From NCBI GenBank assembly GCA_016649995.1, contig JAENWJ010000001.1, positions 41,460 to 105,459 of the forward strand: a stretch of 64,000 bases of DNA, in the 5' to 3' direction. Numbering within the stretch: the stretch's first letter is position 1; each line of letters starts with the position of its first letter. Shown piece after piece: positions 1 to 64,000 of this stretch. The position numbers were made by a program, and so were the translations under genes. The notes under the pieces are model-generated. The model searched no databases. It saw only the letters and a program-made list of their open reading frames with translations, and was not told where the DNA came from. The stretch comes from Peptostreptococcaceae bacterium (lineage in GTDB: Bacteria; Bacillota; Clostridia; Peptostreptococcales; BM714).

Positions 1-498
1 CTTGATTATTATTCGAAAACGGCTTTTGAAATAATAAGCCGCGATATAGGCGCGCAGGGAACTGTGTGTGGCGGCGGAAGATATGATGGATTGGTTGAGG
101 AAATAGGAGGCCCTCCAACACCGGGTGTGGGTTTTGGACTGGGTGTTGAAAGACTTATTCTGACACTGGAAAGCAATAACATAGATATTCCAAAGCCGGC
201 AGGGCTAGACATATTTATTGCGGCAATGGGACAGAATGCTTTGGAAAAGGCGGTTGAGATTGTAGCAGTATTGAGGACATTGGGTTATAAAGCAGATTTC
301 GACCATCTGAAGAGAAGCCTGAAGGCTCAATTCAAATATTCGGATAAGAAGAATGCCTCATATACATTGGTAATAGGCGACAACGAATTGGAAAAGGGCG
401 ATGCTATTCTTAAGAATATGAAAACGGGAGAGCAGAGCGAAATAGCCATAAGCAATACTGCTGAAGAAATTGCGAATAAATTGAGTGAGGGGATGTAA
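1..498 (+). CDS. hisS: histidine--tRNA ligase, C-terminal part (5' end outside window)
   Basis: Frame 1 is open from base 1 (LDYYSKTAFEII...GGGRYDGL). Shows class II aaRS motif 3 plus an anticodon-binding domain; stop at 496-498. Confidence 0.9.
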   Translation, partial: LDYYSKTAFEIISRDIGAQGTVCGGGRYDGLVEEIGGPPTPGVGFGLGVERLILTLESNNIDIPKPAGLDIFIAAMGQNALEKAVEIVAVLRTLGYKADFDHLKRSLKAQFKYSDKKNASYTLVIGDNELEKGDAILKNMKTGEQSEIAISNTAEEIANKLSEGM

Positions 499-504
499 AA
501 GGAC

Positions 505-2283
505 ATGGCTGAACTTTTAAAAGGCTTGAAAAGAACACATATGTGTGGCTCATTGCGCAAGCAAAACGAGGGTGAAAGAGTAACCCTGATGGGTTGGGTA
601 CAGAAAAGAAGAAATTTGGGTTCATTAATATTTGTTGACATAAGAGATGTAACAGGAATATCGCAGATTATTTTCGATGAGGATGTTTCTAAAGAAGCCT
701 TTGAGAAAGCCGGCAAAATAAGAGGAGAATTCGTAATTGCCGTTTTAGGAACTGTTCATATAAGGCAATCAATAAACACGAAAATGGATACGGGTGACAT
801 AGAGATATATGCAGAAGAAATAAGAATACTTTCTGAGGCTGATATTCCACCAATACACATAAATGACGATGACGATGCAGGAGAGCGCCTTAGATTAATG
901 TATCGTTATCTTGACCTCCGAAAACCCAAAATGCAGAAGAATCTTATTATGAGGAACAAGGTTACCAAATCTGCAAGGGATTTTCTTAACAATGAGTCAT
1001 TTACGGAAGTGGAAACGCCAATGCTTACGAAACCAACACCTGAGGGGGCAAGGGATTATCTTGTTCCGAGCAGAGTTAATCCAGGCAAATTTTATGCATT
1101 GCCTCAGTCTCCACAAATATTCAAGCAATTGCTTATGGTATCAGGAATGGACAGGTATTTTCAGATTGCAAGATGCTTCAGGGATGAGGACCTAAGGGCT
1201 GACAGGCAACCGGAATTTACTCAAATTGACATAGAGATGTCCTTTGTAGAAGAAGACGATGTAATAAGTATAAACGAGAAGCTAATACGCCACATATTCA
1301 AGGAAGTAATGAATGTGGATGTGGAGATTCCATTCAAAAGGATATCCTATATAGAGGCTATGGAAAGATACGGTTCGGACAAACCGGACCTCCGATTCGG
1401 TTTTGAGCTTAAGAGCTTGAACGAGGTTCTTTCAGGAACGGAATTTAAGGTGTTTAAAACTGTTATTGACAATGGGGGATCTGTAAAGGGAATAAATGTT
1501 AAGGGATATGCTGACAAGTTTAGCAAGAAAGGCATTTCTAAACTTGAAAAGCATGTAAAGACCTACGGAGCAAAGGGTCTTGCTTGGATTAAACTTGAAA
1601 ATGGTGAAATAGTATCACCTATTCTAAAATTCTTGACAGCGGATGAAATTGCCGCGATAACTGAATTGTTTGAACTTGAAGAAAATGATTTAATACTTGT
1701 TGTTGCAGATGAACCCAAGGTTGTTTATGACTCACTTGGAAGCCTAAGAGTTCATGTAGCCAAGATGCTTGATATATTGGATGAAAGTAAATATGTATTC
1801 CTATGGGTAACCGAATTTCCACTGCTTGAATATGATGAGGAAAACAAAAGATATGTAGCTATGCATCATCCGTTCACTTCACCGGTAGATGCGGATGTCG
1901 AGCTGCTTGAAAAGGATCCGGGGAAAGTAAGGGCTAAGGCCTATGACATAGTGCTTAACGGAGTGGAACTTGGGGGCGGAAGCATACGAATCCATGACCC
2001 GAAATTGCAGAAAAAAATGTTCGAGGCATTGGGTTTCAGCGATGAAGAGTCTGAAAGGAAATTTGGATTCCTTATGAATGCATTTAAATATGGGACTCCG
2101 CCGCACGGAGGACTCGCTTATGGGTTGGACAGAATGGTTATGCTTATGACATTCAGTGAAAGCATTCGTGAGGTAATAGCTTTTCCCAAGACGCAAAACG
2201 CGACATGTTTAATGACAGAAGCTCCTGCAGAAGCGGATGAAAAACAATTGGACGAACTGAGCATAGCCTTGAAGCTTGACTGA
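505..2283 (+). CDS. aspS: aspartate--tRNA ligase
   Basis: 592 aa with FRDEDLRADRQPEFTQID and GGGSIRIH class IIb motifs and an N-terminal OB fold. Follows hisS as in many Firmicutes. Confidence 0.95.
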   Translation: MAELLKGLKRTHMCGSLRKQNEGERVTLMGWVQKRRNLGSLIFVDIRDVTGISQIIFDEDVSKEAFEKAGKIRGEFVIAVLGTVHIRQSINTKMDTGDIEIYAEEIRILSEADIPPIHINDDDDAGERLRLMYRYLDLRKPKMQKNLIMRNKVTKSARDFLNNESFTEVETPMLTKPTPEGARDYLVPSRVNPGKFYALPQSPQIFKQLLMVSGMDRYFQIARCFRDEDLRADRQPEFTQIDIEMSFVEEDDVISINEKLIRHIFKEVMNVDVEIPFKRISYIEAMERYGSDKPDLRFGFELKSLNEVLSGTEFKVFKTVIDNGGSVKGINVKGYADKFSKKGISKLEKHVKTYGAKGLAWIKLENGEIVSPILKFLTADEIAAITELFELEENDLILVVADEPKVVYDSLGSLRVHVAKMLDILDESKYVFLWVTEFPLLEYDEENKRYVAMHHPFTSPVDADVELLEKDPGKVRAKAYDIVLNGVELGGGSIRIHDPKLQKKMFEALGFSDEESERKFGFLMNAFKYGTPPHGGLAYGLDRMVMLMTFSESIREVIAFPKTQNATCLMTEAPAEADEKQLDELSIALKLD

Positions 2284-2375
2284 TAATATACCAAGAGTTC
2301 CGAATTGGCGAGTGTTTCCGCCTTTTGGAACTTTTGTTTTAGTTGAATATATTCAAAGTCTGTAATATAATAATT

Positions 2376-2392
2376 ATACCGTATACAGGTAT
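2376..2392. promoter_or_regulatory. candidate CsoR-type operator (ATACC-N7-GGTAT inverted repeat)
   Basis: ATACCGTATACAGGTAT lies directly upstream of the RBS of the csoR-like gene. It resembles the GC-flanked palindromes bound by CsoR-family repressors. Confidence 0.35.
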
Positions 2393-2405
2393 AAGGAGGA
2401 TTGAA

Positions 2406-2675
2406 ATGGCGAATTACGACAAGGATGCTGTTCAGAGAAGACTTAGAAGAATTGAAGGACAGATAAAAGGAATACAGAGAATGATAGACGAAGAACGGGG
2501 ATGCAACGATATTCTTATCCAGGTCTCCGCTGTGCGTTCAGCAGTAAATAGGGTTGGGGGCATTGTACTTGAGAATCATTTGAAGCATTGTATGACAAAA
2601 TGCAAGAGCGAAGAATCGGAAAAAGAACAAACAATTGACGAGCTTATCGAAACCATGATAGGATTTTTGAAATAG
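2406..2675 (+). CDS. CsoR/RcnR-family metal-sensing transcriptional repressor
   Basis: RLRRIEGQIKGIQRMI with a Cys...His...Cys pattern (CNDIL, HLKHC). Start moved to the ATG at 2406, which follows AAGGAGG; the track ORF starts at 2343. Confidence 0.8.
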   Translation: MANYDKDAVQRRLRRIEGQIKGIQRMIDEERGCNDILIQVSAVRSAVNRVGGIVLENHLKHCMTKCKSEESEKEQTIDELIETMIGFLK

Positions 2676-2685
2676 GAGTATAAAC

Positions 2686-3114
2686 ATGTATAGAGTCGGA
2701 GAAGTGGTAAATATTAAAGGGGAAATGGCTCAGGTAAAATTGATGAGGCATTCAGCGTGTGGAAATTGCAAAGCATGTAAAATTGGTGATGATGACGGGA
2801 GCGTATATTCAGATGTATACAATGAATTGAACGCAAAAGAAGGAGACCATGTTGAAATTAGTATGGAGGAAGGGAATCTTCTCGGTGCGGCAGCCATACT
2901 TTATGGATTTCCACTCGTTACCATGTTGTTTAGTGTATTTATAGTAAACTTCATATTGGAAAGAATTAGTGTCGGTCACCATGAATTGATTTTAGGGGCA
3001 GTAGTTTTGCTGTCATTGACTACAACTTTTGCAATAATCAGAGCTAAAAATGGTAAGTTCATAAAATCAAAAAAATATCTTCCTGTGGTAACCAAAATAA
3101 TTGATAAGGGGTGA
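2686..3114 (+). CDS. RseC/MucC-family membrane protein
   Basis: 142 aa with an N-terminal CGNCKAC motif followed by two hydrophobic helices. Confidence 0.6.
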
Positions 3115-3118
3115 TTGC

Positions 3119-4354
3119 ATGAAATACGAATATCTTAGAAAGGCTGATCCTGAAATAATGGATGTATTAAATAAGGAATTGTATAGACAAAGGAACGGAA
3201 TAGAATTGATTGCATCGGAGAATTTCATTTCAAAGGCTGTTATGGAAACGATGGGAAGCACTCTAACAAATAAATATGCTGAAGGCTATCCCGGCAAAAG
3301 GTATTATGGAGGATGCGAAGAAATTGATGTGGCTGAAGAATTGGCTATTGATCGATTAAAAAAGCTTTTTGGAGCAGAACATGCAAATGTACAGCCTCAT
3401 TGTGGGTCCGCGGCAAATTTTGCAGTATATCAGTCAGTATTGCAGCCGGGAGACGTTGTAATGGGCATGTCGCTTACGCATGGAGGACATTTGACGCATG
3501 GAAGCCCTGTAAATCAGTCAGGAAAGCTTTACAAATTCATAAGCTACGGAGTCGATAAGGAAACGGAAAGAATCGATTATGATGATGTTGAAAAAATTGC
3601 AAGAGAGAGCAAACCCAGGTTGATTGTAGCGGGAGCAAGCGCATATTCACGGGAAATAGATTTTGAAAAATTCAGAATGATAGCTGATGCAGTAGGCGCG
3701 TACCTTATGGTTGACATGGCTCATATTGCAGGATTGGTTGCTGCAGGCCTTCATGTAAATCCTTGCCCTTATGCCGATTTTGTAACGACGACCACGCATA
3801 AAACATTAAGAGGACCAAGGGGCGGAGCCATTCTTTGCAAAGCGGAATACGCAAAGATAATTGACAAGGCCATTTTTCCGGGGTCTCAAGGCGGACCGTT
3901 GATGCATGTAATTGCCTCGAAAGCCGTTTGTTTCAAAGAAGCTGCTACAGATGAATTCAAACGATATCAAGAGCAGATAATAAAGAATGCCAAAGTATTG
4001 GCAGCGGAATTAAAGATAAGAGGCTTCAGAATTGTTTCAGATGGAACAGACAACCATATGATGCTGCTTGATTTGCGAAGCAAAAATATCACAGGCAAGG
4101 ATGCGGAAAAAAGGCTAGATGAAATAGGCGTAACTGTAAATAAGAACACCGTTCCATATGATTCCGAAAGTCCTTTTATCACCAGTGGAATTCGTTTGGG
4201 GACTCCAGCGGTAACAACAAGAGGCATGCGTGAATCGGATATGGCTGTTATTGCTGAAATAATAAAAGGTGCAATTGAAAGGGATATTGACGACGATTCA
4301 TTGAAAAACGATGTAAAAGAACTTTGCAAAAAATTCCCTTTATACGAACAATAA
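3119..4354 (+). CDS. glyA: serine hydroxymethyltransferase
   Basis: Carries the SHMT PLP motif [14 protein letters not shown]. Start placed at ATG 3119 after AAGGGG. Confidence 0.95.
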
Positions 4355-4403
4355 ATATAAATCAATCTTTATTATCTTTCAACATAAAAAGCGTAAAAAG
4401 GAT

Positions 4404-4440
4404 ATAATATACAGGAGGTCTAAGACCTCCTGTATATTAT
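4404..4440 (+). terminator. hairpin terminator after glyA
   Basis: Perfect 17-bp stem ATAATATACAGGAGGTC / GACCTCCTGTATATTAT with a 3-nt loop. Confidence 0.7.
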
Positions 4441-4488
4441 ATTTAAAAAGATTGAATATTTAAGATTATAAGGGAAAAGGGTGATTTT

Positions 4489-5742
4489 ATGGAGCCGCTA
4501 GCTGTTAGGATAAGACCTGAAAAATTGGAAGATGTTATAGGGCAAAAGCATATTATCGGAAATGGAAAATTGATAAACAGCCTTTTGGAAAAGAAACAAT
4601 TGATGAATATGATTTTTTACGGTCCTCCAGGGACGGGAAAAACTACGGTTGCCAATCTGCTCGCAAGATCTACGGACAGAAAATTTTACAAGATAAATGC
4701 CACAAATGCCGGTGTGGGAGACTTGAAAAAAGTGATTGGTGATCTTGATACACTCTTTACAATGAATGGGGTTGTATTGTATGTAGATGAGATTCAGCAT
4801 TTCAATAGGAAACAGCAACAGGTTCTTTTGGAACATACAGAAAACGGAAAAATAGTTCTTATTGCAAGCACGACAGAAAATCCTTTTCAATATGTATACA
4901 AGGCACTTTTGAGTCGTTCAATGCTTTTTGAGTTCCGCTCAATAAGTCCTAATGATATGGTTGAAGGAATTAAGAATTTAAAAGAGCGAATTGAAATTGA
5001 ATCGGGCAAAGAAATTGTTTTTCAGGAAAATCCCTTATTGAGAATGGCTCAGCATGCAAATGGCGACTACAGAAAATTTCTTAACTATATTGAAATAGGC
5101 CTATTGGTTGAAAATGGACAGAAAGTGCTGTTTGATGAAAATATGGCAGAAAAGATACTACAAAAAAAAGTGTTCAGTTATGATAGGACCGGTGATGAAT
5201 ATTACGATATAATAAGCGCTTTCCAAAAATCAATACGAGGAAGCGACCCGGACGCATCGGTTCATTATCTTGCAAGGCTAATAGAGGCGGAGGATATAAA
5301 GCCAATATGTAGAAGATTGCTGGTAATAGCTGCTGAGGATATAGGGCTAGCATATCCCAACGCCATAAATATTGTAAAGGCTTGCGTCGATTCTGCGCTA
5401 TTTGTAGGGCTCCCTGAGGCAAGAATAATATTATCTGAAGCAACACTTTTACTTGCTCTTATGCCCAAGTCGAACTCAGCTATGGTTGCCATAGAAAATG
5501 CATTGGCGGATATTGCAACAGGAGAAATTGATCAAATACCCAATAATATAAGAGACAGCCACTTTTCTGGAGCTAAGCAGCTGAATAGAGGAAAAGGTTA
5601 TAAATATCCTCACAGTTACGACAATCACTATGTAGATCAACAATATTTGCCGGATAATTTAAAGAATAAAAATTACTACGAATCATCCCGGTCAGGCCAA
5701 GAAACAAAATTTTACGAGTTCAATAAAAAGATCAGGAAATAA
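4489..5742 (+). CDS. rarA: replication-associated recombination protein A (AAA+ ATPase)
   Basis: Walker A GPPGTGKTT, Walker B LYVDEIH and a MgsA-type C-terminal domain. Confidence 0.88.
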   Translation: MEPLAVRIRPEKLEDVIGQKHIIGNGKLINSLLEKKQLMNMIFYGPPGTGKTTVANLLARSTDRKFYKINATNAGVGDLKKVIGDLDTLFTMNGVVLYVDEIQHFNRKQQQVLLEHTENGKIVLIASTTENPFQYVYKALLSRSMLFEFRSISPNDMVEGIKNLKERIEIESGKEIVFQENPLLRMAQHANGDYRKFLNYIEIGLLVENGQKVLFDENMAEKILQKKVFSYDRTGDEYYDIISAFQKSIRGSDPDASVHYLARLIEAEDIKPICRRLLVIAAEDIGLAYPNAINIVKACVDSALFVGLPEARIILSEATLLLALMPKSNSAMVAIENALADIATGEIDQIPNNIRDSHFSGAKQLNRGKGYKYPHSYDNHYVDQQYLPDNLKNKNYYESSRSGQETKFYEFNKKIRK

Positions 5743-5744
5743 AG

Positions 5745-5773
5745 TTGACAAAATTACTAGGGTATTATATAAT
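5745..5773 (+). promoter_or_regulatory. sigma-A type promoter of the Rrf2-nifS-nifU-mnmA operon
   Basis: TTGACA (5745-5750), 17-nt spacer, TATAAT (5768-5773). Confidence 0.7.
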
Positions 5774-5820
5774 CTCCTTGAATCCCGAGCAATAAACTAG
5801 GGTTTTAAGGAGATGATTTT

Positions 5821-6279
5821 TTGAAGCTTTCAACTAAAGGAAGATATGGATTAAGGGCAATGTTTTATCTGGCGTTGAAATACGGTGAAGGATCTGTGCC
5901 TTTAAGTGAGATAAGCAATGAACAAAGCATATCGATAAGTTATTTGGAGCAGCTTTTTTCATCCTTGAGAAAAAAAGATTTAGTTGTAAGCTTAAGAGGT
6001 GCAAATGGAGGATACAAACTTGCTGCATCACCCGATGAAACTGTTGTCGGAGATATTTTAAGGGCTCTTGAAGGTTCATTGGCACCAACCGATTGCGTTA
6101 TGGATGGGGAAGAAGAAAAATATTCTTATAATGACCAATGCGTAACACAACGGGTATGGAGAAAGATAAAGGATAGTATTACTGAAGTGGTTGATTCTAT
6201 CACATTGCAGGACATGATAAATGATTACAATGAAATGAACAATTGCCGAAGTTGCAAAATTGAAAGTAAATTAAAATAA
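5821..6279 (+). CDS. Rrf2-family transcriptional regulator (IscR/CymR-like)
   Basis: MKLSTKGRYGLRAM winged-HTH N-terminus. TTG start lies 8 nt after AAGGAG. Heads the cysteine desulfurase operon. Confidence 0.88.
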   Translation: MKLSTKGRYGLRAMFYLALKYGEGSVPLSEISNEQSISISYLEQLFSSLRKKDLVVSLRGANGGYKLAASPDETVVGDILRALEGSLAPTDCVMDGEEEKYSYNDQCVTQRVWRKIKDSITEVVDSITLQDMINDYNEMNNCRSCKIESKLK

Positions 6280-6293
6280 TGGGGGATGATATC

Positions 6294-7451
6294 ATGAAGA
6301 GGAATGTGTATTTAGATTATTCGGCTACAACACCGGTAAAGAAAGAAGTATTTGAAGCGATGGTGCCGTTCTATACTGATAATTTTGGTAATGCCTCAAG
6401 TATTTACAGGATTGGTAGAGAAGCTAAAGACGTTATCGACAAATCTCGCGAAACAATAGCTGAAACAATTAATGCCTCTCCGAAGGAAATATACTTTTGC
6501 GCAGGCGGTTCGGAAGCGGACAATTGGGCGCTGAAGGGAATTGCCGAGGCAAACAGTGCAAAGGGAAAACACATAATTACAAGTAAGATTGAACATCATG
6601 CAATTCTTCATACCTGCGAGTATCTCGAAAAGAGAGGGTTTGAAGTAACATATCTTGATGTAGATGAATATGGAATGATTAATCTGAAAGATCTTGAAAA
6701 TGCGATAAAAAATGAAACCATACTTATCTCGATAATGTATGTAAATAACGAAATAGGAACGATTCAGTCAATAAAAGAAATCGGGAAAATAGCGAAGAAA
6801 AACGGTGTTTACTTCCATACCGACGCAGTTCAGGCTTATGGACATATAAAGATGGATGTGGAGGATCTTGGGGTTGATTTAATGACGATGTCATCTCACA
6901 AAATTTATGGACCCAAGGGCATTGGAGCTCTTTATATAAAAAGAGGAACACACATCGATCAGCTTATACATGGAGGCGCACAAGAAAAAAACATGCGTGC
7001 AGGAACTGAAAATTTGGCTGCAATTGTTGGATTTGGGAAAGCCGCATCCATTGCTGACGAAACACTTGATGAACATCGAAGCCGATTAATCGTATTAAGG
7101 GATAGAATGATAAATGAAATCTTGAATAAAATCGATCATGTAAAGTTAAACGGGCCTCGTACCGAAAGACATCCCGGAAATGTCAACTTTTGTTTCGAAT
7201 TCATAGAGGGAGAGTCTTTGCTTCTACTTTTGGACAATGAGGGAATTGCCGCTTCAAGCGGTTCTGCGTGTACATCGGGCTCATTGGATCCTTCACATGT
7301 TCTTATGTCCATAGGGTTGCCGCACGAAATAGCTCATGGTTCCCTTCGATTGACAATTGGGGATTTCACAACCAAAGAAGATGTTGATTATACGGTTGAA
7401 AAACTTATCGGAATAGTAGAGAAGCTGAGAGCGATATCTCCGCTTCATTAA
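6294..7451 (+). CDS. nifS: cysteine desulfurase (NifS/IscS type)
   Basis: SSHKIYGPKG PLP-lysine motif and the SGSACTSG active-site Cys loop. Start at ATG 6294 after GGGGGA. Confidence 0.92.
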   Translation: MKRNVYLDYSATTPVKKEVFEAMVPFYTDNFGNASSIYRIGREAKDVIDKSRETIAETINASPKEIYFCAGGSEADNWALKGIAEANSAKGKHIITSKIEHHAILHTCEYLEKRGFEVTYLDVDEYGMINLKDLENAIKNETILISIMYVNNEIGTIQSIKEIGKIAKKNGVYFHTDAVQAYGHIKMDVEDLGVDLMTMSSHKIYGPKGIGALYIKRGTHIDQLIHGGAQEKNMRAGTENLAAIVGFGKAASIADETLDEHRSRLIVLRDRMINEILNKIDHVKLNGPRTERHPGNVNFCFEFIEGESLLLLLDNEGIAASSGSACTSGSLDPSHVLMSIGLPHEIAHGSLRLTIGDFTTKEDVDYTVEKLIGIVEKLRAISPLH

Positions 7452-7475
7452 TAAATAACGGAAGGAGCAAAATAC

Positions 7476-7892
7476 ATGTATTCAGAAAAGGTAATGGATC
7501 ATTTCATGAATCCCAGGAATGTTGGTGAAATAGAGAATGCCGATGGAGTTGGTGAAGTTGGAAACCCGCAATGCGGGGATATTATGAAAATATATCTTAA
7601 AATTGAAAAAGATATAATAGTTGATGCAAAATTCAAAACTTTTGGTTGTGGGTCTGCAATAGCTTCTTCAAGCATGGCAACCGAACTAATAAAGGGGAAA
7701 TCCATTGATGAAGTAGTTAGTTTTACCAACAAAGCTGTTGTAGAAGCATTGGACGGCCTTCCACCTAAAAAAATCCATTGCTCCGTATTGGCTGAAGACG
7801 CAATAAAAATAGCTCTTATGGATTACGCTAAAAAGAACAATATAACAATAAAAGGGCTTGAAAACTTCAAGGTCAGGGAGCCTGAACATTAA
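7476..7892 (+). CDS. nifU: Fe-S cluster assembly scaffold protein NifU/IscU
   Basis: Conserved Cys ligand contexts GNPQCGD, FGCGSAIASS and HCSVLA. Confidence 0.92.
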   Translation: MYSEKVMDHFMNPRNVGEIENADGVGEVGNPQCGDIMKIYLKIEKDIIVDAKFKTFGCGSAIASSSMATELIKGKSIDEVVSFTNKAVVEALDGLPPKKIHCSVLAEDAIKIALMDYAKKNNITIKGLENFKVREPEH

Positions 7893-7893
7893 G

Positions 7894-8985
7894 ATGGCAA
7901 AAATGTTGGATAAAAAAAAGGTAGTTATTGGAATGAGCGGTGGAGTTGACAGCTCGGTAGCCGCATACATGTTGAAAGAAGAAGGTTTTGATGTTACAGG
8001 TGTCTATTTCAACTTATGGGAGTCGATAGACGGAGGTCGTTTTGAGAATTTTGCAAAAGCAAATGAAGAAGATGCGCGAGCGGTTTGCGAAAATATTGAC
8101 ATAAACTTTCTTTCAAAAAATTATGAAGAACCTTTTAAAAGTGAAGTTGTTGAATACTTTATAAGCGAATATCTTGCCGGTAGGACTCCGAATCCATGTG
8201 TGCAATGCAATAGAACAATTAAATTCAAGTATTTAATGGACATAGCAAATGAAATAGGTGCATATTATTTGGCAACCGGACACTATGTTCAGGTCTGTAA
8301 AGATAAGGCAAAAAGCAGATATTTCATAAAAAAAACCGATAACAGCAAAGACCAGAGTTATATGTTTTACACATTGTCACAAGAGATGCTATCCAGACTT
8401 ATAATGCCGCTTGGAAACATGAAAGATAAAGAAGATGTTCGAAGATATGCTGAGGAAATAGGTCTAAGCATGGCAAAAAAGAAGGATAGTCAAGAAATCT
8501 GTTTCATACAGGACAACGATTATTGCGGTTTTATTGAAAGGAATGTTAAGGACGGATTTAAATCTGGCGATTTTATAGATGATGATGGAAAATTTCTTGG
8601 AAAACATAAAGGAATACCTTTTTACACCGTTGGTCAAAGAAAGGGTTTGGGCATATCTGTTGGAAAACCAATGTATGTAAAGAATATAATGGTAGACAGT
8701 AATAAAATTATGTTAACCGATAATTCTGAGCTATTTACATCAGTACTTTTGGCTGAAAAAGTCAATAGTGTTAAATATGAGGAAATACCAGAGGATAGAG
8801 TTTTAAAAATTAAGACCAGATATACGGCAAAAGAAGCCGATGGAAAAATAAAAAAACTTAACAATGGAAATCTGGAAATTACATTTCTTAAACCACAAAG
8901 GGCAGTTACCCCAGGACAGTCAATTGTAATATATGAAGGTGATGATTTGATAGGCGGAGGTATTATTGTTAAAACCGCTGGTTGA
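7894..8985 (+). CDS. mnmA: tRNA 2-thiouridine(34) synthase
   Basis: PP-loop GMSGGVDSS and catalytic Cys motifs. Start placed at ATG 7894, just after the nifU stop. Confidence 0.92.
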   Translation: MAKMLDKKKVVIGMSGGVDSSVAAYMLKEEGFDVTGVYFNLWESIDGGRFENFAKANEEDARAVCENIDINFLSKNYEEPFKSEVVEYFISEYLAGRTPNPCVQCNRTIKFKYLMDIANEIGAYYLATGHYVQVCKDKAKSRYFIKKTDNSKDQSYMFYTLSQEMLSRLIMPLGNMKDKEDVRRYAEEIGLSMAKKKDSQEICFIQDNDYCGFIERNVKDGFKSGDFIDDDGKFLGKHKGIPFYTVGQRKGLGISVGKPMYVKNIMVDSNKIMLTDNSELFTSVLLAEKVNSVKYEEIPEDRVLKIKTRYTAKEADGKIKKLNNGNLEITFLKPQRAVTPGQSIVIYEGDDLIGGGIIVKTAG

Positions 8986-8987
8986 TA

Positions 8988-9016
8988 TTGACATAAGATG
9001 GGGATTCTATTATAAT
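8988..9016 (+). promoter_or_regulatory. promoter of the alaS T-box leader
   Basis: TTGACA (8988-8993), 17 nt, TATAAT (9011-9016). Confidence 0.7.
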
Positions 9017-9059
9017 CACAGGTGATTGCGAATGCTATGATAAAGAATAGTAACCGGGC

Positions 9060-9258
9060 GGAACTTCTTTAGAGAGAGGCAGATAGCTGAAAATGCCTTG
9101 AAGTAATCCGGTGAAGCAGCTTTTGAGCACCTTTTTTGAAATCAAGTAGAAAAAGGCGAATGATGCCCGATAAAGCATCAAGAGTGATTGCTTTGGCAAT
9201 AACTAGGGTGGTACCGCGAGTGCTCTCGTCCCTAACAAGGATGAGGGCGCTTTTTATT
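9060..9258 (+). promoter_or_regulatory. T-box riboswitch leader (alaS)
   Basis: AGAGA stem-I element near 9071. Canonical T-box AACTAGGGTGGTACCGCG at 9201-9218. Followed by a terminator hairpin and a T-run ending about 9258. Confidence 0.85.
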
Positions 9259-9275
9259 TTATGGAGGTGTATATT

Positions 9276-11909
9276 ATGGAAAAAATGGGTCTTAACGAAA
9301 TTAGAAAGAACTTTTTAGAGTTTTTCGAGTCAAAGGAACACTATGCACGAATGAGTTATTCACTTGTACCTAAAAATGACAAAAGCCTTCTGCTTGTAAA
9401 CGCAGGGATGGCGCCGCTTAAAACATATTTTATGGGAACCGAGGTACCACCCAACAAGAGAATGGCCACATGCCAGAAATGTATTCGGACGGGTGATATC
9501 GAAAATGTAGGTATTACTGCGCGCCATGCTACTTTTTTTGAAATGCTTGGAAATTTTTCATTTGGAGATTACTTTAAACGTGAATCCATTAAATGGGGAT
9601 GGGAATTTGTGACCGAATGGCTCGATATGCCGGTGGACAAATTATGGGTTACTGTTTACGAAGATGATGATGAAGCTTATGAAATATGGGAAAAGGAAAT
9701 AGGAATTTCCAGGGAACGAATTGTACGACTGGGTAAAGATGACAACTTTTGGGAAATTGGAACAGGCCCATGCGGACCTTGTTCAGAGATATATTTTGAC
9801 AGAGGCGAAAAGTTCAGTTGCGGCGCAGATACGTGCAAACCGGGTTGCGATTGCGATCGCTTCATAGAATTCTGGAACCATGTATTTACTCAATTTGATA
9901 AAGATAATGAAGGAAACTATAATCTATTGCCAAAACCCAATATAGACACAGGAATGGGGCTTGAACGAGTAGCCTGCATAATGCAAAATGTGGAATCAAT
10001 ATTTGAAATTGACACAATAAAATATGTGCTTGACGGAGTTATAGAACTAGCGGGCAAACAGTATGGAAAAAATCGCAAAGATGACATATCCATAAGAATA
10101 ATCACAGATCATATAAGGGCTGTTACCTTTATGACTGCAGATGGCATTATCCCTAGCAATGAAGGAAGAGGTTATGTATTAAGAAGGTTGCTTAGACGAG
10201 CTGCAAGGCACGGAAAGCTTATGGGAATAGAAAAACAATTCCTAACTGAACTTGTTGACAGAGTAATTGAAATATCAAAAGATGCGTACCCGGAATTATT
10301 TGAAAAACGCGAATACATCAAAAAGGTGCTTGAGATAGAAGAAAAACGTTTTCAGCAGACAATTGATTCAGGGATAGAAATTCTTAACGGATACATTGAG
10401 TCCATGAAAAAAGACAGCAATGAAATGCTTTCAGGCAAGGATGCATTTATTTTGTATGACACTTACGGTTTTCCGCTTGATCTAACAAGAGAAATCTTGG
10501 AGGAAATCGGATGCACTGTAGATGAAGAGGAATTTGAAAAGGAAATGACCATTCAGAAGGATAGAGCAAGACAAGCTAGAAAAAATCAAAATGATGTAGG
10601 ATGGGAGTTTGGAGCGGATCTTGAAAAACTCAAAACTGAAAGAACCGAATTTGTGGGATACGATATATTTGAAGCGGAAGCAGAAGTCCTTGCAATTATA
10701 AAAGAAGGAATGCCTATTGAAGAAGCTAAAAAAGGTGAAGAAGTCCAAATAATCATGAATGTCACTCCATTTTACGCAGAGAGCGGAGGCCAAGTAGCTG
10801 ACAAGGGTTTTATTAAAACATCTAAGGGATTGTTTGAAGTTTCAGATTGCAAGAAAAAAAACAATCTATATATACACTACGGAATAGTAATAGAAGGATT
10901 GCTCAGTGTTGGTGAAACAGTCGTTTCAAAGATTGACAAAAAGAACAGAATGGATACGGCAAGAAATCACACTGCTACACATATTCTTCATAGGGCTCTG
11001 AAGAATATTTTGGGTGAGCATGTAGAACAGGCGGGATCATTAGTAACCCCAAACAGACTTAGATTTGACTTTACTCATTTCGACAATGTAAAGAATGCGG
11101 AATTGGATGAAGTAGAAGCAATGGTTAACGAGAAAATTTTTGAAGCTCTTCAAATTGATATTTCTGAAATGGATTTGGATAAGGCAAAAGAACTTGGAGC
11201 AACAGCACTTTTCGGTGAAAAATACGGCAAAATAGTAAGAGTTGTCAAGGTTGACGATTACAGCACCGAACTTTGCGGAGGAACCCACCTAAAGAATACA
11301 AGCGAAGTGGGACTATTTAAAATATATTCAGAAGGCGGGATAGCTGCAGGAGTTAGGCGAATAGAAGCCTTTACAGGAAGAAAGGCATATGCATATGTTA
11401 AGCAGGCGGAAAAAGAAATGAATAATATTATGACATTGGTAAAAGCCAATAATGAAAATGAAGTTGAAGGTAAAATTATTCAAATACTTGATGAATTGAA
11501 AATATCAAAGAAAACATGTGAAGAATTCAAAAAAGAAATGGCATCCTCATCAATGGACGAATTGCTTGGCGGCTTGAAAAAGATAAACGGATTCGATGTA
11601 GTTGCAGGCAAATTAGATGATTTAGATGCGGAAACCTTGCGTGGTCTTGGAGATAAAATATTGAACAAGATTGAAAATGGGGTTGTAGTTCTTGTATCGG
11701 ACGATGGAGAAAAATTGAACTATGCCGCTATGGCGGACAAGGAAGCCATAGCAAACGGAATCCATTGCGGAAAATTGATTAAAGATGTTGCAAAAATTGC
11801 TTCCGGAGGAGGCGGCGGCCGGCCAAACATGGCTCAAGCCGGAGCCAAGGACAGAAGCAAGGCATTGCTTTCTTTGGAACAGGTATATAAGTATGTGGAA
11901 AGCATTTAA
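9276..11909 (+). CDS. alaS: alanine--tRNA ligase
   Basis: About 877 aa with a class II catalytic core, the HTATHILH editing-domain motif and a C-terminal GGGGGRPNMAQAG DHHA1-like motif. Start at ATG 9276 after GGAGGTG. Confidence 0.96.
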   Translation: MEKMGLNEIRKNFLEFFESKEHYARMSYSLVPKNDKSLLLVNAGMAPLKTYFMGTEVPPNKRMATCQKCIRTGDIENVGITARHATFFEMLGNFSFGDYFKRESIKWGWEFVTEWLDMPVDKLWVTVYEDDDEAYEIWEKEIGISRERIVRLGKDDNFWEIGTGPCGPCSEIYFDRGEKFSCGADTCKPGCDCDRFIEFWNHVFTQFDKDNEGNYNLLPKPNIDTGMGLERVACIMQNVESIFEIDTIKYVLDGVIELAGKQYGKNRKDDISIRIITDHIRAVTFMTADGIIPSNEGRGYVLRRLLRRAARHGKLMGIEKQFLTELVDRVIEISKDAYPELFEKREYIKKVLEIEEKRFQQTIDSGIEILNGYIESMKKDSNEMLSGKDAFILYDTYGFPLDLTREILEEIGCTVDEEEFEKEMTIQKDRARQARKNQNDVGWEFGADLEKLKTERTEFVGYDIFEAEAEVLAIIKEGMPIEEAKKGEEVQIIMNVTPFYAESGGQVADKGFIKTSKGLFEVSDCKKKNNLYIHYGIVIEGLLSVGETVVSKIDKKNRMDTARNHTATHILHRALKNILGEHVEQAGSLVTPNRLRFDFTHFDNVKNAELDEVEAMVNEKIFEALQIDISEMDLDKAKELGATALFGEKYGKIVRVVKVDDYSTELCGGTHLKNTSEVGLFKIYSEGGIAAGVRRIEAFTGRKAYAYVKQAEKEMNNIMTLVKANNENEVEGKIIQILDELKISKKTCEEFKKEMASSSMDELLGGLKKINGFDVVAGKLDDLDAETLRGLGDKILNKIENGVVVLVSDDGEKLNYAAMADKEAIANGIHCGKLIKDVAKIASGGGGGRPNMAQAGAKDRSKALLSLEQVYKYVESI

Positions 11910-11994
11910 CAACTAAGCGAGAGCTAAAAGGTATTACTTATAAATAAAATGTAAACATTAAAAAAAGCATTACTTTGTTTTTTTATCAATCTTT

Positions 11995-12025
11995 AAGGCA
12001 GAGGATACCAACCTCTGCCTTTCTT
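11995..12025 (+). terminator. rho-independent terminator after alaS
   Basis: AAGGCAGAGG / CCTCTGCCTT stem with a 7-nt loop, then TCTT. Confidence 0.7.
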
Positions 12026-12090
12026 ATAAAATGGTCCATTGAAATGGAAGGGATTATTAGAGTATAATGGTTAAAAGGAGTGAATTGGAC

Positions 12091-12339
12091 ATGAATGATC
12101 AATATACCATGAAGTATGATGTTGGAAGCGACAATGAAGCCGAAACAAGGGAAATTATTGACGTAGCCTACGAAGCGCTTAAAGAAAAGGGATATAATCC
12201 CGTGAATCAGATTGTCGGATATTTACTTTCAGGAGACCCAACATATATTACAAGTCACAAGGATGCGAGAAAAATGATAAAGAGACTTGAACGAGATGAA
12301 ATAATGGAAGAACTTTTAAAGGCATATTTGGAGAAATAA
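12091..12339 (+). CDS. IreB-family (UPF0297) regulatory phosphoprotein
   Basis: [25 protein letters not shown] signature. Start at ATG 12091 after AAGGAG. Confidence 0.85.
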
Positions 12340-12340
12340 A

Positions 12341-13291
12341 ATGGAATATAAAAAACTTGGAAATACAGACTTGCTTGTTTCAAGGTTGTGTTTCGGAAGC
12401 CTGACCATGAGCCCTTTACAGCGTAATCTTACTCCTAAAGAGGGAGGTTTGCTTATAGAAAAGGCCTATGAAAAAGGTGTTAATTTTATTGATACAGCGG
12501 ACTTATATGACAACTATGAACACATTAAAACCGGAATGGAAAATATAGGAAAGAATAATCTAATTATTTCTAGCAAGGCATATGCTTATGATAGAAAAAC
12601 TGCCGAGAAAACATTGACAAGGGCCTTGAAATCTTTAAAAAGAGATTATATAGATATATTTATGTTGCACGAACAGGAAAGCATCCATACAATAAGAGGC
12701 CATTGGGATGCAATCGAGTATTTTATGGAAATGCGTGATAAAGGCTATATAAGGGCTTTGGGTCTTTCTACACACCATGTTGCGGGAGTGATAGGAGCCA
12801 ACATGCACGAAGTCTTTCAGGTAATACATCCAATTTGCAATTATAAAGGCTTGGGAATACAGGATGGCACAATTGAAGACATGTTGGATGTACTACAAGC
12901 TTCGAAAAAAGCGGGAAAAGGAATATACGGTATGAAACCGCTGGGAGGCGGCAATTTAATAAGCCATATAGACGAAGCTTTTGCATTTGCATTAGACCAA
13001 GATGTCATGGATTCCTTTGCAATTGGAATGCAGAGTATTGAAGAGATAGATGACAATGTAAATCGTTTCGAAGGAAAGATCTCAAATGAAACGATTTTAT
13101 CTGAAATAAAAAAACGGGACAGGCACTTGCATATTGCAGATTGGTGCAGGCGTTGCGGCAAATGTGTTGAAGCATGCAAGCAGGATGCTCTTACAATGGG
13201 ACCTGATGGTGTTGAAATTGATGAAGACTTATGCGTTCTTTGTGGTTATTGTAGCGCATATTGCCCTGACTTTTGCATAAAGATAATTTGA
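12341..13291 (+). CDS. aldo/keto reductase fused to a 2x[4Fe-4S] ferredoxin domain
   Basis: AKR N-terminus ([20 protein letters not shown]). C-terminal [11 protein letters not shown] and [12 protein letters not shown] cluster motifs. Confidence 0.85.
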
Positions 13292-13305
13292 AAGGGGAAA
13301 TATTA

Positions 13306-13725
13306 TTGCGAATTATGGGTTTGGATGTCGGCGACAAGACAATAGGGGTATCGGTTAGTGATGAGTTGTTTTGGACGGCTCAAGCATTGAAGACAATAAA
13401 GAGAAAGAGCAAGAAAAAGGATTTATATATCCTGAGGGGTATAATAGAAGAAAAGAATGTTGGAAAAATTGTCGTCGGTTTACCGTTCAATATGAATGGA
13501 ACTTTAGGGCCTCAAGGCGAAAAGGTTAAGGATTTTGTTGCTTGGATTGAGAGTAAAGTCGATATTGAGTGCGTTTACGAGGATGAGAGATTGACAACAG
13601 CAATGGCTGAACGATATTTGATAGAGGCGGATATGTCTAGAAAGAAAAGAAAAGAAGTGATTGATACGGTTGCTGCTATGCATATTCTGCAATCATATCT
13701 TGACAGAACAAAAAGAGGTGATTAA
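13306..13725 (+). CDS. ruvX: Holliday junction resolvase-like / pre-16S rRNA nuclease YqgF
   Basis: [15 protein letters not shown] motif. TTG start at 13306 lies 7 nt after AGGGGA; an ATG alternative is at 13315. Confidence 0.88.
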
Positions 13726-13726
13726 T

Positions 13727-13963
13727 ATGGTTGATAAAATAATCGAACTCATCGACGAGGAAAACAATACGAAAAAGTTTGAATTAATAGAGATGGTCGA
13801 GTATGATGATAAAAATTTTGCGATTCTTGCACCGGTTGAAGGCTCACAGGACGATGCAATTGTATGCGAAATTATCGATAAAGGAAGCGAGCTGATTATT
13901 AAACCAATCGAGGACCAAAAGTTATTGGATATAATCGAAGATATATATGATGAAATGAATTAA
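13727..13963 (+). CDS. DUF1292-family small acidic protein
   Basis: Acidic 78-aa protein in the conserved position after ruvX. Start at ATG 13727 after AGAGGTG. Confidence 0.75.
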   Translation: MVDKIIELIDEENNTKKFELIEMVEYDDKNFAILAPVEGSQDDAIVCEIIDKGSELIIKPIEDQKLLDIIEDIYDEMN

Positions 13964-14043
13964 ATAACACCCTTGTGGTGTTTTTTAATTCATTATTTAT
14001 GATAAAATATTCATGTTATTCAAAATAGTTATGAGGTGATATA

Positions 14044-17000
14044 TTGTATCTCAAAAGCATAGAAATGTATGGATTCAAGTCTTTCGCGGAAAGAGCGGAA
14101 ATAAAATTTAAAGATGGAATTGTGGGAATTGTTGGCCCGAACGGAAGTGGAAAGAGCAATATTACTGATGCGGTAAGATGGGTTTTAGGCGAACAAAGCG
14201 CAAAGGTTCTCAGGGGCAACAAAATGGAGGATCTTATTTTCAGTGGAACCGATAGACGTAAACAGTTGGGAATGGCTGAGGTATCTCTAACATTTGACAA
14301 CAAAGAAGGAATTCTGCCTATTGAATATGGTGAAGTTATTGTTAAGCGAAGAGTCTATAGATCCGGGGAAAGCGAATATCTTATAAACAACAACCCATGC
14401 AAATTGAGAGAAATAAAAGAATTGTTTATGGATACGGGTATAGGAATAGATGGATACTCAATAATAGGACAAGGAAGGATCGACTCGATTTTAAACAGCA
14501 AATCAGATGAAAGAAGAAAAATATTTGAAGAAGCTGCCGGAATAGTCAAATACAAAAATAGAAAAGAAAATACGGAAAAAAAGCTGGAAGGTACAAATAA
14601 AAACATTCTTAGAGTTGAGGACATTCTTAACGAACTCAAGCTAAGGATTAATCCTTTAAAGCTTGAAGCTGAAAAATCAAAGCGGTATGAAGAATACTAT
14701 GGTGAATTGAAGGGTATGGAAATTTCACTATTTATGGAAGAAATCGATATTATTAACGGTAAAATGAAGGATAATAGAGAAAAACTCGCAAGCGTAGAAA
14801 CAAACATATCAAGTTTAGAAAACAAAAAAAATGAATCGAAAATTGAACTAATTGAAACGAAAGAGATTTTGGAACAATTGAGATATAATTCCCGAGAAGG
14901 TGAGAAAAACCTTTTGGATGCAAATGAAAAGAGAAATCAACTAAACTATGAGATGGACCTGTTAACTGAGAAAAAGAGATCTTCCATTAAAGAAAAAACT
15001 AATAAGAAAAACCAAATAGATGGTAATGAAAAAGAAAATGAAGTATTGTTAAATGCCATGAATAAGCAAAAAAACCTTTCGGATGAGTTTGAGGAAAAGA
15101 AATATTTGCTTAAAGAAAGCATGAAAAATGAAGAGGAAAAAATAGAAATATTATCCAACAAATTAGCACTGGCAAAAAATCAACTGCTGAAGGAAAAAGC
15201 AAATGTACTTGAGGATTTCAATAAATCGTCTGAAATGAAAAGTGAAATCGCAAGTCTTAATTCATACGAGAAAAGTGTGGAAAAACGTCTGGCAAAATTG
15301 CATGAAGATAAAAAGTCAATTGACGAATTGATTGCATGCGCTGCATCTGAAAAAAAAGCTTTTGAAGAGGAAATGGAAATAATTGAAAATAAAAGAGCAA
15401 GCTATTTGACTGTACACGAATCTGCCATACATATTTATGAAGAATACAGGGATTTGGAATATGAAACAGAAAAAGGAATAAATGATATCGAGCGTGAAAT
15501 AAAAACACTACATGAAAGACAGCTTTTTTACAAAAGAATGATTGACAATTATGAAGGCTTTAACAGCAGTGTGAAAAATTCACTAACTGCTTTGCGTGGA
15601 CACGCATTGGCAAAACATATTGAAGGAACTGTTTCAGAAATCATTAAAGTTGACAAAGTTTATGAATTAGCCATAGAAACTGCATTGGGCTATTCAAGCC
15701 AACACATAATATGCGACACAATCGATTCTGCGAGAAAAATCATAGAGTTTGCAAAAAAAGAAAAAACAGGACGCATAACACTTCTTCCAATGAGCGATAT
15801 AAGAGGTCGAACAGGCAATGGTGGCATTGTTCCAAAAGATGATGACGTTGTAGGAAGAGCTAAGGAATTAATTCGTTATGACAAGAAATTTGAGAATATT
15901 GTTGATTTTGTGCTTGGCAGCATAATTATAGTGAAAGATTCGTCAACGGCCACCAGACTTATAAAAAACGGTTTCAGAGGAAGCCGGCTGATCACTCTTG
16001 AAGGGGATGTATTCAATCCGGGAGGAACTATCACAGGTGGAAGTGCAAAAGGCAGGAGCGCAGGTCTGTTAACAAGAAAACGAATTTATGGGGATATTAT
16101 TAGAGAAATTGAAGAAAAAAACAGCGATTTGAAAATAATGAAGACCAATATCGAGGCAATAATTGACAAGAGACTATTAAGTGAAAAGGATTTGAATGAA
16201 GCAAAAGAAAAAGTAATGTGGACTGATAATGCAATGGAAAAACTGTCTCGAGATCTTGAAATGGCTGTAAAGAATAATAATACATTAAGAGATAGACAAT
16301 TTGATTTGGAAAATGAATTGAGTGAATCGATTCAAGAAGGAGAAAATATAGAAAGAAATAGAGCATCTATTGTCAATAGTATAAATGATATGGAAGCCCT
16401 TAATTCTTTCAACGAAAAAAGCATAGCGGAATTAGAAAAAAATGAAAAAACACATGCAAACGGACTGGATGCGCTAAAAGAATCACTTAATGTAAAAAAA
16501 GTGGAACACGCCATCATGTTTGAAAAAATGAAAGGTATTGAAAATGAAATTTCCAGGTTGAGCTTTTCAATTGATAGGTTGATAAAAAATAACAATGATT
16601 GTGAAACTCAATTATCCGAGTTGAATTTGCATATAGAAAAATACGAGAGTGAAATTTTAATGAAGCGTGAAACATTCGAACAATTAACTCTTGAAATAGA
16701 AAAATTAAAAAAAGTGAATGTTAAACACGCAATGTCTATAGGTGAAAATGCGGCCATAGCAAGAGCGGGACAAGAATATTTGGATAAAACCAATGAAAAC
16801 ATCATAAAAGAAAAGGAAAGATATCACAAATTAGAAATGTCAGATACAAGAAACCAAATGAATTATGATCATTTTATCAAACAATTATGGGAAGTTTATC
16901 AACTTTCTTATATCGAGGCAACGGAGCAGCGAACGGAGATAACGAATAGAAGCTCAATGAATAAGCGCATCGAAGTTCTTAAGAGGGAAATTGAATTACT

Positions 17001-17604
17001 CGGAGATATAAACAAAACAGCCATAAAGGAATATGATGAAGTATTGCATAGATATGAGTTTCTTAGCAAACAAAAATGCGATTTGATTGAGGCAAAAAAC
17101 ACTCTCGAGGATTTGATTGTAAAGCTTGAAGAGAAGATGGTTAAAATTTTCAAAGAGGAAATTAAAGAAATAAACAGCAACTTTAACAAAACATTCAATC
17201 AACTTTTCAATGGGGGAAGAGCGGAAATAATATTCGAAGACACCGAAGACATATTGAATTCACATATAGATATTTATGCGGAGCCTCCAGGCAAAAGGTT
17301 GCAAAACCTTAATCTTCTATCTGGCGGAGAAAAGTCGTTGACTGCTATAGCGATGCTTTTCGCAATATTAATGAAAAAGCCTTCGCCTTTCTGTGTGTTG
17401 GATGAAATTGAAGCTGCTTTGGATGATGTAAATGTTTATAGGTTTGCATCGTTCTTAAAAAAATTCGCGACACAATCGCAATTCATTTTAATCACGCATC
17501 GAAAGGGTACAATGGGAATTGCCGACGTGCTTTACGGAGTCACCATGGAAGAGAAGGGGATATCAAAAATAGTTTCATTGGAAATAAAAAACAAAGCGAG
17601 CTAG
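14044..17604 (+). CDS. smc: chromosome partition protein Smc
   Basis: 1186 aa with Walker A GPNGSGKSN, long coiled coils, a hinge, the LSGGEKSLTA signature and Walker B FCVLDEIEAALD. Confidence 0.96.
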   Translation: MYLKSIEMYGFKSFAERAEIKFKDGIVGIVGPNGSGKSNITDAVRWVLGEQSAKVLRGNKMEDLIFSGTDRRKQLGMAEVSLTFDNKEGILPIEYGEVIVKRRVYRSGESEYLINNNPCKLREIKELFMDTGIGIDGYSIIGQGRIDSILNSKSDERRKIFEEAAGIVKYKNRKENTEKKLEGTNKNILRVEDILNELKLRINPLKLEAEKSKRYEEYYGELKGMEISLFMEEIDIINGKMKDNREKLASVETNISSLENKKNESKIELIETKEILEQLRYNSREGEKNLLDANEKRNQLNYEMDLLTEKKRSSIKEKTNKKNQIDGNEKENEVLLNAMNKQKNLSDEFEEKKYLLKESMKNEEEKIEILSNKLALAKNQLLKEKANVLEDFNKSSEMKSEIASLNSYEKSVEKRLAKLHEDKKSIDELIACAASEKKAFEEEMEIIENKRASYLTVHESAIHIYEEYRDLEYETEKGINDIEREIKTLHERQLFYKRMIDNYEGFNSSVKNSLTALRGHALAKHIEGTVSEIIKVDKVYELAIETALGYSSQHIICDTIDSARKIIEFAKKEKTGRITLLPMSDIRGRTGNGGIVPKDDDVVGRAKELIRYDKKFENIVDFVLGSIIIVKDSSTATRLIKNGFRGSRLITLEGDVFNPGGTITGGSAKGRSAGLLTRKRIYGDIIREIEEKNSDLKIMKTNIEAIIDKRLLSEKDLNEAKEKVMWTDNAMEKLSRDLEMAVKNNNTLRDRQFDLENELSESIQEGENIERNRASIVNSINDMEALNSFNEKSIAELEKNEKTHANGLDALKESLNVKKVEHAIMFEKMKGIENEISRLSFSIDRLIKNNNDCETQLSELNLHIEKYESEILMKRETFEQLTLEIEKLKKVNVKHAMSIGENAAIARAGQEYLDKTNENIIKEKERYHKLEMSDTRNQMNYDHFIKQLWEVYQLSYIEATEQRTEITNRSSMNKRIEVLKREIELLGDINKTAIKEYDEVLHRYEFLSKQKCDLIEAKNTLEDLIVKLEEKMVKIFKEEIKEINSNFNKTFNQLFNGGRAEIIFEDTEDILNSHIDIYAEPPGKRLQNLNLLSGGEKSLTAIAMLFAILMKKPSPFCVLDEIEAALDDVNVYRFASFLKKFATQSQFILITHRKGTMGIADVLYGVTMEEKGISKIVSLEIKNKAS

Positions 17605-17614
17605 GAGTGGAAAC

Positions 17615-18529
17615 TTGAAGAATATTTTTGAAAGGCTTAGAGAAGGATTAGGTAAAACAAGAGATAATTTTACAGGAAAGATTGATGCATTGTTTAATTC
17701 TTTAAAAGTTATTGATGATGATTTTTATGAGGAGTTAGAAGATCTGCTTATTCTATCGGATGTCGGATATGAAACAACAATGGAAATCATGGAATCTCTT
17801 GAAAAGACACTTAAAAATGAGAAGGTAAGGGATGCGGGAAAGGTAAAAGGGATTTTGAAATCATTGCTGGCAGAAAAACTAAATGTAGTTGAGTCTGCTA
17901 AAGTTGAAGTGAAAAATGAGGGCCTGCGAATAATACTGATAATAGGGGTCAACGGGGTTGGTAAAACTACCACTATAGGCAAGCTTGCAAGTAAATTTAC
18001 GGCAAATGGTGAAAAAGTTATCGTTGCTGCTGCCGATACATTCAGAGCAGCTGCAGTGGAACAACTAAAAGTATGGGTTGAACGAGCAAATTGTGATTTG
18101 ATTTCACAAAAAGAGGGAGCAGATCCTGCGTCTGTGGTTTACGATGCCATTCAGGCTGCGAAAGCCCGCAAAATGGATTTATTGATTTGTGATACTGCAG
18201 GGCGTTTGCACAATAAAAAGAATCTGATGAATGAATTGAATAAGATTACAAAAATCATTAAAAGAGAAGCCCATGAAGCGTCTTTGGAAACATACCTTGT
18301 ATTGGATGCTACAACAGGTCAAAATGCGTTGAATCAGGCAAAGGCTTTTAGCGAAATAACGGATATAAGCGGGATTGTAATGACCAAGCTTGATGGTACG
18401 GCAAAGGGCGGCATTGTTTTTGCACTTGTTTCCGAGTTGGGATTGCCGGTTAAATATATAGGTGTTGGCGAAGGTATTGAAGATCTTCAAAAATTTGATG
18501 CAGAAAGCTTTATTAATGCAATTTTTTAA
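17615..18529 (+). CDS. ftsY: signal recognition particle receptor FtsY
   Basis: NG domain motifs GVNGVGKTTT, DTAGR and TKLDGTAKGG. Confidence 0.95.
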   Translation: MKNIFERLREGLGKTRDNFTGKIDALFNSLKVIDDDFYEELEDLLILSDVGYETTMEIMESLEKTLKNEKVRDAGKVKGILKSLLAEKLNVVESAKVEVKNEGLRIILIIGVNGVGKTTTIGKLASKFTANGEKVIVAAADTFRAAAVEQLKVWVERANCDLISQKEGADPASVVYDAIQAAKARKMDLLICDTAGRLHNKKNLMNELNKITKIIKREAHEASLETYLVLDATTGQNALNQAKAFSEITDISGIVMTKLDGTAKGGIVFALVSELGLPVKYIGVGEGIEDLQKFDAESFINAIF

Positions 18530-18607
18530 AAAGCTCTTGACTATTTCTTTTGAATACTGTAATATTCTCATGTAAAGCAAAATCACTTTACATAAGAGGT
18601 ACGAATA

Positions 18608-18970
18608 ATGGAAAAAAAAATTAGATACGGTAATTTGTTTGCGTTTTATGGGAAGCTCTTAACAGAAAAACAATACGAAATGCTGTATTATTATTACTTG
18701 AATGATTATTCAATGGTTGAAATTGCTGAGAATATGAAAATTAGCAGACAGGCAGTATATGACGCGGTAAGAAAATCAAACAAAGCATTGGATAGTTATG
18801 AACTTAAAATGGAGCTTTATGGAAAATTCAAAAGAATATCCGATTATTCAAATTCGATAATTGAGAATGCTAAAAGAGTATTGCAAAATGAGAATAATGA
18901 AGATAAAAGAAATGAAGTGTATAACATTGTAAAATTGGCTACGGAAATAATACAGGTAAATGATAATTAA
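18608..18970 (+). CDS. ylxM: YlxM-family (UPF0122) HTH protein
   Basis: Small sigma-70 region-4-like HTH protein immediately upstream of ffh. Confidence 0.8.
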   Translation: MEKKIRYGNLFAFYGKLLTEKQYEMLYYYYLNDYSMVEIAENMKISRQAVYDAVRKSNKALDSYELKMELYGKFKRISDYSNSIIENAKRVLQNENNEDKRNEVYNIVKLATEIIQVNDN

Positions 18971-18988
18971 CCATTAGGAGGATTCGGT

Positions 18989-20326
18989 ATGTTGTTTGAA
19001 AGCCTTGCTGAAAAACTTCAAAATTCATTAAATAAACTGAAAGGCAAGGGTAAGCTTTCAGAAAAAGATATAAAATCGGCAATGCGTGAAGTAAAACTTG
19101 CATTATTGGAAGCGGATGTAAACTATAAAGTTGTAAAATCATTCATAAGCAAGATCACTGAACGTTCAGTAGGATCAGAAGTAATGACGAGCCTTACCCC
19201 TGGACAACAGGTAATAAAAATTGTTAATGAAGAATTGATGGTTTTGATGGGGACAAGCGAGACGAAAATCGAGTTTTCTTCAAAGCCACCCACTGTCATT
19301 ATGATGGTTGGACTGCAAGGCGCCGGGAAAACGACTACAATGGGGAAATTGGGCGGTTACTTTAAGAAGGCTGGCAAGAACCCTCTATTGGTTGCAGGAG
19401 ATATATATAGGCCTGCTGCAATAAAACAGCTTCAAGTTGTCGGCGAAAAATTGGATATTCCGGTTTTTTCAATGGGCGATTCTACATTGCCGCAAAATAT
19501 TTCTAAAGCGGCACTTGAATTCGCAAAGAGAAAAGGACATGATATAGTTCTTATAGATACGGCAGGAAGGTTGCATATTGATGAAACATTAATGCAGGAA
19601 TTGATAAATATAAAGAAAGCTGTTGATCCAAAGGAAATATTGCTTGTAATAGATGCAATGACAGGACAAGATGCAGTAAATGTTGCCGAAGCTTTCGACA
19701 GAGATCTTTCGATAACAGGTGTTGTTCTAACAAAGCTTGATGGTGATACCAGAGGAGGAGCAGCACTTTCGGTAAAAGCTATAACAGGAAAACCAATAAA
19801 ATTTGTTGGAACAGGTGAAAAACTTGATTCAATAGAACCATTTTATCCTGAAAGAATGGCCTCAAGGATTTTGGGTATGGGGGATGTACTCACACTTATA
19901 GAAAAGGCTCAAGAAACCTTTTCTGAAGATAGTGCAAGAAAACTTCAGAAAAAGATAAAAGAACAAAGCTTTGATTTGAATGACTTTCTCAGTCAGATGG
20001 AACAGATGAAAAACATGGGGCCAATTGACCAAATTATGGAAATGATGCCTGGGGTCGGCGGAAAACAGTTGAAAAACTTGAAGGTCGATGAAAACGAATT
20101 GACAAGAATCGAAGCTGTAATAAAATCAATGACGGTGGAAGAACGTACAAATCCAGAGATAATAAGCAGCGGAAGAAGAAAGCGAATAGCTTCCGGAAGT
20201 GGAACCAGCGTTCAGCAGGTAAACAAGCTTTTAAAGCAATTTTCCCAGACAAAAAAGATGATGAAGCAATTTTCGGGCATGGGAAAGAAACAAGGCAAAA
20301 GAGGATTCAATATTCCTTTTATGTAA
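18989..20326 (+). CDS. ffh: signal recognition particle protein Ffh
   Basis: GLQGAGKTTT, DTAGR, TKLDGDTRGG and a Met-rich M domain. Confidence 0.96.
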   Translation: MLFESLAEKLQNSLNKLKGKGKLSEKDIKSAMREVKLALLEADVNYKVVKSFISKITERSVGSEVMTSLTPGQQVIKIVNEELMVLMGTSETKIEFSSKPPTVIMMVGLQGAGKTTTMGKLGGYFKKAGKNPLLVAGDIYRPAAIKQLQVVGEKLDIPVFSMGDSTLPQNISKAALEFAKRKGHDIVLIDTAGRLHIDETLMQELINIKKAVDPKEILLVIDAMTGQDAVNVAEAFDRDLSITGVVLTKLDGDTRGGAALSVKAITGKPIKFVGTGEKLDSIEPFYPERMASRILGMGDVLTLIEKAQETFSEDSARKLQKKIKEQSFDLNDFLSQMEQMKNMGPIDQIMEMMPGVGGKQLKNLKVDENELTRIEAVIKSMTVEERTNPEIISSGRRKRIASGSGTSVQQVNKLLKQFSQTKKMMKQFSGMGKKQGKRGFNIPFM

Positions 20327-20373
20327 ATAAATGATTTTATGCTTAGATAATTATTTTCAAGGAGGTGAAGTAA

Positions 20374-20652
20374 ATGTCTGTAAAAATTAGATTGAAAAGA
20401 ATTGGTGCTAAAAAGAAACCTTTTTATAGAATTGTTGTAGCTGATTCAAGATCTCCAAGAGATGGTAAATTCATCGAAGAGTTAGGTTATTATAATCCTT
20501 TGAAAGACCCGGGAGAGGTTAAAATCAACGATGAAAAAGCTGTCGAATGGTTGCTTAACGGGGCACAACCTACTGAAACAGTAAGAGTATTGCTCAAGAA
20601 GAACAACATTTTAGAAAAATTTAAAGAAGCTAAAGAAGCTAAAAAAGCATAG
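20374..20652 (+). CDS. rpsP: 30S ribosomal protein S16
   Basis: [31 protein letters not shown]. Confidence 0.96.
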
Positions 20653-20673
20653 GAACCATCAGGAGGTGTAATC

Positions 20674-20904
20674 GTGGGAGAACTTGTAAAAGTCATTGCT
20701 AAGGCATTGGTTGATCATCCTGAAATGGTAACTGTCAACGAAGTCGAAGGTTCTCATTCTCTAATTGTGGAACTTTCGGTTGCCCCTGACGATATGGGAA
20801 AAGTAATCGGTAAACAAGGCAGAATTGCCAAAGCAATAAGGACTGTTGTTAAAGCGGCGGCTATCAGGGAAAATAAAAGAGTCGTTGTGGAAATCGTTCA
20901 ATAG
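20674..20904 (+). CDS. KH-domain RNA-binding protein (YlqC family)
   Basis: GKVIGKQGRIAKAIRTV KH motif in the conserved rpsP-KH-rimM-trmD order. Confidence 0.88.
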   Translation: MGELVKVIAKALVDHPEMVTVNEVEGSHSLIVELSVAPDDMGKVIGKQGRIAKAIRTVVKAAAIRENKRVVVEIVQ

Positions 20905-20972
20905 GATAAGCTCCCAAGGGCTTATCCTTTTTTCGATTTTACAAAATATTGAAACATTAGGATGGTGAGAGA

Positions 20973-21473
20973 ATGTCATATATTAAAATTGGTATAATAG
21001 TAAATACTCATGGTTTAAAAGGCGAAGTAAAGGCGAAAAATTTTACTGATGAAGTAGAGCGATTCGAAGATTTTGACTATGTTTATATAGATACGGATAA
21101 TGGATTTGAAAGATTAAATATTGAGAAGATACGATATGCAAAATCACTTGCCATTCTTAAATTCGAAGATTATGATAATATAAATGAAATCGAAGCATTT
21201 AAAGGCAGTGATATTTACATTGATCGTTCTCAGCTTAGAGAACTTCCGGATGGCACTTACCATGTTTTTGATTTAATTGGACTATCCGTTAATGAAAATG
21301 GTAAATTTATAGGAGAAATTGTAGATATTAATCAGAATGCCTACCAAGATATATATATAGTAAAAAAAGAAGACGGTAAAATGATACAAATTCCCGCAGT
21401 TAAAAATTTTGTAAAATCTATTAATTTGAAAAAAGGCATCGTTGAAGTGGAATTGATTGAGGGGATGTTTTAA
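20973..21473 (+). CDS. rimM: 16S rRNA processing protein RimM
   Basis: G(I/V)xxTHGLKGEVK N-terminus plus a PRC barrel, in conserved position. Confidence 0.9.
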   Translation: MSYIKIGIIVNTHGLKGEVKAKNFTDEVERFEDFDYVYIDTDNGFERLNIEKIRYAKSLAILKFEDYDNINEIEAFKGSDIYIDRSQLRELPDGTYHVFDLIGLSVNENGKFIGEIVDINQNAYQDIYIVKKEDGKMIQIPAVKNFVKSINLKKGIVEVELIEGMF

Positions 21474-22231
21474 TGAAAATAGATATACTGACTCTTTTTC
21501 CCGAGGTATTTGAGCCATTCTTCAGCTCTAGCATTATCGGAAGGGCCATTGATCAAAACTTAATAGATATTAACACTGTAAACATAAGGGATTATGCAGA
21601 CAACAAGCATAGCCAGGTTGACGATTCACCATATGGCGGAGGTGAAGGGATGGTTTTTACGCCACAGCCTTTGTTTTCAGCTATAGAAAGTATGAATTGC
21701 TATAAAGAAGCAATTAAAATATATCTTTCGCCAAAAGGAAAAAGACTTAATCAAAAAATTGTTGGAGAATTGGCAGAAAAGAATCATCTGATACTTGTAT
21801 GTGGCCACTATGAAGGGGTTGACCAAAGATTCATTGATAAAATGGTAGATATGGAAATATCGATTGGCGATTATGTTTTGACTGGCGGAGAACTTCCTGC
21901 AATAGTTCTTGTTGATGCGATTTCAAGACTTCAAAAGGGAGTATTAAAAAGTGAAAAAGGATATGAGGAAGAAAGCTTCAGCTTTAAATCTCTTTTGGAA
22001 TATCCTCATTATACAAGGCCGAAAGTTTTCAGGCATATGAGTGTACCGGATGTACTGATATCTGGCAATCACAAGCTAATAGAACAGTGGCGACTGGAAA
22101 AAGCCATAGAAGAAACCATTGAAAAACGCCCCGATATTATAGAAACTTTGATGAAGGATGAAAAAATTGAAAAATCGCTAAAAAAATGTATTATTAAAAT
22201 TTTAGATAAAACTAGTGTCAATCACTTTTGA
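21473..22231 (+). CDS. trmD: tRNA (guanine37-N1)-methyltransferase
   Basis: SPOUT TrmD motifs (ILTLFPE, DDSPYGGGEGMV, CGHYEGVDQR). Confidence 0.95.
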   Translation: MKIDILTLFPEVFEPFFSSSIIGRAIDQNLIDINTVNIRDYADNKHSQVDDSPYGGGEGMVFTPQPLFSAIESMNCYKEAIKIYLSPKGKRLNQKIVGELAEKNHLILVCGHYEGVDQRFIDKMVDMEISIGDYVLTGGELPAIVLVDAISRLQKGVLKSEKGYEEESFSFKSLLEYPHYTRPKVFRHMSVPDVLISGNHKLIEQWRLEKAIEETIEKRPDIIETLMKDEKIEKSLKKCIIKILDKTSVNHF

Positions 22232-22340
22232 AAATGTCCCAATAAATCGCAAACATTAGCACCAGAATCTTGTGCTACGTTTTTTCTATGGGCCTGTTTT
22301 TTTCATATCTATTTTATGAGGGTTTATTATACTATAATTG

Positions 22341-22383
22341 GGACATAATCATTTGTGGTATAAGAGGACATTATCATTTGTGG
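22341..22383. repeat. two 18-bp direct repeats in the trmD-cmk spacer
   Basis: GGACATAATCATTTGTGG (22341-22358) and GGACATTATCATTTGTGG (22366-22383), with one mismatch. Confidence 0.6.
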
Positions 22384-22476
22384 GTCATAATACTACCCTT
22401 CGTGGTAGTTGTTTTCTTGTTTGCAAACTCTAAATAAGATATAATGCAATATGAATAAGAATAATAGGGGTATTTT

Positions 22477-23124
22477 ATGAATAACAAATGCATTGCAATA
22501 GACGGACCGGCTGGTTCAGGCAAAAGCACAATAGCCAGGGAAATTGCAACTTTACTTGGTTGGACATATATTGATACTGGCGCGATGTATCGCGCTATAA
22601 CATTGAAAATACTGTCTTCGAATATTTCATTGGAAGACATATCGGGTATTCAATTATTGCTTAATAATACGCAAATTGAATTCAATAAATCGAAAATCTT
22701 TTTAGATGGAAAAGATGTTACTTCTCAAATAAGAAGCGAAAAAATCGACAAAAATGTATCGGCTGTTTCTGCCATAAGCGAAATTCGGTCGAAATTGGTT
22801 GAGTTGCAGCGTGAATATGCTGCAGCCCATCCTGTGGTTATGGATGGAAGGGATATAGGAACTATTGTCTTTCCTAATGCCAAATACAAATTTTTTCTTA
22901 CGGCTTCTCCTGAAGAAAGGGCACGAAGAAGATATAATCAATTACGAGGCAAAGGAATAAGCATACCGATTGAACAAATATTTAATGACATCGAAAGAAG
23001 GGATCATATGGACTCGTCGCGCGAAATAAGCCCACTTAAAAGGGCCGAGGATGCACATCTTATTGACACTGATAAGCTTGGCATTGGAGAAGTCGTAGAA
23101 GAGATTATGTCTCGTATTAAATAA
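22477..23124 (+). CDS. cmk: cytidylate kinase
   Basis: IAIDGPAGSGKSTIAR and DTGAMYRA motifs. Confidence 0.94.
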   Translation: MNNKCIAIDGPAGSGKSTIAREIATLLGWTYIDTGAMYRAITLKILSSNISLEDISGIQLLLNNTQIEFNKSKIFLDGKDVTSQIRSEKIDKNVSAVSAISEIRSKLVELQREYAAAHPVVMDGRDIGTIVFPNAKYKFFLTASPEERARRRYNQLRGKGISIPIEQIFNDIERRDHMDSSREISPLKRAEDAHLIDTDKLGIGEVVEEIMSRIK

Positions 23125-23153
23125 GCAGTTTTCGGTAAATAGGAGGACATTAA

Positions 23154-23768
23154 GTGAATTTTGTGCAATTTGCAAAAATATTTTTCAAGTTTCTATTTGG
23201 CATTTTTTACAATATTGATGTACAAGGTTATGAAAATATTCCTGAGTCTGGTGATGGATATGTTTTATGCGCGAACCATTCATGTTGGTTCGACCCGCTT
23301 CTTATAGGCAGCTATTATCCGGATGTACTTCATTTTATGGCAAAAAAAGAATTATTTGAATCTCATATACTGAGCTTTCTTGTAAGAAAGCTCAATGCAT
23401 TTCCTGTGGATAGAAATGGAAGCGATTTGAAAGCCATAAAAACTGCCGTCAAAATACTGCGTGAAGGGAAGATACTGGGAATTTTCCCGGAAGGTACACG
23501 CAACCTGTCCGGCACGCCCGGAGCAAAAGCCGGAGTGGCAATCATTGCTATCAACGCAAAAAAAAATGTGCTTCCTGTCGCAATAACAGCAGAGAAAAAC
23601 TATAGAATTTTTACAAGGATAAGTATTGTTATAGGTAAAAAGATAAGTCTTGAAGAGTATTATTCTACAAAAAAAATACCAAAAGAAAAATATCAATCGA
23701 TAAGTGACGATATCATGAAAAACATATACATCCTAAAGGAATCAAACTTCAGTGCAAATAGCAAATAG
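23154..23768 (+). CDS. plsC: 1-acyl-sn-glycerol-3-phosphate acyltransferase
   Basis: HxxxxD motif (NHSCWFD) and FPEGTR. GTG start after AGGAGG. Confidence 0.88.
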   Translation: MNFVQFAKIFFKFLFGIFYNIDVQGYENIPESGDGYVLCANHSCWFDPLLIGSYYPDVLHFMAKKELFESHILSFLVRKLNAFPVDRNGSDLKAIKTAVKILREGKILGIFPEGTRNLSGTPGAKAGVAIIAINAKKNVLPVAITAEKNYRIFTRISIVIGKKISLEEYYSTKKIPKEKYQSISDDIMKNIYILKESNFSANSK

Positions 23769-23782
23769 CAGATGGAGGTTTC

Positions 23783-25831
23783 ATGAAAATAATCATATCC
23801 GACAATTCAGGATTTTGTTTTGGTGTAAAACGCGCAATGGAAAAAACTGTTGGCCTTGCCGATTTAAATGAAAAACGAATACATACCCTTGGCCCGCTTA
23901 TTCACAATAATCAGGTCATTGAGTATTTGGAAGAGCGGGGTGTATTCATTGCCAACTCGATTGAGGAAGTGGAAGAGGGTCCTTTGATCATAAGGTCGCA
24001 TGGTGTTCCACTAAGCGTATATGAAAAAGCCAAGAAATTAAATATAGAAATAGTAGACGCCACATGTCCATATGTCCGAAAAGTGCAGGAAATAGTTGCA
24101 TCTGAATTTGAGCAAGGCCGACAGGTTGTTATTCTCGGAAATCCGGACCATCCTGAAGTCATTGGAATCAACGGATGGTGTCAAAACGAAGCAGTTGTAA
24201 TAAATGATGAATCAAACATTGATTCAATCTCAAATTGTGATAGAATAAGCATAGTTGCGCAAACCACTTTGAATATAGAGAAATGGAATAGGCTGACAAA
24301 CCTTATTTCAAAGCTTTCAAAGGATGTGCAATTGTTTAACACTATATGTGTTGCAACTAGGAACAGACAGAAATCTTGCATTGATTTATCGCAGACGGCC
24401 GATGTCATGTTAATAATCGGTGGATTACACAGTTCAAACACACAAAAATTGTTTGAACTCAGCAAAAAATATTGTCCCGAGAGCCACCATATAGAAACTG
24501 CAGAGCAACTGGATTTTGAATGGATTAAAGATGTTGAAATACTCGGGATATCCGCAGGAGCATCAACTCCTGATTGGATAATTAATGATGTTATCAAAAA
24601 AATTAAAATAAAGGTAGGTAGGCAAACTATGGAAAATGAAAACTTGATGAATGAGATGCTTGAGGAGATTGAGAAGTCTCTGAGAGTGCCGAGGAGGGGT
24701 GAGATTCTCAAAGCGAAAGTCGTACAAATTTCAGATGATGAAGTTGTAGTCAACATTGGCTATAAATCTGATGGTATTATTCCGAAAAGAGAATTGACCT
24801 CTGAAGAAGGAGTTAATCTTAAAGATATACTTAATGAAGACGATGAAATCGAAGTCATGGTTATAAAATCGGATGACGGCGAGGGAAATGTTCTCCTTTC
24901 AAGAAAAAGGGTAGATGCCCTCAAGCAATGGGATGATTTGAAAGTCTATCTCGATGAAGGCAAGCCTGTTAAGGTATTCACAAAAGAAGTAGTCAAGGGA
25001 GGCATAATAGCCTACTTTGAAGACATTAGGGGCTTCATTCCGGCTTCGCATCTTTCACTCAATTATGTAAGCAATCTAAACGCTTTTGTAAATGAGGAAA
25101 TTGAAGTAAAAATCATCGAATTCAATAAAGAGAAAAGAAATGTAGTATTTTCACACAAAGAAGTGCTCGAGCAGGGAAGAAAGAAAGAACTCGAATCCCT
25201 TTGGGCTGAACTCGAAGTTAATCAGAAGCTTCAAGGGAAGGTTAAAAGACTTGCTAAATTCGGCGCTTTCGTCGATATAGGCGGCATAGACGGTTTGGTT
25301 CATATTTCGGAGCTTTCATGGGGAAGAATCAAGAACCCGGGCGAACTTTTGAAAGTTGGCGATGATATAGAAGTTGTTATCATTGGTCTAGACAAAGAGA
25401 GCAACAAGATTTCGCTTAGCCTTAAGCAAATTCTTCCGGATCCGTGGTCTTTGGTAAATACCAAATACAACATTGGTGACATCATAAGTGGAAGAGTTGT
25501 CAATTTGACAGACTTTGGAGCATTTGTTGAAATAGAACCGGGTCTTGAAGGACTTGTTCATATTTCGCAAATTTCAAAAGAACATGTAAAAACAACTTCA
25601 GATGCACTAAAAGTAAACGAGGAAGTTGAAGTTAAAATTCTTGGCATTGACAAAGAAAAACAGCGTATAAGTCTTTCCATCAAAGATGCTGCAGAGGATG
25701 AAGCTGGAGAAGAGTCATCTGTAGAGGAAGTTGATGAAGAAGAGAATGACAACCTCGAAATTCCGGAAAGCGTCAAAGAAGATAATACCATAACAATAGG
25801 AGACATGCTTGAGTCGAAGAAAAATCAATAG
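23783..25831 (+). CDS. ispH: 4-hydroxy-3-methylbut-2-enyl diphosphate reductase fused to four S1 RNA-binding repeats
   Basis: N-terminal ~280 aa are LytB/IspH, with Cys ligands in GFCFGV, ATCPYV and NTICVAT. The C-terminal half has repeated S1 motifs and an acidic tail. Confidence 0.9.
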   Translation: MKIIISDNSGFCFGVKRAMEKTVGLADLNEKRIHTLGPLIHNNQVIEYLEERGVFIANSIEEVEEGPLIIRSHGVPLSVYEKAKKLNIEIVDATCPYVRKVQEIVASEFEQGRQVVILGNPDHPEVIGINGWCQNEAVVINDESNIDSISNCDRISIVAQTTLNIEKWNRLTNLISKLSKDVQLFNTICVATRNRQKSCIDLSQTADVMLIIGGLHSSNTQKLFELSKKYCPESHHIETAEQLDFEWIKDVEILGISAGASTPDWIINDVIKKIKIKVGRQTMENENLMNEMLEEIEKSLRVPRRGEILKAKVVQISDDEVVVNIGYKSDGIIPKRELTSEEGVNLKDILNEDDEIEVMVIKSDDGEGNVLLSRKRVDALKQWDDLKVYLDEGKPVKVFTKEVVKGGIIAYFEDIRGFIPASHLSLNYVSNLNAFVNEEIEVKIIEFNKEKRNVVFSHKEVLEQGRKKELESLWAELEVNQKLQGKVKRLAKFGAFVDIGGIDGLVHISELSWGRIKNPGELLKVGDDIEVVIIGLDKESNKISLSLKQILPDPWSLVNTKYNIGDIISGRVVNLTDFGAFVEIEPGLEGLVHISQISKEHVKTTSDALKVNEEVEVKILGIDKEKQRISLSIKDAAEDEAGEESSVEEVDEEENDNLEIPESVKEDNTITIGDMLESKKNQ

Positions 25832-25848
25832 ATCAAGTATATTAACAT

Positions 25849-25882
25849 AAAAGTGGGGGTTCCAATTGGAACCCCCACTTTT
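25849..25882. terminator. bidirectional terminator between ispH::S1 and the aminotransferase gene
   Basis: AAAAGTGGGGGTTCC-AATT-GGAACCCCCACTTTT. Confidence 0.85.
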
Positions 25883-25906
25883 ATGTTTTGCTTTTCAGCT
25901 ATAAGA

Positions 25907-27100
25907 CTATTTTTTGTCTGGATAAGCTTCCAATCCCAGCTTTAATATATTCATTGCTTTTTTCAACGATTCTTGGTTAAGAACATAAGCCATCCTTATT
26001 TCATCAACACCAAGACCTGGAGTTCCGTAGAATCCTTCAGCAGGAGCAAACATTACAGTCTCTCCATCCACATCAAATTCTTCAAGCATCCAAATAACAA
26101 ATTTCTCGGCATTCTTGACAGGTAATTTTGCCATTATATAGAAAGCTCCGTGGGGAAGTTCACAAACAACTCCGGGCATTTCTTGAAGCGCAGCGTAAAC
26201 GATATCCCTTCTTTGTCTATATTCTTCTTTTGTTTTATCAAAGTATTCTTTAGGAACTTTTGCGAGTGCGGCAGCACCGAGTTGCTCGATTGTAGGAACA
26301 CAAAGTCTTCCTTGGCAAAGTTTCAGTACCTGTGCAATTAAATCCTTGTTTTTAGAGGCAATTGAACCTATTCTAGCTCCACATGCGGAGTAGCGCTTTG
26401 ATATACTGTCGATGATTATAACCCTGTCTGAGATATCGTCAAATTGTGCAAAACTCATGTATGGGAAGTCGTCAAATATGTATTCTCTATATACTTCATC
26501 TGCAATGATGTACAAATTATTTTCCTTGGCCAAGTCTCGAACTATGTTTAATTGTTCTTTCGAGTATACTGCGCCAGTAGGATTTCCGGGATTGGAAAGA
26601 AGTATTCCCTTGGTTTTTGCAGTTATTAATTTTTTGATTTCCTCTTTAGAAGGAAGGTCGAATCCTTTTTCGGCTTTTGTAGTTATAGGAACTACATTTA
26701 CTCCAGTAACATTTCCAAAGCCGTTGTAGTTAGTGTAGAATGGTTCCGGAACCAGAACTTCATCTCCGTTGTCGCAAATAGCAAGCATTGCAAAAACCAA
26801 AGCCTCGCTGCCACCATTTGTAACCAGTATGTCGGCAGGGTCAAAGTCGATTCCATAAGTCTTATAGTATTCGCTGAAGCTCTCTAGCAATTCAGGACTG
26901 CCTTGTGAAAAACTGTAAGCTAAAACTTCCTCGTCGAAATTCTTTAATGCATCAAAAAAAACTTCCGGTGTTTTTACATCCGGTTGCCCGATGTTTAAGT
27001 GATAAACTTTTTTGCCTCTCTTTTTTGCGGCCTCTGCGATTGGAACCAATTTCCTTATCGGAGACTGTTGCATGTCTGTGATTCTTCCAGAAAATTTCAT
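25907..27100 (-). CDS. class I/II PLP-dependent aminotransferase
   Basis: SPIRKL N-terminus, NPGNPTG and the SKRYSACGARIG PLP-lysine region. Start at ATG 27100 after AGGGGG; the track ORF starts at 27166. Confidence 0.88.
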   Translation of the reverse strand: MKFSGRITDMQQSPIRKLVPIAEAAKKRGKKVYHLNIGQPDVKTPEVFFDALKNFDEEVLAYSFSQGSPELLESFSEYYKTYGIDFDPADILVTNGGSEALVFAMLAICDNGDEVLVPEPFYTNYNGFGNVTGVNVVPITTKAEKGFDLPSKEEIKKLITAKTKGILLSNPGNPTGAVYSKEQLNIVRDLAKENNLYIIADEVYREYIFDDFPYMSFAQFDDISDRVIIIDSISKRYSACGARIGSIASKNKDLIAQVLKLCQGRLCVPTIEQLGAAALAKVPKEYFDKTKEEYRQRRDIVYAALQEMPGVVCELPHGAFYIMAKLPVKNAEKFVIWMLEEFDVDGETVMFAPAEGFYGTPGLGVDEIRMAYVLNQESLKKAMNILKLGLEAYPDKK

Positions 27101-27321
27101 TTTTTTACCCCCTATTAATGTTTTAAATAATATATCAACCAGCTTAATAATATCATAAATCAACACTCGATTTTAAATAATTTCTTATTAATACCATAAT
27201 ATTGCAATAATTTTTACATAGAGCAACCCTGTTGGATTTTGCGCTATTAATTGGTATAATGATACGAGATACGTTCTTAAAAAGCGTATCACTATTTATT
27301 TGGACTGGGAGAGGATAATAA

Positions 27322-28653
27322 ATGCAACAATTGAAATACTATATACGAACATGGGGTTGCCAAATGAATGAACATGATTCGGAGAGATATTCCGGAATGT
27401 TCAAACAAATGGGCCACATTGAGGTTAAAAAGCTTAAGGATGCAGACATAGTTCTTTTCAACACATGTTGTGTAAGGGAGACTGCTGAAAGAAAAGTGCT
27501 TGGAAACATTGGAAGGTTGAAAAATTTTAGAAAGCAAAAGCCTGATCTCAAAATTATCATTGCAGGATGCATGATGCAGCAGCCACATGTAATAGATAAA
27601 ATAAAAAAGGATCTTTCATTTGTAAATTTGATAGTCGGAACCTATAATATACACAGATTTCCGCTCTTGTTTGAAAAAGTGCTGGAAAAAAAGAATTCCA
27701 AGGGACCGTTAGTGGAAGTTTGGGATAAGCCTAAAACTATAGTTGAAGGAATTCCATCAATCCGAAAATACAAATTCAAAGCCTCTGTGAATATTATGTA
27801 TGGATGCAACAATTTCTGTTCATACTGTATTGTTCCATATACAAGAGGACGTGAAAGAAGCCGTGGAAAAGAGGCTATTATCGATGAAATTTCATCTCTT
27901 GTAAAGGATGGAGTTTTGGAAGTGACATTGCTTGGGCAGAATGTGAATTCATATGGAAGGGATTTGTACAGTGATTATGATTTCTCGGATTTGATTAGTG
28001 ATGTTGATAAAATTGATGGAATTCGGCGAATTAGGTTCATGACTTCCCACCCAAAGGATGCTACAGAAAAACTTATCGCCACAATAAAAGCTTCCCAAAA
28101 TATCTGTGAAAATTTTCATTTGCCAGTACAATCGGGAAGCAACAGTATTCTAAATAAAATGAATCGCCATTATACGAGAGAACAATACTTGGGCTTTGTA
28201 AAAAAGCTTTATGAAGGCATACCGGAAATAACTCTGTCAACAGACATAATAATAGGCTTTCCGGAAGAAACGGAATCCGACTTTGAGGATACATTATCAC
28301 TTGCAAAAGAAGTATATTTTGACAGTGCCTATATATTTCTTTATTCCAAAAGGAGTGGAACAAAGGCCGCGGAATCATCGCACCAGATTTCGGAAAAGGT
28401 AAAACATGAGCGTTTTGATAGAGCCCTATTGGAGATGAACTCTATAGCATACGAAAAGAATCTCAAAATAGTAGGCAGCACCGAGAAGGTACTTGTAGAC
28501 GGTTTAAGCGACAAATATCCAGGAAACGTATACGGTAGAACGCGAGGCAATAAAATTATGACATTTAAGGGAGATTCGTCCCTGATTGGAACGATAGTTC
28601 TTGTCCGAATACTAGAAGCCAAGCGTGCTACCTTGATTGGTGAACTTTGTTGA
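27322..28653 (+). CDS. miaB: tRNA-2-methylthio-N6-dimethylallyladenosine synthase
   Basis: UPF0004 N-domain (TWGCQMNEHDSE), radical-SAM motif CNNFCSYCIVP and a TRAM domain. Confidence 0.94.
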   Translation: MQQLKYYIRTWGCQMNEHDSERYSGMFKQMGHIEVKKLKDADIVLFNTCCVRETAERKVLGNIGRLKNFRKQKPDLKIIIAGCMMQQPHVIDKIKKDLSFVNLIVGTYNIHRFPLLFEKVLEKKNSKGPLVEVWDKPKTIVEGIPSIRKYKFKASVNIMYGCNNFCSYCIVPYTRGRERSRGKEAIIDEISSLVKDGVLEVTLLGQNVNSYGRDLYSDYDFSDLISDVDKIDGIRRIRFMTSHPKDATEKLIATIKASQNICENFHLPVQSGSNSILNKMNRHYTREQYLGFVKKLYEGIPEITLSTDIIIGFPEETESDFEDTLSLAKEVYFDSAYIFLYSKRSGTKAAESSHQISEKVKHERFDRALLEMNSIAYEKNLKIVGSTEKVLVDGLSDKYPGNVYGRTRGNKIMTFKGDSSLIGTIVLVRILEAKRATLIGELC

Positions 28654-28681
28654 CATAGTAGTATTTTGAAAGGAGTCTTCC

Positions 28682-31303
28682 ATGGGACTTACACCTATGA
28701 TGCGCCAATATATTGAAATAAAAGAGACATACGAGGATTGCATCCTTTTCTTCAGACTTGGAGACTTTTACGAAATGTTTTTCGATGATGCTTTGACATG
28801 CTCTAAACTTCTTGAAATAACCCTTACCGGAAAATCATGCGGTTTGGAGGAACGTGCACCTATGTGCGGAATTCCGTACCATGCTGCCGAAAATTATATA
28901 CGTAAGCTTATTAACTTTGGCCTTAAGGTAGCGATATGCGAGCAGATAGGAGATCCAAAACAAGCTACGGGAATAGTAAAGCGTGAGGTAGTGAAGATAA
29001 TCACTCCAGGAACTATAACAGAACCCGATATGTTGGATTCATCACTAAACAACTATATACTTTCAATTTCTGAGGGGAAAAACAGAATCGGATTTTCCTA
29101 TGTGGATATTACTACAGGAGAACTGCGCGTAACATCATTTAAGGGGATTTCTCGCTATAAAACGGCAGAAAACGAATTGATTAAGATATTTCCTCGTGAA
29201 ATTTTGATTGTAGCCTCGTCTCTTTCAATAAAAATGGCCGATTTTATACATTCCGCAATGCCTCAGGTTTTAACGACTGATGTTGGAATTCAAGACGATT
29301 ATGATGATGCAAATAAAACAATACAGAGACAATTTAAAATAATGTCACTTGACAGTCTTGGGCTTAACACGGAAAAAGAGATTGTTCTTTCCTTAGGTTG
29401 TCTCATAGATTATGTCATTGAAACGCAAAAGGTCGATTTGCCACATATAAGAAAGGTCAAACACTACAATCCTTCCGACTTTATGATTATTGACGATTTT
29501 ACGGCTAGAAATCTTGAATTGTCAAAAACTATTATGGGTGATAAGAAGAAGGGTTCACTTTTGTGGGTTCTGGACAAGACAAAAACATCAATGGGTTCAA
29601 GGTTGCTTGTAAAATGGATTAATGAACCGCTTTTGAACCACGATGAAATAGAAACTAGGTTAAGCATCGTGGATGTCTTTTTCAAAGACCTTAAAACAAG
29701 TGATGATGTGCGTGAAATCTTGGAAACCATATACGATTTAGAAAGACTGACATCCAAAGTAGTATACGGAAATCTCAATGGAAGGGATTTGATTTCACTA
29801 AAGGTTTCTCTCAAAAAGATTCCCGAATTAAAAGATATTTTATGCAAGCACTCGACTTCGATACCGCTGTCAGCTCTTAATGAATCACTGGATTCTCTAG
29901 GAGACGTCTACGAACTTATTGAAGCGGCGATAGCAGAGAATCCTCCAATAACAATAACCGAAGGCGGAATAATAAAAAGCACATATAATGAGGAGCTTTT
30001 ATCGCTTGTTGATATATTGTCAAATGGGAAATCATGGATCAGGAGCATTGAAACAAGAGAGAGAGAATCTACCGGTATTAAATCGCTTAAGATAAAGTTC
30101 AACAAGGTTTTCGGATATTACATTGAAATAACCAAATCTAATCTTGAAATGGTTCCGGATGAATATATAAGGAAGCAAACCCTTGTAAATGCGGAGCGGT
30201 ATATTACCCCGGAACTTAAGGAGTTGGAAGACAAGATTATAAATGCTGAAGAGAGAAAAAACCATCTGGAGTACGAAATATTTCAATCCGTTAGAGAAGA
30301 TATCCTAAAGAATGTGGATCGTTTGCTTAACACGGCTGAAGCTCTTTCTCATATAGATGTTTTATCAACTTTTGCCAATGTGGCATATCATAACGGATAC
30401 TCGAAACCGGAGGTAAACTCTAGCGACAGAATATATATTGAAAATGGACGACATCCTGTAGTGGAAAAGTTTTCAAACATAGAAACCTTTATACCTAATA
30501 ATACGGAGCTTGATAACAACCACAACCGTTTTCATATAATAACAGGGCCGAATATGGCAGGGAAATCGACATATTTAAGGCAGGTCGCACTGATTACGCT
30601 TATGGCGCAGATAGGCTCATTTATACCTGCTGATAATGCGGTCATAGGAATCGTTGACAGGATATTTACTCGTGTAGGAGCTTCAGACAACTTGTCACAG
30701 GGACAAAGTACCTTCATGGTTGAAATGAGCGAATTATCCAATATATTGACGAATGCAACGCGTAAGAGCCTTATCATATTGGATGAGATAGGAAGAGGAA
30801 CCAGCACATACGATGGTCTGAGCATTGCATGGTCTGTAGTCGAATATATAAACAGCCAAAAGCATATTGGAGCAAAAAGCCTTTTTGCAACACATTACCA
30901 TGAACTTACTGAATTGGAAGGCAAATTGGAAGGAATAAAGAATTATTTCATAACAGTCAAGGAAATAGGCGATGATATAATCTTCCTTCGAAAGATAAAA
31001 CTAGGCGGAGCAAACCACAGTTATGGAGTGCAGGTAGCAAAGCTTGCCGGTCTGCCTTACAAGGTAGTAAGCCGTGCCTCTGAAATTCTTGCCGAGCTTG
31101 AAAGCCATGACATAAATAAAAACTTTGTAGCAACCGAAGCAGATTTGCCGAAACAGGATAAAGAGCTGAGGCAGCTTGATTTCTTTTCTGATGAACGCAG
31201 GCAATTCATTGAAATGGTGACAAAGATAGATACAAATTACTTGACGCCAATCGAGGCTCTGAACATTTTAAATCATTTGGTGGAAGAATCGGAAAAATTG
31301 TAA
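28682..31303 (+). CDS. mutS: DNA mismatch repair protein MutS
   Basis: 873 aa with TPMMRQY, GDFYE and Walker A GPNMAGKST. Confidence 0.96.
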   Translation: MGLTPMMRQYIEIKETYEDCILFFRLGDFYEMFFDDALTCSKLLEITLTGKSCGLEERAPMCGIPYHAAENYIRKLINFGLKVAICEQIGDPKQATGIVKREVVKIITPGTITEPDMLDSSLNNYILSISEGKNRIGFSYVDITTGELRVTSFKGISRYKTAENELIKIFPREILIVASSLSIKMADFIHSAMPQVLTTDVGIQDDYDDANKTIQRQFKIMSLDSLGLNTEKEIVLSLGCLIDYVIETQKVDLPHIRKVKHYNPSDFMIIDDFTARNLELSKTIMGDKKKGSLLWVLDKTKTSMGSRLLVKWINEPLLNHDEIETRLSIVDVFFKDLKTSDDVREILETIYDLERLTSKVVYGNLNGRDLISLKVSLKKIPELKDILCKHSTSIPLSALNESLDSLGDVYELIEAAIAENPPITITEGGIIKSTYNEELLSLVDILSNGKSWIRSIETRERESTGIKSLKIKFNKVFGYYIEITKSNLEMVPDEYIRKQTLVNAERYITPELKELEDKIINAEERKNHLEYEIFQSVREDILKNVDRLLNTAEALSHIDVLSTFANVAYHNGYSKPEVNSSDRIYIENGRHPVVEKFSNIETFIPNNTELDNNHNRFHIITGPNMAGKSTYLRQVALITLMAQIGSFIPADNAVIGIVDRIFTRVGASDNLSQGQSTFMVEMSELSNILTNATRKSLIILDEIGRGTSTYDGLSIAWSVVEYINSQKHIGAKSLFATHYHELTELEGKLEGIKNYFITVKEIGDDIIFLRKIKLGGANHSYGVQVAKLAGLPYKVVSRASEILAELESHDINKNFVATEADLPKQDKELRQLDFFSDERRQFIEMVTKIDTNYLTPIEALNILNHLVEESEKL

Positions 31304-31317
31304 AGGTAGTGAATAAT

Positions 31318-33180
31318 ATGCATGCAATAAAAAAACTTGATGAAGCCTTAATAGCAAAAATCGCTGCGGGAGAGGTAGTAGAAAATCCCGCATCCATAGT
31401 TAAGGAGCTGCTTGAAAACTCAATTGATGCAGGAGCGGATTCCATAACAATAGAAATAGAAAAAGCAGGCAAGAAGCTTATTAGGGTAACTGATAATGGC
31501 TCGGGTATACCGGGGAATGATCTTAATTTGGCTTTTGAAAGGCATGCCACAAGCAAGCTTTTCGAAGAAAGAGATCTCTTTGAAATAAAAAGTCTTGGTT
31601 TCAGGGGCGAGGCTTTGGCAAGCATAGCTGCAGTTTCGAATATGGAAATAATAACAAAGACGCGTCAAAGCACAGTAGGAAAAAGAGCCTTAATGAAAAA
31701 TGGTGGATTACTTGAGATTGGAGACATAGGAACAATAGATGGAACCACCGTAATCTGTAAAAGTATATTTTCAAAGATTCCGGCAAGGCTTAAATTCCTC
31801 AAATCAGATACTATTGAATCCAATAATATAATCGATGTAGTAAATCACTTGGCGTCTGCGCAACACCATATTTCATTCCGTTTGATTTCGGACAAGAAGC
31901 ATTTATATACGACCCCTGGAAATAGGAACCTCCAGGACACTATTTATTCAATATATGGGAAGAAAATTGCAAATAATCTTGCGCGGATAGACCATTTCCA
32001 CAAGGACATGCATATTCATGGTCTTGTTTCAAATCTTCAAAACAGCCACTCCAACAGGAATTTGCAATCAATCTATGTAAACAGAAGATGGATTAAGAGT
32101 GCTCTTATATCAGAACTTTTAAACGGTGCTTTTTTTCATATTCTTGAAAAAAGAAGGTATCCCATAGCATTTCTTTTTTTGGAAATACATCCATCATCCA
32201 TAGATATAAACATTAGCCCAAACAAAACTGAAATCAAATTCAAGGATGAAGAACCACTTCGGGAGTTATTCCGCTCAGCATTTTCCGAGCTGATAAATAA
32301 TCATTCATGGATTGGGGAGGAAACTATATGGCCAAAACCCAATGCTTTTGCAAGAGGGAATCTCGAAAAACAAACGCTTGGCAATGCAATTGTCAATTCT
32401 CCTGAGTCTTCAAATCATTTTTTGGAAACTGACGCCCCTTATTTGGCAAAGGATCTTGAAAAGGTAGAAGGTAAAAATGAAAGCGAAGTGCAAACGGCTT
32501 TTGAAACGATTCTTGGAAACATCGCAGCTGAGCAGAGTCTGCCTCAAAGAAATAATCATTATTTGAAAACGCAACCATCTAGGAATATGAATTTTTTCAA
32601 AAGCTTAAAGATAATAGGCCAAATCTTCAATTCATATATTATTTGCGAAGACGCGTTAGCGGGTGAAATGATACTCATTGACCAACATGCCGCCCATGAA
32701 AAGGTGATTTATGAAACATTCAAAAGTCAATTGAAGGACAAATCAATTCCATCACAAGTACTCTTGGAGCCGTACATTTTAAACATGTCGGAAACAGAAA
32801 AAAATCTGCTGATTGAATCGAAAAGTGCACTTTTTTTAATTGGATTTTCAATTGAAGATTTTGGTCCGAATGTACTTTTGGTACGCGAAATACCGTCGAT
32901 TTTTAATATGCGTACAGCGATTGCTTTCCTTGAAGAATTGAAAAATATGCTTTTAAAAACTACTTACATCGATTCTATGAAATCGGATGAAATGATTTAT
33001 TCTATAGCTGTGCGTGCCTGCCACGCAGCAATCAAGGCCAATGACAGACTCGAAAATATTGAAATAATGACTCTTCTTGCAAATATGGATAATCTAGAGA
33101 ATCCATATACCTGTCCACATGGACGCCCGACTGTCGTTCGGATAAGCATAACGGAAATCGGGAAATATTTTAACAGATAA
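31318..33180 (+). CDS. mutL: DNA mismatch repair protein MutL
   Basis: GHKL ATPase N-terminus (IAAGEVVENPASIVKELLENSIDAG) and the DQHAAHEKVIYE endonuclease motif. Start at ATG 31318. Confidence 0.95.
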   Translation: MHAIKKLDEALIAKIAAGEVVENPASIVKELLENSIDAGADSITIEIEKAGKKLIRVTDNGSGIPGNDLNLAFERHATSKLFEERDLFEIKSLGFRGEALASIAAVSNMEIITKTRQSTVGKRALMKNGGLLEIGDIGTIDGTTVICKSIFSKIPARLKFLKSDTIESNNIIDVVNHLASAQHHISFRLISDKKHLYTTPGNRNLQDTIYSIYGKKIANNLARIDHFHKDMHIHGLVSNLQNSHSNRNLQSIYVNRRWIKSALISELLNGAFFHILEKRRYPIAFLFLEIHPSSIDINISPNKTEIKFKDEEPLRELFRSAFSELINNHSWIGEETIWPKPNAFARGNLEKQTLGNAIVNSPESSNHFLETDAPYLAKDLEKVEGKNESEVQTAFETILGNIAAEQSLPQRNNHYLKTQPSRNMNFFKSLKIIGQIFNSYIICEDALAGEMILIDQHAAHEKVIYETFKSQLKDKSIPSQVLLEPYILNMSETEKNLLIESKSALFLIGFSIEDFGPNVLLVREIPSIFNMRTAIAFLEELKNMLLKTTYIDSMKSDEMIYSIAVRACHAAIKANDRLENIEIMTLLANMDNLENPYTCPHGRPTVVRISITEIGKYFNR

Positions 33181-33201
33181 AAAATGAAGGGAGCCATTTT
33201 G

Positions 33202-34137
33202 ATGAACAAAATTATCATCATAGCAGGACCTACAGCAGTGGGAAAAACCGGCTATGCTATAGAATTGGCCGAGGCTTTTGAAACAGAAATAATCTCTGCC
33301 GATTCAATGCAGGTATATAAATATATGGACATAGGTACAGCCAAACCTACAATAGATGAGCTAAGTAGAGTTAAGCACCACATGATTGATGTAGCCGATC
33401 CACTTGAAAACGATTATTCTGTTGCCTTATACAAGGAACAAGCGGAAAAAGCAATCCGCAATTTGCATGAAAACGGAAAAATTCCGGTTATTGCAGGCGG
33501 CACTGGGCTCTACATTAGTTCGTTGATCTATAATATGGATTTTTCAAATGCAACATTTGATCAGGAATACAGGAATAATCTTCTGAAGCTTAATGAAGAG
33601 AAAGGAAGCACATATCTTCACGCTCTTCTAAAGAAAATAGATCCTGATTCTGCGGAAATCATACACCCTAACAATTTTAAAAGGGTGATACGGGCGCTTG
33701 AGGTGCATCGCAGCACAGGTTCCACAATAAAGAAATTCGCAAAAGATCTGTATCCTAGTCCAAAATATGACGTATTATTATTTTGTTTGCATAGAGAGAG
33801 AAATCTGTTGTATGATAGAATAAACTTAAGGGTAGAAATAATGATGGAAGCTGGGCTTGTCGATGAAGTTGTCCGATTGACTGAAATTGGACTTGACGAG
33901 AATCATAAAGCAATGAAGGGGATTGGATACAAGGAAGTACTTGAACACTTGTCGTGGAAAATAGATAAAGAAGAGATGATTTATAGAATTAAGTTAAATT
34001 CAAGACATTATGCAAAACGACAGCTGACTTGGCTGAGAAGATATAGAGAAGCTGTTTGGATTGATGCAAACGGCTCGGAAGAAGAAATTTTAAATAATTT
34101 GTTGATAAAGACAAAAGATTTTGTCAGACAAACATAA
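33202..34137 (+). CDS. miaA: tRNA dimethylallyltransferase
   Basis: P-loop GPTAVGKT and SADSMQVYKYMDIGTAKP. Confidence 0.95.
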   Translation: MNKIIIIAGPTAVGKTGYAIELAEAFETEIISADSMQVYKYMDIGTAKPTIDELSRVKHHMIDVADPLENDYSVALYKEQAEKAIRNLHENGKIPVIAGGTGLYISSLIYNMDFSNATFDQEYRNNLLKLNEEKGSTYLHALLKKIDPDSAEIIHPNNFKRVIRALEVHRSTGSTIKKFAKDLYPSPKYDVLLFCLHRERNLLYDRINLRVEIMMEAGLVDEVVRLTEIGLDENHKAMKGIGYKEVLEHLSWKIDKEEMIYRIKLNSRHYAKRQLTWLRRYREAVWIDANGSEEEILNNLLIKTKDFVRQT

Positions 34138-34160
34138 ATTAAAGGGGGATATGAATCATC

Positions 34161-34409
34161 ATGAAAAACGTACTTAATTTGCAGGATATTATACTCAATC
34201 AGTCCAGAAAAGACAAGATACTTCTTACTATTTTCCTTACAAACGGTTTCCAGTTAAAAGGCTATGTGAAAGGATTCGACCTCTATACAATCGTCATAGA
34301 AAATGACGGAAGCCAGCAAATGATCTACAAGCATGCCATTTCCACAATAATTCCGTCAAAGCGTGTGAACATAAACCAATTCATTAATACGGATTCTGAG
34401 GAAGAGTAG
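34161..34409 (+). CDS. hfq: RNA chaperone Hfq
   Basis: Sm1/Sm2 pattern [20 protein letters not shown]...YKHAISTI. Confidence 0.94.
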
Positions 34410-34487
34410 TTTGCCTTGATAGGAATGCAACAATTTAAGTAATGCAAAATTTTAAATAAGATTAAAAGAAAAGACTTGCGGCAATTC

Positions 34488-34518
34488 CGGACGGCGTAAA
34501 TGCCGTTCGTTTTTTTTT
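34488..34518 (+). terminator. rho-independent terminator after hfq
   Basis: CGGACGGC-GTAAAT-GCCGTTCG followed by T9. Confidence 0.8.
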
Positions 34519-34526
34519 GAAAGCGG

Positions 34527-35828
34527 GTGAAAGAAGTGCCAATAAATGAACCCCCCCCCGAAACTCTTTTCGGAATTGGGGAAAATGTGTTGAATTTTGT
34601 TAAAAAATGCGAAAAAGAAATAAAAAGCAATTTTGAAATGCTTGCAGATACAAGGGCCTACAATCAATATAAGGTTCTTCTTGCTATGCAGGAAAACCGT
34701 CTAAGCGATACTGATTTCACTTGGAACAGCGGATATGGCTACAATGAAAAGGGAAGGGACACCCTCGAAAGAATTTACTCCGATGTTTTCCGCACGGAAG
34801 ATTCACTTGTTCGACCCATTATCGTCAATGGTACTCATGCGATTTCCCTATGCCTTACTGGAACGCTCCGGCCGGGCGATCAAATGCTTTCTGTTACCGG
34901 TCTACCATATGACACAATAAGAACATTGATAGGAATTAACGGTTCACAGCCATCCACACTTTCAGAAATAGGGATTGAATATAAGCAGGTTGATTTGACT
35001 CCGGGTGGTGAATTTGATTACGATGCAATACAAAAAGCACTTGAATCGAATCCAAAGATGATTTATGTCCAGCGATCAACAGGCTATGATTGGCGGAAAG
35101 CCATTAGTATAAATAAGATGAAAGCTTTATCCGATTTTGTAAGGCTAAAAGTCCCTGAAGCTATTCTGATGGTTGACAATTGCTATGGCGAATTTTTGGA
35201 AAAGAAAGAACCTACTGAAATTGGCTTTGATTTGGCAGCTGGTTCACTTATCAAGAATCCCGGTGGCGGATTGGCAATGACCGGTGGATATATAGTTGGA
35301 AAAAGCAAGCTGATTGAGCTCATATCACATAAAATGACGTCTCCCGGAATTGGGAAGGAATGTGGATTGTCTTTTGGAATGAACCGTCATTTTTTCCAAG
35401 GCTTATTCATGGCTCCACATACGGTAACAGAGGCTTTGAAGGGCGCTTTGCTTTGCGCCTGCATGTTTGAAAAACTTGGTTTTGAAACATATCCGGGGCT
35501 TTCCGATGAGCGGAGCGATATAATCCAGGCCGTCAAGCTAAATACTAAGGAAGCCGTAATTTGCTTTTGCGAAGCTATACAGGCATCCTCGCCTGTCGAT
35601 TCGTATGTCCGCCCTATTCCATGGGATATGCCGGGGTATGAAACTCAGGTGATAATGGCCGCTGGGACATTCGTGCAGGGTTCATCAATCGAACTGAGTG
35701 CTGATTCCCCTCTTACGCCTCCATATATCGCTTATTTCCAGGGAGGTCTCACCTATGATCATGCTCGGATAGGCTTGATGAAGGCTCTACAAAATCTGAT
35801 TGAAAAAGGGCATTTGTCCATAGAATAA
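34527..35828 (+). CDS. YnbB / 'aluminium resistance' family PLP-dependent protein (Cys/Met-metabolism fold)
   Basis: 433 aa with KVLLAMQENRLSDTDF...SGYGYNEKGRDTLE. The start codon is uncertain (GTG 34527 in the track), and a C9 run sits at codons 9-11. Confidence 0.8.
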   Translation: MKEVPINEPPPETLFGIGENVLNFVKKCEKEIKSNFEMLADTRAYNQYKVLLAMQENRLSDTDFTWNSGYGYNEKGRDTLERIYSDVFRTEDSLVRPIIVNGTHAISLCLTGTLRPGDQMLSVTGLPYDTIRTLIGINGSQPSTLSEIGIEYKQVDLTPGGEFDYDAIQKALESNPKMIYVQRSTGYDWRKAISINKMKALSDFVRLKVPEAILMVDNCYGEFLEKKEPTEIGFDLAAGSLIKNPGGGLAMTGGYIVGKSKLIELISHKMTSPGIGKECGLSFGMNRHFFQGLFMAPHTVTEALKGALLCACMFEKLGFETYPGLSDERSDIIQAVKLNTKEAVICFCEAIQASSPVDSYVRPIPWDMPGYETQVIMAAGTFVQGSSIELSADSPLTPPYIAYFQGGLTYDHARIGLMKALQNLIEKGHLSIE

Positions 35829-35850
35829 AAAACTTGTAATTATGCTAAAA

Positions 35851-35879
35851 AGCCCATGCATTTGTAAACTGCATGGGCT
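35851..35879. terminator. bidirectional terminator at the convergence point (ynbB-like / lexA)
   Basis: AGCCCATGCA-TTTGTAAAC-TGCATGGGCT flanked by A/T runs. Confidence 0.75.
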
Positions 35880-35894
35880 AAATATTGTGATATT

Positions 35895-36518
35895 TTACAT
35901 AAACCTAAATACGCCTTTAATTTGTCCTAGAACCATTAAATCATCTGTTACAATTATAGGATTCATTGAACTGTTCTCAGGCTGAAGCCTTATATGGTCT
36001 TTTTCTCTGTAGAATGTTTTTACTGTAGCGGAATCGTCTAAAAGCGCAACGACCATGTCTCCATTCTCAGCATCGTGTTTTTGTTTTACCAAGACATAAT
36101 CTTGGTCATGTATGCCTGCTTCAATCATACTGTCTCCGCTTATTCTAAGCATGAAGTAAGTTCCATCTTTCGAAAATTGTTCAGGAATAGGAAAATGGAA
36201 ATCAATATTTTCAACAGCCAAAATGGGTGTGCCGGCTGCGACTGAACCTACAACTGGAACCATTACGACGCCTTCTTTTCCCTTGCCTTGAATGTTCAGC
36301 TTTTGATCATTAAGCTCTATTGCTCTAGTTTTGGTTGCATCCCTCTTTATATATCCCAACTTCTGAAGAGTAACTAAATGATTGTGAACAGAAGAAGTGG
36401 ACTTCAATCCGACAGCTTTGCAAATTTCCCTGACTGAAGGCGGATACCCTTTTTTATTTACCTCTTCAACAATGAATTCTATGATGTTGACCTGCTTGAC
36501 TGTCAAATCCTGATACAT
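35895..36518 (-). CDS. lexA: LexA repressor
   Basis: Winged-HTH N-terminus, VAAG cleavage site, S24 peptidase Ser (GDSM) and Lys. Start at ATG 36518 after GAGGGAGG. Confidence 0.94.
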   Translation of the reverse strand: MYQDLTVKQVNIIEFIVEEVNKKGYPPSVREICKAVGLKSTSSVHNHLVTLQKLGYIKRDATKTRAIELNDQKLNIQGKGKEGVVMVPVVGSVAAGTPILAVENIDFHFPIPEQFSKDGTYFMLRISGDSMIEAGIHDQDYVLVKQKHDAENGDMVVALLDDSATVKTFYREKDHIRLQPENSSMNPIIVTDDLMVLGQIKGVFRFM

Positions 36519-36578
36519 AAACTGCGCCTCCCTCAAAGATTTACTTCTTTGATTATAACACATAAAACAATCCATATG

Positions 36579-36592
36579 CAAACATAGGTTCG
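36579..36592. promoter_or_regulatory. SOS (Cheo-type) box upstream of lexA
   Basis: The minus strand reads CGAACCTATGTTTG, which matches CGAAC-N4-GTTCG with one mismatch. It sits between the recombinase stop and the lexA start. Confidence 0.7.
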
Positions 36593-36593
36593 A

Positions 36594-37706
36594 TTAATCG
36601 TTTTCAAGCCATTCAAAATTCTTGATAATTTCGCGTTTTTGATCTCTTTTGTGGGCTGAATACAATTGTGTGGTAGTGACATTGTCATGGTCTAGTAAAT
36701 TTTTCACATCGTAGATGGAAAAGCCTTCCTCAATCAATGATGTCGCAGCGGTTGCTCTAAGCTTGTGCGGACTGTATCCGTTTTCCTTGGTCGTTCCTAA
36801 AGCGATAGCTGTATATTTTTTTACGATATCCCTTATTGCCCTTTGAGTAAGGCGTTTTTTTTGCATAGAGAGAAGAAGTGCGTCTTCCCCTTTGGATGCG
36901 TACCGGCTCCGTTCAATATTAAGGTAGTCTGTAAATGCGCCCTCAACCGACTTGTTTATTGGCATTGCCGATTCTTTGCCTCTTTTTCTGTAAATAAGGA
37001 ATTCTCCGCGGCTTAAATTGAAAGATGAAATATTTAATTGCTGAAGCTCCATAAGACGCAGTCCATATGTTGTGAACAAAAGCAGTATCAGCATATCCCT
37101 GTGCCTTGTTTTTTCCCAATATACCATTTCTTTTTCAGTTAAACCTTTTCCACTTGCTACACAGTCGAACATTATGCGAACCTCGGCTATATCAAGCCTC
37201 TTAATCGCATCAGGTTGCGGTTTTGGCAACTTTATCGGGTTGAAAGCATCAGTTATATTGCTAGGCATAATTTCTTCGCGATATAGGAATTTAAAAAGCA
37301 CGCTTAATGATGATTTTTTCCTTGATAGCGATCGATTATGGTTTTCCATAATTATTGACTGTTTTCCCTGTTCAATTAGATATCTTGAACAATATCCACC
37401 AATATATCGATTGACATCCTTTGCCGTTATGCTTTTAATGTCATCTATGGGAATCTCTCGGATTGAAGAAGCCGAAGAAAGAGGACTTTCGCTTATCATA
37501 TAGTTAAGGAAAAATTTTAAATCAAGCAAATAGGCAAGCCGTGTAGAAATTGCAACCGAACTCTGGAGATACAAAAAATAATCGTATAAATAGTCTGGAA
37601 GAAGTTTTTCGAGTTCCAGGCATTCCTGAATAATGCCATGTTCATAGGCGACCACGTTGGTAGGTTTCGACGATTTATTGTGAACCTTTAGAATTTTGTT
37701 TAACAT
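36594..37706 (-). CDS. tyrosine site-specific recombinase, XerS/XerH-sized (370 aa)
   Basis: C-terminal catalytic pattern: GLRLMEL (Arg), HKLRATAATSL (HxxR) and LDHDNVTTTQLYSAH (Tyr). An extended N-terminal domain makes it longer than the ~300-aa XerC/D. AT-rich like the host, and it lies outside the island repeats. Confidence 0.85.
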   Translation of the reverse strand: MLNKILKVHNKSSKPTNVVAYEHGIIQECLELEKLLPDYLYDYFLYLQSSVAISTRLAYLLDLKFFLNYMISESPLSSASSIREIPIDDIKSITAKDVNRYIGGYCSRYLIEQGKQSIIMENHNRSLSRKKSSLSVLFKFLYREEIMPSNITDAFNPIKLPKPQPDAIKRLDIAEVRIMFDCVASGKGLTEKEMVYWEKTRHRDMLILLLFTTYGLRLMELQQLNISSFNLSRGEFLIYRKRGKESAMPINKSVEGAFTDYLNIERSRYASKGEDALLLSMQKKRLTQRAIRDIVKKYTAIALGTTKENGYSPHKLRATAATSLIEEGFSIYDVKNLLDHDNVTTTQLYSAHKRDQKREIIKNFEWLEND

Positions 37707-37725
37707 GAATAATTTCCCCCTTATT

Positions 37726-37750
37726 AACTATTCCCTAAATATACAATTAA
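37726..37750. repeat. left copy of the island-bounding direct repeat (attL-like)
   Basis: AACTATTCCCTAAATATACAATTAA versus AACTATACCCTAAATATACATTTAA at 45937-45961. 23/25 positions are identical, with a 13-bp perfect core CCCTAAATATACA. Confidence 0.75.
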
Positions 37751-37860
37751 TATTCAGTAGGTTACCTTTTACAATACTGTTATATTGTGGTACAGAGTCG
37801 TCGCGGAATGTGTGACGCTCTTAGTATATTTTAGGAATAGTTGAATGTCAATAAAACTCA

Positions 37861-37916
37861 AAAACTCTCCTACTACGTAAGATAAGCATCTTGCGGAGTA
37901 GGGGAGTTTTTTTTAT
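37861..37916 (+). promoter_or_regulatory. stem-loop plus T8 immediately upstream of rep, with the RBS inside the 3' arm
   Basis: AAAACTCTCCTACT (37861-37874) pairs with AGTAGGGGAGTTTT (37897-37910), 13 of 14 positions plus one G-T pair, across a 22-nt loop. T-run follows, then the rep ATG at 37917. Confidence 0.45.
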
Positions 37917-39026
37917 ATGCGTAAAAAGGGACGGACGAAGAAGAAGGACCAAAAGAAGCTTAGCGACTGCATGGCCATGTCGGAGCAAAAAGAGTTTATC
38001 AATTCCAAAATTGGAGACCAGGAGCTACAAATTCCTTGTTGTCTTGAAAGCCCAAAGGGCTTATATAGATTAATTCCGACAAGAATGCAGGACCATCTCC
38101 AAAACCCTTCCAAATACGAGTACTTGGCTTGCTACACAAAATTTGGAAAATTGGACTATCACCCGTACAACTTGGACAATTTCGAAGCTATACTGATGAA
38201 CAACTTCACGCAGTCGGTGGCGCTCATAGATTCAACGCAGATCCTTTTACAAAACGAATTGACTGGAGAATATAAAGTCGTTCAACCTCGGGAATCTTGC
38301 CGCTACTTTGAAAAAGGCCGGAAGAAAATCAAGAAAAAAATATATAAACGCCTGGGGCATAACAAAAACCAAAAGGGAATATTTCTGACGGTGACGTATG
38401 ATCCTAAAATTACGAGCCGGTACAAGGCATGGGAGAGCGTGGGGAAAGATATTTCAAAACTGTTGGAAGCAATGAATAAGCAGCGCAAACGGAATCGAGG
38501 GATTAAAGAGCGCCTAACTTATTTATGGGTGATAGAAGAGCAGCAGAACACCGGCTGGCCACATGTTCATTTTTTCTTTCCAGGGATCAAGTCTTTGCTA
38601 GGGTTTAGAAAAATCAAACAACTGTGGGGGAAAGGGACGGTGGAAGTACATAGCGACAAGAGTTGCAAGGTTGCAAGCTATGTCACAAAATACATAACGA
38701 AAATGTCGGGCTTCTCGCTTTTGGGCTTGGCTCACATGTGGCATAACAAACGCAGGCTTTATGGCTTTTCGAGATCCTTTGCAGTGAAAACACCGAAGGA
38801 AGAAAAACAAAGTTACAAACTTGTGGGCATGTCAAACAACAAGATGGGCTTCGGGAAATGGGACTGTGAGTTTAAAGAATATACATGGCTTGGCACTGTG
38901 GTGTGGGAATGGCTGCTTGGAGAAAACGCAGCATTCGAGGACCCAGGAGGGAAAGATCTCCTGCTAGAAAACAATAATTTCATAATGAAAGCAAACTTGA
39001 AAGAAGAAGAGGAGGACTGGTTTTAA
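37917..39026 (+). CDS. HUH-superfamily rolling-circle replication initiator
   Basis: Motif 1 GIFLTVTYD (38376-38402), motif 2 HVHFFF (38562-38579) and motif 3 YVTKYITK with two Tyr spaced as in phiX174-type Reps (38679-38702). Confidence 0.8.
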   Translation: MRKKGRTKKKDQKKLSDCMAMSEQKEFINSKIGDQELQIPCCLESPKGLYRLIPTRMQDHLQNPSKYEYLACYTKFGKLDYHPYNLDNFEAILMNNFTQSVALIDSTQILLQNELTGEYKVVQPRESCRYFEKGRKKIKKKIYKRLGHNKNQKGIFLTVTYDPKITSRYKAWESVGKDISKLLEAMNKQRKRNRGIKERLTYLWVIEEQQNTGWPHVHFFFPGIKSLLGFRKIKQLWGKGTVEVHSDKSCKVASYVTKYITKMSGFSLLGLAHMWHNKRRLYGFSRSFAVKTPKEEKQSYKLVGMSNNKMGFGKWDCEFKEYTWLGTVVWEWLLGENAAFEDPGGKDLLLENNNFIMKANLKEEEEDWF

Positions 39027-39247
39027 TGATAGATCCATTTATGCTTGTGGTGCTTTTACTCATACAGGTGGTTTTTCAATGGGGCATTGCGTTTCTTTTC
39101 ATTGTGCTCATTAAAAAATATCTAGGGAAATCAATCAAGAAAGGGGTTGGAAGTGTTGGAGAATCAATCAAGGATAGGCTCGGAAGCATACAACAATCTT
39201 TTGCAGGGAGCGACGATAGCAAAGTTCCGGAAGATCCTGTGGAATGA
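39026..39247 (+). CDS. small membrane protein
   Basis: 73 aa. The ATG overlaps the rep stop (TAATG). N-terminal ~30 residues are hydrophobic (FMLVVLLLIQVVFQWGIAFLFIVLI). Confidence 0.55.
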   Translation: MIDPFMLVVLLLIQVVFQWGIAFLFIVLIKKYLGKSIKKGVGSVGESIKDRLGSIQQSFAGSDDSKVPEDPVE

Positions 39248-39398
39248 CATCGACCCGACCGTGGCGGTGATGAAGATATGCCGGACGTTCAATAAACAAA
39301 AGTTATTGCAGAAAAACAAAAACAAAGAAATGGTGATTGCTAACCTGCGGGCTTTTTATCAAGCTCGCTTGGACGAATTGGAAGGGGTGAACCTATGA
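39153..39398 (+). CDS. hypothetical protein (overlapping frame; start uncertain)
   Basis: Its stop overlaps the next ATG (ATGA coupling). GTG 39153 lies 6 nt after AAGGGG. It overlaps the 3' end of the preceding ORF by ~95 nt; an alternative start is ATG 39270. Confidence 0.35.
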   Translation: MLENQSRIGSEAYNNLLQGATIAKFRKILWNDIDPTVAVMKICRTFNKQKLLQKNKNKEMVIANLRAFYQARLDELEGVNL

Positions 39399-53890: not shown

Positions 53891-54580
53891 TCAACCTCTA
53901 CGATTATTTCTAAGGATTAAAAGGCGCATTAACTGTGCAAGCGAAACCGCGGCAGCAGCGACATATGTGAGGGCAGCGGCGTTGAGAACCCGTTTTGATT
54001 TATCCCTTTCCACAGTATTAACGATACCTAGATCTTCAAGCTGAACAAGTGCCCTTGAACTGGCATTAAATTCCACGGGTAGGGTTACAATCTGGAAAAG
54101 TATTGCAACTGTATACAGTATTATTCCAATGGTGATAAGACCGTACATTCCCAGAAATATTCCTGCGAATACCAATACCCATACAAACTTCATGCTGAAA
54201 CTTGCTGCAGGCGCAATCATGCTGCGAATGCTTAGGGGCACATAATTTTTTGAGTGCTGAATTGCATGACCCGTCTCGTGTGCTGCAACACTTACAGATG
54301 CTATTGAATTGCCGCGGGCTACTTGATCGGAAAGGCGAACAACCCTTTTCATTGGGTCGTAATGATCCGACAAATTGCCCGGTATAATTTCTACGTCTAC
54401 ATTCGACAAACCATTGTGGTCTAATATTGTTCTGGCTGTCTCATAACCGGTTACACCCTTTTGTGTAGGTACTTTCAGGTATTTTGAAAACGTGCTTTTA
54501 ACCTTAAATTGAGCATATATGGCTAATGCGAATGCGGGCAGCAGATAAACCAGCCCTTCAAGTCCATAAGGATAATACAT
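53891..54580 (-). CDS. membrane zinc metallopeptidase (Zn_peptidase_2-like)
   Basis: HETGHAIQH plus several TM helices. Start at ATG 54580 after AGGAGG; the track ORF start at 54646 would overlap fmt. Confidence 0.8.
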   Translation of the reverse strand: MYYPYGLEGLVYLLPAFALAIYAQFKVKSTFSKYLKVPTQKGVTGYETARTILDHNGLSNVDVEIIPGNLSDHYDPMKRVVRLSDQVARGNSIASVSVAAHETGHAIQHSKNYVPLSIRSMIAPAASFSMKFVWVLVFAGIFLGMYGLITIGIILYTVAILFQIVTLPVEFNASSRALVQLEDLGIVNTVERDKSKRVLNAAALTYVAAAAVSLAQLMRLLILRNNRRG

Positions 54581-54593
54581 ATAGTTATTCCTC

Positions 54594-55523
54594 CTATTTT
54601 CCGAAAATCGTACCGGTTTCGATAATATGCCCTCTTGCATATTCATCGGTGTACATGGCTTTTTTGTTTGGAAATTGAATGCGTGTAATCAATAGACAAT
54701 CGCTACCTGCTTTTACAAGAAACCCGTTATTGCACATTCGAATATAGGTTCCGGGAAGCATATTTGATTCGCATTCAACATGTTTGGCTTCCATAATTTT
54801 CATTTTAATGTTTTGATAGTAGGTATAAGCAACGGGCCATGGGTTCAATCCGCGTATTAGATTCAATATTTCTTCAGAACTTCTGCTCCAGTCGATTTCA
54901 CCTGTTTCTTTGGTCAGTTTAGGGGCGTATGTCGCAAGGGTTTTGTCTTGAACGGTTCTTACAGCCGTTCCTTTTTCCAATTGGGCAATGGCTTCTAAAA
55001 TAGCTTCCGCTCCGATAACAGCCAAACTATCATGAAGGCATCCGGCCGTATCATCTTTATTTATAAGAATTTCCCTAACAATAATAATATCTCCAGTGTC
55101 CATACCCTTATCCATCTTCATTATTGTTATGCCTGTTTTTTTCTCGCCGTTTATTATAGCTCTATGGATAGGGGCAGCTCCTCTATATGAGGGTAATAAA
55201 GAAGCGTGAATGTTGTAGCAACCAAGCTTAGGCAAATTGAGCATATTATCCTTAAGGATTTGACCATAGGCAACTACTACTGCTGCGTCGGGGTCTTTTT
55301 CTCTAATTAAATCAATTGCTGTTGATTCATTTACATTTTCCGGTTGAAAAACGGGGATACCCATTTTTATGGCATATTCCTTGACCGGTGTCATCTGGAT
55401 TTTCTTTCCTCTGCCTTTTCGCTTGTCGGGTTGAGTCACAACCATTGCAATTTCATGGTGTTTATGCAGCATCTCAAGAGCCTTTAAGGAAAAATCAGGT
55501 GTTCCAAAAAATACAATTTTCAT
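54594..55523 (-). CDS. fmt: methionyl-tRNA formyltransferase
   Basis: MKIVFFGTPDF and HASLLPSYRGAAPI. Confidence 0.95.
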   Translation of the reverse strand: MKIVFFGTPDFSLKALEMLHKHHEIAMVVTQPDKRKGRGKKIQMTPVKEYAIKMGIPVFQPENVNESTAIDLIREKDPDAAVVVAYGQILKDNMLNLPKLGCYNIHASLLPSYRGAAPIHRAIINGEKKTGITIMKMDKGMDTGDIIIVREILINKDDTAGCLHDSLAVIGAEAILEAIAQLEKGTAVRTVQDKTLATYAPKLTKETGEIDWSRSSEEILNLIRGLNPWPVAYTYYQNIKMKIMEAKHVECESNMLPGTYIRMCNNGFLVKAGSDCLLITRIQFPNKKAMYTDEYARGHIIETGTIFGK

Positions 55524-55531
55524 GTGCTCAC

Positions 55532-55981
55532 CTACTCGCTTTCCGGCGTTCCCTTGTCTATAAACAATATGCCGTTTAGATGGTCAACCTCATGGCAAAA
55601 AGCTCTTGCCAATAAGTCTGAACCTTCATATTCAACCATTTTTCCTTCTCTGTTTATCCCTTCGACTTTTACATTCAGGGGCCTTTTCACATTTCTAGAA
55701 ACACCGGGAACACTGAGGCAACCTTCAATATCGGTCTGTTGGCCATTTTCATATGTGATTTCAGGATTTATTAATTGAATAAGATTTTCGCCAATTTTTA
55801 TTACAATAGCTCTCTTCAATACACCGACTTGGGGGGCTGCAAGGCCTACTCCGTCTTCTACGTCCATGGTTTCAATCATGTCGTCAAACAGCTGATGAAT
55901 TCTTTCATCGATTTTTGATACTTCTCTTGATCTTTTGCGAAGAATTGGATCTCCTTCTTTTCTAATGGTTCTTATAGCCAT
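55532..55981 (-). CDS. def: peptide deformylase
   Basis: GLAAPQVG, EGCLS and HEVDHLNG. Confidence 0.95.
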   Translation of the reverse strand: MAIRTIRKEGDPILRKRSREVSKIDERIHQLFDDMIETMDVEDGVGLAAPQVGVLKRAIVIKIGENLIQLINPEITYENGQQTDIEGCLSVPGVSRNVKRPLNVKVEGINREGKMVEYEGSDLLARAFCHEVDHLNGILFIDKGTPESE

Positions 55982-55996
55982 TTTAATACCTCCAAT

Positions 55997-58156
55997 TTAC
56001 AAACAGCGGGCATCGAAATCGAATGAAATCTTGACTGCAGATTTTCTGAAAGCCTGTCTTTTGTTTTTATTTACATACTTTATTATACCCATAAATTTGT
56101 TAATATCAACCTGCGAGTACCTAGCTACCAGTTGATACTTATAACGGGACTTATATCTGAGATTATCATTTTTGCTTGGACCAAGAATTTTAATATTATG
56201 ATTGCTGACCGCCTTCTTAAGTGCAATACCGTAATCGTTTGCCATATTAACCACACTTGCCTCTTCGTCTCCAAATATATGGAAAATAGCCATGCGATAA
56301 TATGGAGGAAGCTTTAGTGTATTTCTGTAAAGAAGTTCTTCTTTGTAAAATGATTCATAATTGTTTTCAAGTATATGACGAATAGCCATTTGCTCAGGAT
56401 TATATGTTTGTATAAGAAGTTCATTTTGATTGAAACCTATTGATGACCTTATTCTCCTTACAAGTGAAAAAAACCTTTCGTTTGCGTGAAAATCCTGTCC
56501 GTAAAGAAACATGTCCGCATTTAATATTGAGAAAAGAACCGGTCTTTTGATAAGCTTGTTTTTGAGTATCAATTCAGTGGCTATTATAATATCATGTTCT
56601 CCGCTATTAAATTTATTAATTGAAGATTCAAGCGCTGAATATGTTTTAATACTTTTGTTGCTTAGGAAAAATACATTTGCTCCAGGAAGTCGGTTTGCTA
56701 TTTCAGTTTTTACTTTTTCAGGACCAATACCCAAATATCTATAGTAGTGGCTGCCGCAATCGGGGCAAACTGAATCCGCAGATGCGCTATAGGCGCAATG
56801 AGGACATCGGAGTAAGTTGTCTTCTGCATAGTAAGTAAGAGACAGCCCACATAAGGGGCATTTCCTAACATACCCGCAGGACCTGCATGCAACTGAGGAA
56901 GAATGGCCCTTTTGGTTCAAAAGCAATATTGTTCCCTGGCCTTTTTTGTAGGTATTCCTTATTTTCTCATCAAGAAGCATGCTGAACATAGTTTTATTTC
57001 CATGCCTTAGTTCCAGTTTCATATCAACGCAAAAGGTTTTGTTTGAATTGCCTATTACAATATCTTTTCCAATTAAAAGGGCTTTACTTTTCACATTCTC
57101 ATAGTATGATCTTATGGTTGGGCTTATATCGGAGTATATTAGCCGGGCATTGTATGAATCACTCAAAAATTCTGCAACTTCACTTGTGTGAAATTTGGGC
57201 ATCGTATCAGATTTGTGACCGTATTCACTTTCGTGGTCTACTATAATAAGTCCAAGCTTGTTAAATGGAAGAAAAAGCGAATTTCGTGTACCAAAAACTA
57301 GATTTGCTTTTTTTGTCAGAATGGAATCATGAATTGACTCTAAAGAAGAAGCTGAAAGGTTGCCATTGTATAATACAATGTTTATGTGGCTATACCTTTT
57401 AGAAAACAAATTAAAGAGTCCCTTTGCTTCAGAAACTTCATTTGAAATTACTAATATACATTCATTGCCTTTTACCGCTTCGTCAATGTAATGCAAATAG
57501 CAATTTTCACGGTCTGAATTATCGAGCATACAAAGGATTTGATTTGGAACGTGTTTTATTTGGTTTTGGGTATTGTTTACTGACGCTGATACTTTGTATG
57601 ATGTTCTATTTATAGAAATTAAATTTTTCTTTTCCATACTAGTAATCAATGCTCTGGAAACACCAGCTTCTTTGATAAATAAAGTTTCATCTAACGACTC
57701 GTTTTTTAAAAGATACAGAAGAGCTTTTCTCTGTTTCGTAGCATTTGGCCTAATTGCTTTGTCAATGGCTTCAGCACTATCAAGCAATGGCGAAATTTTT
57801 ATCATAATGCGAAAAGAAGGCTTAGAGCCTCTTATGAATTCCTGTGGCAAAATAGTTTTGATTGCCTGAGAATATGTACATATATATTTATTTCGCATCC
57901 AATTACATAACGCGATTTGTTTAATATTCAAAGCGTAAATGGGCGAAAATACTTCATTGATTATCTTTGTTTTGAAATCGGGAACATCGTTATGGATTTG
58001 AAAAACAAATCCCATGATGAAATTTTTGCCTTTCCCAAAGGAAACTGAAACTTTGCTGCCGCTTTTTATATCATCTTGCAGCGATTTCGATATTTCATAT
58101 GTGTAGAGTTTGTCCGTATCCTTGTCATTCCGAATTAAAGCTATATCGGCATACAT
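55997..58156 (-). CDS. priA: primosomal protein N' (PriA) homologue with degenerate helicase motifs
   Basis: 719 aa in the conserved coaBC-priA-def-fmt position. PriA-type N-terminus and a four-CxxC zinc region (CRSCG, CPLCG, CPHC, CPDCG). Where GxGKT and DEEH are expected, the sequence reads DNSDRENC and VDHES. Confidence 0.8.
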   Translation of the reverse strand: MYADIALIRNDKDTDKLYTYEISKSLQDDIKSGSKVSVSFGKGKNFIMGFVFQIHNDVPDFKTKIINEVFSPIYALNIKQIALCNWMRNKYICTYSQAIKTILPQEFIRGSKPSFRIMIKISPLLDSAEAIDKAIRPNATKQRKALLYLLKNESLDETLFIKEAGVSRALITSMEKKNLISINRTSYKVSASVNNTQNQIKHVPNQILCMLDNSDRENCYLHYIDEAVKGNECILVISNEVSEAKGLFNLFSKRYSHINIVLYNGNLSASSLESIHDSILTKKANLVFGTRNSLFLPFNKLGLIIVDHESEYGHKSDTMPKFHTSEVAEFLSDSYNARLIYSDISPTIRSYYENVKSKALLIGKDIVIGNSNKTFCVDMKLELRHGNKTMFSMLLDEKIRNTYKKGQGTILLLNQKGHSSSVACRSCGYVRKCPLCGLSLTYYAEDNLLRCPHCAYSASADSVCPDCGSHYYRYLGIGPEKVKTEIANRLPGANVFFLSNKSIKTYSALESSINKFNSGEHDIIIATELILKNKLIKRPVLFSILNADMFLYGQDFHANERFFSLVRRIRSSIGFNQNELLIQTYNPEQMAIRHILENNYESFYKEELLYRNTLKLPPYYRMAIFHIFGDEEASVVNMANDYGIALKKAVSNHNIKILGPSKNDNLRYKSRYKYQLVARYSQVDINKFMGIIKYVNKNKRQAFRKSAVKISFDFDARCL

Positions 58157-58255
58157 AATTGTATTAACCTCCCAACCAAAACAAAAGGAGCAGCTGTTTG
58201 CTCCTCTCTTATTATTGACATTATATTTCGCGTTGTTAACAACAATAAAAATGTA

Positions 58256-59458
58256 TTAATTTGTTGTTAACAGATTTTCGATTTCATCGAATATTCTTTT
58301 TGAGAGAACTCTTTTGCTCATTAGAACAAATTTTTTAATCTCGCCGCTTTTGAATATTAGAGTGGCTTTATTCATGTCGGATTTAAATCCGGAGTCTTTT
58401 ATGCTAATATCGTTTGCAATTATAATATCGAGTTTTTTTCTTTCCATTTTATCGGTTGCATTTGCAATTAAGTTTTCTGTTTCAGCAGCGAAGCCAATCA
58501 AAATTTGACCCGGGTTTTTTATTTGGGATAGGTTTTTCAGTATATCCGGGTTTCTTTCAAGTTCTATAACCAAATCATCATTTGTTTTTTTGATTTTCTG
58601 ACAGCTTGTCTCTTTTGGTCTATAGTCTGAAACTGCAGCAGATTTGACGATGATATCTGAGCTGCTGCAGTACTTCAATACAATATCGTTCATCTCAATC
58701 GCACTTTTTACATTGATGACTGTGCAGCCTTTAGGTGGGCTTATATGAACGGGTCCACTTACGAGTGTAACATCTGCACCTCTTGAAATTGCTTCGCTCG
58801 CCATTGCGTATCCCATCTTGCCCGATGAATGGTTTGTAAGATATCGGACTGGATCAAGCGCCTCGATTGTTGGGCCGGCCGTAATGAGCACTCTTTTGCC
58901 CTTTAAAGTCGGTTTTGAAGTTAAAGCATTCGCAATAACCTCAACTATGGCTTGGGGAGTTGCAAGCTTGCCAATACCATCGTCACCGCATGCTAAAATT
59001 CCGCTATCAGGCTCAATGAATTTATATCCCAGATTTTTAAGAAATTCAATATTTTTTTGCACAATTGGATTCAAATACATCTTTGAGTTCATTGCAGGTG
59101 CTATGAACTTTATTGCATCGGTTGCCATTACCGTAGTTGACAATATATCATCCGCTATCCCGGAAGCAATTTTCCCAATTATATTTGCTGAAGCCGGAGC
59201 AATCAAAATAACATTTGCAGATTTAGCAAGTGATATATGGTCTATTTCCAAGCTAAAAGTATTTGAGAACAATTTAGTATAGACAGGGTTGTTTGAAAGC
59301 GTTTGCAGTGTGCATTCGCCTATCAGTTTGGTAGATGACTCTGTCATTATTACTTTTACTTCGGCATTCATTTTTTTAAGGAGGCTCACGATTTCAGCAG
59401 CTTTGTATGCCGCTATGCTGCCTGTAACTCCTAGCACTACGGTTTTTCCATTAAGCAT
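58256..59458 (-). CDS. coaBC: bifunctional phosphopantothenoylcysteine decarboxylase / synthetase
   Basis: 400 aa with a flavoprotein N-domain (GVTGSIAAYK) and a DFP C-domain. Confidence 0.93.
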   Translation of the reverse strand: MLNGKTVVLGVTGSIAAYKAAEIVSLLKKMNAEVKVIMTESSTKLIGECTLQTLSNNPVYTKLFSNTFSLEIDHISLAKSANVILIAPASANIIGKIASGIADDILSTTVMATDAIKFIAPAMNSKMYLNPIVQKNIEFLKNLGYKFIEPDSGILACGDDGIGKLATPQAIVEVIANALTSKPTLKGKRVLITAGPTIEALDPVRYLTNHSSGKMGYAMASEAISRGADVTLVSGPVHISPPKGCTVINVKSAIEMNDIVLKYCSSSDIIVKSAAVSDYRPKETSCQKIKKTNDDLVIELERNPDILKNLSQIKNPGQILIGFAAETENLIANATDKMERKKLDIIIANDISIKDSGFKSDMNKATLIFKSGEIKKFVLMSKRVLSKRIFDEIENLLTTN

Positions 59459-59467
59459 GTCGCACCT

Positions 59468-59665
59468 CTATTTTTCGAGTTTAACTACATTGTATTTGTC
59501 ATGATAAAATTCATCGATTGCTACTGCAAGTGGTTTGTTTGTAGATTCTCCTTCATCTTCCGATTGCTCCTGAATTATTTCCCTAGCTCTTTTTGATGTT
59601 GCGATAACGAGAGAATATCTATTATCTGTCTTTTTTAATAAATCATTTACCGATGGATTAAGCAT
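59468..59665 (-). CDS. rpoZ: DNA-directed RNA polymerase subunit omega
   Basis: MLNPSVNDLLKKTDNRYSLVIATSKRAREI. Start at ATG 59665 after GGGAGGAAAAAG; overlaps the gmk end. Confidence 0.9.
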   Translation of the reverse strand: MLNPSVNDLLKKTDNRYSLVIATSKRAREIIQEQSEDEGESTNKPLAVAIDEFYHDKYNVVKLEK

Positions 59666-60296
59666 TTTCTTTTTCCTCCCTGTATTTATCAATGACATAT
59701 TTGATGTCCGCGTTGATTCTACATTTTTCTGCAATATATATTGCATTGATTATTTCAACAGCATTATCTATTTCATCGTTTATTATATAATAATTATACT
59801 CCTTAATAAAGCCAATTTCATTATATGCGGCTCCGAGCCTGTTTTTCATACTCTCAGGAGTTTCACTTCCACGCTTTTGAATCCTTTTTTCAAGATCTTT
59901 CAAGGATGGCGGTAAAATGAAAATATAAATCCCGTTTGGATATTTTTCTTTTACCTGTCTTGCACCTTGCATTTCTATTTCAAGCAAAACATCAATACCT
60001 TTGTTTATTTTTGACATTACAGCATCTTTTGTTGTTCCATACATATTTCCGTATACTTTTGCATGCTCAAGGAAAGCGTCTTCATCCAACAATTTTTGGA
60101 ATGAAGCAGGCGAAATAAAGTGGTAATTTATACCCTCTACTTCAGATTTGCGAGGACCTCTTGTTGTGGTAGACACGGAGGGGTATACATTTCTGTGGGT
60201 TTTTAAAAATTCCTTGCATATGGTTCCTTTTCCTGCGCCTGAAGGCCCTGAAACGACCATAAGCAAACCTTTAGAGGTGATATTGTTTATGTTCAT
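59658..60296 (-). CDS. gmk: guanylate kinase
   Basis: GPSGAGKGT P-loop and TTRGPR. Confidence 0.95.
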   Translation of the reverse strand: MNINNITSKGLLMVVSGPSGAGKGTICKEFLKTHRNVYPSVSTTTRGPRKSEVEGINYHFISPASFQKLLDEDAFLEHAKVYGNMYGTTKDAVMSKINKGIDVLLEIEMQGARQVKEKYPNGIYIFILPPSLKDLEKRIQKRGSETPESMKNRLGAAYNEIGFIKEYNYYIINDEIDNAVEIINAIYIAEKCRINADIKYVIDKYREEKENA

Positions 60297-60314
60297 AGCA
60301 ACTCCTCTATAATT

Positions 60315-61199
60315 TTATTCGATATTCTGTATTTGTTCCCTGATTTTTGATAATTCGCTCTTGAGTTCTATTACTAGGCTTGTTATTGTATTGTCCTGTG
60401 ATTTAGACCCCATGGTGTTTACCTCGCGATTCATTTCCTGCATCAAAAAATCCAATTTCCTGCCTATAGGTTCAGTTTCTGAAGGTATTTTTTCAAGTTC
60501 TTCCAAATGGGATCTCATTCGGACAATTTCTTCAGTAATATCGCTTCGGTCTGCATAAACTGCTACTTCTAAAGCAAGGCGGCTCTCATCTATCTTGGTT
60601 CCCGAATCCTTAAGCAACTCGTTTATTCTTTGATTAAGTTTTTCTTTGTATTCTTCCACTACATCAGGCACTCTTTTGTTAATTCCATCCACATATGTTC
60701 TTACAAAGCCCACTCTTTCCATGATATCGACAGAAATCCGATTTCCCTCATTCTGTCTCATCTCCATGAGATTAAGCAAGGCATTAGAAATGCATGATTC
60801 CAATTTTATCCATAACAAATCAAGATCTTCCTCAACTGGTTCTATTGTAAGGATATCATCAAATTTCATCAAGTGCTCGATGCCGACTGTTTTTTGTAAT
60901 TCGTATTTATTATTTATACCCTCAAAGGCTTCAATTAATTTGTCTAATAGTTCAAAATTGGGCTTGATTTGAACATCTCCGCCCTTTGCTTCATCTATGT
61001 GAACGTAGATTTCAATTCTTCCCCTGGTTATTTTTTCTTTAATTAGATTTCGTGCTTTTTCTTCAAACAAAGACAGTTTTTTGGGCAATTTTATAATAAT
61101 ATCGTTGTATTTATGATTAAGGGTTTTTATTTCGGCCGTTAAAGAAATGCCATCGTCCTTATATTCTCCTCTTCCATACCCAGTCATGCTCTTAATCAA
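60315..61199 (-). CDS. yicC: YicC-family stress-induced protein
   Basis: MIKSMTGYGRG N-terminus and the C-terminal DFLMQEMNREVNTMGSK motif. Confidence 0.9.
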   Translation of the reverse strand: MIKSMTGYGRGEYKDDGISLTAEIKTLNHKYNDIIIKLPKKLSLFEEKARNLIKEKITRGRIEIYVHIDEAKGGDVQIKPNFELLDKLIEAFEGINNKYELQKTVGIEHLMKFDDILTIEPVEEDLDLLWIKLESCISNALLNLMEMRQNEGNRISVDIMERVGFVRTYVDGINKRVPDVVEEYKEKLNQRINELLKDSGTKIDESRLALEVAVYADRSDITEEIVRMRSHLEELEKIPSETEPIGRKLDFLMQEMNREVNTMGSKSQDNTITSLVIELKSELSKIREQIQNIE

Positions 61200-61214
61200 T
61201 ATACCGTCCTCCTT

Positions 61215-62426
61215 TTAAAGTTTGAAAACGTCATGGATTTTTTCCGTGGCTGCTTTTACATCGCAGCTGTCAATTATTAGCGATATTGTCGTATTAGAAT
61301 CCGATGTCTGAAAGACATCTATGCCAATGTTGTCAAGCGAGTATAGAAGGCTTGACATAATTCCGGGGACTCCATGTATTGCTTGCCCTACAATTGTAAG
61401 CTTTGAGCATTCTCGCCGCAGATCATATTTAATTTTTAAATTAGCAAGAATCGAATCAGCGAGTTTTTGTTTTTCTTCGTCGATTGCAAAATATTGACTA
61501 TTCTTGCATAAATTTATCATATCAATGCTAATTTCATTTTCAGATAAGCGTTTAAGCAAATCAAGAATGGTAGAGCTTGATTTTACACTGAGATTGTATT
61601 GGATGAGTCCATCCTTAGAAACAATAGCAGTCAAAAGTTTCTCTTTAGAATATGGGGAATCAATTTCTTTTGATTCTGTTATCACTGTTCCATGAATACC
61701 GATTGGAGAAAATAAAGATTTTACAAACAATGCAATACCGTTTTCCTTAGCATAGGATACAGCTTTGAAATTCACGACTTTTGCCCCGCTTTTTGACATT
61801 TCGCATAATTCGTCATAAGAAAGAGTTTCAATTAAATGTGCTTTGTTTGTTATTTTGGGATCAGCGGTTAAAACTCCCGAAACATCCTTGAGTATATAAA
61901 CCTTTTTCATATTTAAGGATTTAGCCAAAACCACGGCAGAATAATCACTTCCACCTCGGCCGAGCGTTGTAAAAAAACCATTCGGATCTATGCCTTGGAA
62001 ACCGGTGACAATGACAATATAGTCTTTATCAATCCATTTGAGAATATTTTCAGGGTCCATGCTTTCAACATTCGCTTCTCTAAAGCGTGAATCTGTATGA
62101 ATTCCTGCCTGGCTGCCATTAAGAGCTATGGATTCATATCCCATTTTCCGTATTGTTTCAGATAAGATGGCTGCAGAAATTATTTCTCCGCAGGAAGCAA
62201 TCATATCCATGTTGCATCTTGAAGCATCCGGATTTTCGTCTATTAGCATATTTATAAGTGTATCAGTAGCATAGGAATCGCTTAATCTTCCCATTGCTGA
62301 AACTACTACAACAGGAGACTTTCCAGAATGCTTCATTTCTATAACCCTAAGTGCTGCGGCATGTCTTTGCTCAAATGTTTTTAGAGATGTGCCTCCAAAT
62401 TTCATTACAGCTATGTTTTCATTCAT
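61215..62426 (-). CDS. aspartate kinase
   Basis: VMKFGGTSL, an amino-acid kinase fold and two C-terminal ACT domains. Confidence 0.92.
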   Translation of the reverse strand: MNENIAVMKFGGTSLKTFEQRHAAALRVIEMKHSGKSPVVVVSAMGRLSDSYATDTLINMLIDENPDASRCNMDMIASCGEIISAAILSETIRKMGYESIALNGSQAGIHTDSRFREANVESMDPENILKWIDKDYIVIVTGFQGIDPNGFFTTLGRGGSDYSAVVLAKSLNMKKVYILKDVSGVLTADPKITNKAHLIETLSYDELCEMSKSGAKVVNFKAVSYAKENGIALFVKSLFSPIGIHGTVITESKEIDSPYSKEKLLTAIVSKDGLIQYNLSVKSSSTILDLLKRLSENEISIDMINLCKNSQYFAIDEEKQKLADSILANLKIKYDLRRECSKLTIVGQAIHGVPGIMSSLLYSLDNIGIDVFQTSDSNTTISLIIDSCDVKAATEKIHDVFKL

Positions 62427-62438
62427 GGTATGAATCTC

Positions 62439-62870
62439 CTAAATGCCGGTAGATCCAAATCCGCCGGTTCCTCTTTCGGTTTCGTCAATTGTCTCTACTT
62501 CAATCAAATCGACTCGCTCATATTTGTTTATTACCAATTGAGCAACTCGGTCGCCATTATGGATGGTGAACGGTTCATTGCTTAAATTTACTATCGCTAT
62601 TTTGAGTTCTCCGCGATAATCACTATCGATAGTTCCTATTCCGTTTACAAGGCTTATTCCATGTTTTATGGCAAGCCCGCTTCTTGCCCTTATCTGACCT
62701 TCGAATCCCTTTGGTATTTCAATGAAGAGCCCGGTTGAAATCAATGTTCTTTGAAGAGACTTAATAGTAATGGAATCTGCAAGAAACGCTTTTAGATCCA
62801 TACCTGCGGAATCCAATGTTTTATATTCCGGCAATTTGAAACTTGACTTATTAACTATTTTTAATTTCAT
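62439..62870 (-). CDS. dut: dUTP diphosphatase
   Basis: GTIDSDYRGE and a C-terminal GGFGSTG. Confidence 0.94.
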   Translation of the reverse strand: MKLKIVNKSSFKLPEYKTLDSAGMDLKAFLADSITIKSLQRTLISTGLFIEIPKGFEGQIRARSGLAIKHGISLVNGIGTIDSDYRGELKIAIVNLSNEPFTIHNGDRVAQLVINKYERVDLIEVETIDETERGTGGFGSTGI

Positions 62871-62949
62871 GCAAACTCTCCTTATCTTTTTTTATATTTT
62901 AGCATAAACAAGGAATGAAATGGTAAAAAAAAGCATGACCGAAGTCATG

Positions 62950-64000
62950 CTATGATTTTTTATTGTCATCTTCTTTTTCTAACAAGGCTTTTCTTGACAA
63001 ATTTATTCTTCCCATTTTGTCGATTTCTTTTACTATGACTCTTATTTCATCTCCAACCTTAAACTTGTCTTCAACTTTTTCGAGTCTTTCAGCTGTCAAT
63101 TGGGATATATGGCAAAGTCCGTCTTTTCCGGGAAGGAGTTGCACAAATGCTCCAAAAGGCATTATTTTTACAATCTTGCCATTATAAACTTCTCCTACTT
63201 CGACATCTTTAACAATGTCTTCTACGGATTTCAGTGCTTGTTTTCCGCTTGCTTCATCGGTTGCAGTTATCAAAACACGCCCGCTGTCGTCAATGTCCAT
63301 CTTGGCGCCGGTTTCGGCTATTATTCTGTTAATAACTTTTCCTCCAGGTCCGATGATATCTCGAATTTTTTCGGGATTAACCATCATGCTGAATACTCTT
63401 GGAGCATACGCTGACATTTCAACTCGCGGCTCTGAAATTATTTCATTCATCTTGTCCATTATAAATAGTCTTCCATCTCTTGCTTGTTTCAATGCGGTTG
63501 CAAGGATTTCGCGATTAATGCCATGAATTTTTATATCCATCTGTATTGCAGTGATTCCATCCTTTGTTCCTGCAACCTTGAAATCCATGTCTCCAAGAAA
63601 ATCCTCAAGGCCCTGTATGTCTGTAAGAATGGATATATCATCGTCTTCCTTTATAAGACCCATTGCTATTCCTGCTACCGGCTTTTTGAGCGGAACGCCT
63701 GCATCAAGAAGCGAGAGTGTGCTTCCACATACACTTGCTTGAGATGAGCTTCCGTTTGAACTCAACACCTCGGAAACCACACGTATTGCATATGGGAATT
63801 CTTCCTCTGAAGGGATAACTGGCAACAACGCTCTTTCAGCCAAAGCACCATGACCAATTGCTCTCCTGTTTGGTCCTCTCATAAAACCGGCTTCTCCAAC
63901 TGAGAAAGGCGGAAAATTGTAATGATGCATGTATCTTTTTGTTTCCTCAAGGCCTATGCCGTCGAGTCTTTGAGCGTCACCCAAGGCTCCAAGTGTTGTT
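62950..64000 (-). CDS. pnp: polyribonucleotide nucleotidyltransferase, C-terminal part (5' end outside window)
   Basis: Second RNase PH domain, KH domain (IGPGGKVIN) and S1 domain. The reading frame stays open to the window edge. Confidence 0.94.

Follow-up and report, generated by a model that had tools for sequence, protein, structure and literature searches.

Canonical XerC and XerD recombinases are ~300 aa long and act on a 28-bp dif with dissimilar arms. XerH of Helicobacter and Campylobacter is a single recombinase of ~360 aa, and its near-palindromic site, difH, lies beside the gene. In Streptococci and Lactococci, XerS/difSL likewise pairs one tyrosine recombinase, which has a long N-terminal domain, with a 31-bp imperfect palindrome that lies at the terminus directly upstream of the gene and has a conserved asymmetry between its arms; this linkage of dif to xer was proposed as a safeguard against insertions into dif (PMC1914069). 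Among IMEX elements, which are mobile and exploit the host Xer to integrate, TLC-phi and the gonococcal genetic island encode no integrase and use the heterodimeric XerC/XerD of Proteobacteria. Their attP consists of one dif arm and the central region with the other arm degenerate, and once they have integrated, one of the two sites is functional and the other defective (PMC5357621). The PhiCjT23/FLiP-like phages, lipid-containing icosahedral ssDNA phages of Flavobacterium, have small (6–8.4 kb), Rep-first genomes of the rolling-circle replication (RCR) type, lack an integrase, and occur as prophages flanked by the 28-nt XerC/XerD dif of Bacteroidetes. Integration at dif has already been proposed for these non-filamentous viruses (PMC9719478), and non-filamentous, integrase-less integration at dif is not new in concept.

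We analyzed a 64-kb stretch of Peptostreptococcaceae DNA (the window), in which an 8,211-bp integrase-less, virus-like element (37746 to 45956) sits beside the gene of a 370-aa tyrosine recombinase (Table 1). With a probability of roughly 80%, we read this locus as a host XerS-like Xer recombinase with its dif at the replication terminus, invaded by way of Xer by an integrase-less element that carries a candidate promoter for xer. The original prediction of a host Xer/dif-type module used by an element without its own integrase is supported by the palindrome at the terminus, the reciprocal hybrid junctions, and the empty sites of relatives.

Table 1. Features of the xer locus and of the inserted element, with coordinates in the window
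Feature	Position	Strand	Basis
lexA, 207 aa from ATG at 36518	35895..36518	(-)	TIGR00498, 223 bits; xer-lexA synteny
xer-like host tyrosine recombinase, 370 aa	36594..37706	(-)	ATG start; Pfam PF00589
attL, xer-proximal hybrid	37727..37758	(-)	comparison with the empty sites of L003–L008
Outward promoter-like site, TTGACA-17-TATACT, inside the element and directed towards attL and xer	37823..37851	(-)	11/12 consensus matches
Hairpin and T8 run just before the rep ATG	37860..37914	(+)	-30.9 kcal/mol, z = -8.0
Rolling-circle replication initiator, Rep	37917..39026	(+)	PF23343, 7e-15; phrog_3419
FtsK/HerA-type P-loop ATPase	40436..41089	(+)	phrog_2666, 2e-18; weak HerA and FtsK matches
Virion-protein candidates, ORFs of 155, 145 and 277 aa	41763..43556	(+)	repeats, Pfam, AF2
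Glucosaminidase-type lysin with C-terminal hydrophobic tail	45167..45730	(+)	PF01832, 1.8e-13
attR, xer-distal, near-intact dif	45938..45969	(-)	2 mismatches to consensus, 0.00 expected by chance
Host purB (46024-47457) and terminator hairpin (45980-46012)	45980..47457	(-)	abut dif directly in empty-site relatives

The predicted order of a 370-aa tyrosine recombinase followed by lexA was confirmed by the reading frames, Pfam, and TIGR00498. The Phage_integrase match covers residues 200–353 of the recombinase. Upon alignment of 19 family members, we found R217, K244, H314, R317, H340, and Y349 to be invariant and to match the catalytic residues of XerD, which gives the protein the full R-K-H-R-H-Y set expected of an Xer module. 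The top NCBIfam model was XerS with 153.8 bits, ahead of XerC (123), XerD (115), and XerA (113), and both integron and phage integrase models stayed at ≤40 bits. All 19 family members tested likewise had XerS as their best model, with XerD, XerC, and XerA next and integrases far lower. Among solved structures in the PDB, XerA (59 bits) and XerD (52 bits) were the closest. The XerS-first ranking, these structural matches, and the invariant catalytic residues place the recombinase in the Xer clade. Nonetheless, it does not reach the curated cut-off of the XerS equivalog (NF003462, 267 bits), the highest score among sampled relatives being 206 bits (best E-value 2.7e-46), and it is not a canonical XerC or XerD, given its length and the ~330-bit cut-offs of TIGR02224 and TIGR02225. 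Because XerS is the best model yet the score lies under every curated Xer cut-off, we assign the recombinase, by its sequence, to a distinct XerS-like family of Peptostreptococcales. It does not resemble XerH closely either: XerH (5jjv, 32.3 bits) scored lowest among the solved Xer proteins. The host phylum differs as well. The anticipated resemblance to XerS and XerH thus holds for size and for XerS as the best model, and fails at the XerS cut-off and for XerH. We found no description of this family in the searchable literature, and nothing decisive in the literature on clostridial Xer/dif or on XerC/D in C. difficile.

Orthologs with 60–92% identity are present in dozens of genera across the Peptostreptococcales, including C. 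difficile. Most of the 80 species-representative genome loci that we compared retain xer-lexA synteny, and the GC content of xer (0.381) is, as expected from the earlier reading of the gene as AT-rich like its host, close to that of the host (0.372), the element being at 0.436. For these reasons we conclude that xer is a vertically inherited host gene rather than cargo. It was found without the element in 80/80 of these loci. Directly downstream on the same strand, lexA has its own SOS-box-like CGAACCTATGTTTG and a TGTTATAAT -10 at about 36555-36593, as read from the sequence. No second tyrosine recombinase was detected in the 64-kb window, tblastn included, which agrees with the claim that this is the only one near the island.

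The 5′ regions of xer orthologs contain a 32-bp imperfect palindrome with a 13-6-13 layout, composed of an L arm ACTATTCTTTAAA, the central region TGTATA, and an R arm TTTAGGGAATAGT. We found it 5′ of xer in 53 of the 80 genome loci, once per locus and with 0–4 mismatches, and in complete form in 72/77 metagenome loci. Almost no variation is seen in the R arm and central region, and the flanking DNA is unconserved. The single copy per locus, its frequency in both sets, and the near-invariant R arm and centre lead us to call the site dif-like. The inverted arms around a 6–8-bp centre and the conservation across species are those of an Xer/dif site, with uniqueness here meaning once per locus. 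The two arms agree at 11/13 positions, unlike the dissimilar ones of a canonical dif, and the asymmetry between them (TTCTTTAAA versus TTCCCTAAA) is conserved. Searching the window with the 32-mer consensus gave one match with ≤3 mismatches (0.00 expected), and half-sites matched three times (0.07 expected). The distance from the site to the xer ATG is 18–21 bp in the clade of the window, where the site thus lies immediately upstream of its recombinase gene as in XerS/difSL, and elsewhere it is mostly 35–1000 bp and up to >10 kb. Counting against this assignment, roughly one in three genome loci has no site ≤10 kb from xer, and nine metagenome loci have the L arm, instead of the R arm, towards xer. 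Neither the 64-kb window nor any locus of the relatives, taken with ±10 kb, contained a Bacillus-type 28-bp dif (≤6 mismatches).

Empty sites could be seen directly. In the closest relatives (L003–L008) and in L134, purB is followed by its terminator, the intact palindrome, 18–21 bp, and the xer ATG; as foreseen, the whole palindrome sits in the 5′ region of the gene when the site is empty.

The site also lies at the replication terminus, as judged from three observations. The cumulative G-C curve of the window peaks at attR, and when the element is removed the maximum is ~2 kb from the junction. In 39/39 testable loci, GC skew is greater on the left side of the site than on its right, with a change of sign from plus to minus at the site in 31 of them. 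Lastly, six of nine chromosome-level records place the locus at 48–54% of the chromosome. Skewed heptamers switch polarity at the site as well, an observation confounded with gene orientation.

Together, these features suggest that the 32-bp palindrome is a dif site, and that the recombinase and this site most likely resolve chromosome dimers, a reaction that would be under FtsK/SpoIIIE control. The likeness to XerS/difSL extends to one tyrosine recombinase of ~356–370 aa with a long N-terminal domain, to XerS as the best-scoring model, and to an asymmetric, imperfect palindrome that lies at the terminus, just upstream of the gene. The two systems differ in that the recombinase here reaches only 154 bits against the 267-bit cut-off, belongs to another order, and is linked to lexA. 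The site differs from difSL in sequence, in its 13-6-13 layout, and in its distance from the gene (18 bp to >10 kb).

A pair of direct repeats (37721-37759 and 45932-45970) marks the ends of the element. In attL, the host R arm (37727-37739) is followed by the central TATACA (37740-37745) and a degenerate L′ arm from the element (37746-37758); in the xer sense, attL reads ACTGAATATTAAT-TGTATA-TTTAGGGAATAGT. It is separated from the xer ATG (37706) by exactly 20 nt (37707-37726), as had been claimed. In attR, an R′ arm from the element (45938-45950) is joined through the central region (45951-45956) to the host L arm (45957-45969), reading ACTATACTTTAAA-TGTATA-TTTAGGGTATAGT. The two junctions are therefore reciprocal hybrids with a common central region, so that the element occupies a host dif that is empty in relatives, as expected of an IMEX. 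Judging from attL and attR, the attP of this element would mimic dif in its R arm and centre and have a degenerate second arm. Also in keeping with an IMEX, no integrase or transposase family was matched by any element ORF of ≥70 aa in Pfam, or by ten ORFs that were also compared with PHROGs, in line with the original prediction.

The gene content is that of a rolling-circle-replicating, probably tailless virus-like element. Rep has the HUH motif PHVHFFF and a YxxKY motif in alignments; only three homologs were found among 5.8 billion proteins, and none in IMG/VR. Its ribosome-binding site falls within the 3′ half of the stem of the preceding hairpin, and the counterpart of this hairpin in L084, a relative with 91% identity in Rep, has a different stem sequence. 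The FtsK/HerA-type ATPase is presumed to package the genome, and the three ORFs downstream are presumed to encode virion proteins. The 155-aa and 145-aa proteins are small and beta-rich. For the 145-aa protein, the AF2 model (pLDDT 65) gave generic jelly-roll/beta-sandwich matches only (TM about 0.47), and the model of the 155-aa protein (pLDDT 46) was too low for use. The 277-aa protein has three 87-bp repeats and a C-terminal BclA_C (C1q/TNF-like) match that is below the cut-off (1.2e-5). We call the element non-filamentous because it has an FtsK/HerA-type ATPase without a Zot match, a lysin, and this BclA_C-like protein. It shares with the PhiCjT23/FLiP-like phages a small, Rep-first, integrase-less, dif-flanked, non-filamentous genome. 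No sequence similarity to them was detected, and they differ in targeting a 28-nt XerC/XerD dif.

A distant relative, L083, indicates what a free form looks like. This 8,093-bp contig has the same gene order (Rep 38%, ATPase 37% identity), and its 127-bp terminal overlap closes it into a 7,966-bp circle. Its single site consists of ACTATTCGCTAAA-TATACA and a degenerate arm, and the centre is identical. The only parts of dif that L083 retains are exactly this arm and the centre, and it provides the free form with a dif-like attP that is characteristic of IMEX. Two contigs, L002 and L084, end precisely at the att core, a hint of mixed states. The attP structure, the lack of an integrase, and the outcome of one functional and one defective site all parallel TLC-phi and the gonococcal genetic island. 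The differences are the XerS-like enzyme, the Gram-positive anaerobic host, and an XafT-like activator, which was not recognised in the element of the window. A folded single-stranded attP of the CTX-phi type was rejected. In the circular form, a 22-nt stem can form between an inverted copy (37824-37845) and positions 45934-45955. It rebuilds one arm and 5 nt of the centre, with complementarity stopping before the second arm.

A second occupied site was found in L089, where an inovirus-like prophage (Rep_trans, Zot) directly adjoins the palindrome that precedes a xer ortholog; L143, 98.7% identical to L089 from the site onward, lacks the phage. L089 resembles VGJ-phi-type filamentous phages in its RCR Rep and Zot and in having a double-stranded, full dif-like attP for the host dif; it differs in its host, which belongs to the Peptostreptococcales with an XerS-like module and not to Vibrio with XerCD. 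No other cargo turned up in loci in which dif and xer are 2.5–9 kb apart, where only ordinary host genes with host GC were found. Five metagenome sites with degenerate L arms were discounted as occupied, as they fall within ORFs or unrelated DNA and are about as numerous as chance would produce for a 19-mer. A scan of IMG/VR with the degenerate pattern gave 13 chance-like matches, none with xer or element homologs. As just two occupied sites were found, the window and L089, and 0/80 species-representative genome loci were occupied, integration of such elements at this site is rare or under-sampled.

These data are consistent with the following route. The host recombinase would normally act on a unique 13-6-13 site just 5′ of its own gene, and would have recombined this dif with the attP of the element. 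The sequence itself shows the outcome: beside xer, a defective hybrid of the element L′ arm and the host R arm, and on the far side a near-intact dif of the host L arm and the element R′ arm that should still be usable by the host. Insertion would also affect transcription of xer. Since dif in this genus is just ~20 bp from the xer ATG and a candidate native -10 lies within its L arm, insertion displaces the candidate native promoter (promoter calls here are consensus matches only). The earlier proposal that element DNA replaces the xer promoter is borne out by the removal of this -10. It was half the story, as the element brings an outward promoter of its own, which probably takes over and re-drives xer transcription. 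An additional R arm and central region, in inverted orientation (37824-37842), make up the spacer and -10 of this promoter-like site, and Xer binding may control the promoter. L084 keeps the site as TTGACT-17-TATACT although the sequence between has diverged; the arrangement was not seen in the distant circular L083.

Three other explanations were weighed. The site could be a dif served by two recombinases, one per arm, with the 370-aa protein acting alongside an Xer paralog encoded elsewhere (a 339–343-aa XerC/D-like protein or CodV/RipX). The conserved asymmetry between TTCTTTAAA and TTCCCTAAA fits this idea, as do XerC/D-like paralogs of 339–343 aa (~215 bits) located 3–6 kb from xer-lexA in L028, L030, L039, L079, and L143, and the presence in C. 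difficile 630 of several recombinases off mobile elements (PMC2784873). The arms are nonetheless the same at 11/13 positions, a likeness shared with difSL and difH, which each serve one recombinase. The 64-kb window and most loci lack the paralog, and a lone recombinase gene tightly linked to its site typifies single-recombinase systems (PMC1914069). We consider a two-recombinase dif unlikely.

In another alternative, the protein would be an integrase, domesticated or resident, that belongs to an old island, or else a regulator acting at a specific site. The palindrome would then be its private attB, with no part in dimer resolution, and elements would land there only because recombination favors the spot. 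This would suit the NCBI name of these proteins, which is only "tyrosine-type recombinase/integrase". This account is very improbable in view of the left-over-right skew in every testable locus (39/39), the position at ~50% of the chromosome in 6/9 records, the single site per locus, a site extremely conserved across genera when the neighbouring genes except lexA are not, and the affinity for Xer rather than integrase models. A shade less probable still is integration without Xer, either by the element's own HUH Rep or by host homologous recombination across the common 19-bp arm and centre. The element does encode an RCR Rep, and the identity between attP and dif is sufficient for short-homology recombination. 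Against this, the crossover falls in the centre of a site of the tyrosine-recombinase type, and the site is shared by two unrelated elements whose Reps belong to different families (PF23343 and Rep_trans). The circular relative retains exactly the arm and centre of dif, and the pattern is the one established for elements that hijack host Xer (PMC5357621). We therefore favor a host XerS-like module invaded through Xer. A more far-reaching version is possible and, as a whole, doubtful: that this is a third bacterial single-recombinase Xer system in which dif serves as, or lies beside, the xer promoter, that at least two unrelated RCR viruses exploit it, and that the non-filamentous one evades the linkage safeguard through an outward, Xer-controlled promoter that contains an Xer-binding arm and drives xer anew.

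If the favored reading is true, it would provide C. difficile and its relatives with a defined dif and a candidate dimer resolvase, for which we found no description in the searchable literature; a survey of dif sites does not list these taxa (PMC3025954). Single-recombinase Xer systems would then reach beyond Streptococcaceae, Epsilonproteobacteria, and Archaea, and our comparisons hint that XerS may be part of a much larger clostridial XerS-like clade. Hijacking of Xer would also operate against an XerS-like enzyme in Gram-positive anaerobes, by a filamentous as well as a non-filamentous virus. The locus would offer a natural test of the idea that linkage of dif to xer guards against insertions, and the 32-bp site and its recombinase could be used as they stand for site-specific integration in clostridial genetics.

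The tyrosine recombinase gene, xer, and the lexA gene behind it were found as the original prediction described them, with the ORF, domain and TIGR00498 matches in agreement (Table). The GC content of the gene (0.381, versus 0.372 in the flanks and 0.436 in the element block) likewise bore out the view that it is AT-rich like the host, and the catalytic R-K-H-R-H-Y residues are invariant in the recombinase family. Just past the xer stop codon (36555-36593, minus strand), we noted a Cheo-box-like CGAACCTATGTTTG and an extended -10 TGTTATAAT; because of these motifs, lexA seems to have its own SOS-regulated promoter and not to be co-transcribed with xer.

Table. Features of the recombinase locus and of the inserted element
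Feature	Position	Strand	Details
xer ORF, 370 aa	36594-37706	-	C-terminal Phage_integrase domain
lexA		same as xer	directly after xer; TIGR00498, 223 bits
Outward promoter-like site	37851->37823	-	TTGACA-17-TATACT (11/12), near-consensus sigma-70-type; 117-145 bp upstream of xer ATG
Hairpin	37860-37914	+	-30.9 kcal/mol, z = -8, then T8; directly before rep start codon
RCR initiator (Rep)	element		PF23343; HUH and YxxKY motifs
FtsK/HerA-type ATPase	element		phrog_2666, 2e-18; without Zot match
277-aa protein	42723-43556		three tandem 87-bp (29-aa) repeats at 42809-43072, 90-91% identical, then BclA_C-like domain
Glucosaminidase	element
Several small ORFs	element

The higher-GC block is bracketed by direct repeats at 37721-37759 and 45932-45970 (79% identity over 39 nt, 8,211 bp apart). 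With exactly 20 nt separating it from the ATG (37706), the xer-proximal att copy at 37727-37758 has the spacing predicted for attL. Within the window, the 32-mer consensus of this dif-like site has one match at ≤3 mismatches (0.00 expected) and its 18-nt half-site three (0.07 expected). The closest relatives (L003-L008 and the metagenome contig L134, 82-92% identity) carry xer without the element. The recombinase is a conserved host gene that does not travel with the island. Their empty site reads purB, the purB terminator hairpin, ACTATACTTTAAA-TGTATA-TTTAGGGAATAGT, 18-21 bp and the ATG, placing the whole palindrome in the xer 5′ region as anticipated. Read along the xer strand, attR of the window is ACTATACTTTAAA-TGTATA-TTTAGGGtATAGT, a host L arm with an element R′ arm, and attL is ACTgAatatTAAt-TGTATA-TTTAGGGAATAGT, an element L′ arm with the host R arm. 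From this composition, we infer that the attP of the element is ACTGAATATTAAT-TGTATA-TTTAGGGTATAGT, with one faithful arm plus the central region and one degenerate arm. An attP with a single good arm is reminiscent of TLC-phi and the gonococcal genetic island; repeat analysis excluded a folded attP of the CTX type.

When homologous recombinase genes were surveyed for an adjacent palindrome, 53 of 80 genome loci contained a single copy of the consensus AACTATTCTTTAAA-TGTATA-TTTAGGGAATAGTT, at 0-4 mismatches. Positions of the central region and R arm hardly vary across these 53 loci (49-53/53 each), L-arm positions 5-10 do, and the DNA flanking the site is not conserved. The L and R arms are identical at 11/13 positions and retain a TTT versus CCC asymmetry; such near-identical, conservedly asymmetric arms fit the pattern of single-recombinase sites. 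In Clostridioides difficile the site reads ACTAATCTTTAAA-TGTGGA-TTTAGGGAATAGT and precedes the ortholog by 136 bp. Metagenomes scanned for exact copies of the central region plus R arm yielded 77 loci, 72 with the full site and about 45 with the recombinase gene adjoining it. Site and gene are mostly 18-1000 bp apart and, in some lineages, several kb, in which case the intervening genes are ordinary host genes. Nine metagenome loci have the site in its usual 5′ place but turned so that the L arm faces the gene, and in about a third of the 80 genome loci no site was found within 10 kb of the recombinase gene.

The site also coincides with signatures of a replication terminus. Across the window, both gene orientation and GC skew switch within the interval of about 36-46 kb. 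Cumulative G-C peaks at 46,000, at attR; with the element removed, the peak falls at 35,600, about 2 kb from the junction. All 39 loci with ≥4 kb on each side of the site show higher skew to its left, and in 31 of them the sign changes from plus to minus. Six chromosome-level records place the locus near the chromosome midpoint, at 49.8-50.3% (CP121688), 50.2-50.7% and 48.4-48.9% (two C. difficile records), 49.5-49.8% (Wukongibacter M2B1), 52.4-52.8% (Fusibacter) and 53.4-53.9% (Terrisporobacter) of its length. Three further records deviate (Peptacetobacter 67%, Geosporobacter 99.5%, W. baidiensis 5%), possibly as they do not start at oriC. No Bacillus-type 28-bp dif (≤6 mismatches) was found in the window or in any locus retrieved.

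A search of 5.8 billion proteins returned thousands of relatives of the recombinase. The best 120 all show 61-92% identity, measure 365-410 aa and represent many Peptostreptococcales genera, including Alkaliphilus, Crassaminicella, Natronincola, Caminicella, Intestinibacter, Wukongibacter and 'Clostridium' aceticum/formicaceticum. A one-genome-per-species scan gave 264 relatives, among them C. difficile, Terrisporobacter, Romboutsia, Tepidibacter and Fusibacter. Most of the 80 retrieved loci have lexA directly downstream, often followed by a Met-gamma-lyase-like gene. The NCBI pipeline labels these relatives merely 'tyrosine-type recombinase/integrase'.

The original prediction of a XerS/XerH-sized recombinase with XerS-like sequence held with qualifications. 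XerS is the best NCBIfam model (153.8 bits), aligning end to end with the long N-terminal domain matched, followed by XerC (123), XerD (115) and XerA (113 bits). All four scores are far under the curated cut-offs of 267, 335, 330 and 220 bits for XerS, XerC, XerD and XerA, respectively, which rules out XerS proper. Against solved structures, XerH scored lowest (32 bits, versus 59 for XerA and 52 for XerD), and a XerH-like identity was rejected. The protein does not cluster with phage integrases either, as integron and phage integrase models gave ≤40 bits. All 19 family members tested behaved the same way. Among 1.84 billion cluster representatives searched exhaustively with HMMER, 124 clusters reached E < 1e-30, and a second tier of ~356-aa recombinases (P0151-P0177, 30-34% identity) again had XerS as top HMM (180-205 bits), below cut-off. 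Since this second tier also scores best on XerS, the window recombinase is, by sequence comparison, a member of a broad, uncurated XerS-like clade, within the Xer clade and in a family of its own. The second tier suggests that this uncharted clade extends well beyond Streptococcaceae.

Further Xer-like genes occur in a few genera. Five loci (L028, 13399-14418; L039, 15591-16622; L030; L079; L143) encode a 339-343-aa paralog 3-6 kb from xer-lexA that scores ~215 bits with XerC/XerD HMMs, under cut-off; no such XerC/D-like paralog was found in the window. In addition, Paramaledivibacter (L019) has a 377-aa XerS-like paralog (4781-5914, 35% identity to the window protein) that ends ~540 bp before a diverged dif-like site at 6457, with the regular ortholog at 9965-11098.

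As predicted, the element lacks an integrase: none of its ORFs matches an integrase or transposase. The 277-aa protein and the product of ORF 43846-44493, which has a 24-bp tandem duplication (GGTPEFLT twice) at 44361-44408, are likely variable virion surface proteins. Another element protein, P0124, matches at 100% identity a hypothetical protein (JJE29_00425) from a metagenome-assembled 'Peptostreptococcaceae bacterium' at NCBI, probably the genome from which the window comes. Only three Rep homologs were found among the 5.8 billion proteins. One is on L083 (JGI 3300027758, Ga0209379_10004022), an 8,093-bp metagenome contig whose ends overlap by 127 bp, implying a 7,966-bp circle. This circle shares the gene order of the window element (Rep 38%, ATPase 37% identity) and has no integrase domain. 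Its single dif-like site at 7207-7238, ACTATTCGCTAAA-TATACA-ATAGCCGAAATAC, again pairs a good R′ arm and the identical central region with a degenerate arm on the other side. The family therefore occurs in free circular form, with the attP architecture deduced for the window. Host-type dif sites are present on L093 and L154, contigs sharing the sample prefix of L083.

Scanning IMG/VR for exact half-site matches revealed an independent second case, L089 (UViG_2588253727_000001, 1-5634), an inovirus-like prophage with Rep_trans, Zot and a coat-like protein. The prophage stops precisely at ACTGGTTTTTAAA-TGTATA-TTTAGGGAATAGT, a site 125 bp upstream of a xer ortholog. From this site onward a 1.22-Mb metagenome contig, L143, matches L089 at 98.7% identity, and the DNA before the site is unrelated; L143 thus holds the corresponding empty site. 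With the window element and L089 both found there, two unrelated integrase-less rolling-circle elements use the clostridial dif-like site. Integration at dif by host Xer hijack without an integrase defines an IMEX (PMC5357621), and both elements would fit this definition. Taken together, the hybrid sites, empty relatives, circular L083 and L089/L143 support the predicted IMEX. None of the 80 species-representative genome loci showed an occupied site. L002 and L084, two short-read contigs of different sample origin from the window, start exactly at the att core (position 1), at the L/central boundary in one case and within the R arm in the other, which is only suggestive of the assembly-graph branch expected between occupied, empty and circular forms.

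The prediction that insertion replaces the recombinase promoter region probably stands, with an addition. In the window's genus, where the site is about 20 bp from the xer ATG, the sole promoter-like match of the empty site is TTGCCT-17-TATACT (9/12), with its -10 inside the L arm; insertion replaces that arm and hence this candidate -10. The element also supplies a promoter-like site that points out through attL into xer, with no terminator found between it and the xer ATG. Its spacer and -10 form an inverted extra copy of the R arm and central region. L084 (91% Rep identity) has the same arrangement at 92-120 (minus strand), TTGACT-17-TATACT, although the 80 nt between this site and the att core have diverged; the arrangement is not evident in the distant L083. 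The very stable hairpin beside it sequesters the rep ribosome-binding site, and L084 has one with a different stem sequence in the equivalent place (~130-182); it could act as attenuator, terminator or replication-origin structure. Le Bourgeois et al. offered two speculative reasons for the linkage of dif to xerS: it autoregulates xerS, or it shields dif from insertions, as an insertion would sever xerS from its promoter (PMC1914069). We hypothesize that the window holds an element that has solved this problem, in that its own outward promoter would make up for the one lost.

Reviews and surveys in the searchable literature name only XerS, XerH and XerA as single-recombinase systems, and neither C. 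difficile nor Alkaliphilus appears in the dif survey of Kono et al. In this literature, which leaves out subscription journals, we found no description of a clostridial Xer-like module. Integration of a non-filamentous virus at dif has already been proposed for PhiCjT23-like phages of Flavobacterium (PMC9719478) and, for PM2-like prophages that lack an integrase, mentioned as possible (PMC1950889). For this reason, what is new lies in the host system, its parasitism in Gram-positive anaerobes and, possibly, the promoter device.

Follow-up and report, generated by a model that had tools for sequence, protein, structure and literature searches.

Within the 64,000 nucleotides of Peptostreptococcaceae DNA analysed here (the window), the ORF at 37917..39026 (+ strand, open for 369 amino acids) carries the motifs of a two-tyrosine HUH rolling-circle initiator, and the question arises what this protein, called Rep in the following, replicates and to what kind of element it belongs. 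At NCBI it is labelled “hypothetical protein” (MBK5251092.1). Very probably, Rep initiates the replication of an integrated element of ~8.2 kb (~37746-45956) that resembles a tailless virus, and is its only dedicated replication protein; the element would have entered the chromosome by means of a host Xer recombinase.

A two-tyrosine HUH initiator

Motif 1 of Rep, GIFLTVTYD, spans residues 154-162 (nt 38376-38402) with its FLTVT core at residues 156-160, the HUH stretch WPHVHFFF spans residues 214-221 (nt 38556-38579) and includes the metal-binding H216-V-H218, and SYVTKYITK follows C-terminal to it at residues 254-262 (nt 38676-38702), with Y255 and Y259 separated by three residues. The preliminary description of this DNA had reported the motifs in the canonical order of motif 1, HUH, and YxxKYxxK, and all of them are indeed present, far above chance; Rep matches Pfam PF23343 (REP_ORF2-G2P) with an E value of 7e-15 and 55.6 bits (gathering threshold 27.8 bits) over profile positions 2-98 of 99. 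The Lys-rich N-terminus, MRKKGRTKKKDQKK, which had also been pointed out, is real and is basic in the relatives P0001 and P0004-P0006 as well. A Shine-Dalgarno sequence, GGGGAG, lies 10 nt 5' of rep. The PF23343 domain is also carried by the homologues P0001-P0003, according to precomputed annotation, Rep matches phrog_3419 (“rolling circle DNA replication initiation”) at 4e-8, and its family comprises 797 representatives at E<=1e-3. The catalytic residues are kept almost throughout the 134 aligned relatives, i.e., T160 in 126, H216 in 127, and H218 in 133 for motif 1 and HUH, and Y255 in 133, K258 in 123, Y259 in 131, and K262 in 129 for the tyrosine motif.

Profile searches, which the preliminary description had proposed, do find a HUH Rep family, but this family is PF23343 and not PF05840 (Phage_GPA), for which Rep reaches 16.2 bits, below the cutoff of 31.4, with the motif 1 region as the only aligned part. 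Rep is expected to work like the Reps of the P2 gpA and phiX174 gpA type, yet it lies outside the PF05840 family. The contrast drawn earlier with the Reps of pC194 and pMV158 holds, as there is no Pfam match at E<=1 to the plasmid families Rep_1 (pC194/pUB110), Rep_2 (pMV158), and Rep_trans (pT181). tblastn gives one weak match among 72,556 plasmids and reaches a microvirus replication initiator at 9e-3; Rep has no sequence match among solved structures, and a pattern scan with Rep finds none in GTDB species representatives.

The AF2 model of Rep (pLDDT 86.3, pTM 0.83) predicts an N-terminal domain (residues 20-146), a HUH core (residues 150-290), and a C-terminal β domain (residues 300-335), with a HUH fold. 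With Foldseek, the model obtains 151 matches at E<=1e-3 in BFVD, most of them nameless in the output and the named ones mainly viral rolling-circle Reps, and the top matches are ORF1 of HRPV-1 (5e-10, TM 0.42), microvirus Reps (~1e-6), and a Vibrio inovirus Rep. No entry of the PDB is matched at E<=1e-3, and Helitron, RepB, PCV2, and AAV Rep stay below this threshold with E values of 0.03-0.25. By hhalign, all three motifs align with those of PM2 P12 (E 7.9e-5, probability 61%), where FLTVT pairs with VFYTIT, PHVH with PHWH, and SYVTKYITK with GYIAKYISK, and HUH and YxxKYxxK align with phiX174 A (FYVAKYVNK; E 0.019, probability 2.4%). These motif alignments agree with the earlier assignment of Rep to the phiX174/PM2 class of two-tyrosine HUH Reps. 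At the sequence level, Rep is confirmed as a genuine two-tyrosine (superfamily I) HUH initiator, an ordinary enzyme and a further member of a known family.

Each of the viral kinships suggested by these comparisons has its limits. Rep shares the YxxKYxxK site, the HUH motif, and the predicted fold with the initiators of Microviridae (phiX174 gpA and gokushovirus VP4), but its sequence kinship to them is weak, with the 2.4% for gpA and a PF05840 score below cutoff. P12 of PM2 is a 634-residue protein and a marginal profile match. Among known structures and models, the predicted Rep comes closest to HRPV-1 ORF1 from the Pleolipoviridae, but HRPV-1 is an archaeal pleomorphic virus and has no structural genes in common with the element. 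Inovirus gpII/RstA and the CTXphi-type IMEXs share with the element the Pfam name REP_ORF2-G2P and the lack of any replication protein other than a rolling-circle Rep; in contrast to the inoviruses, the element has no Zot/pI and no filamentous coat proteins and contains an ATPase module of the icosahedral type.

Attachment sites and the host recombinase

The element is flanked by attL (37721..37759, +), where the host arm and centre ACTATTCCCTAAA-TATACA precede the element sequence ATTAATATTCAGT, and by attR (45932..45970, +), where the element arm ACTATACCCTAAA and TATACA precede the host arm TTTAAAGTATAGT. The two form direct repeat D3, attL having been compared with the empty site in the element-free genome L004, and have a crossover core of 13 nt in common (37733-37745 and 45944-45956); the att motif occurs three times in 64 kb, with 0.04 occurrences expected. 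The insertion target is a conserved imperfect palindrome, ACTATTCCCTAAA-TATACA-TTTAAAGTATAGT, with a 6-bp centre. attR is a near-intact dif-like palindrome with one mismatch to attB, and one att junction thus appears to regenerate the dif-like site, which attP would mimic. As the crossover falls within the 13-nt core, the non-coding region joined upon excision, previously given as ~370 nt (45731-45936 plus 37751-37916), was nearly right and amounts to 397 nt (45731-45956 plus 37746-37916); the circular junction reconstructed for the excised element is predicted to read ...CAACTATACCCTAAATATACAATTAATATTCAG....

Outside the element, at 36594..37706 (-), the host encodes a XerS-like tyrosine recombinase (PF00589, 3e-25), the presumed integrase/excisionase of the element, whose best NCBIfam match is XerS (5e-45), with a score of 153.8 that is below the cutoff of 267. 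Orthologues 58-92% identical to it occur in the element-free genomes L004-L013 with the att site nearby, and the empty locus of L004 has the order purB-terminator-site-xer-lexA. The 25-nt site is identical in L004, L005, L007, L008, and L009 and matches at 24 of 25 positions in L006, the recombinases of these genomes being 61-92% identical to that of the window. In element-free genomes of several genera the site falls at GC-skew flips, in most of them adjoined by a Xer-like gene, and at the insertion point in the window the skew flips too, with ratios of gene orientation of 19:1 and 0:15 on its two sides. This context suggests a role of the recombinase in dimer resolution. A LexA-box search found a single box, located before lexA itself.

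Because the recombinase is kept together with the site in element-free genomes and is missing from circular relatives of the element, it was ruled out as the element's own integrase. Among the ORFs of the element, Pfam and PHROGs searches detected no integrase, transposase, or serine recombinase, and these are also absent from the circular relatives. These relatives, L001 and L017, are free circles of ~7.2 and 8.0 kb, with an overlap of 127 nt in L001 and of 73 nt in L017; they are syntenic with the element, and the spacer between their lysin and rep genes contains TAAATATACA, i.e., the att core with arm plus centre. The arm and centre read ACTATnnnnTAAATATACA in the element of the window, L001, and L018, and AGAGTTCCCTAAATATACA in the variant of L017/L016. 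The element is part of an undescribed virus group.

Given that the element does not itself encode a recombinase and is inserted in a palindrome beside a host XerS-like gene at a flip of skew and gene orientation, it can be regarded as an IMEX-type prophage. Known IMEXs include the “dif-type” prophages of Vibrio that resemble PM2, whose attP is either full or single-armed (PMC12715192). As judged from sequence, the element would be a dif-integrating IMEX prophage of the PM2-like type, where the target is called dif-like and its dif role is predicted. With PM2 and PM2-like prophages it shares a small circular genome, a two-tyrosine Rep with the same order of motifs, an FtsK/HerA packaging ATPase, the lack of an integrase, and apparent integration at dif via a dif-mimicking attP. 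It differs from them in its host, which is Gram-positive and anaerobic and appears to have one XerS-like recombinase in place of XerC/XerD, and in that RstR/XafT-like lysogeny genes were not detected in the element. Linkage of dif to the recombinase gene is a hallmark of XerS and XerH systems (PMC5357621), and the recombinase described here resembles those of XerS/difSL and XerH/difH in its length of ~360-370 residues and its linkage to a palindromic site at the terminus (PMC5357621). Unlike XerS/difSL, it stays below the XerS cutoff, and the 6-bp centre TGTATA/TATACA is that of a classical dif and not the 11-bp centre of difSL. The review of XerS/XerH single-recombinase systems describes no case from Clostridia (PMC5357621).

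One might also suppose that Rep itself inserts and excises the element as a HUH transposase/integrase, in the manner of IS91, Helitron, or AAV Rep, with the core CTAAATATACA serving as its nick site and origin. Two-tyrosine HUH enzymes do include transposases, the Rep model gives a weak Foldseek match to the Helitron transposase (E 0.03), and a k-mer and mismatch scan over the non-coding regions of four genomes recovered the att core as the only motif kept throughout the group (null expectation 0.15). However, the target, an imperfect palindrome around a 6-bp centre, recurs unchanged at all 25 positions in genomes of several genera that lack the element, where it lies at skew flips and mostly beside a Xer-like gene, and a crossover inside a common 13-nt core by which the site is regenerated is the hallmark of tyrosine recombinases and known IMEXs (PMC12715192). 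Integration by Rep is thus most improbable.

Packaging, capsid candidates, and virion type

The ORFs of the element are all intact and on one strand. A small Cys/His-rich, zinc-finger-like protein (39395..39679, +) occurs in all members of the group (cluster 10; tblastn), and an FtsK/HerA-type P-loop ATPase with a putative function in genome packaging (40436..41089, +) matches phrog_2666 at 2e-18 as well as HerA/FtsK profiles. Among phages, the ATPase has relatives only in Microbacterium phages of ~15.5 kb, which we take to be tectiviruses and where the genes are labelled “DNA packaging ATPase”, and the similarity to the ATPase of P23-77 is weak (E 0.007). A spike- or fibre-like protein (42723..43556, +) contains three 87-nt repeats (D1) and a C-terminal domain resembling BclA_C (PF18573, E 1.2e-5, below cutoff), and at 45167..45730 (+) a peptidoglycan hydrolase of the glucosaminidase type with a hydrophobic C-terminal tail (PF01832, E 1.8e-13; phrog_3513, endolysin) has a putative role in lysis or entry.

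Directly 3' of the ATPase gene, in the element of the window as well as in L001, L017, L018, and L002, lies candidate A for a small major capsid protein (41763..42230, +; 155 amino acids), followed by its conserved partner gene, candidate B (42320..42721, +; 133 amino acids at NCBI, the ORF opening at 42284). A single-sequence AF2 model of candidate A is poor (pLDDT 52), and the best PDB matches of this low-confidence model are capsid chains of SH1 (E 2.8e-3) and VP16 of P23-77 (E 0.026), with TM ~0.3. In hhalign comparisons of the two candidates with VP16 and VP17 of P23-77, the best result is that of candidate A with VP16 (E 0.003, probability 10%), and candidate B gives no signal with the P23-77 capsid proteins. 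Candidate B has no family or PDB sequence match in Pfam, PHROGs, and PDB, and for both candidates profile searches of PDB sequences and tblastn against phages gave nothing. Synteny, size, and the sub-threshold Foldseek and hhalign matches are thus suggestive of a capsid function of candidate A. A double-jelly-roll (DJR) capsid protein like P2 of PM2 is matched by no ORF of the element in Pfam or PHROGs, a test at the sequence level, and the only ORF of suitable size, the 277-residue protein, looks like the repeat-containing spike; in this the element is unlike PM2 (Corticoviridae).

The synteny and sizes of the two adjacent candidate genes fit the Helvetiavirae pattern (P23-77, SH1, Simuloviridae) of an ATPase gene followed by small proteins and two adjacent small capsid-protein genes, with the capsid role being a candidate one here and the model behind candidate A at pLDDT 52. 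Known Helvetiavirae have genomes of 16 to 31 kb and live in Thermus or haloarchaea, unlike the element with its 8.2 kb in a member of the Peptostreptococcaceae, and ORF1 of P23-77 is unrelated to the Rep of the element. The Simuloviridae are described as temperate circular dsDNA viruses of 16-19 kb with two single-jelly-roll major capsid proteins (PMC12642351).

Instead of a virus, the element might be an integrative plasmid, or else a remnant in decay, with Rep out of use, since no capsid family is recognised by sequence and most members of the Rep family occur within Rep-Xis-HTH-integrase elements of plasmid-like appearance. This is very unlikely in view of the intact ORFs on one strand and the intact catalytic residues of Rep. 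Moreover, the ATPase, the two conserved small β-rich proteins, the spike-like protein, and the lysin make up a module typical of tailless viruses that is syntenic in the circular relatives, and a 91%-identical copy is present in an independent sample.

The preliminary description had left it open whether ssDNA or dsDNA is packaged by the element, here taken to be viral. The packaging ATPase of the FtsK/HerA type, which is conserved in all members of the group, tips this towards dsDNA and favours dsDNA virions, whereas the nearest structural neighbours of Rep come from ssDNA viruses and leave some room for ssDNA virions. In that case the strand displaced by Rep would be packaged, as in microviruses, FLiP, and HRPV-1, and might integrate in the style of CTXphi as a folded single strand with inverted att copies as substrate. 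We consider this unlikely but not negligible. Besides the structural relatives of Rep and a genome of just 7-8 kb, it is the third copy of att that speaks for such a route. This copy (arm and centre ACTATTCCTAAAATATACT, 37823..37845, -; inverted repeats I2/I11/I4) lies inverted 79 nt inside attL and, in single-stranded DNA, would be able to base-pair with the att arm; it is kept in L002 and L003, where arm and centre are likewise 79-80 nt from the att core, and in L001 the arms of a 20-nt inverted repeat are separated by 83 nt. For attP as reconstructed, folding gives a forked hairpin of -19.7 kcal/mol (z -4.8). In CTXphi, attP1 and attP2 are ~80-90 nt apart. The element thus resembles CTXphi-type IMEXs in the spacing of its inverted att copies and in its predicted integration at dif by a host Xer enzyme, but the stem of its hairpin consists of one arm and the centre and is no full two-arm site. 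Furthermore, L017 has a conventional full palindrome as attP, and single-armed attPs of dsDNA are known from PM2-like IMEXs (PMC12715192). Microviruses, with their F-type capsid protein and ssDNA virions, have no packaging ATPase and differ from the element in this respect, and the ssDNA phage FLiP with its DJR capsid also lacks such an ATPase (PMC8812541).

Replication and the search for an origin

Apart from rep, no ORF of the 8.2-kb element matched a polymerase, helicase, or primase family in profile searches including Pfam and PHROGs, which bears out the earlier statement that Rep is the only replication gene as far as replication functions are detectable. With a two-tyrosine HUH Rep and no other detectable replication function, rolling-circle replication, as had been proposed, is a reasonable inference.

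The earlier expectation of a nick site in the non-coding junction finds no support here; the annotated nick sites of phiX174 and PM2 are situated inside the rep gene, the phiX origin being within gene A, and in the junction the recombination core is all that is conserved throughout the group, with no obvious origin. The intergenic region shows only ~58% identity between two elements with 91% identity in Rep. Motif matching, the k-mer scan, and comparison with L002 located no nick site or origin of Rep. On the - strand at 37746-37758, directly beside the att core, there is one match with two mismatches to the phiX174-like origin core ACTTGATATTAAT, but about 0.2-0.5 such matches are expected by chance and L002, despite 91% identity in Rep, does not have it. 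It was rejected, as was the pC194-like CTTATCTT, which occurs on the - strand at 37879-37886 in the loop of the hairpin at 37860-37911 and is absent from L002. The cleavage-site sequence of PM2 gave no match. Candidate locations for the nick site are the longest runs inside rep that are identical between the element of the window and L002, namely 38194-38239 (46 nt) and 38055-38089 (35 nt), which are not statistically exceptional.

Both hairpins reported earlier for the spacer, at 37794-37821 and 37861-37910, exist. The stronger one (37860..37911, +), followed by T8 and located directly 5' of rep, has -18.9 kcal/mol as DNA (z -9.4; 0 of 200 shuffles) and contains the Shine-Dalgarno sequence in its 3' arm, and L002 has an analogous hairpin of different sequence. 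It may be a terminator-like or translational-control element and is a candidate for an origin hairpin. The weaker one in the att-to-rep spacer (37794..37821, +; -7.0 kcal/mol, z -2.6) is not conserved in L002. A promoter scan found TTGACA-17-TATACT from 37851 to 37823 (-), overlapping the third, inverted att copy, and a second promoter-like sequence, TTGACA-18-TATTAT (45831..45860, +; 11/12 match), would read across attP into rep in the circular form only. No Rfam family is matched in 35.8-46.1 kb.

The life cycle proposed for the element would begin with the host Xer-like enzyme, which would integrate and excise the circle (IMEX lifestyle). On the circle, Rep would nick one strand at an origin and become bound to the 5' end via one of its two tyrosines, Tyr255 or Tyr259, the metal being held by His216 and His218; host helicase and polymerase would carry out rolling-circle synthesis, and the second tyrosine of Rep would terminate and re-initiate the round. 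The circles would be turned into dsDNA and packaged by the FtsK/HerA-type ATPase into capsids of the two small proteins encoded 3' of it, and the glucosaminidase would free the virions.

In the element, a Rep of the plasmid type, whose relatives are mostly part of Rep-Xis-integrase elements, is coupled to a module for virus morphogenesis. Homologues of this module were detectable neither among 50,697 phage genomes nor in IMG/VR, apart from the ATPase gene with its relatives in Microbacterium phages; pattern scans with Rep, the ATPase, and capsid candidate A likewise gave no match in IMG/VR. With the element, integration that exploits Xer extends beyond Vibrio-type hosts with XerC/XerD to a lineage of Clostridia apparently using a single recombinase, and its insertion point indicates where the dif site and the terminus of these genomes are likely to be. 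Should the capsid assignment prove true, the element would have by far the smallest genome of any two-MCP varidnavirus-like virus, which would bear on the origin of such viruses from rolling-circle plasmids. A bolder and distinctly unlikely reading is that the group constitutes a virus family of Bacillota that is as yet undescribed, with minimal icosahedral members of 7-8 kb, half the size of any known helvetiavirus, and two small single-jelly-roll capsid proteins, in which the forked att hairpin of the ssDNA circle made by Rep is the real substrate of the single XerS-like recombinase. Were this true, ssDNA integration of the CTXphi type would extend beyond filamentous phages and XerC/XerD systems.

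Rep and its relatives

The ORF at 37917-39026 (+), annotated in GenBank as 'hypothetical protein JJE29_00380', is open over 369 aa and preceded by a ribosome-binding site (GGGGAG) 10 nt 5' of its start codon, which is credible because the basic N-terminus is common to relatives. This N-terminus and the three motifs of a two-tyrosine HUH Rep are present exactly as given in the preliminary description, i.e., GIFLTVTYD (aa 154-162), WPHVHFFF (aa 214-221), and SYVTKYITK (aa 254-262). Rep passes the gathering score of Pfam family PF23343, 'Replication-associated protein ORF2/G2P' (E 7e-15, 55.6 bits vs 27.8), misses that of Phage_GPA, PF05840 (16.2 bits vs 31.4), and has no match to the pC194, pMV158, and pT181 families, which agrees with its proposed separation from pC194/pMV158 plasmid Reps. 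In PHROGs it matches 'rolling circle DNA replication initiation' (E 4e-8). A word-indexed search of 5.8 billion clusters identified only three homologues, and an exhaustive profile search yielded 797 representatives at E<=1e-3, of which 84 reach E<=1e-30. Across 134 of these, aligned with MAFFT, the motif-1 Thr (126/134), the two His (127/134 and 133/134), Tyr255 (133/134), Lys258 (123/134), Tyr259 (131/134), and Lys262 (129/134) are conserved.

The AF2 model of Rep, built from 50 sequences, is confident (pLDDT 86.3, pTM 0.83). Among solved structures none matches it significantly, with Helitron transposase, RepB, PCV2 Rep, and AAV Rep at E 0.03-0.25, and BFVD yields 151 matches to predicted viral proteins at E<=1e-3, the top ones being HRPV-1 ORF1 (5e-10), many microvirus replication initiators, and one Vibrio inovirus Rep. 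With hhalign, all three motifs align with those of PM2 P12 (E 7.9e-5, probability 61%) and the HUH and tyrosine motifs with those of phiX174 A (E 0.019). Based on the BFVD and hhalign matches, the earlier assignment to the phiX174/PM2 class is right at the level of mechanism, although its formal family is PF23343, a known enzyme family to which Rep adds a member. It is also the only recognisable replication gene, as had been proposed, since searches of Pfam, PHROGs, and NCBIfam reveal no polymerase, primase, helicase, or second initiator among the 17 further ORFs that lie between attL and attR.

The nick site had been expected in the non-coding region joined upstream of rep on circularization, but several findings put this part of the description in doubt. 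In phiX174 (4306, inside gene A) and PM2 (2253/2254, inside gene XII), the two classical systems with two-tyrosine Reps, the annotated nick sites lie within rep. Between the window and L002, a contig encoding a 91% identical Rep, rep DNA is ~85% identical and the upstream region only ~58%, the sole conserved islands there being the att core, its inverted copy with GTCAA, and TGCGGAnTAGGGG. The latter is located in the 3' arm of a rep-proximal hairpin (37860-37911; -18.9 kcal/mol, z -9.4) that is followed by T8, sequesters the Shine-Dalgarno sequence, and is more suggestive of a terminator or of translational control than of an origin, although it may still serve as one. Sequences resembling the phiX and pC194 origins were detected and rejected; L002 lacks them. 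The longest runs of identity shared by the window and L002, 38194-38239 (46 nt) and 38055-38089 (35 nt), are not statistically exceptional and fall in the 5' third of rep. They occupy the same rep region as the phiX174 and PM2 origins and are candidate internal origins.

Integration beside the host xer gene

The tyrosine recombinase gene xer (36594-37706, -; 370 aa) left of the element is a host gene. Its product has XerS as top NCBIfam match (5e-45, below cutoff), followed by XerC, XerD, and XerA, and orthologues 58-92% identical are encoded in genomes of Peptostreptococcaceae, Alkaliphilus, Serpentinicella, and Peptoclostridium. In L004, the genome with the closest orthologue, the order purB, terminator, GTACTATACTTTAAATGTATATTTAGGGAATAGTT, xer, lexA is uninterrupted. 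The direct repeats 37721-37759 and 45932-45970 have in common a core of 13 identical nt, CCCTAAATATACA. Setting attB, attL, and attR side by side locates the crossover within this core and shows that the palindrome is regenerated at attR with one mismatch. The window (64 kb) contains three copies of a 19-nt arm-plus-centre motif, vs 0.04 expected; the third, at 37823-37841, is inverted.

The host site is a 32-nt imperfect palindrome with a TGTATA centre. Its inner 25 nt are identical in L004, L005, L007, L008, and L009, and 24/25 in L006, genomes from Peptostreptococcaceae, Alkaliphilus, and Serpentinicella whose recombinases are only 61-92% identical to that of the window. GC skew drops across the site in 6/6 of these genomes and changes sign in 4/6 (L004, L007, L008, L009); the window shows a switch of both skew and gene orientation at 36-46 kb, + genes being 19:1 on the left and 0:15 on the right. 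In L007, site and recombinase gene are 2.5 kb apart. Linkage of the two has been described as a hallmark of systems with a single recombinase, XerS/difSL and XerH/difH (PMC5357621). [quoted passage not shown] The xer gene with its adjoining palindrome is a candidate single-recombinase Xer/dif module, of a sort not mentioned for Clostridia in a 2017 Xer review (PMC5357621).

A Cheo/SOS-box-like sequence, CAAACATAGGTTCG (36579-36592), overlaps the start region of lexA and suggests that this gene is autoregulated. The control region of the element contains no such box and thus gives no hint that LexA controls the prophage directly. Partly made of the inverted att copy is a sigma-70-like promoter (TTGACA-17-TATACT, 11/12, - strand, 37851 to 37823), which points out of the element at attL and xer and is kept in L002 (TTGACT-17-TATACT) but not in locus L003; in lysogens it may change or restore the expression of xer. 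Another promoter-like site at the right end (45831-45860, +; 11/12) would drive transcription through attP into rep only when the element is circular, and integration, by uncoupling rep from it, may act as a built-in lysogeny switch.

Virus-like gene module and type of genome

Besides Rep and a glucosaminidase, the element encodes an FtsK/HerA-type ATPase (40436-41089; phrog_2666 at 2e-18, with HerA/FtsK matches), whose phage relatives are only 'DNA packaging ATPase' genes of ~15.5-kb Microbacterium phages, presumably tectiviruses. A 277-aa spike-like protein resembles at its C-terminus the BclA C-terminal (C1q/TNF-like) domain, and its gene contains three tandem 87-nt (29-aa) repeats (42809-43072, 90-91% identity). 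A 94-aa Cys/His-rich protein (39395-39679; C2H2-like plus CxxC) is kept throughout the virus group and may be a DNA-binding regulator. ORFs 41763-42230 and 42320-42721 hold the position of the two capsid genes located 3' of the ATPase gene in P23-77. The single-sequence AF2 model of the former is poor (pLDDT 52), with SH1 capsid chains (E 2.8e-3) and P23-77 VP16 (E 0.026) as top PDB matches at TM ~0.3, and hhalign to VP16 gives E 0.003 at a probability of 10%; its capsid identity is a lead, not a demonstration.

Whether ssDNA or dsDNA is packaged had been left open; dsDNA is favoured. The conserved ATPase argues for dsDNA, as in PRD1, PM2, and P23-77. On the ssDNA side are the nearest neighbours of Rep, which are ssDNA-virus proteins, and inverted att copies that recall attP1/attP2 of CTXphi: in L002, L003, and the window, the att arm recurs in inverted orientation at a distance of 79-80 nt from the core, the circular L001 contains a comparable inverted repeat of 20 nt around an 83-nt spacer, and the reconstructed attP folds into a forked hairpin (-19.7 kcal/mol, z -4.8). 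However, its stem comprises only one arm plus the centre, and the ATPase kept across the group is of a type absent from the ssDNA phage FLiP (PMC8812541).

Distribution of the element

In tblastn and profile searches over 94 loci, the ATPase and two-small-protein module accompanies Rep only in the window, L002, L016/L017, L018, and L001/L019. L001 (8093 nt, 127-nt terminal overlap) and L017 (7272 nt, 73-nt overlap) are circular, have the gene order of the window's element, and lack an integrase. The lysin-rep spacers of the four complete genomes have a single conserved sequence in common, C(C)TAAATATACA(A) (null expectation 0.15). In L017 it is the centre of a full palindrome, and in L001, L018, and the window it comprises a good left arm plus the centre, with a degenerate right arm after it. 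These forms match attP classes of PM2-like dif-type Vibrio prophages, described as 'full-length, left-armed or right-armed' (PMC12715192). The start of L002, an independent 4.4-kb contig, falls right within the att core (CCCTAAATATAC...), which fits a break in the assembly at an att site that is repeated or undergoes recombination.

At ~60/80 other metagenomic loci, Rep family genes lie beside an Xis-like HTH, a LuxR-type HTH protein, and their own tyrosine integrase (400-500 aa; contigs L021-L094), several within large contigs (L022, 670 kb; L083, 96 kb; L093, 89 kb). These elements are apparently of a non-viral integrative type, and the Rep family is thus mainly one of integrative plasmid-like elements. 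Rep was not found in GTDB species representatives, nor were relatives of Rep, the ATPase, or the 41763-42230 product in IMG/VR.

The observation of a two-tyrosine HUH Rep is confirmed and its core interpretation holds: the element is best described as a tailless-virus-like prophage of the rolling-circle, Xer-exploiting kind, akin to PM2-like dif-type prophages. It is set apart from these by its host, a member of the Clostridia with an apparently single Xer recombinase, by a structural module unrecognised by current phage databases, and possibly by two small single-jelly-roll capsid proteins.
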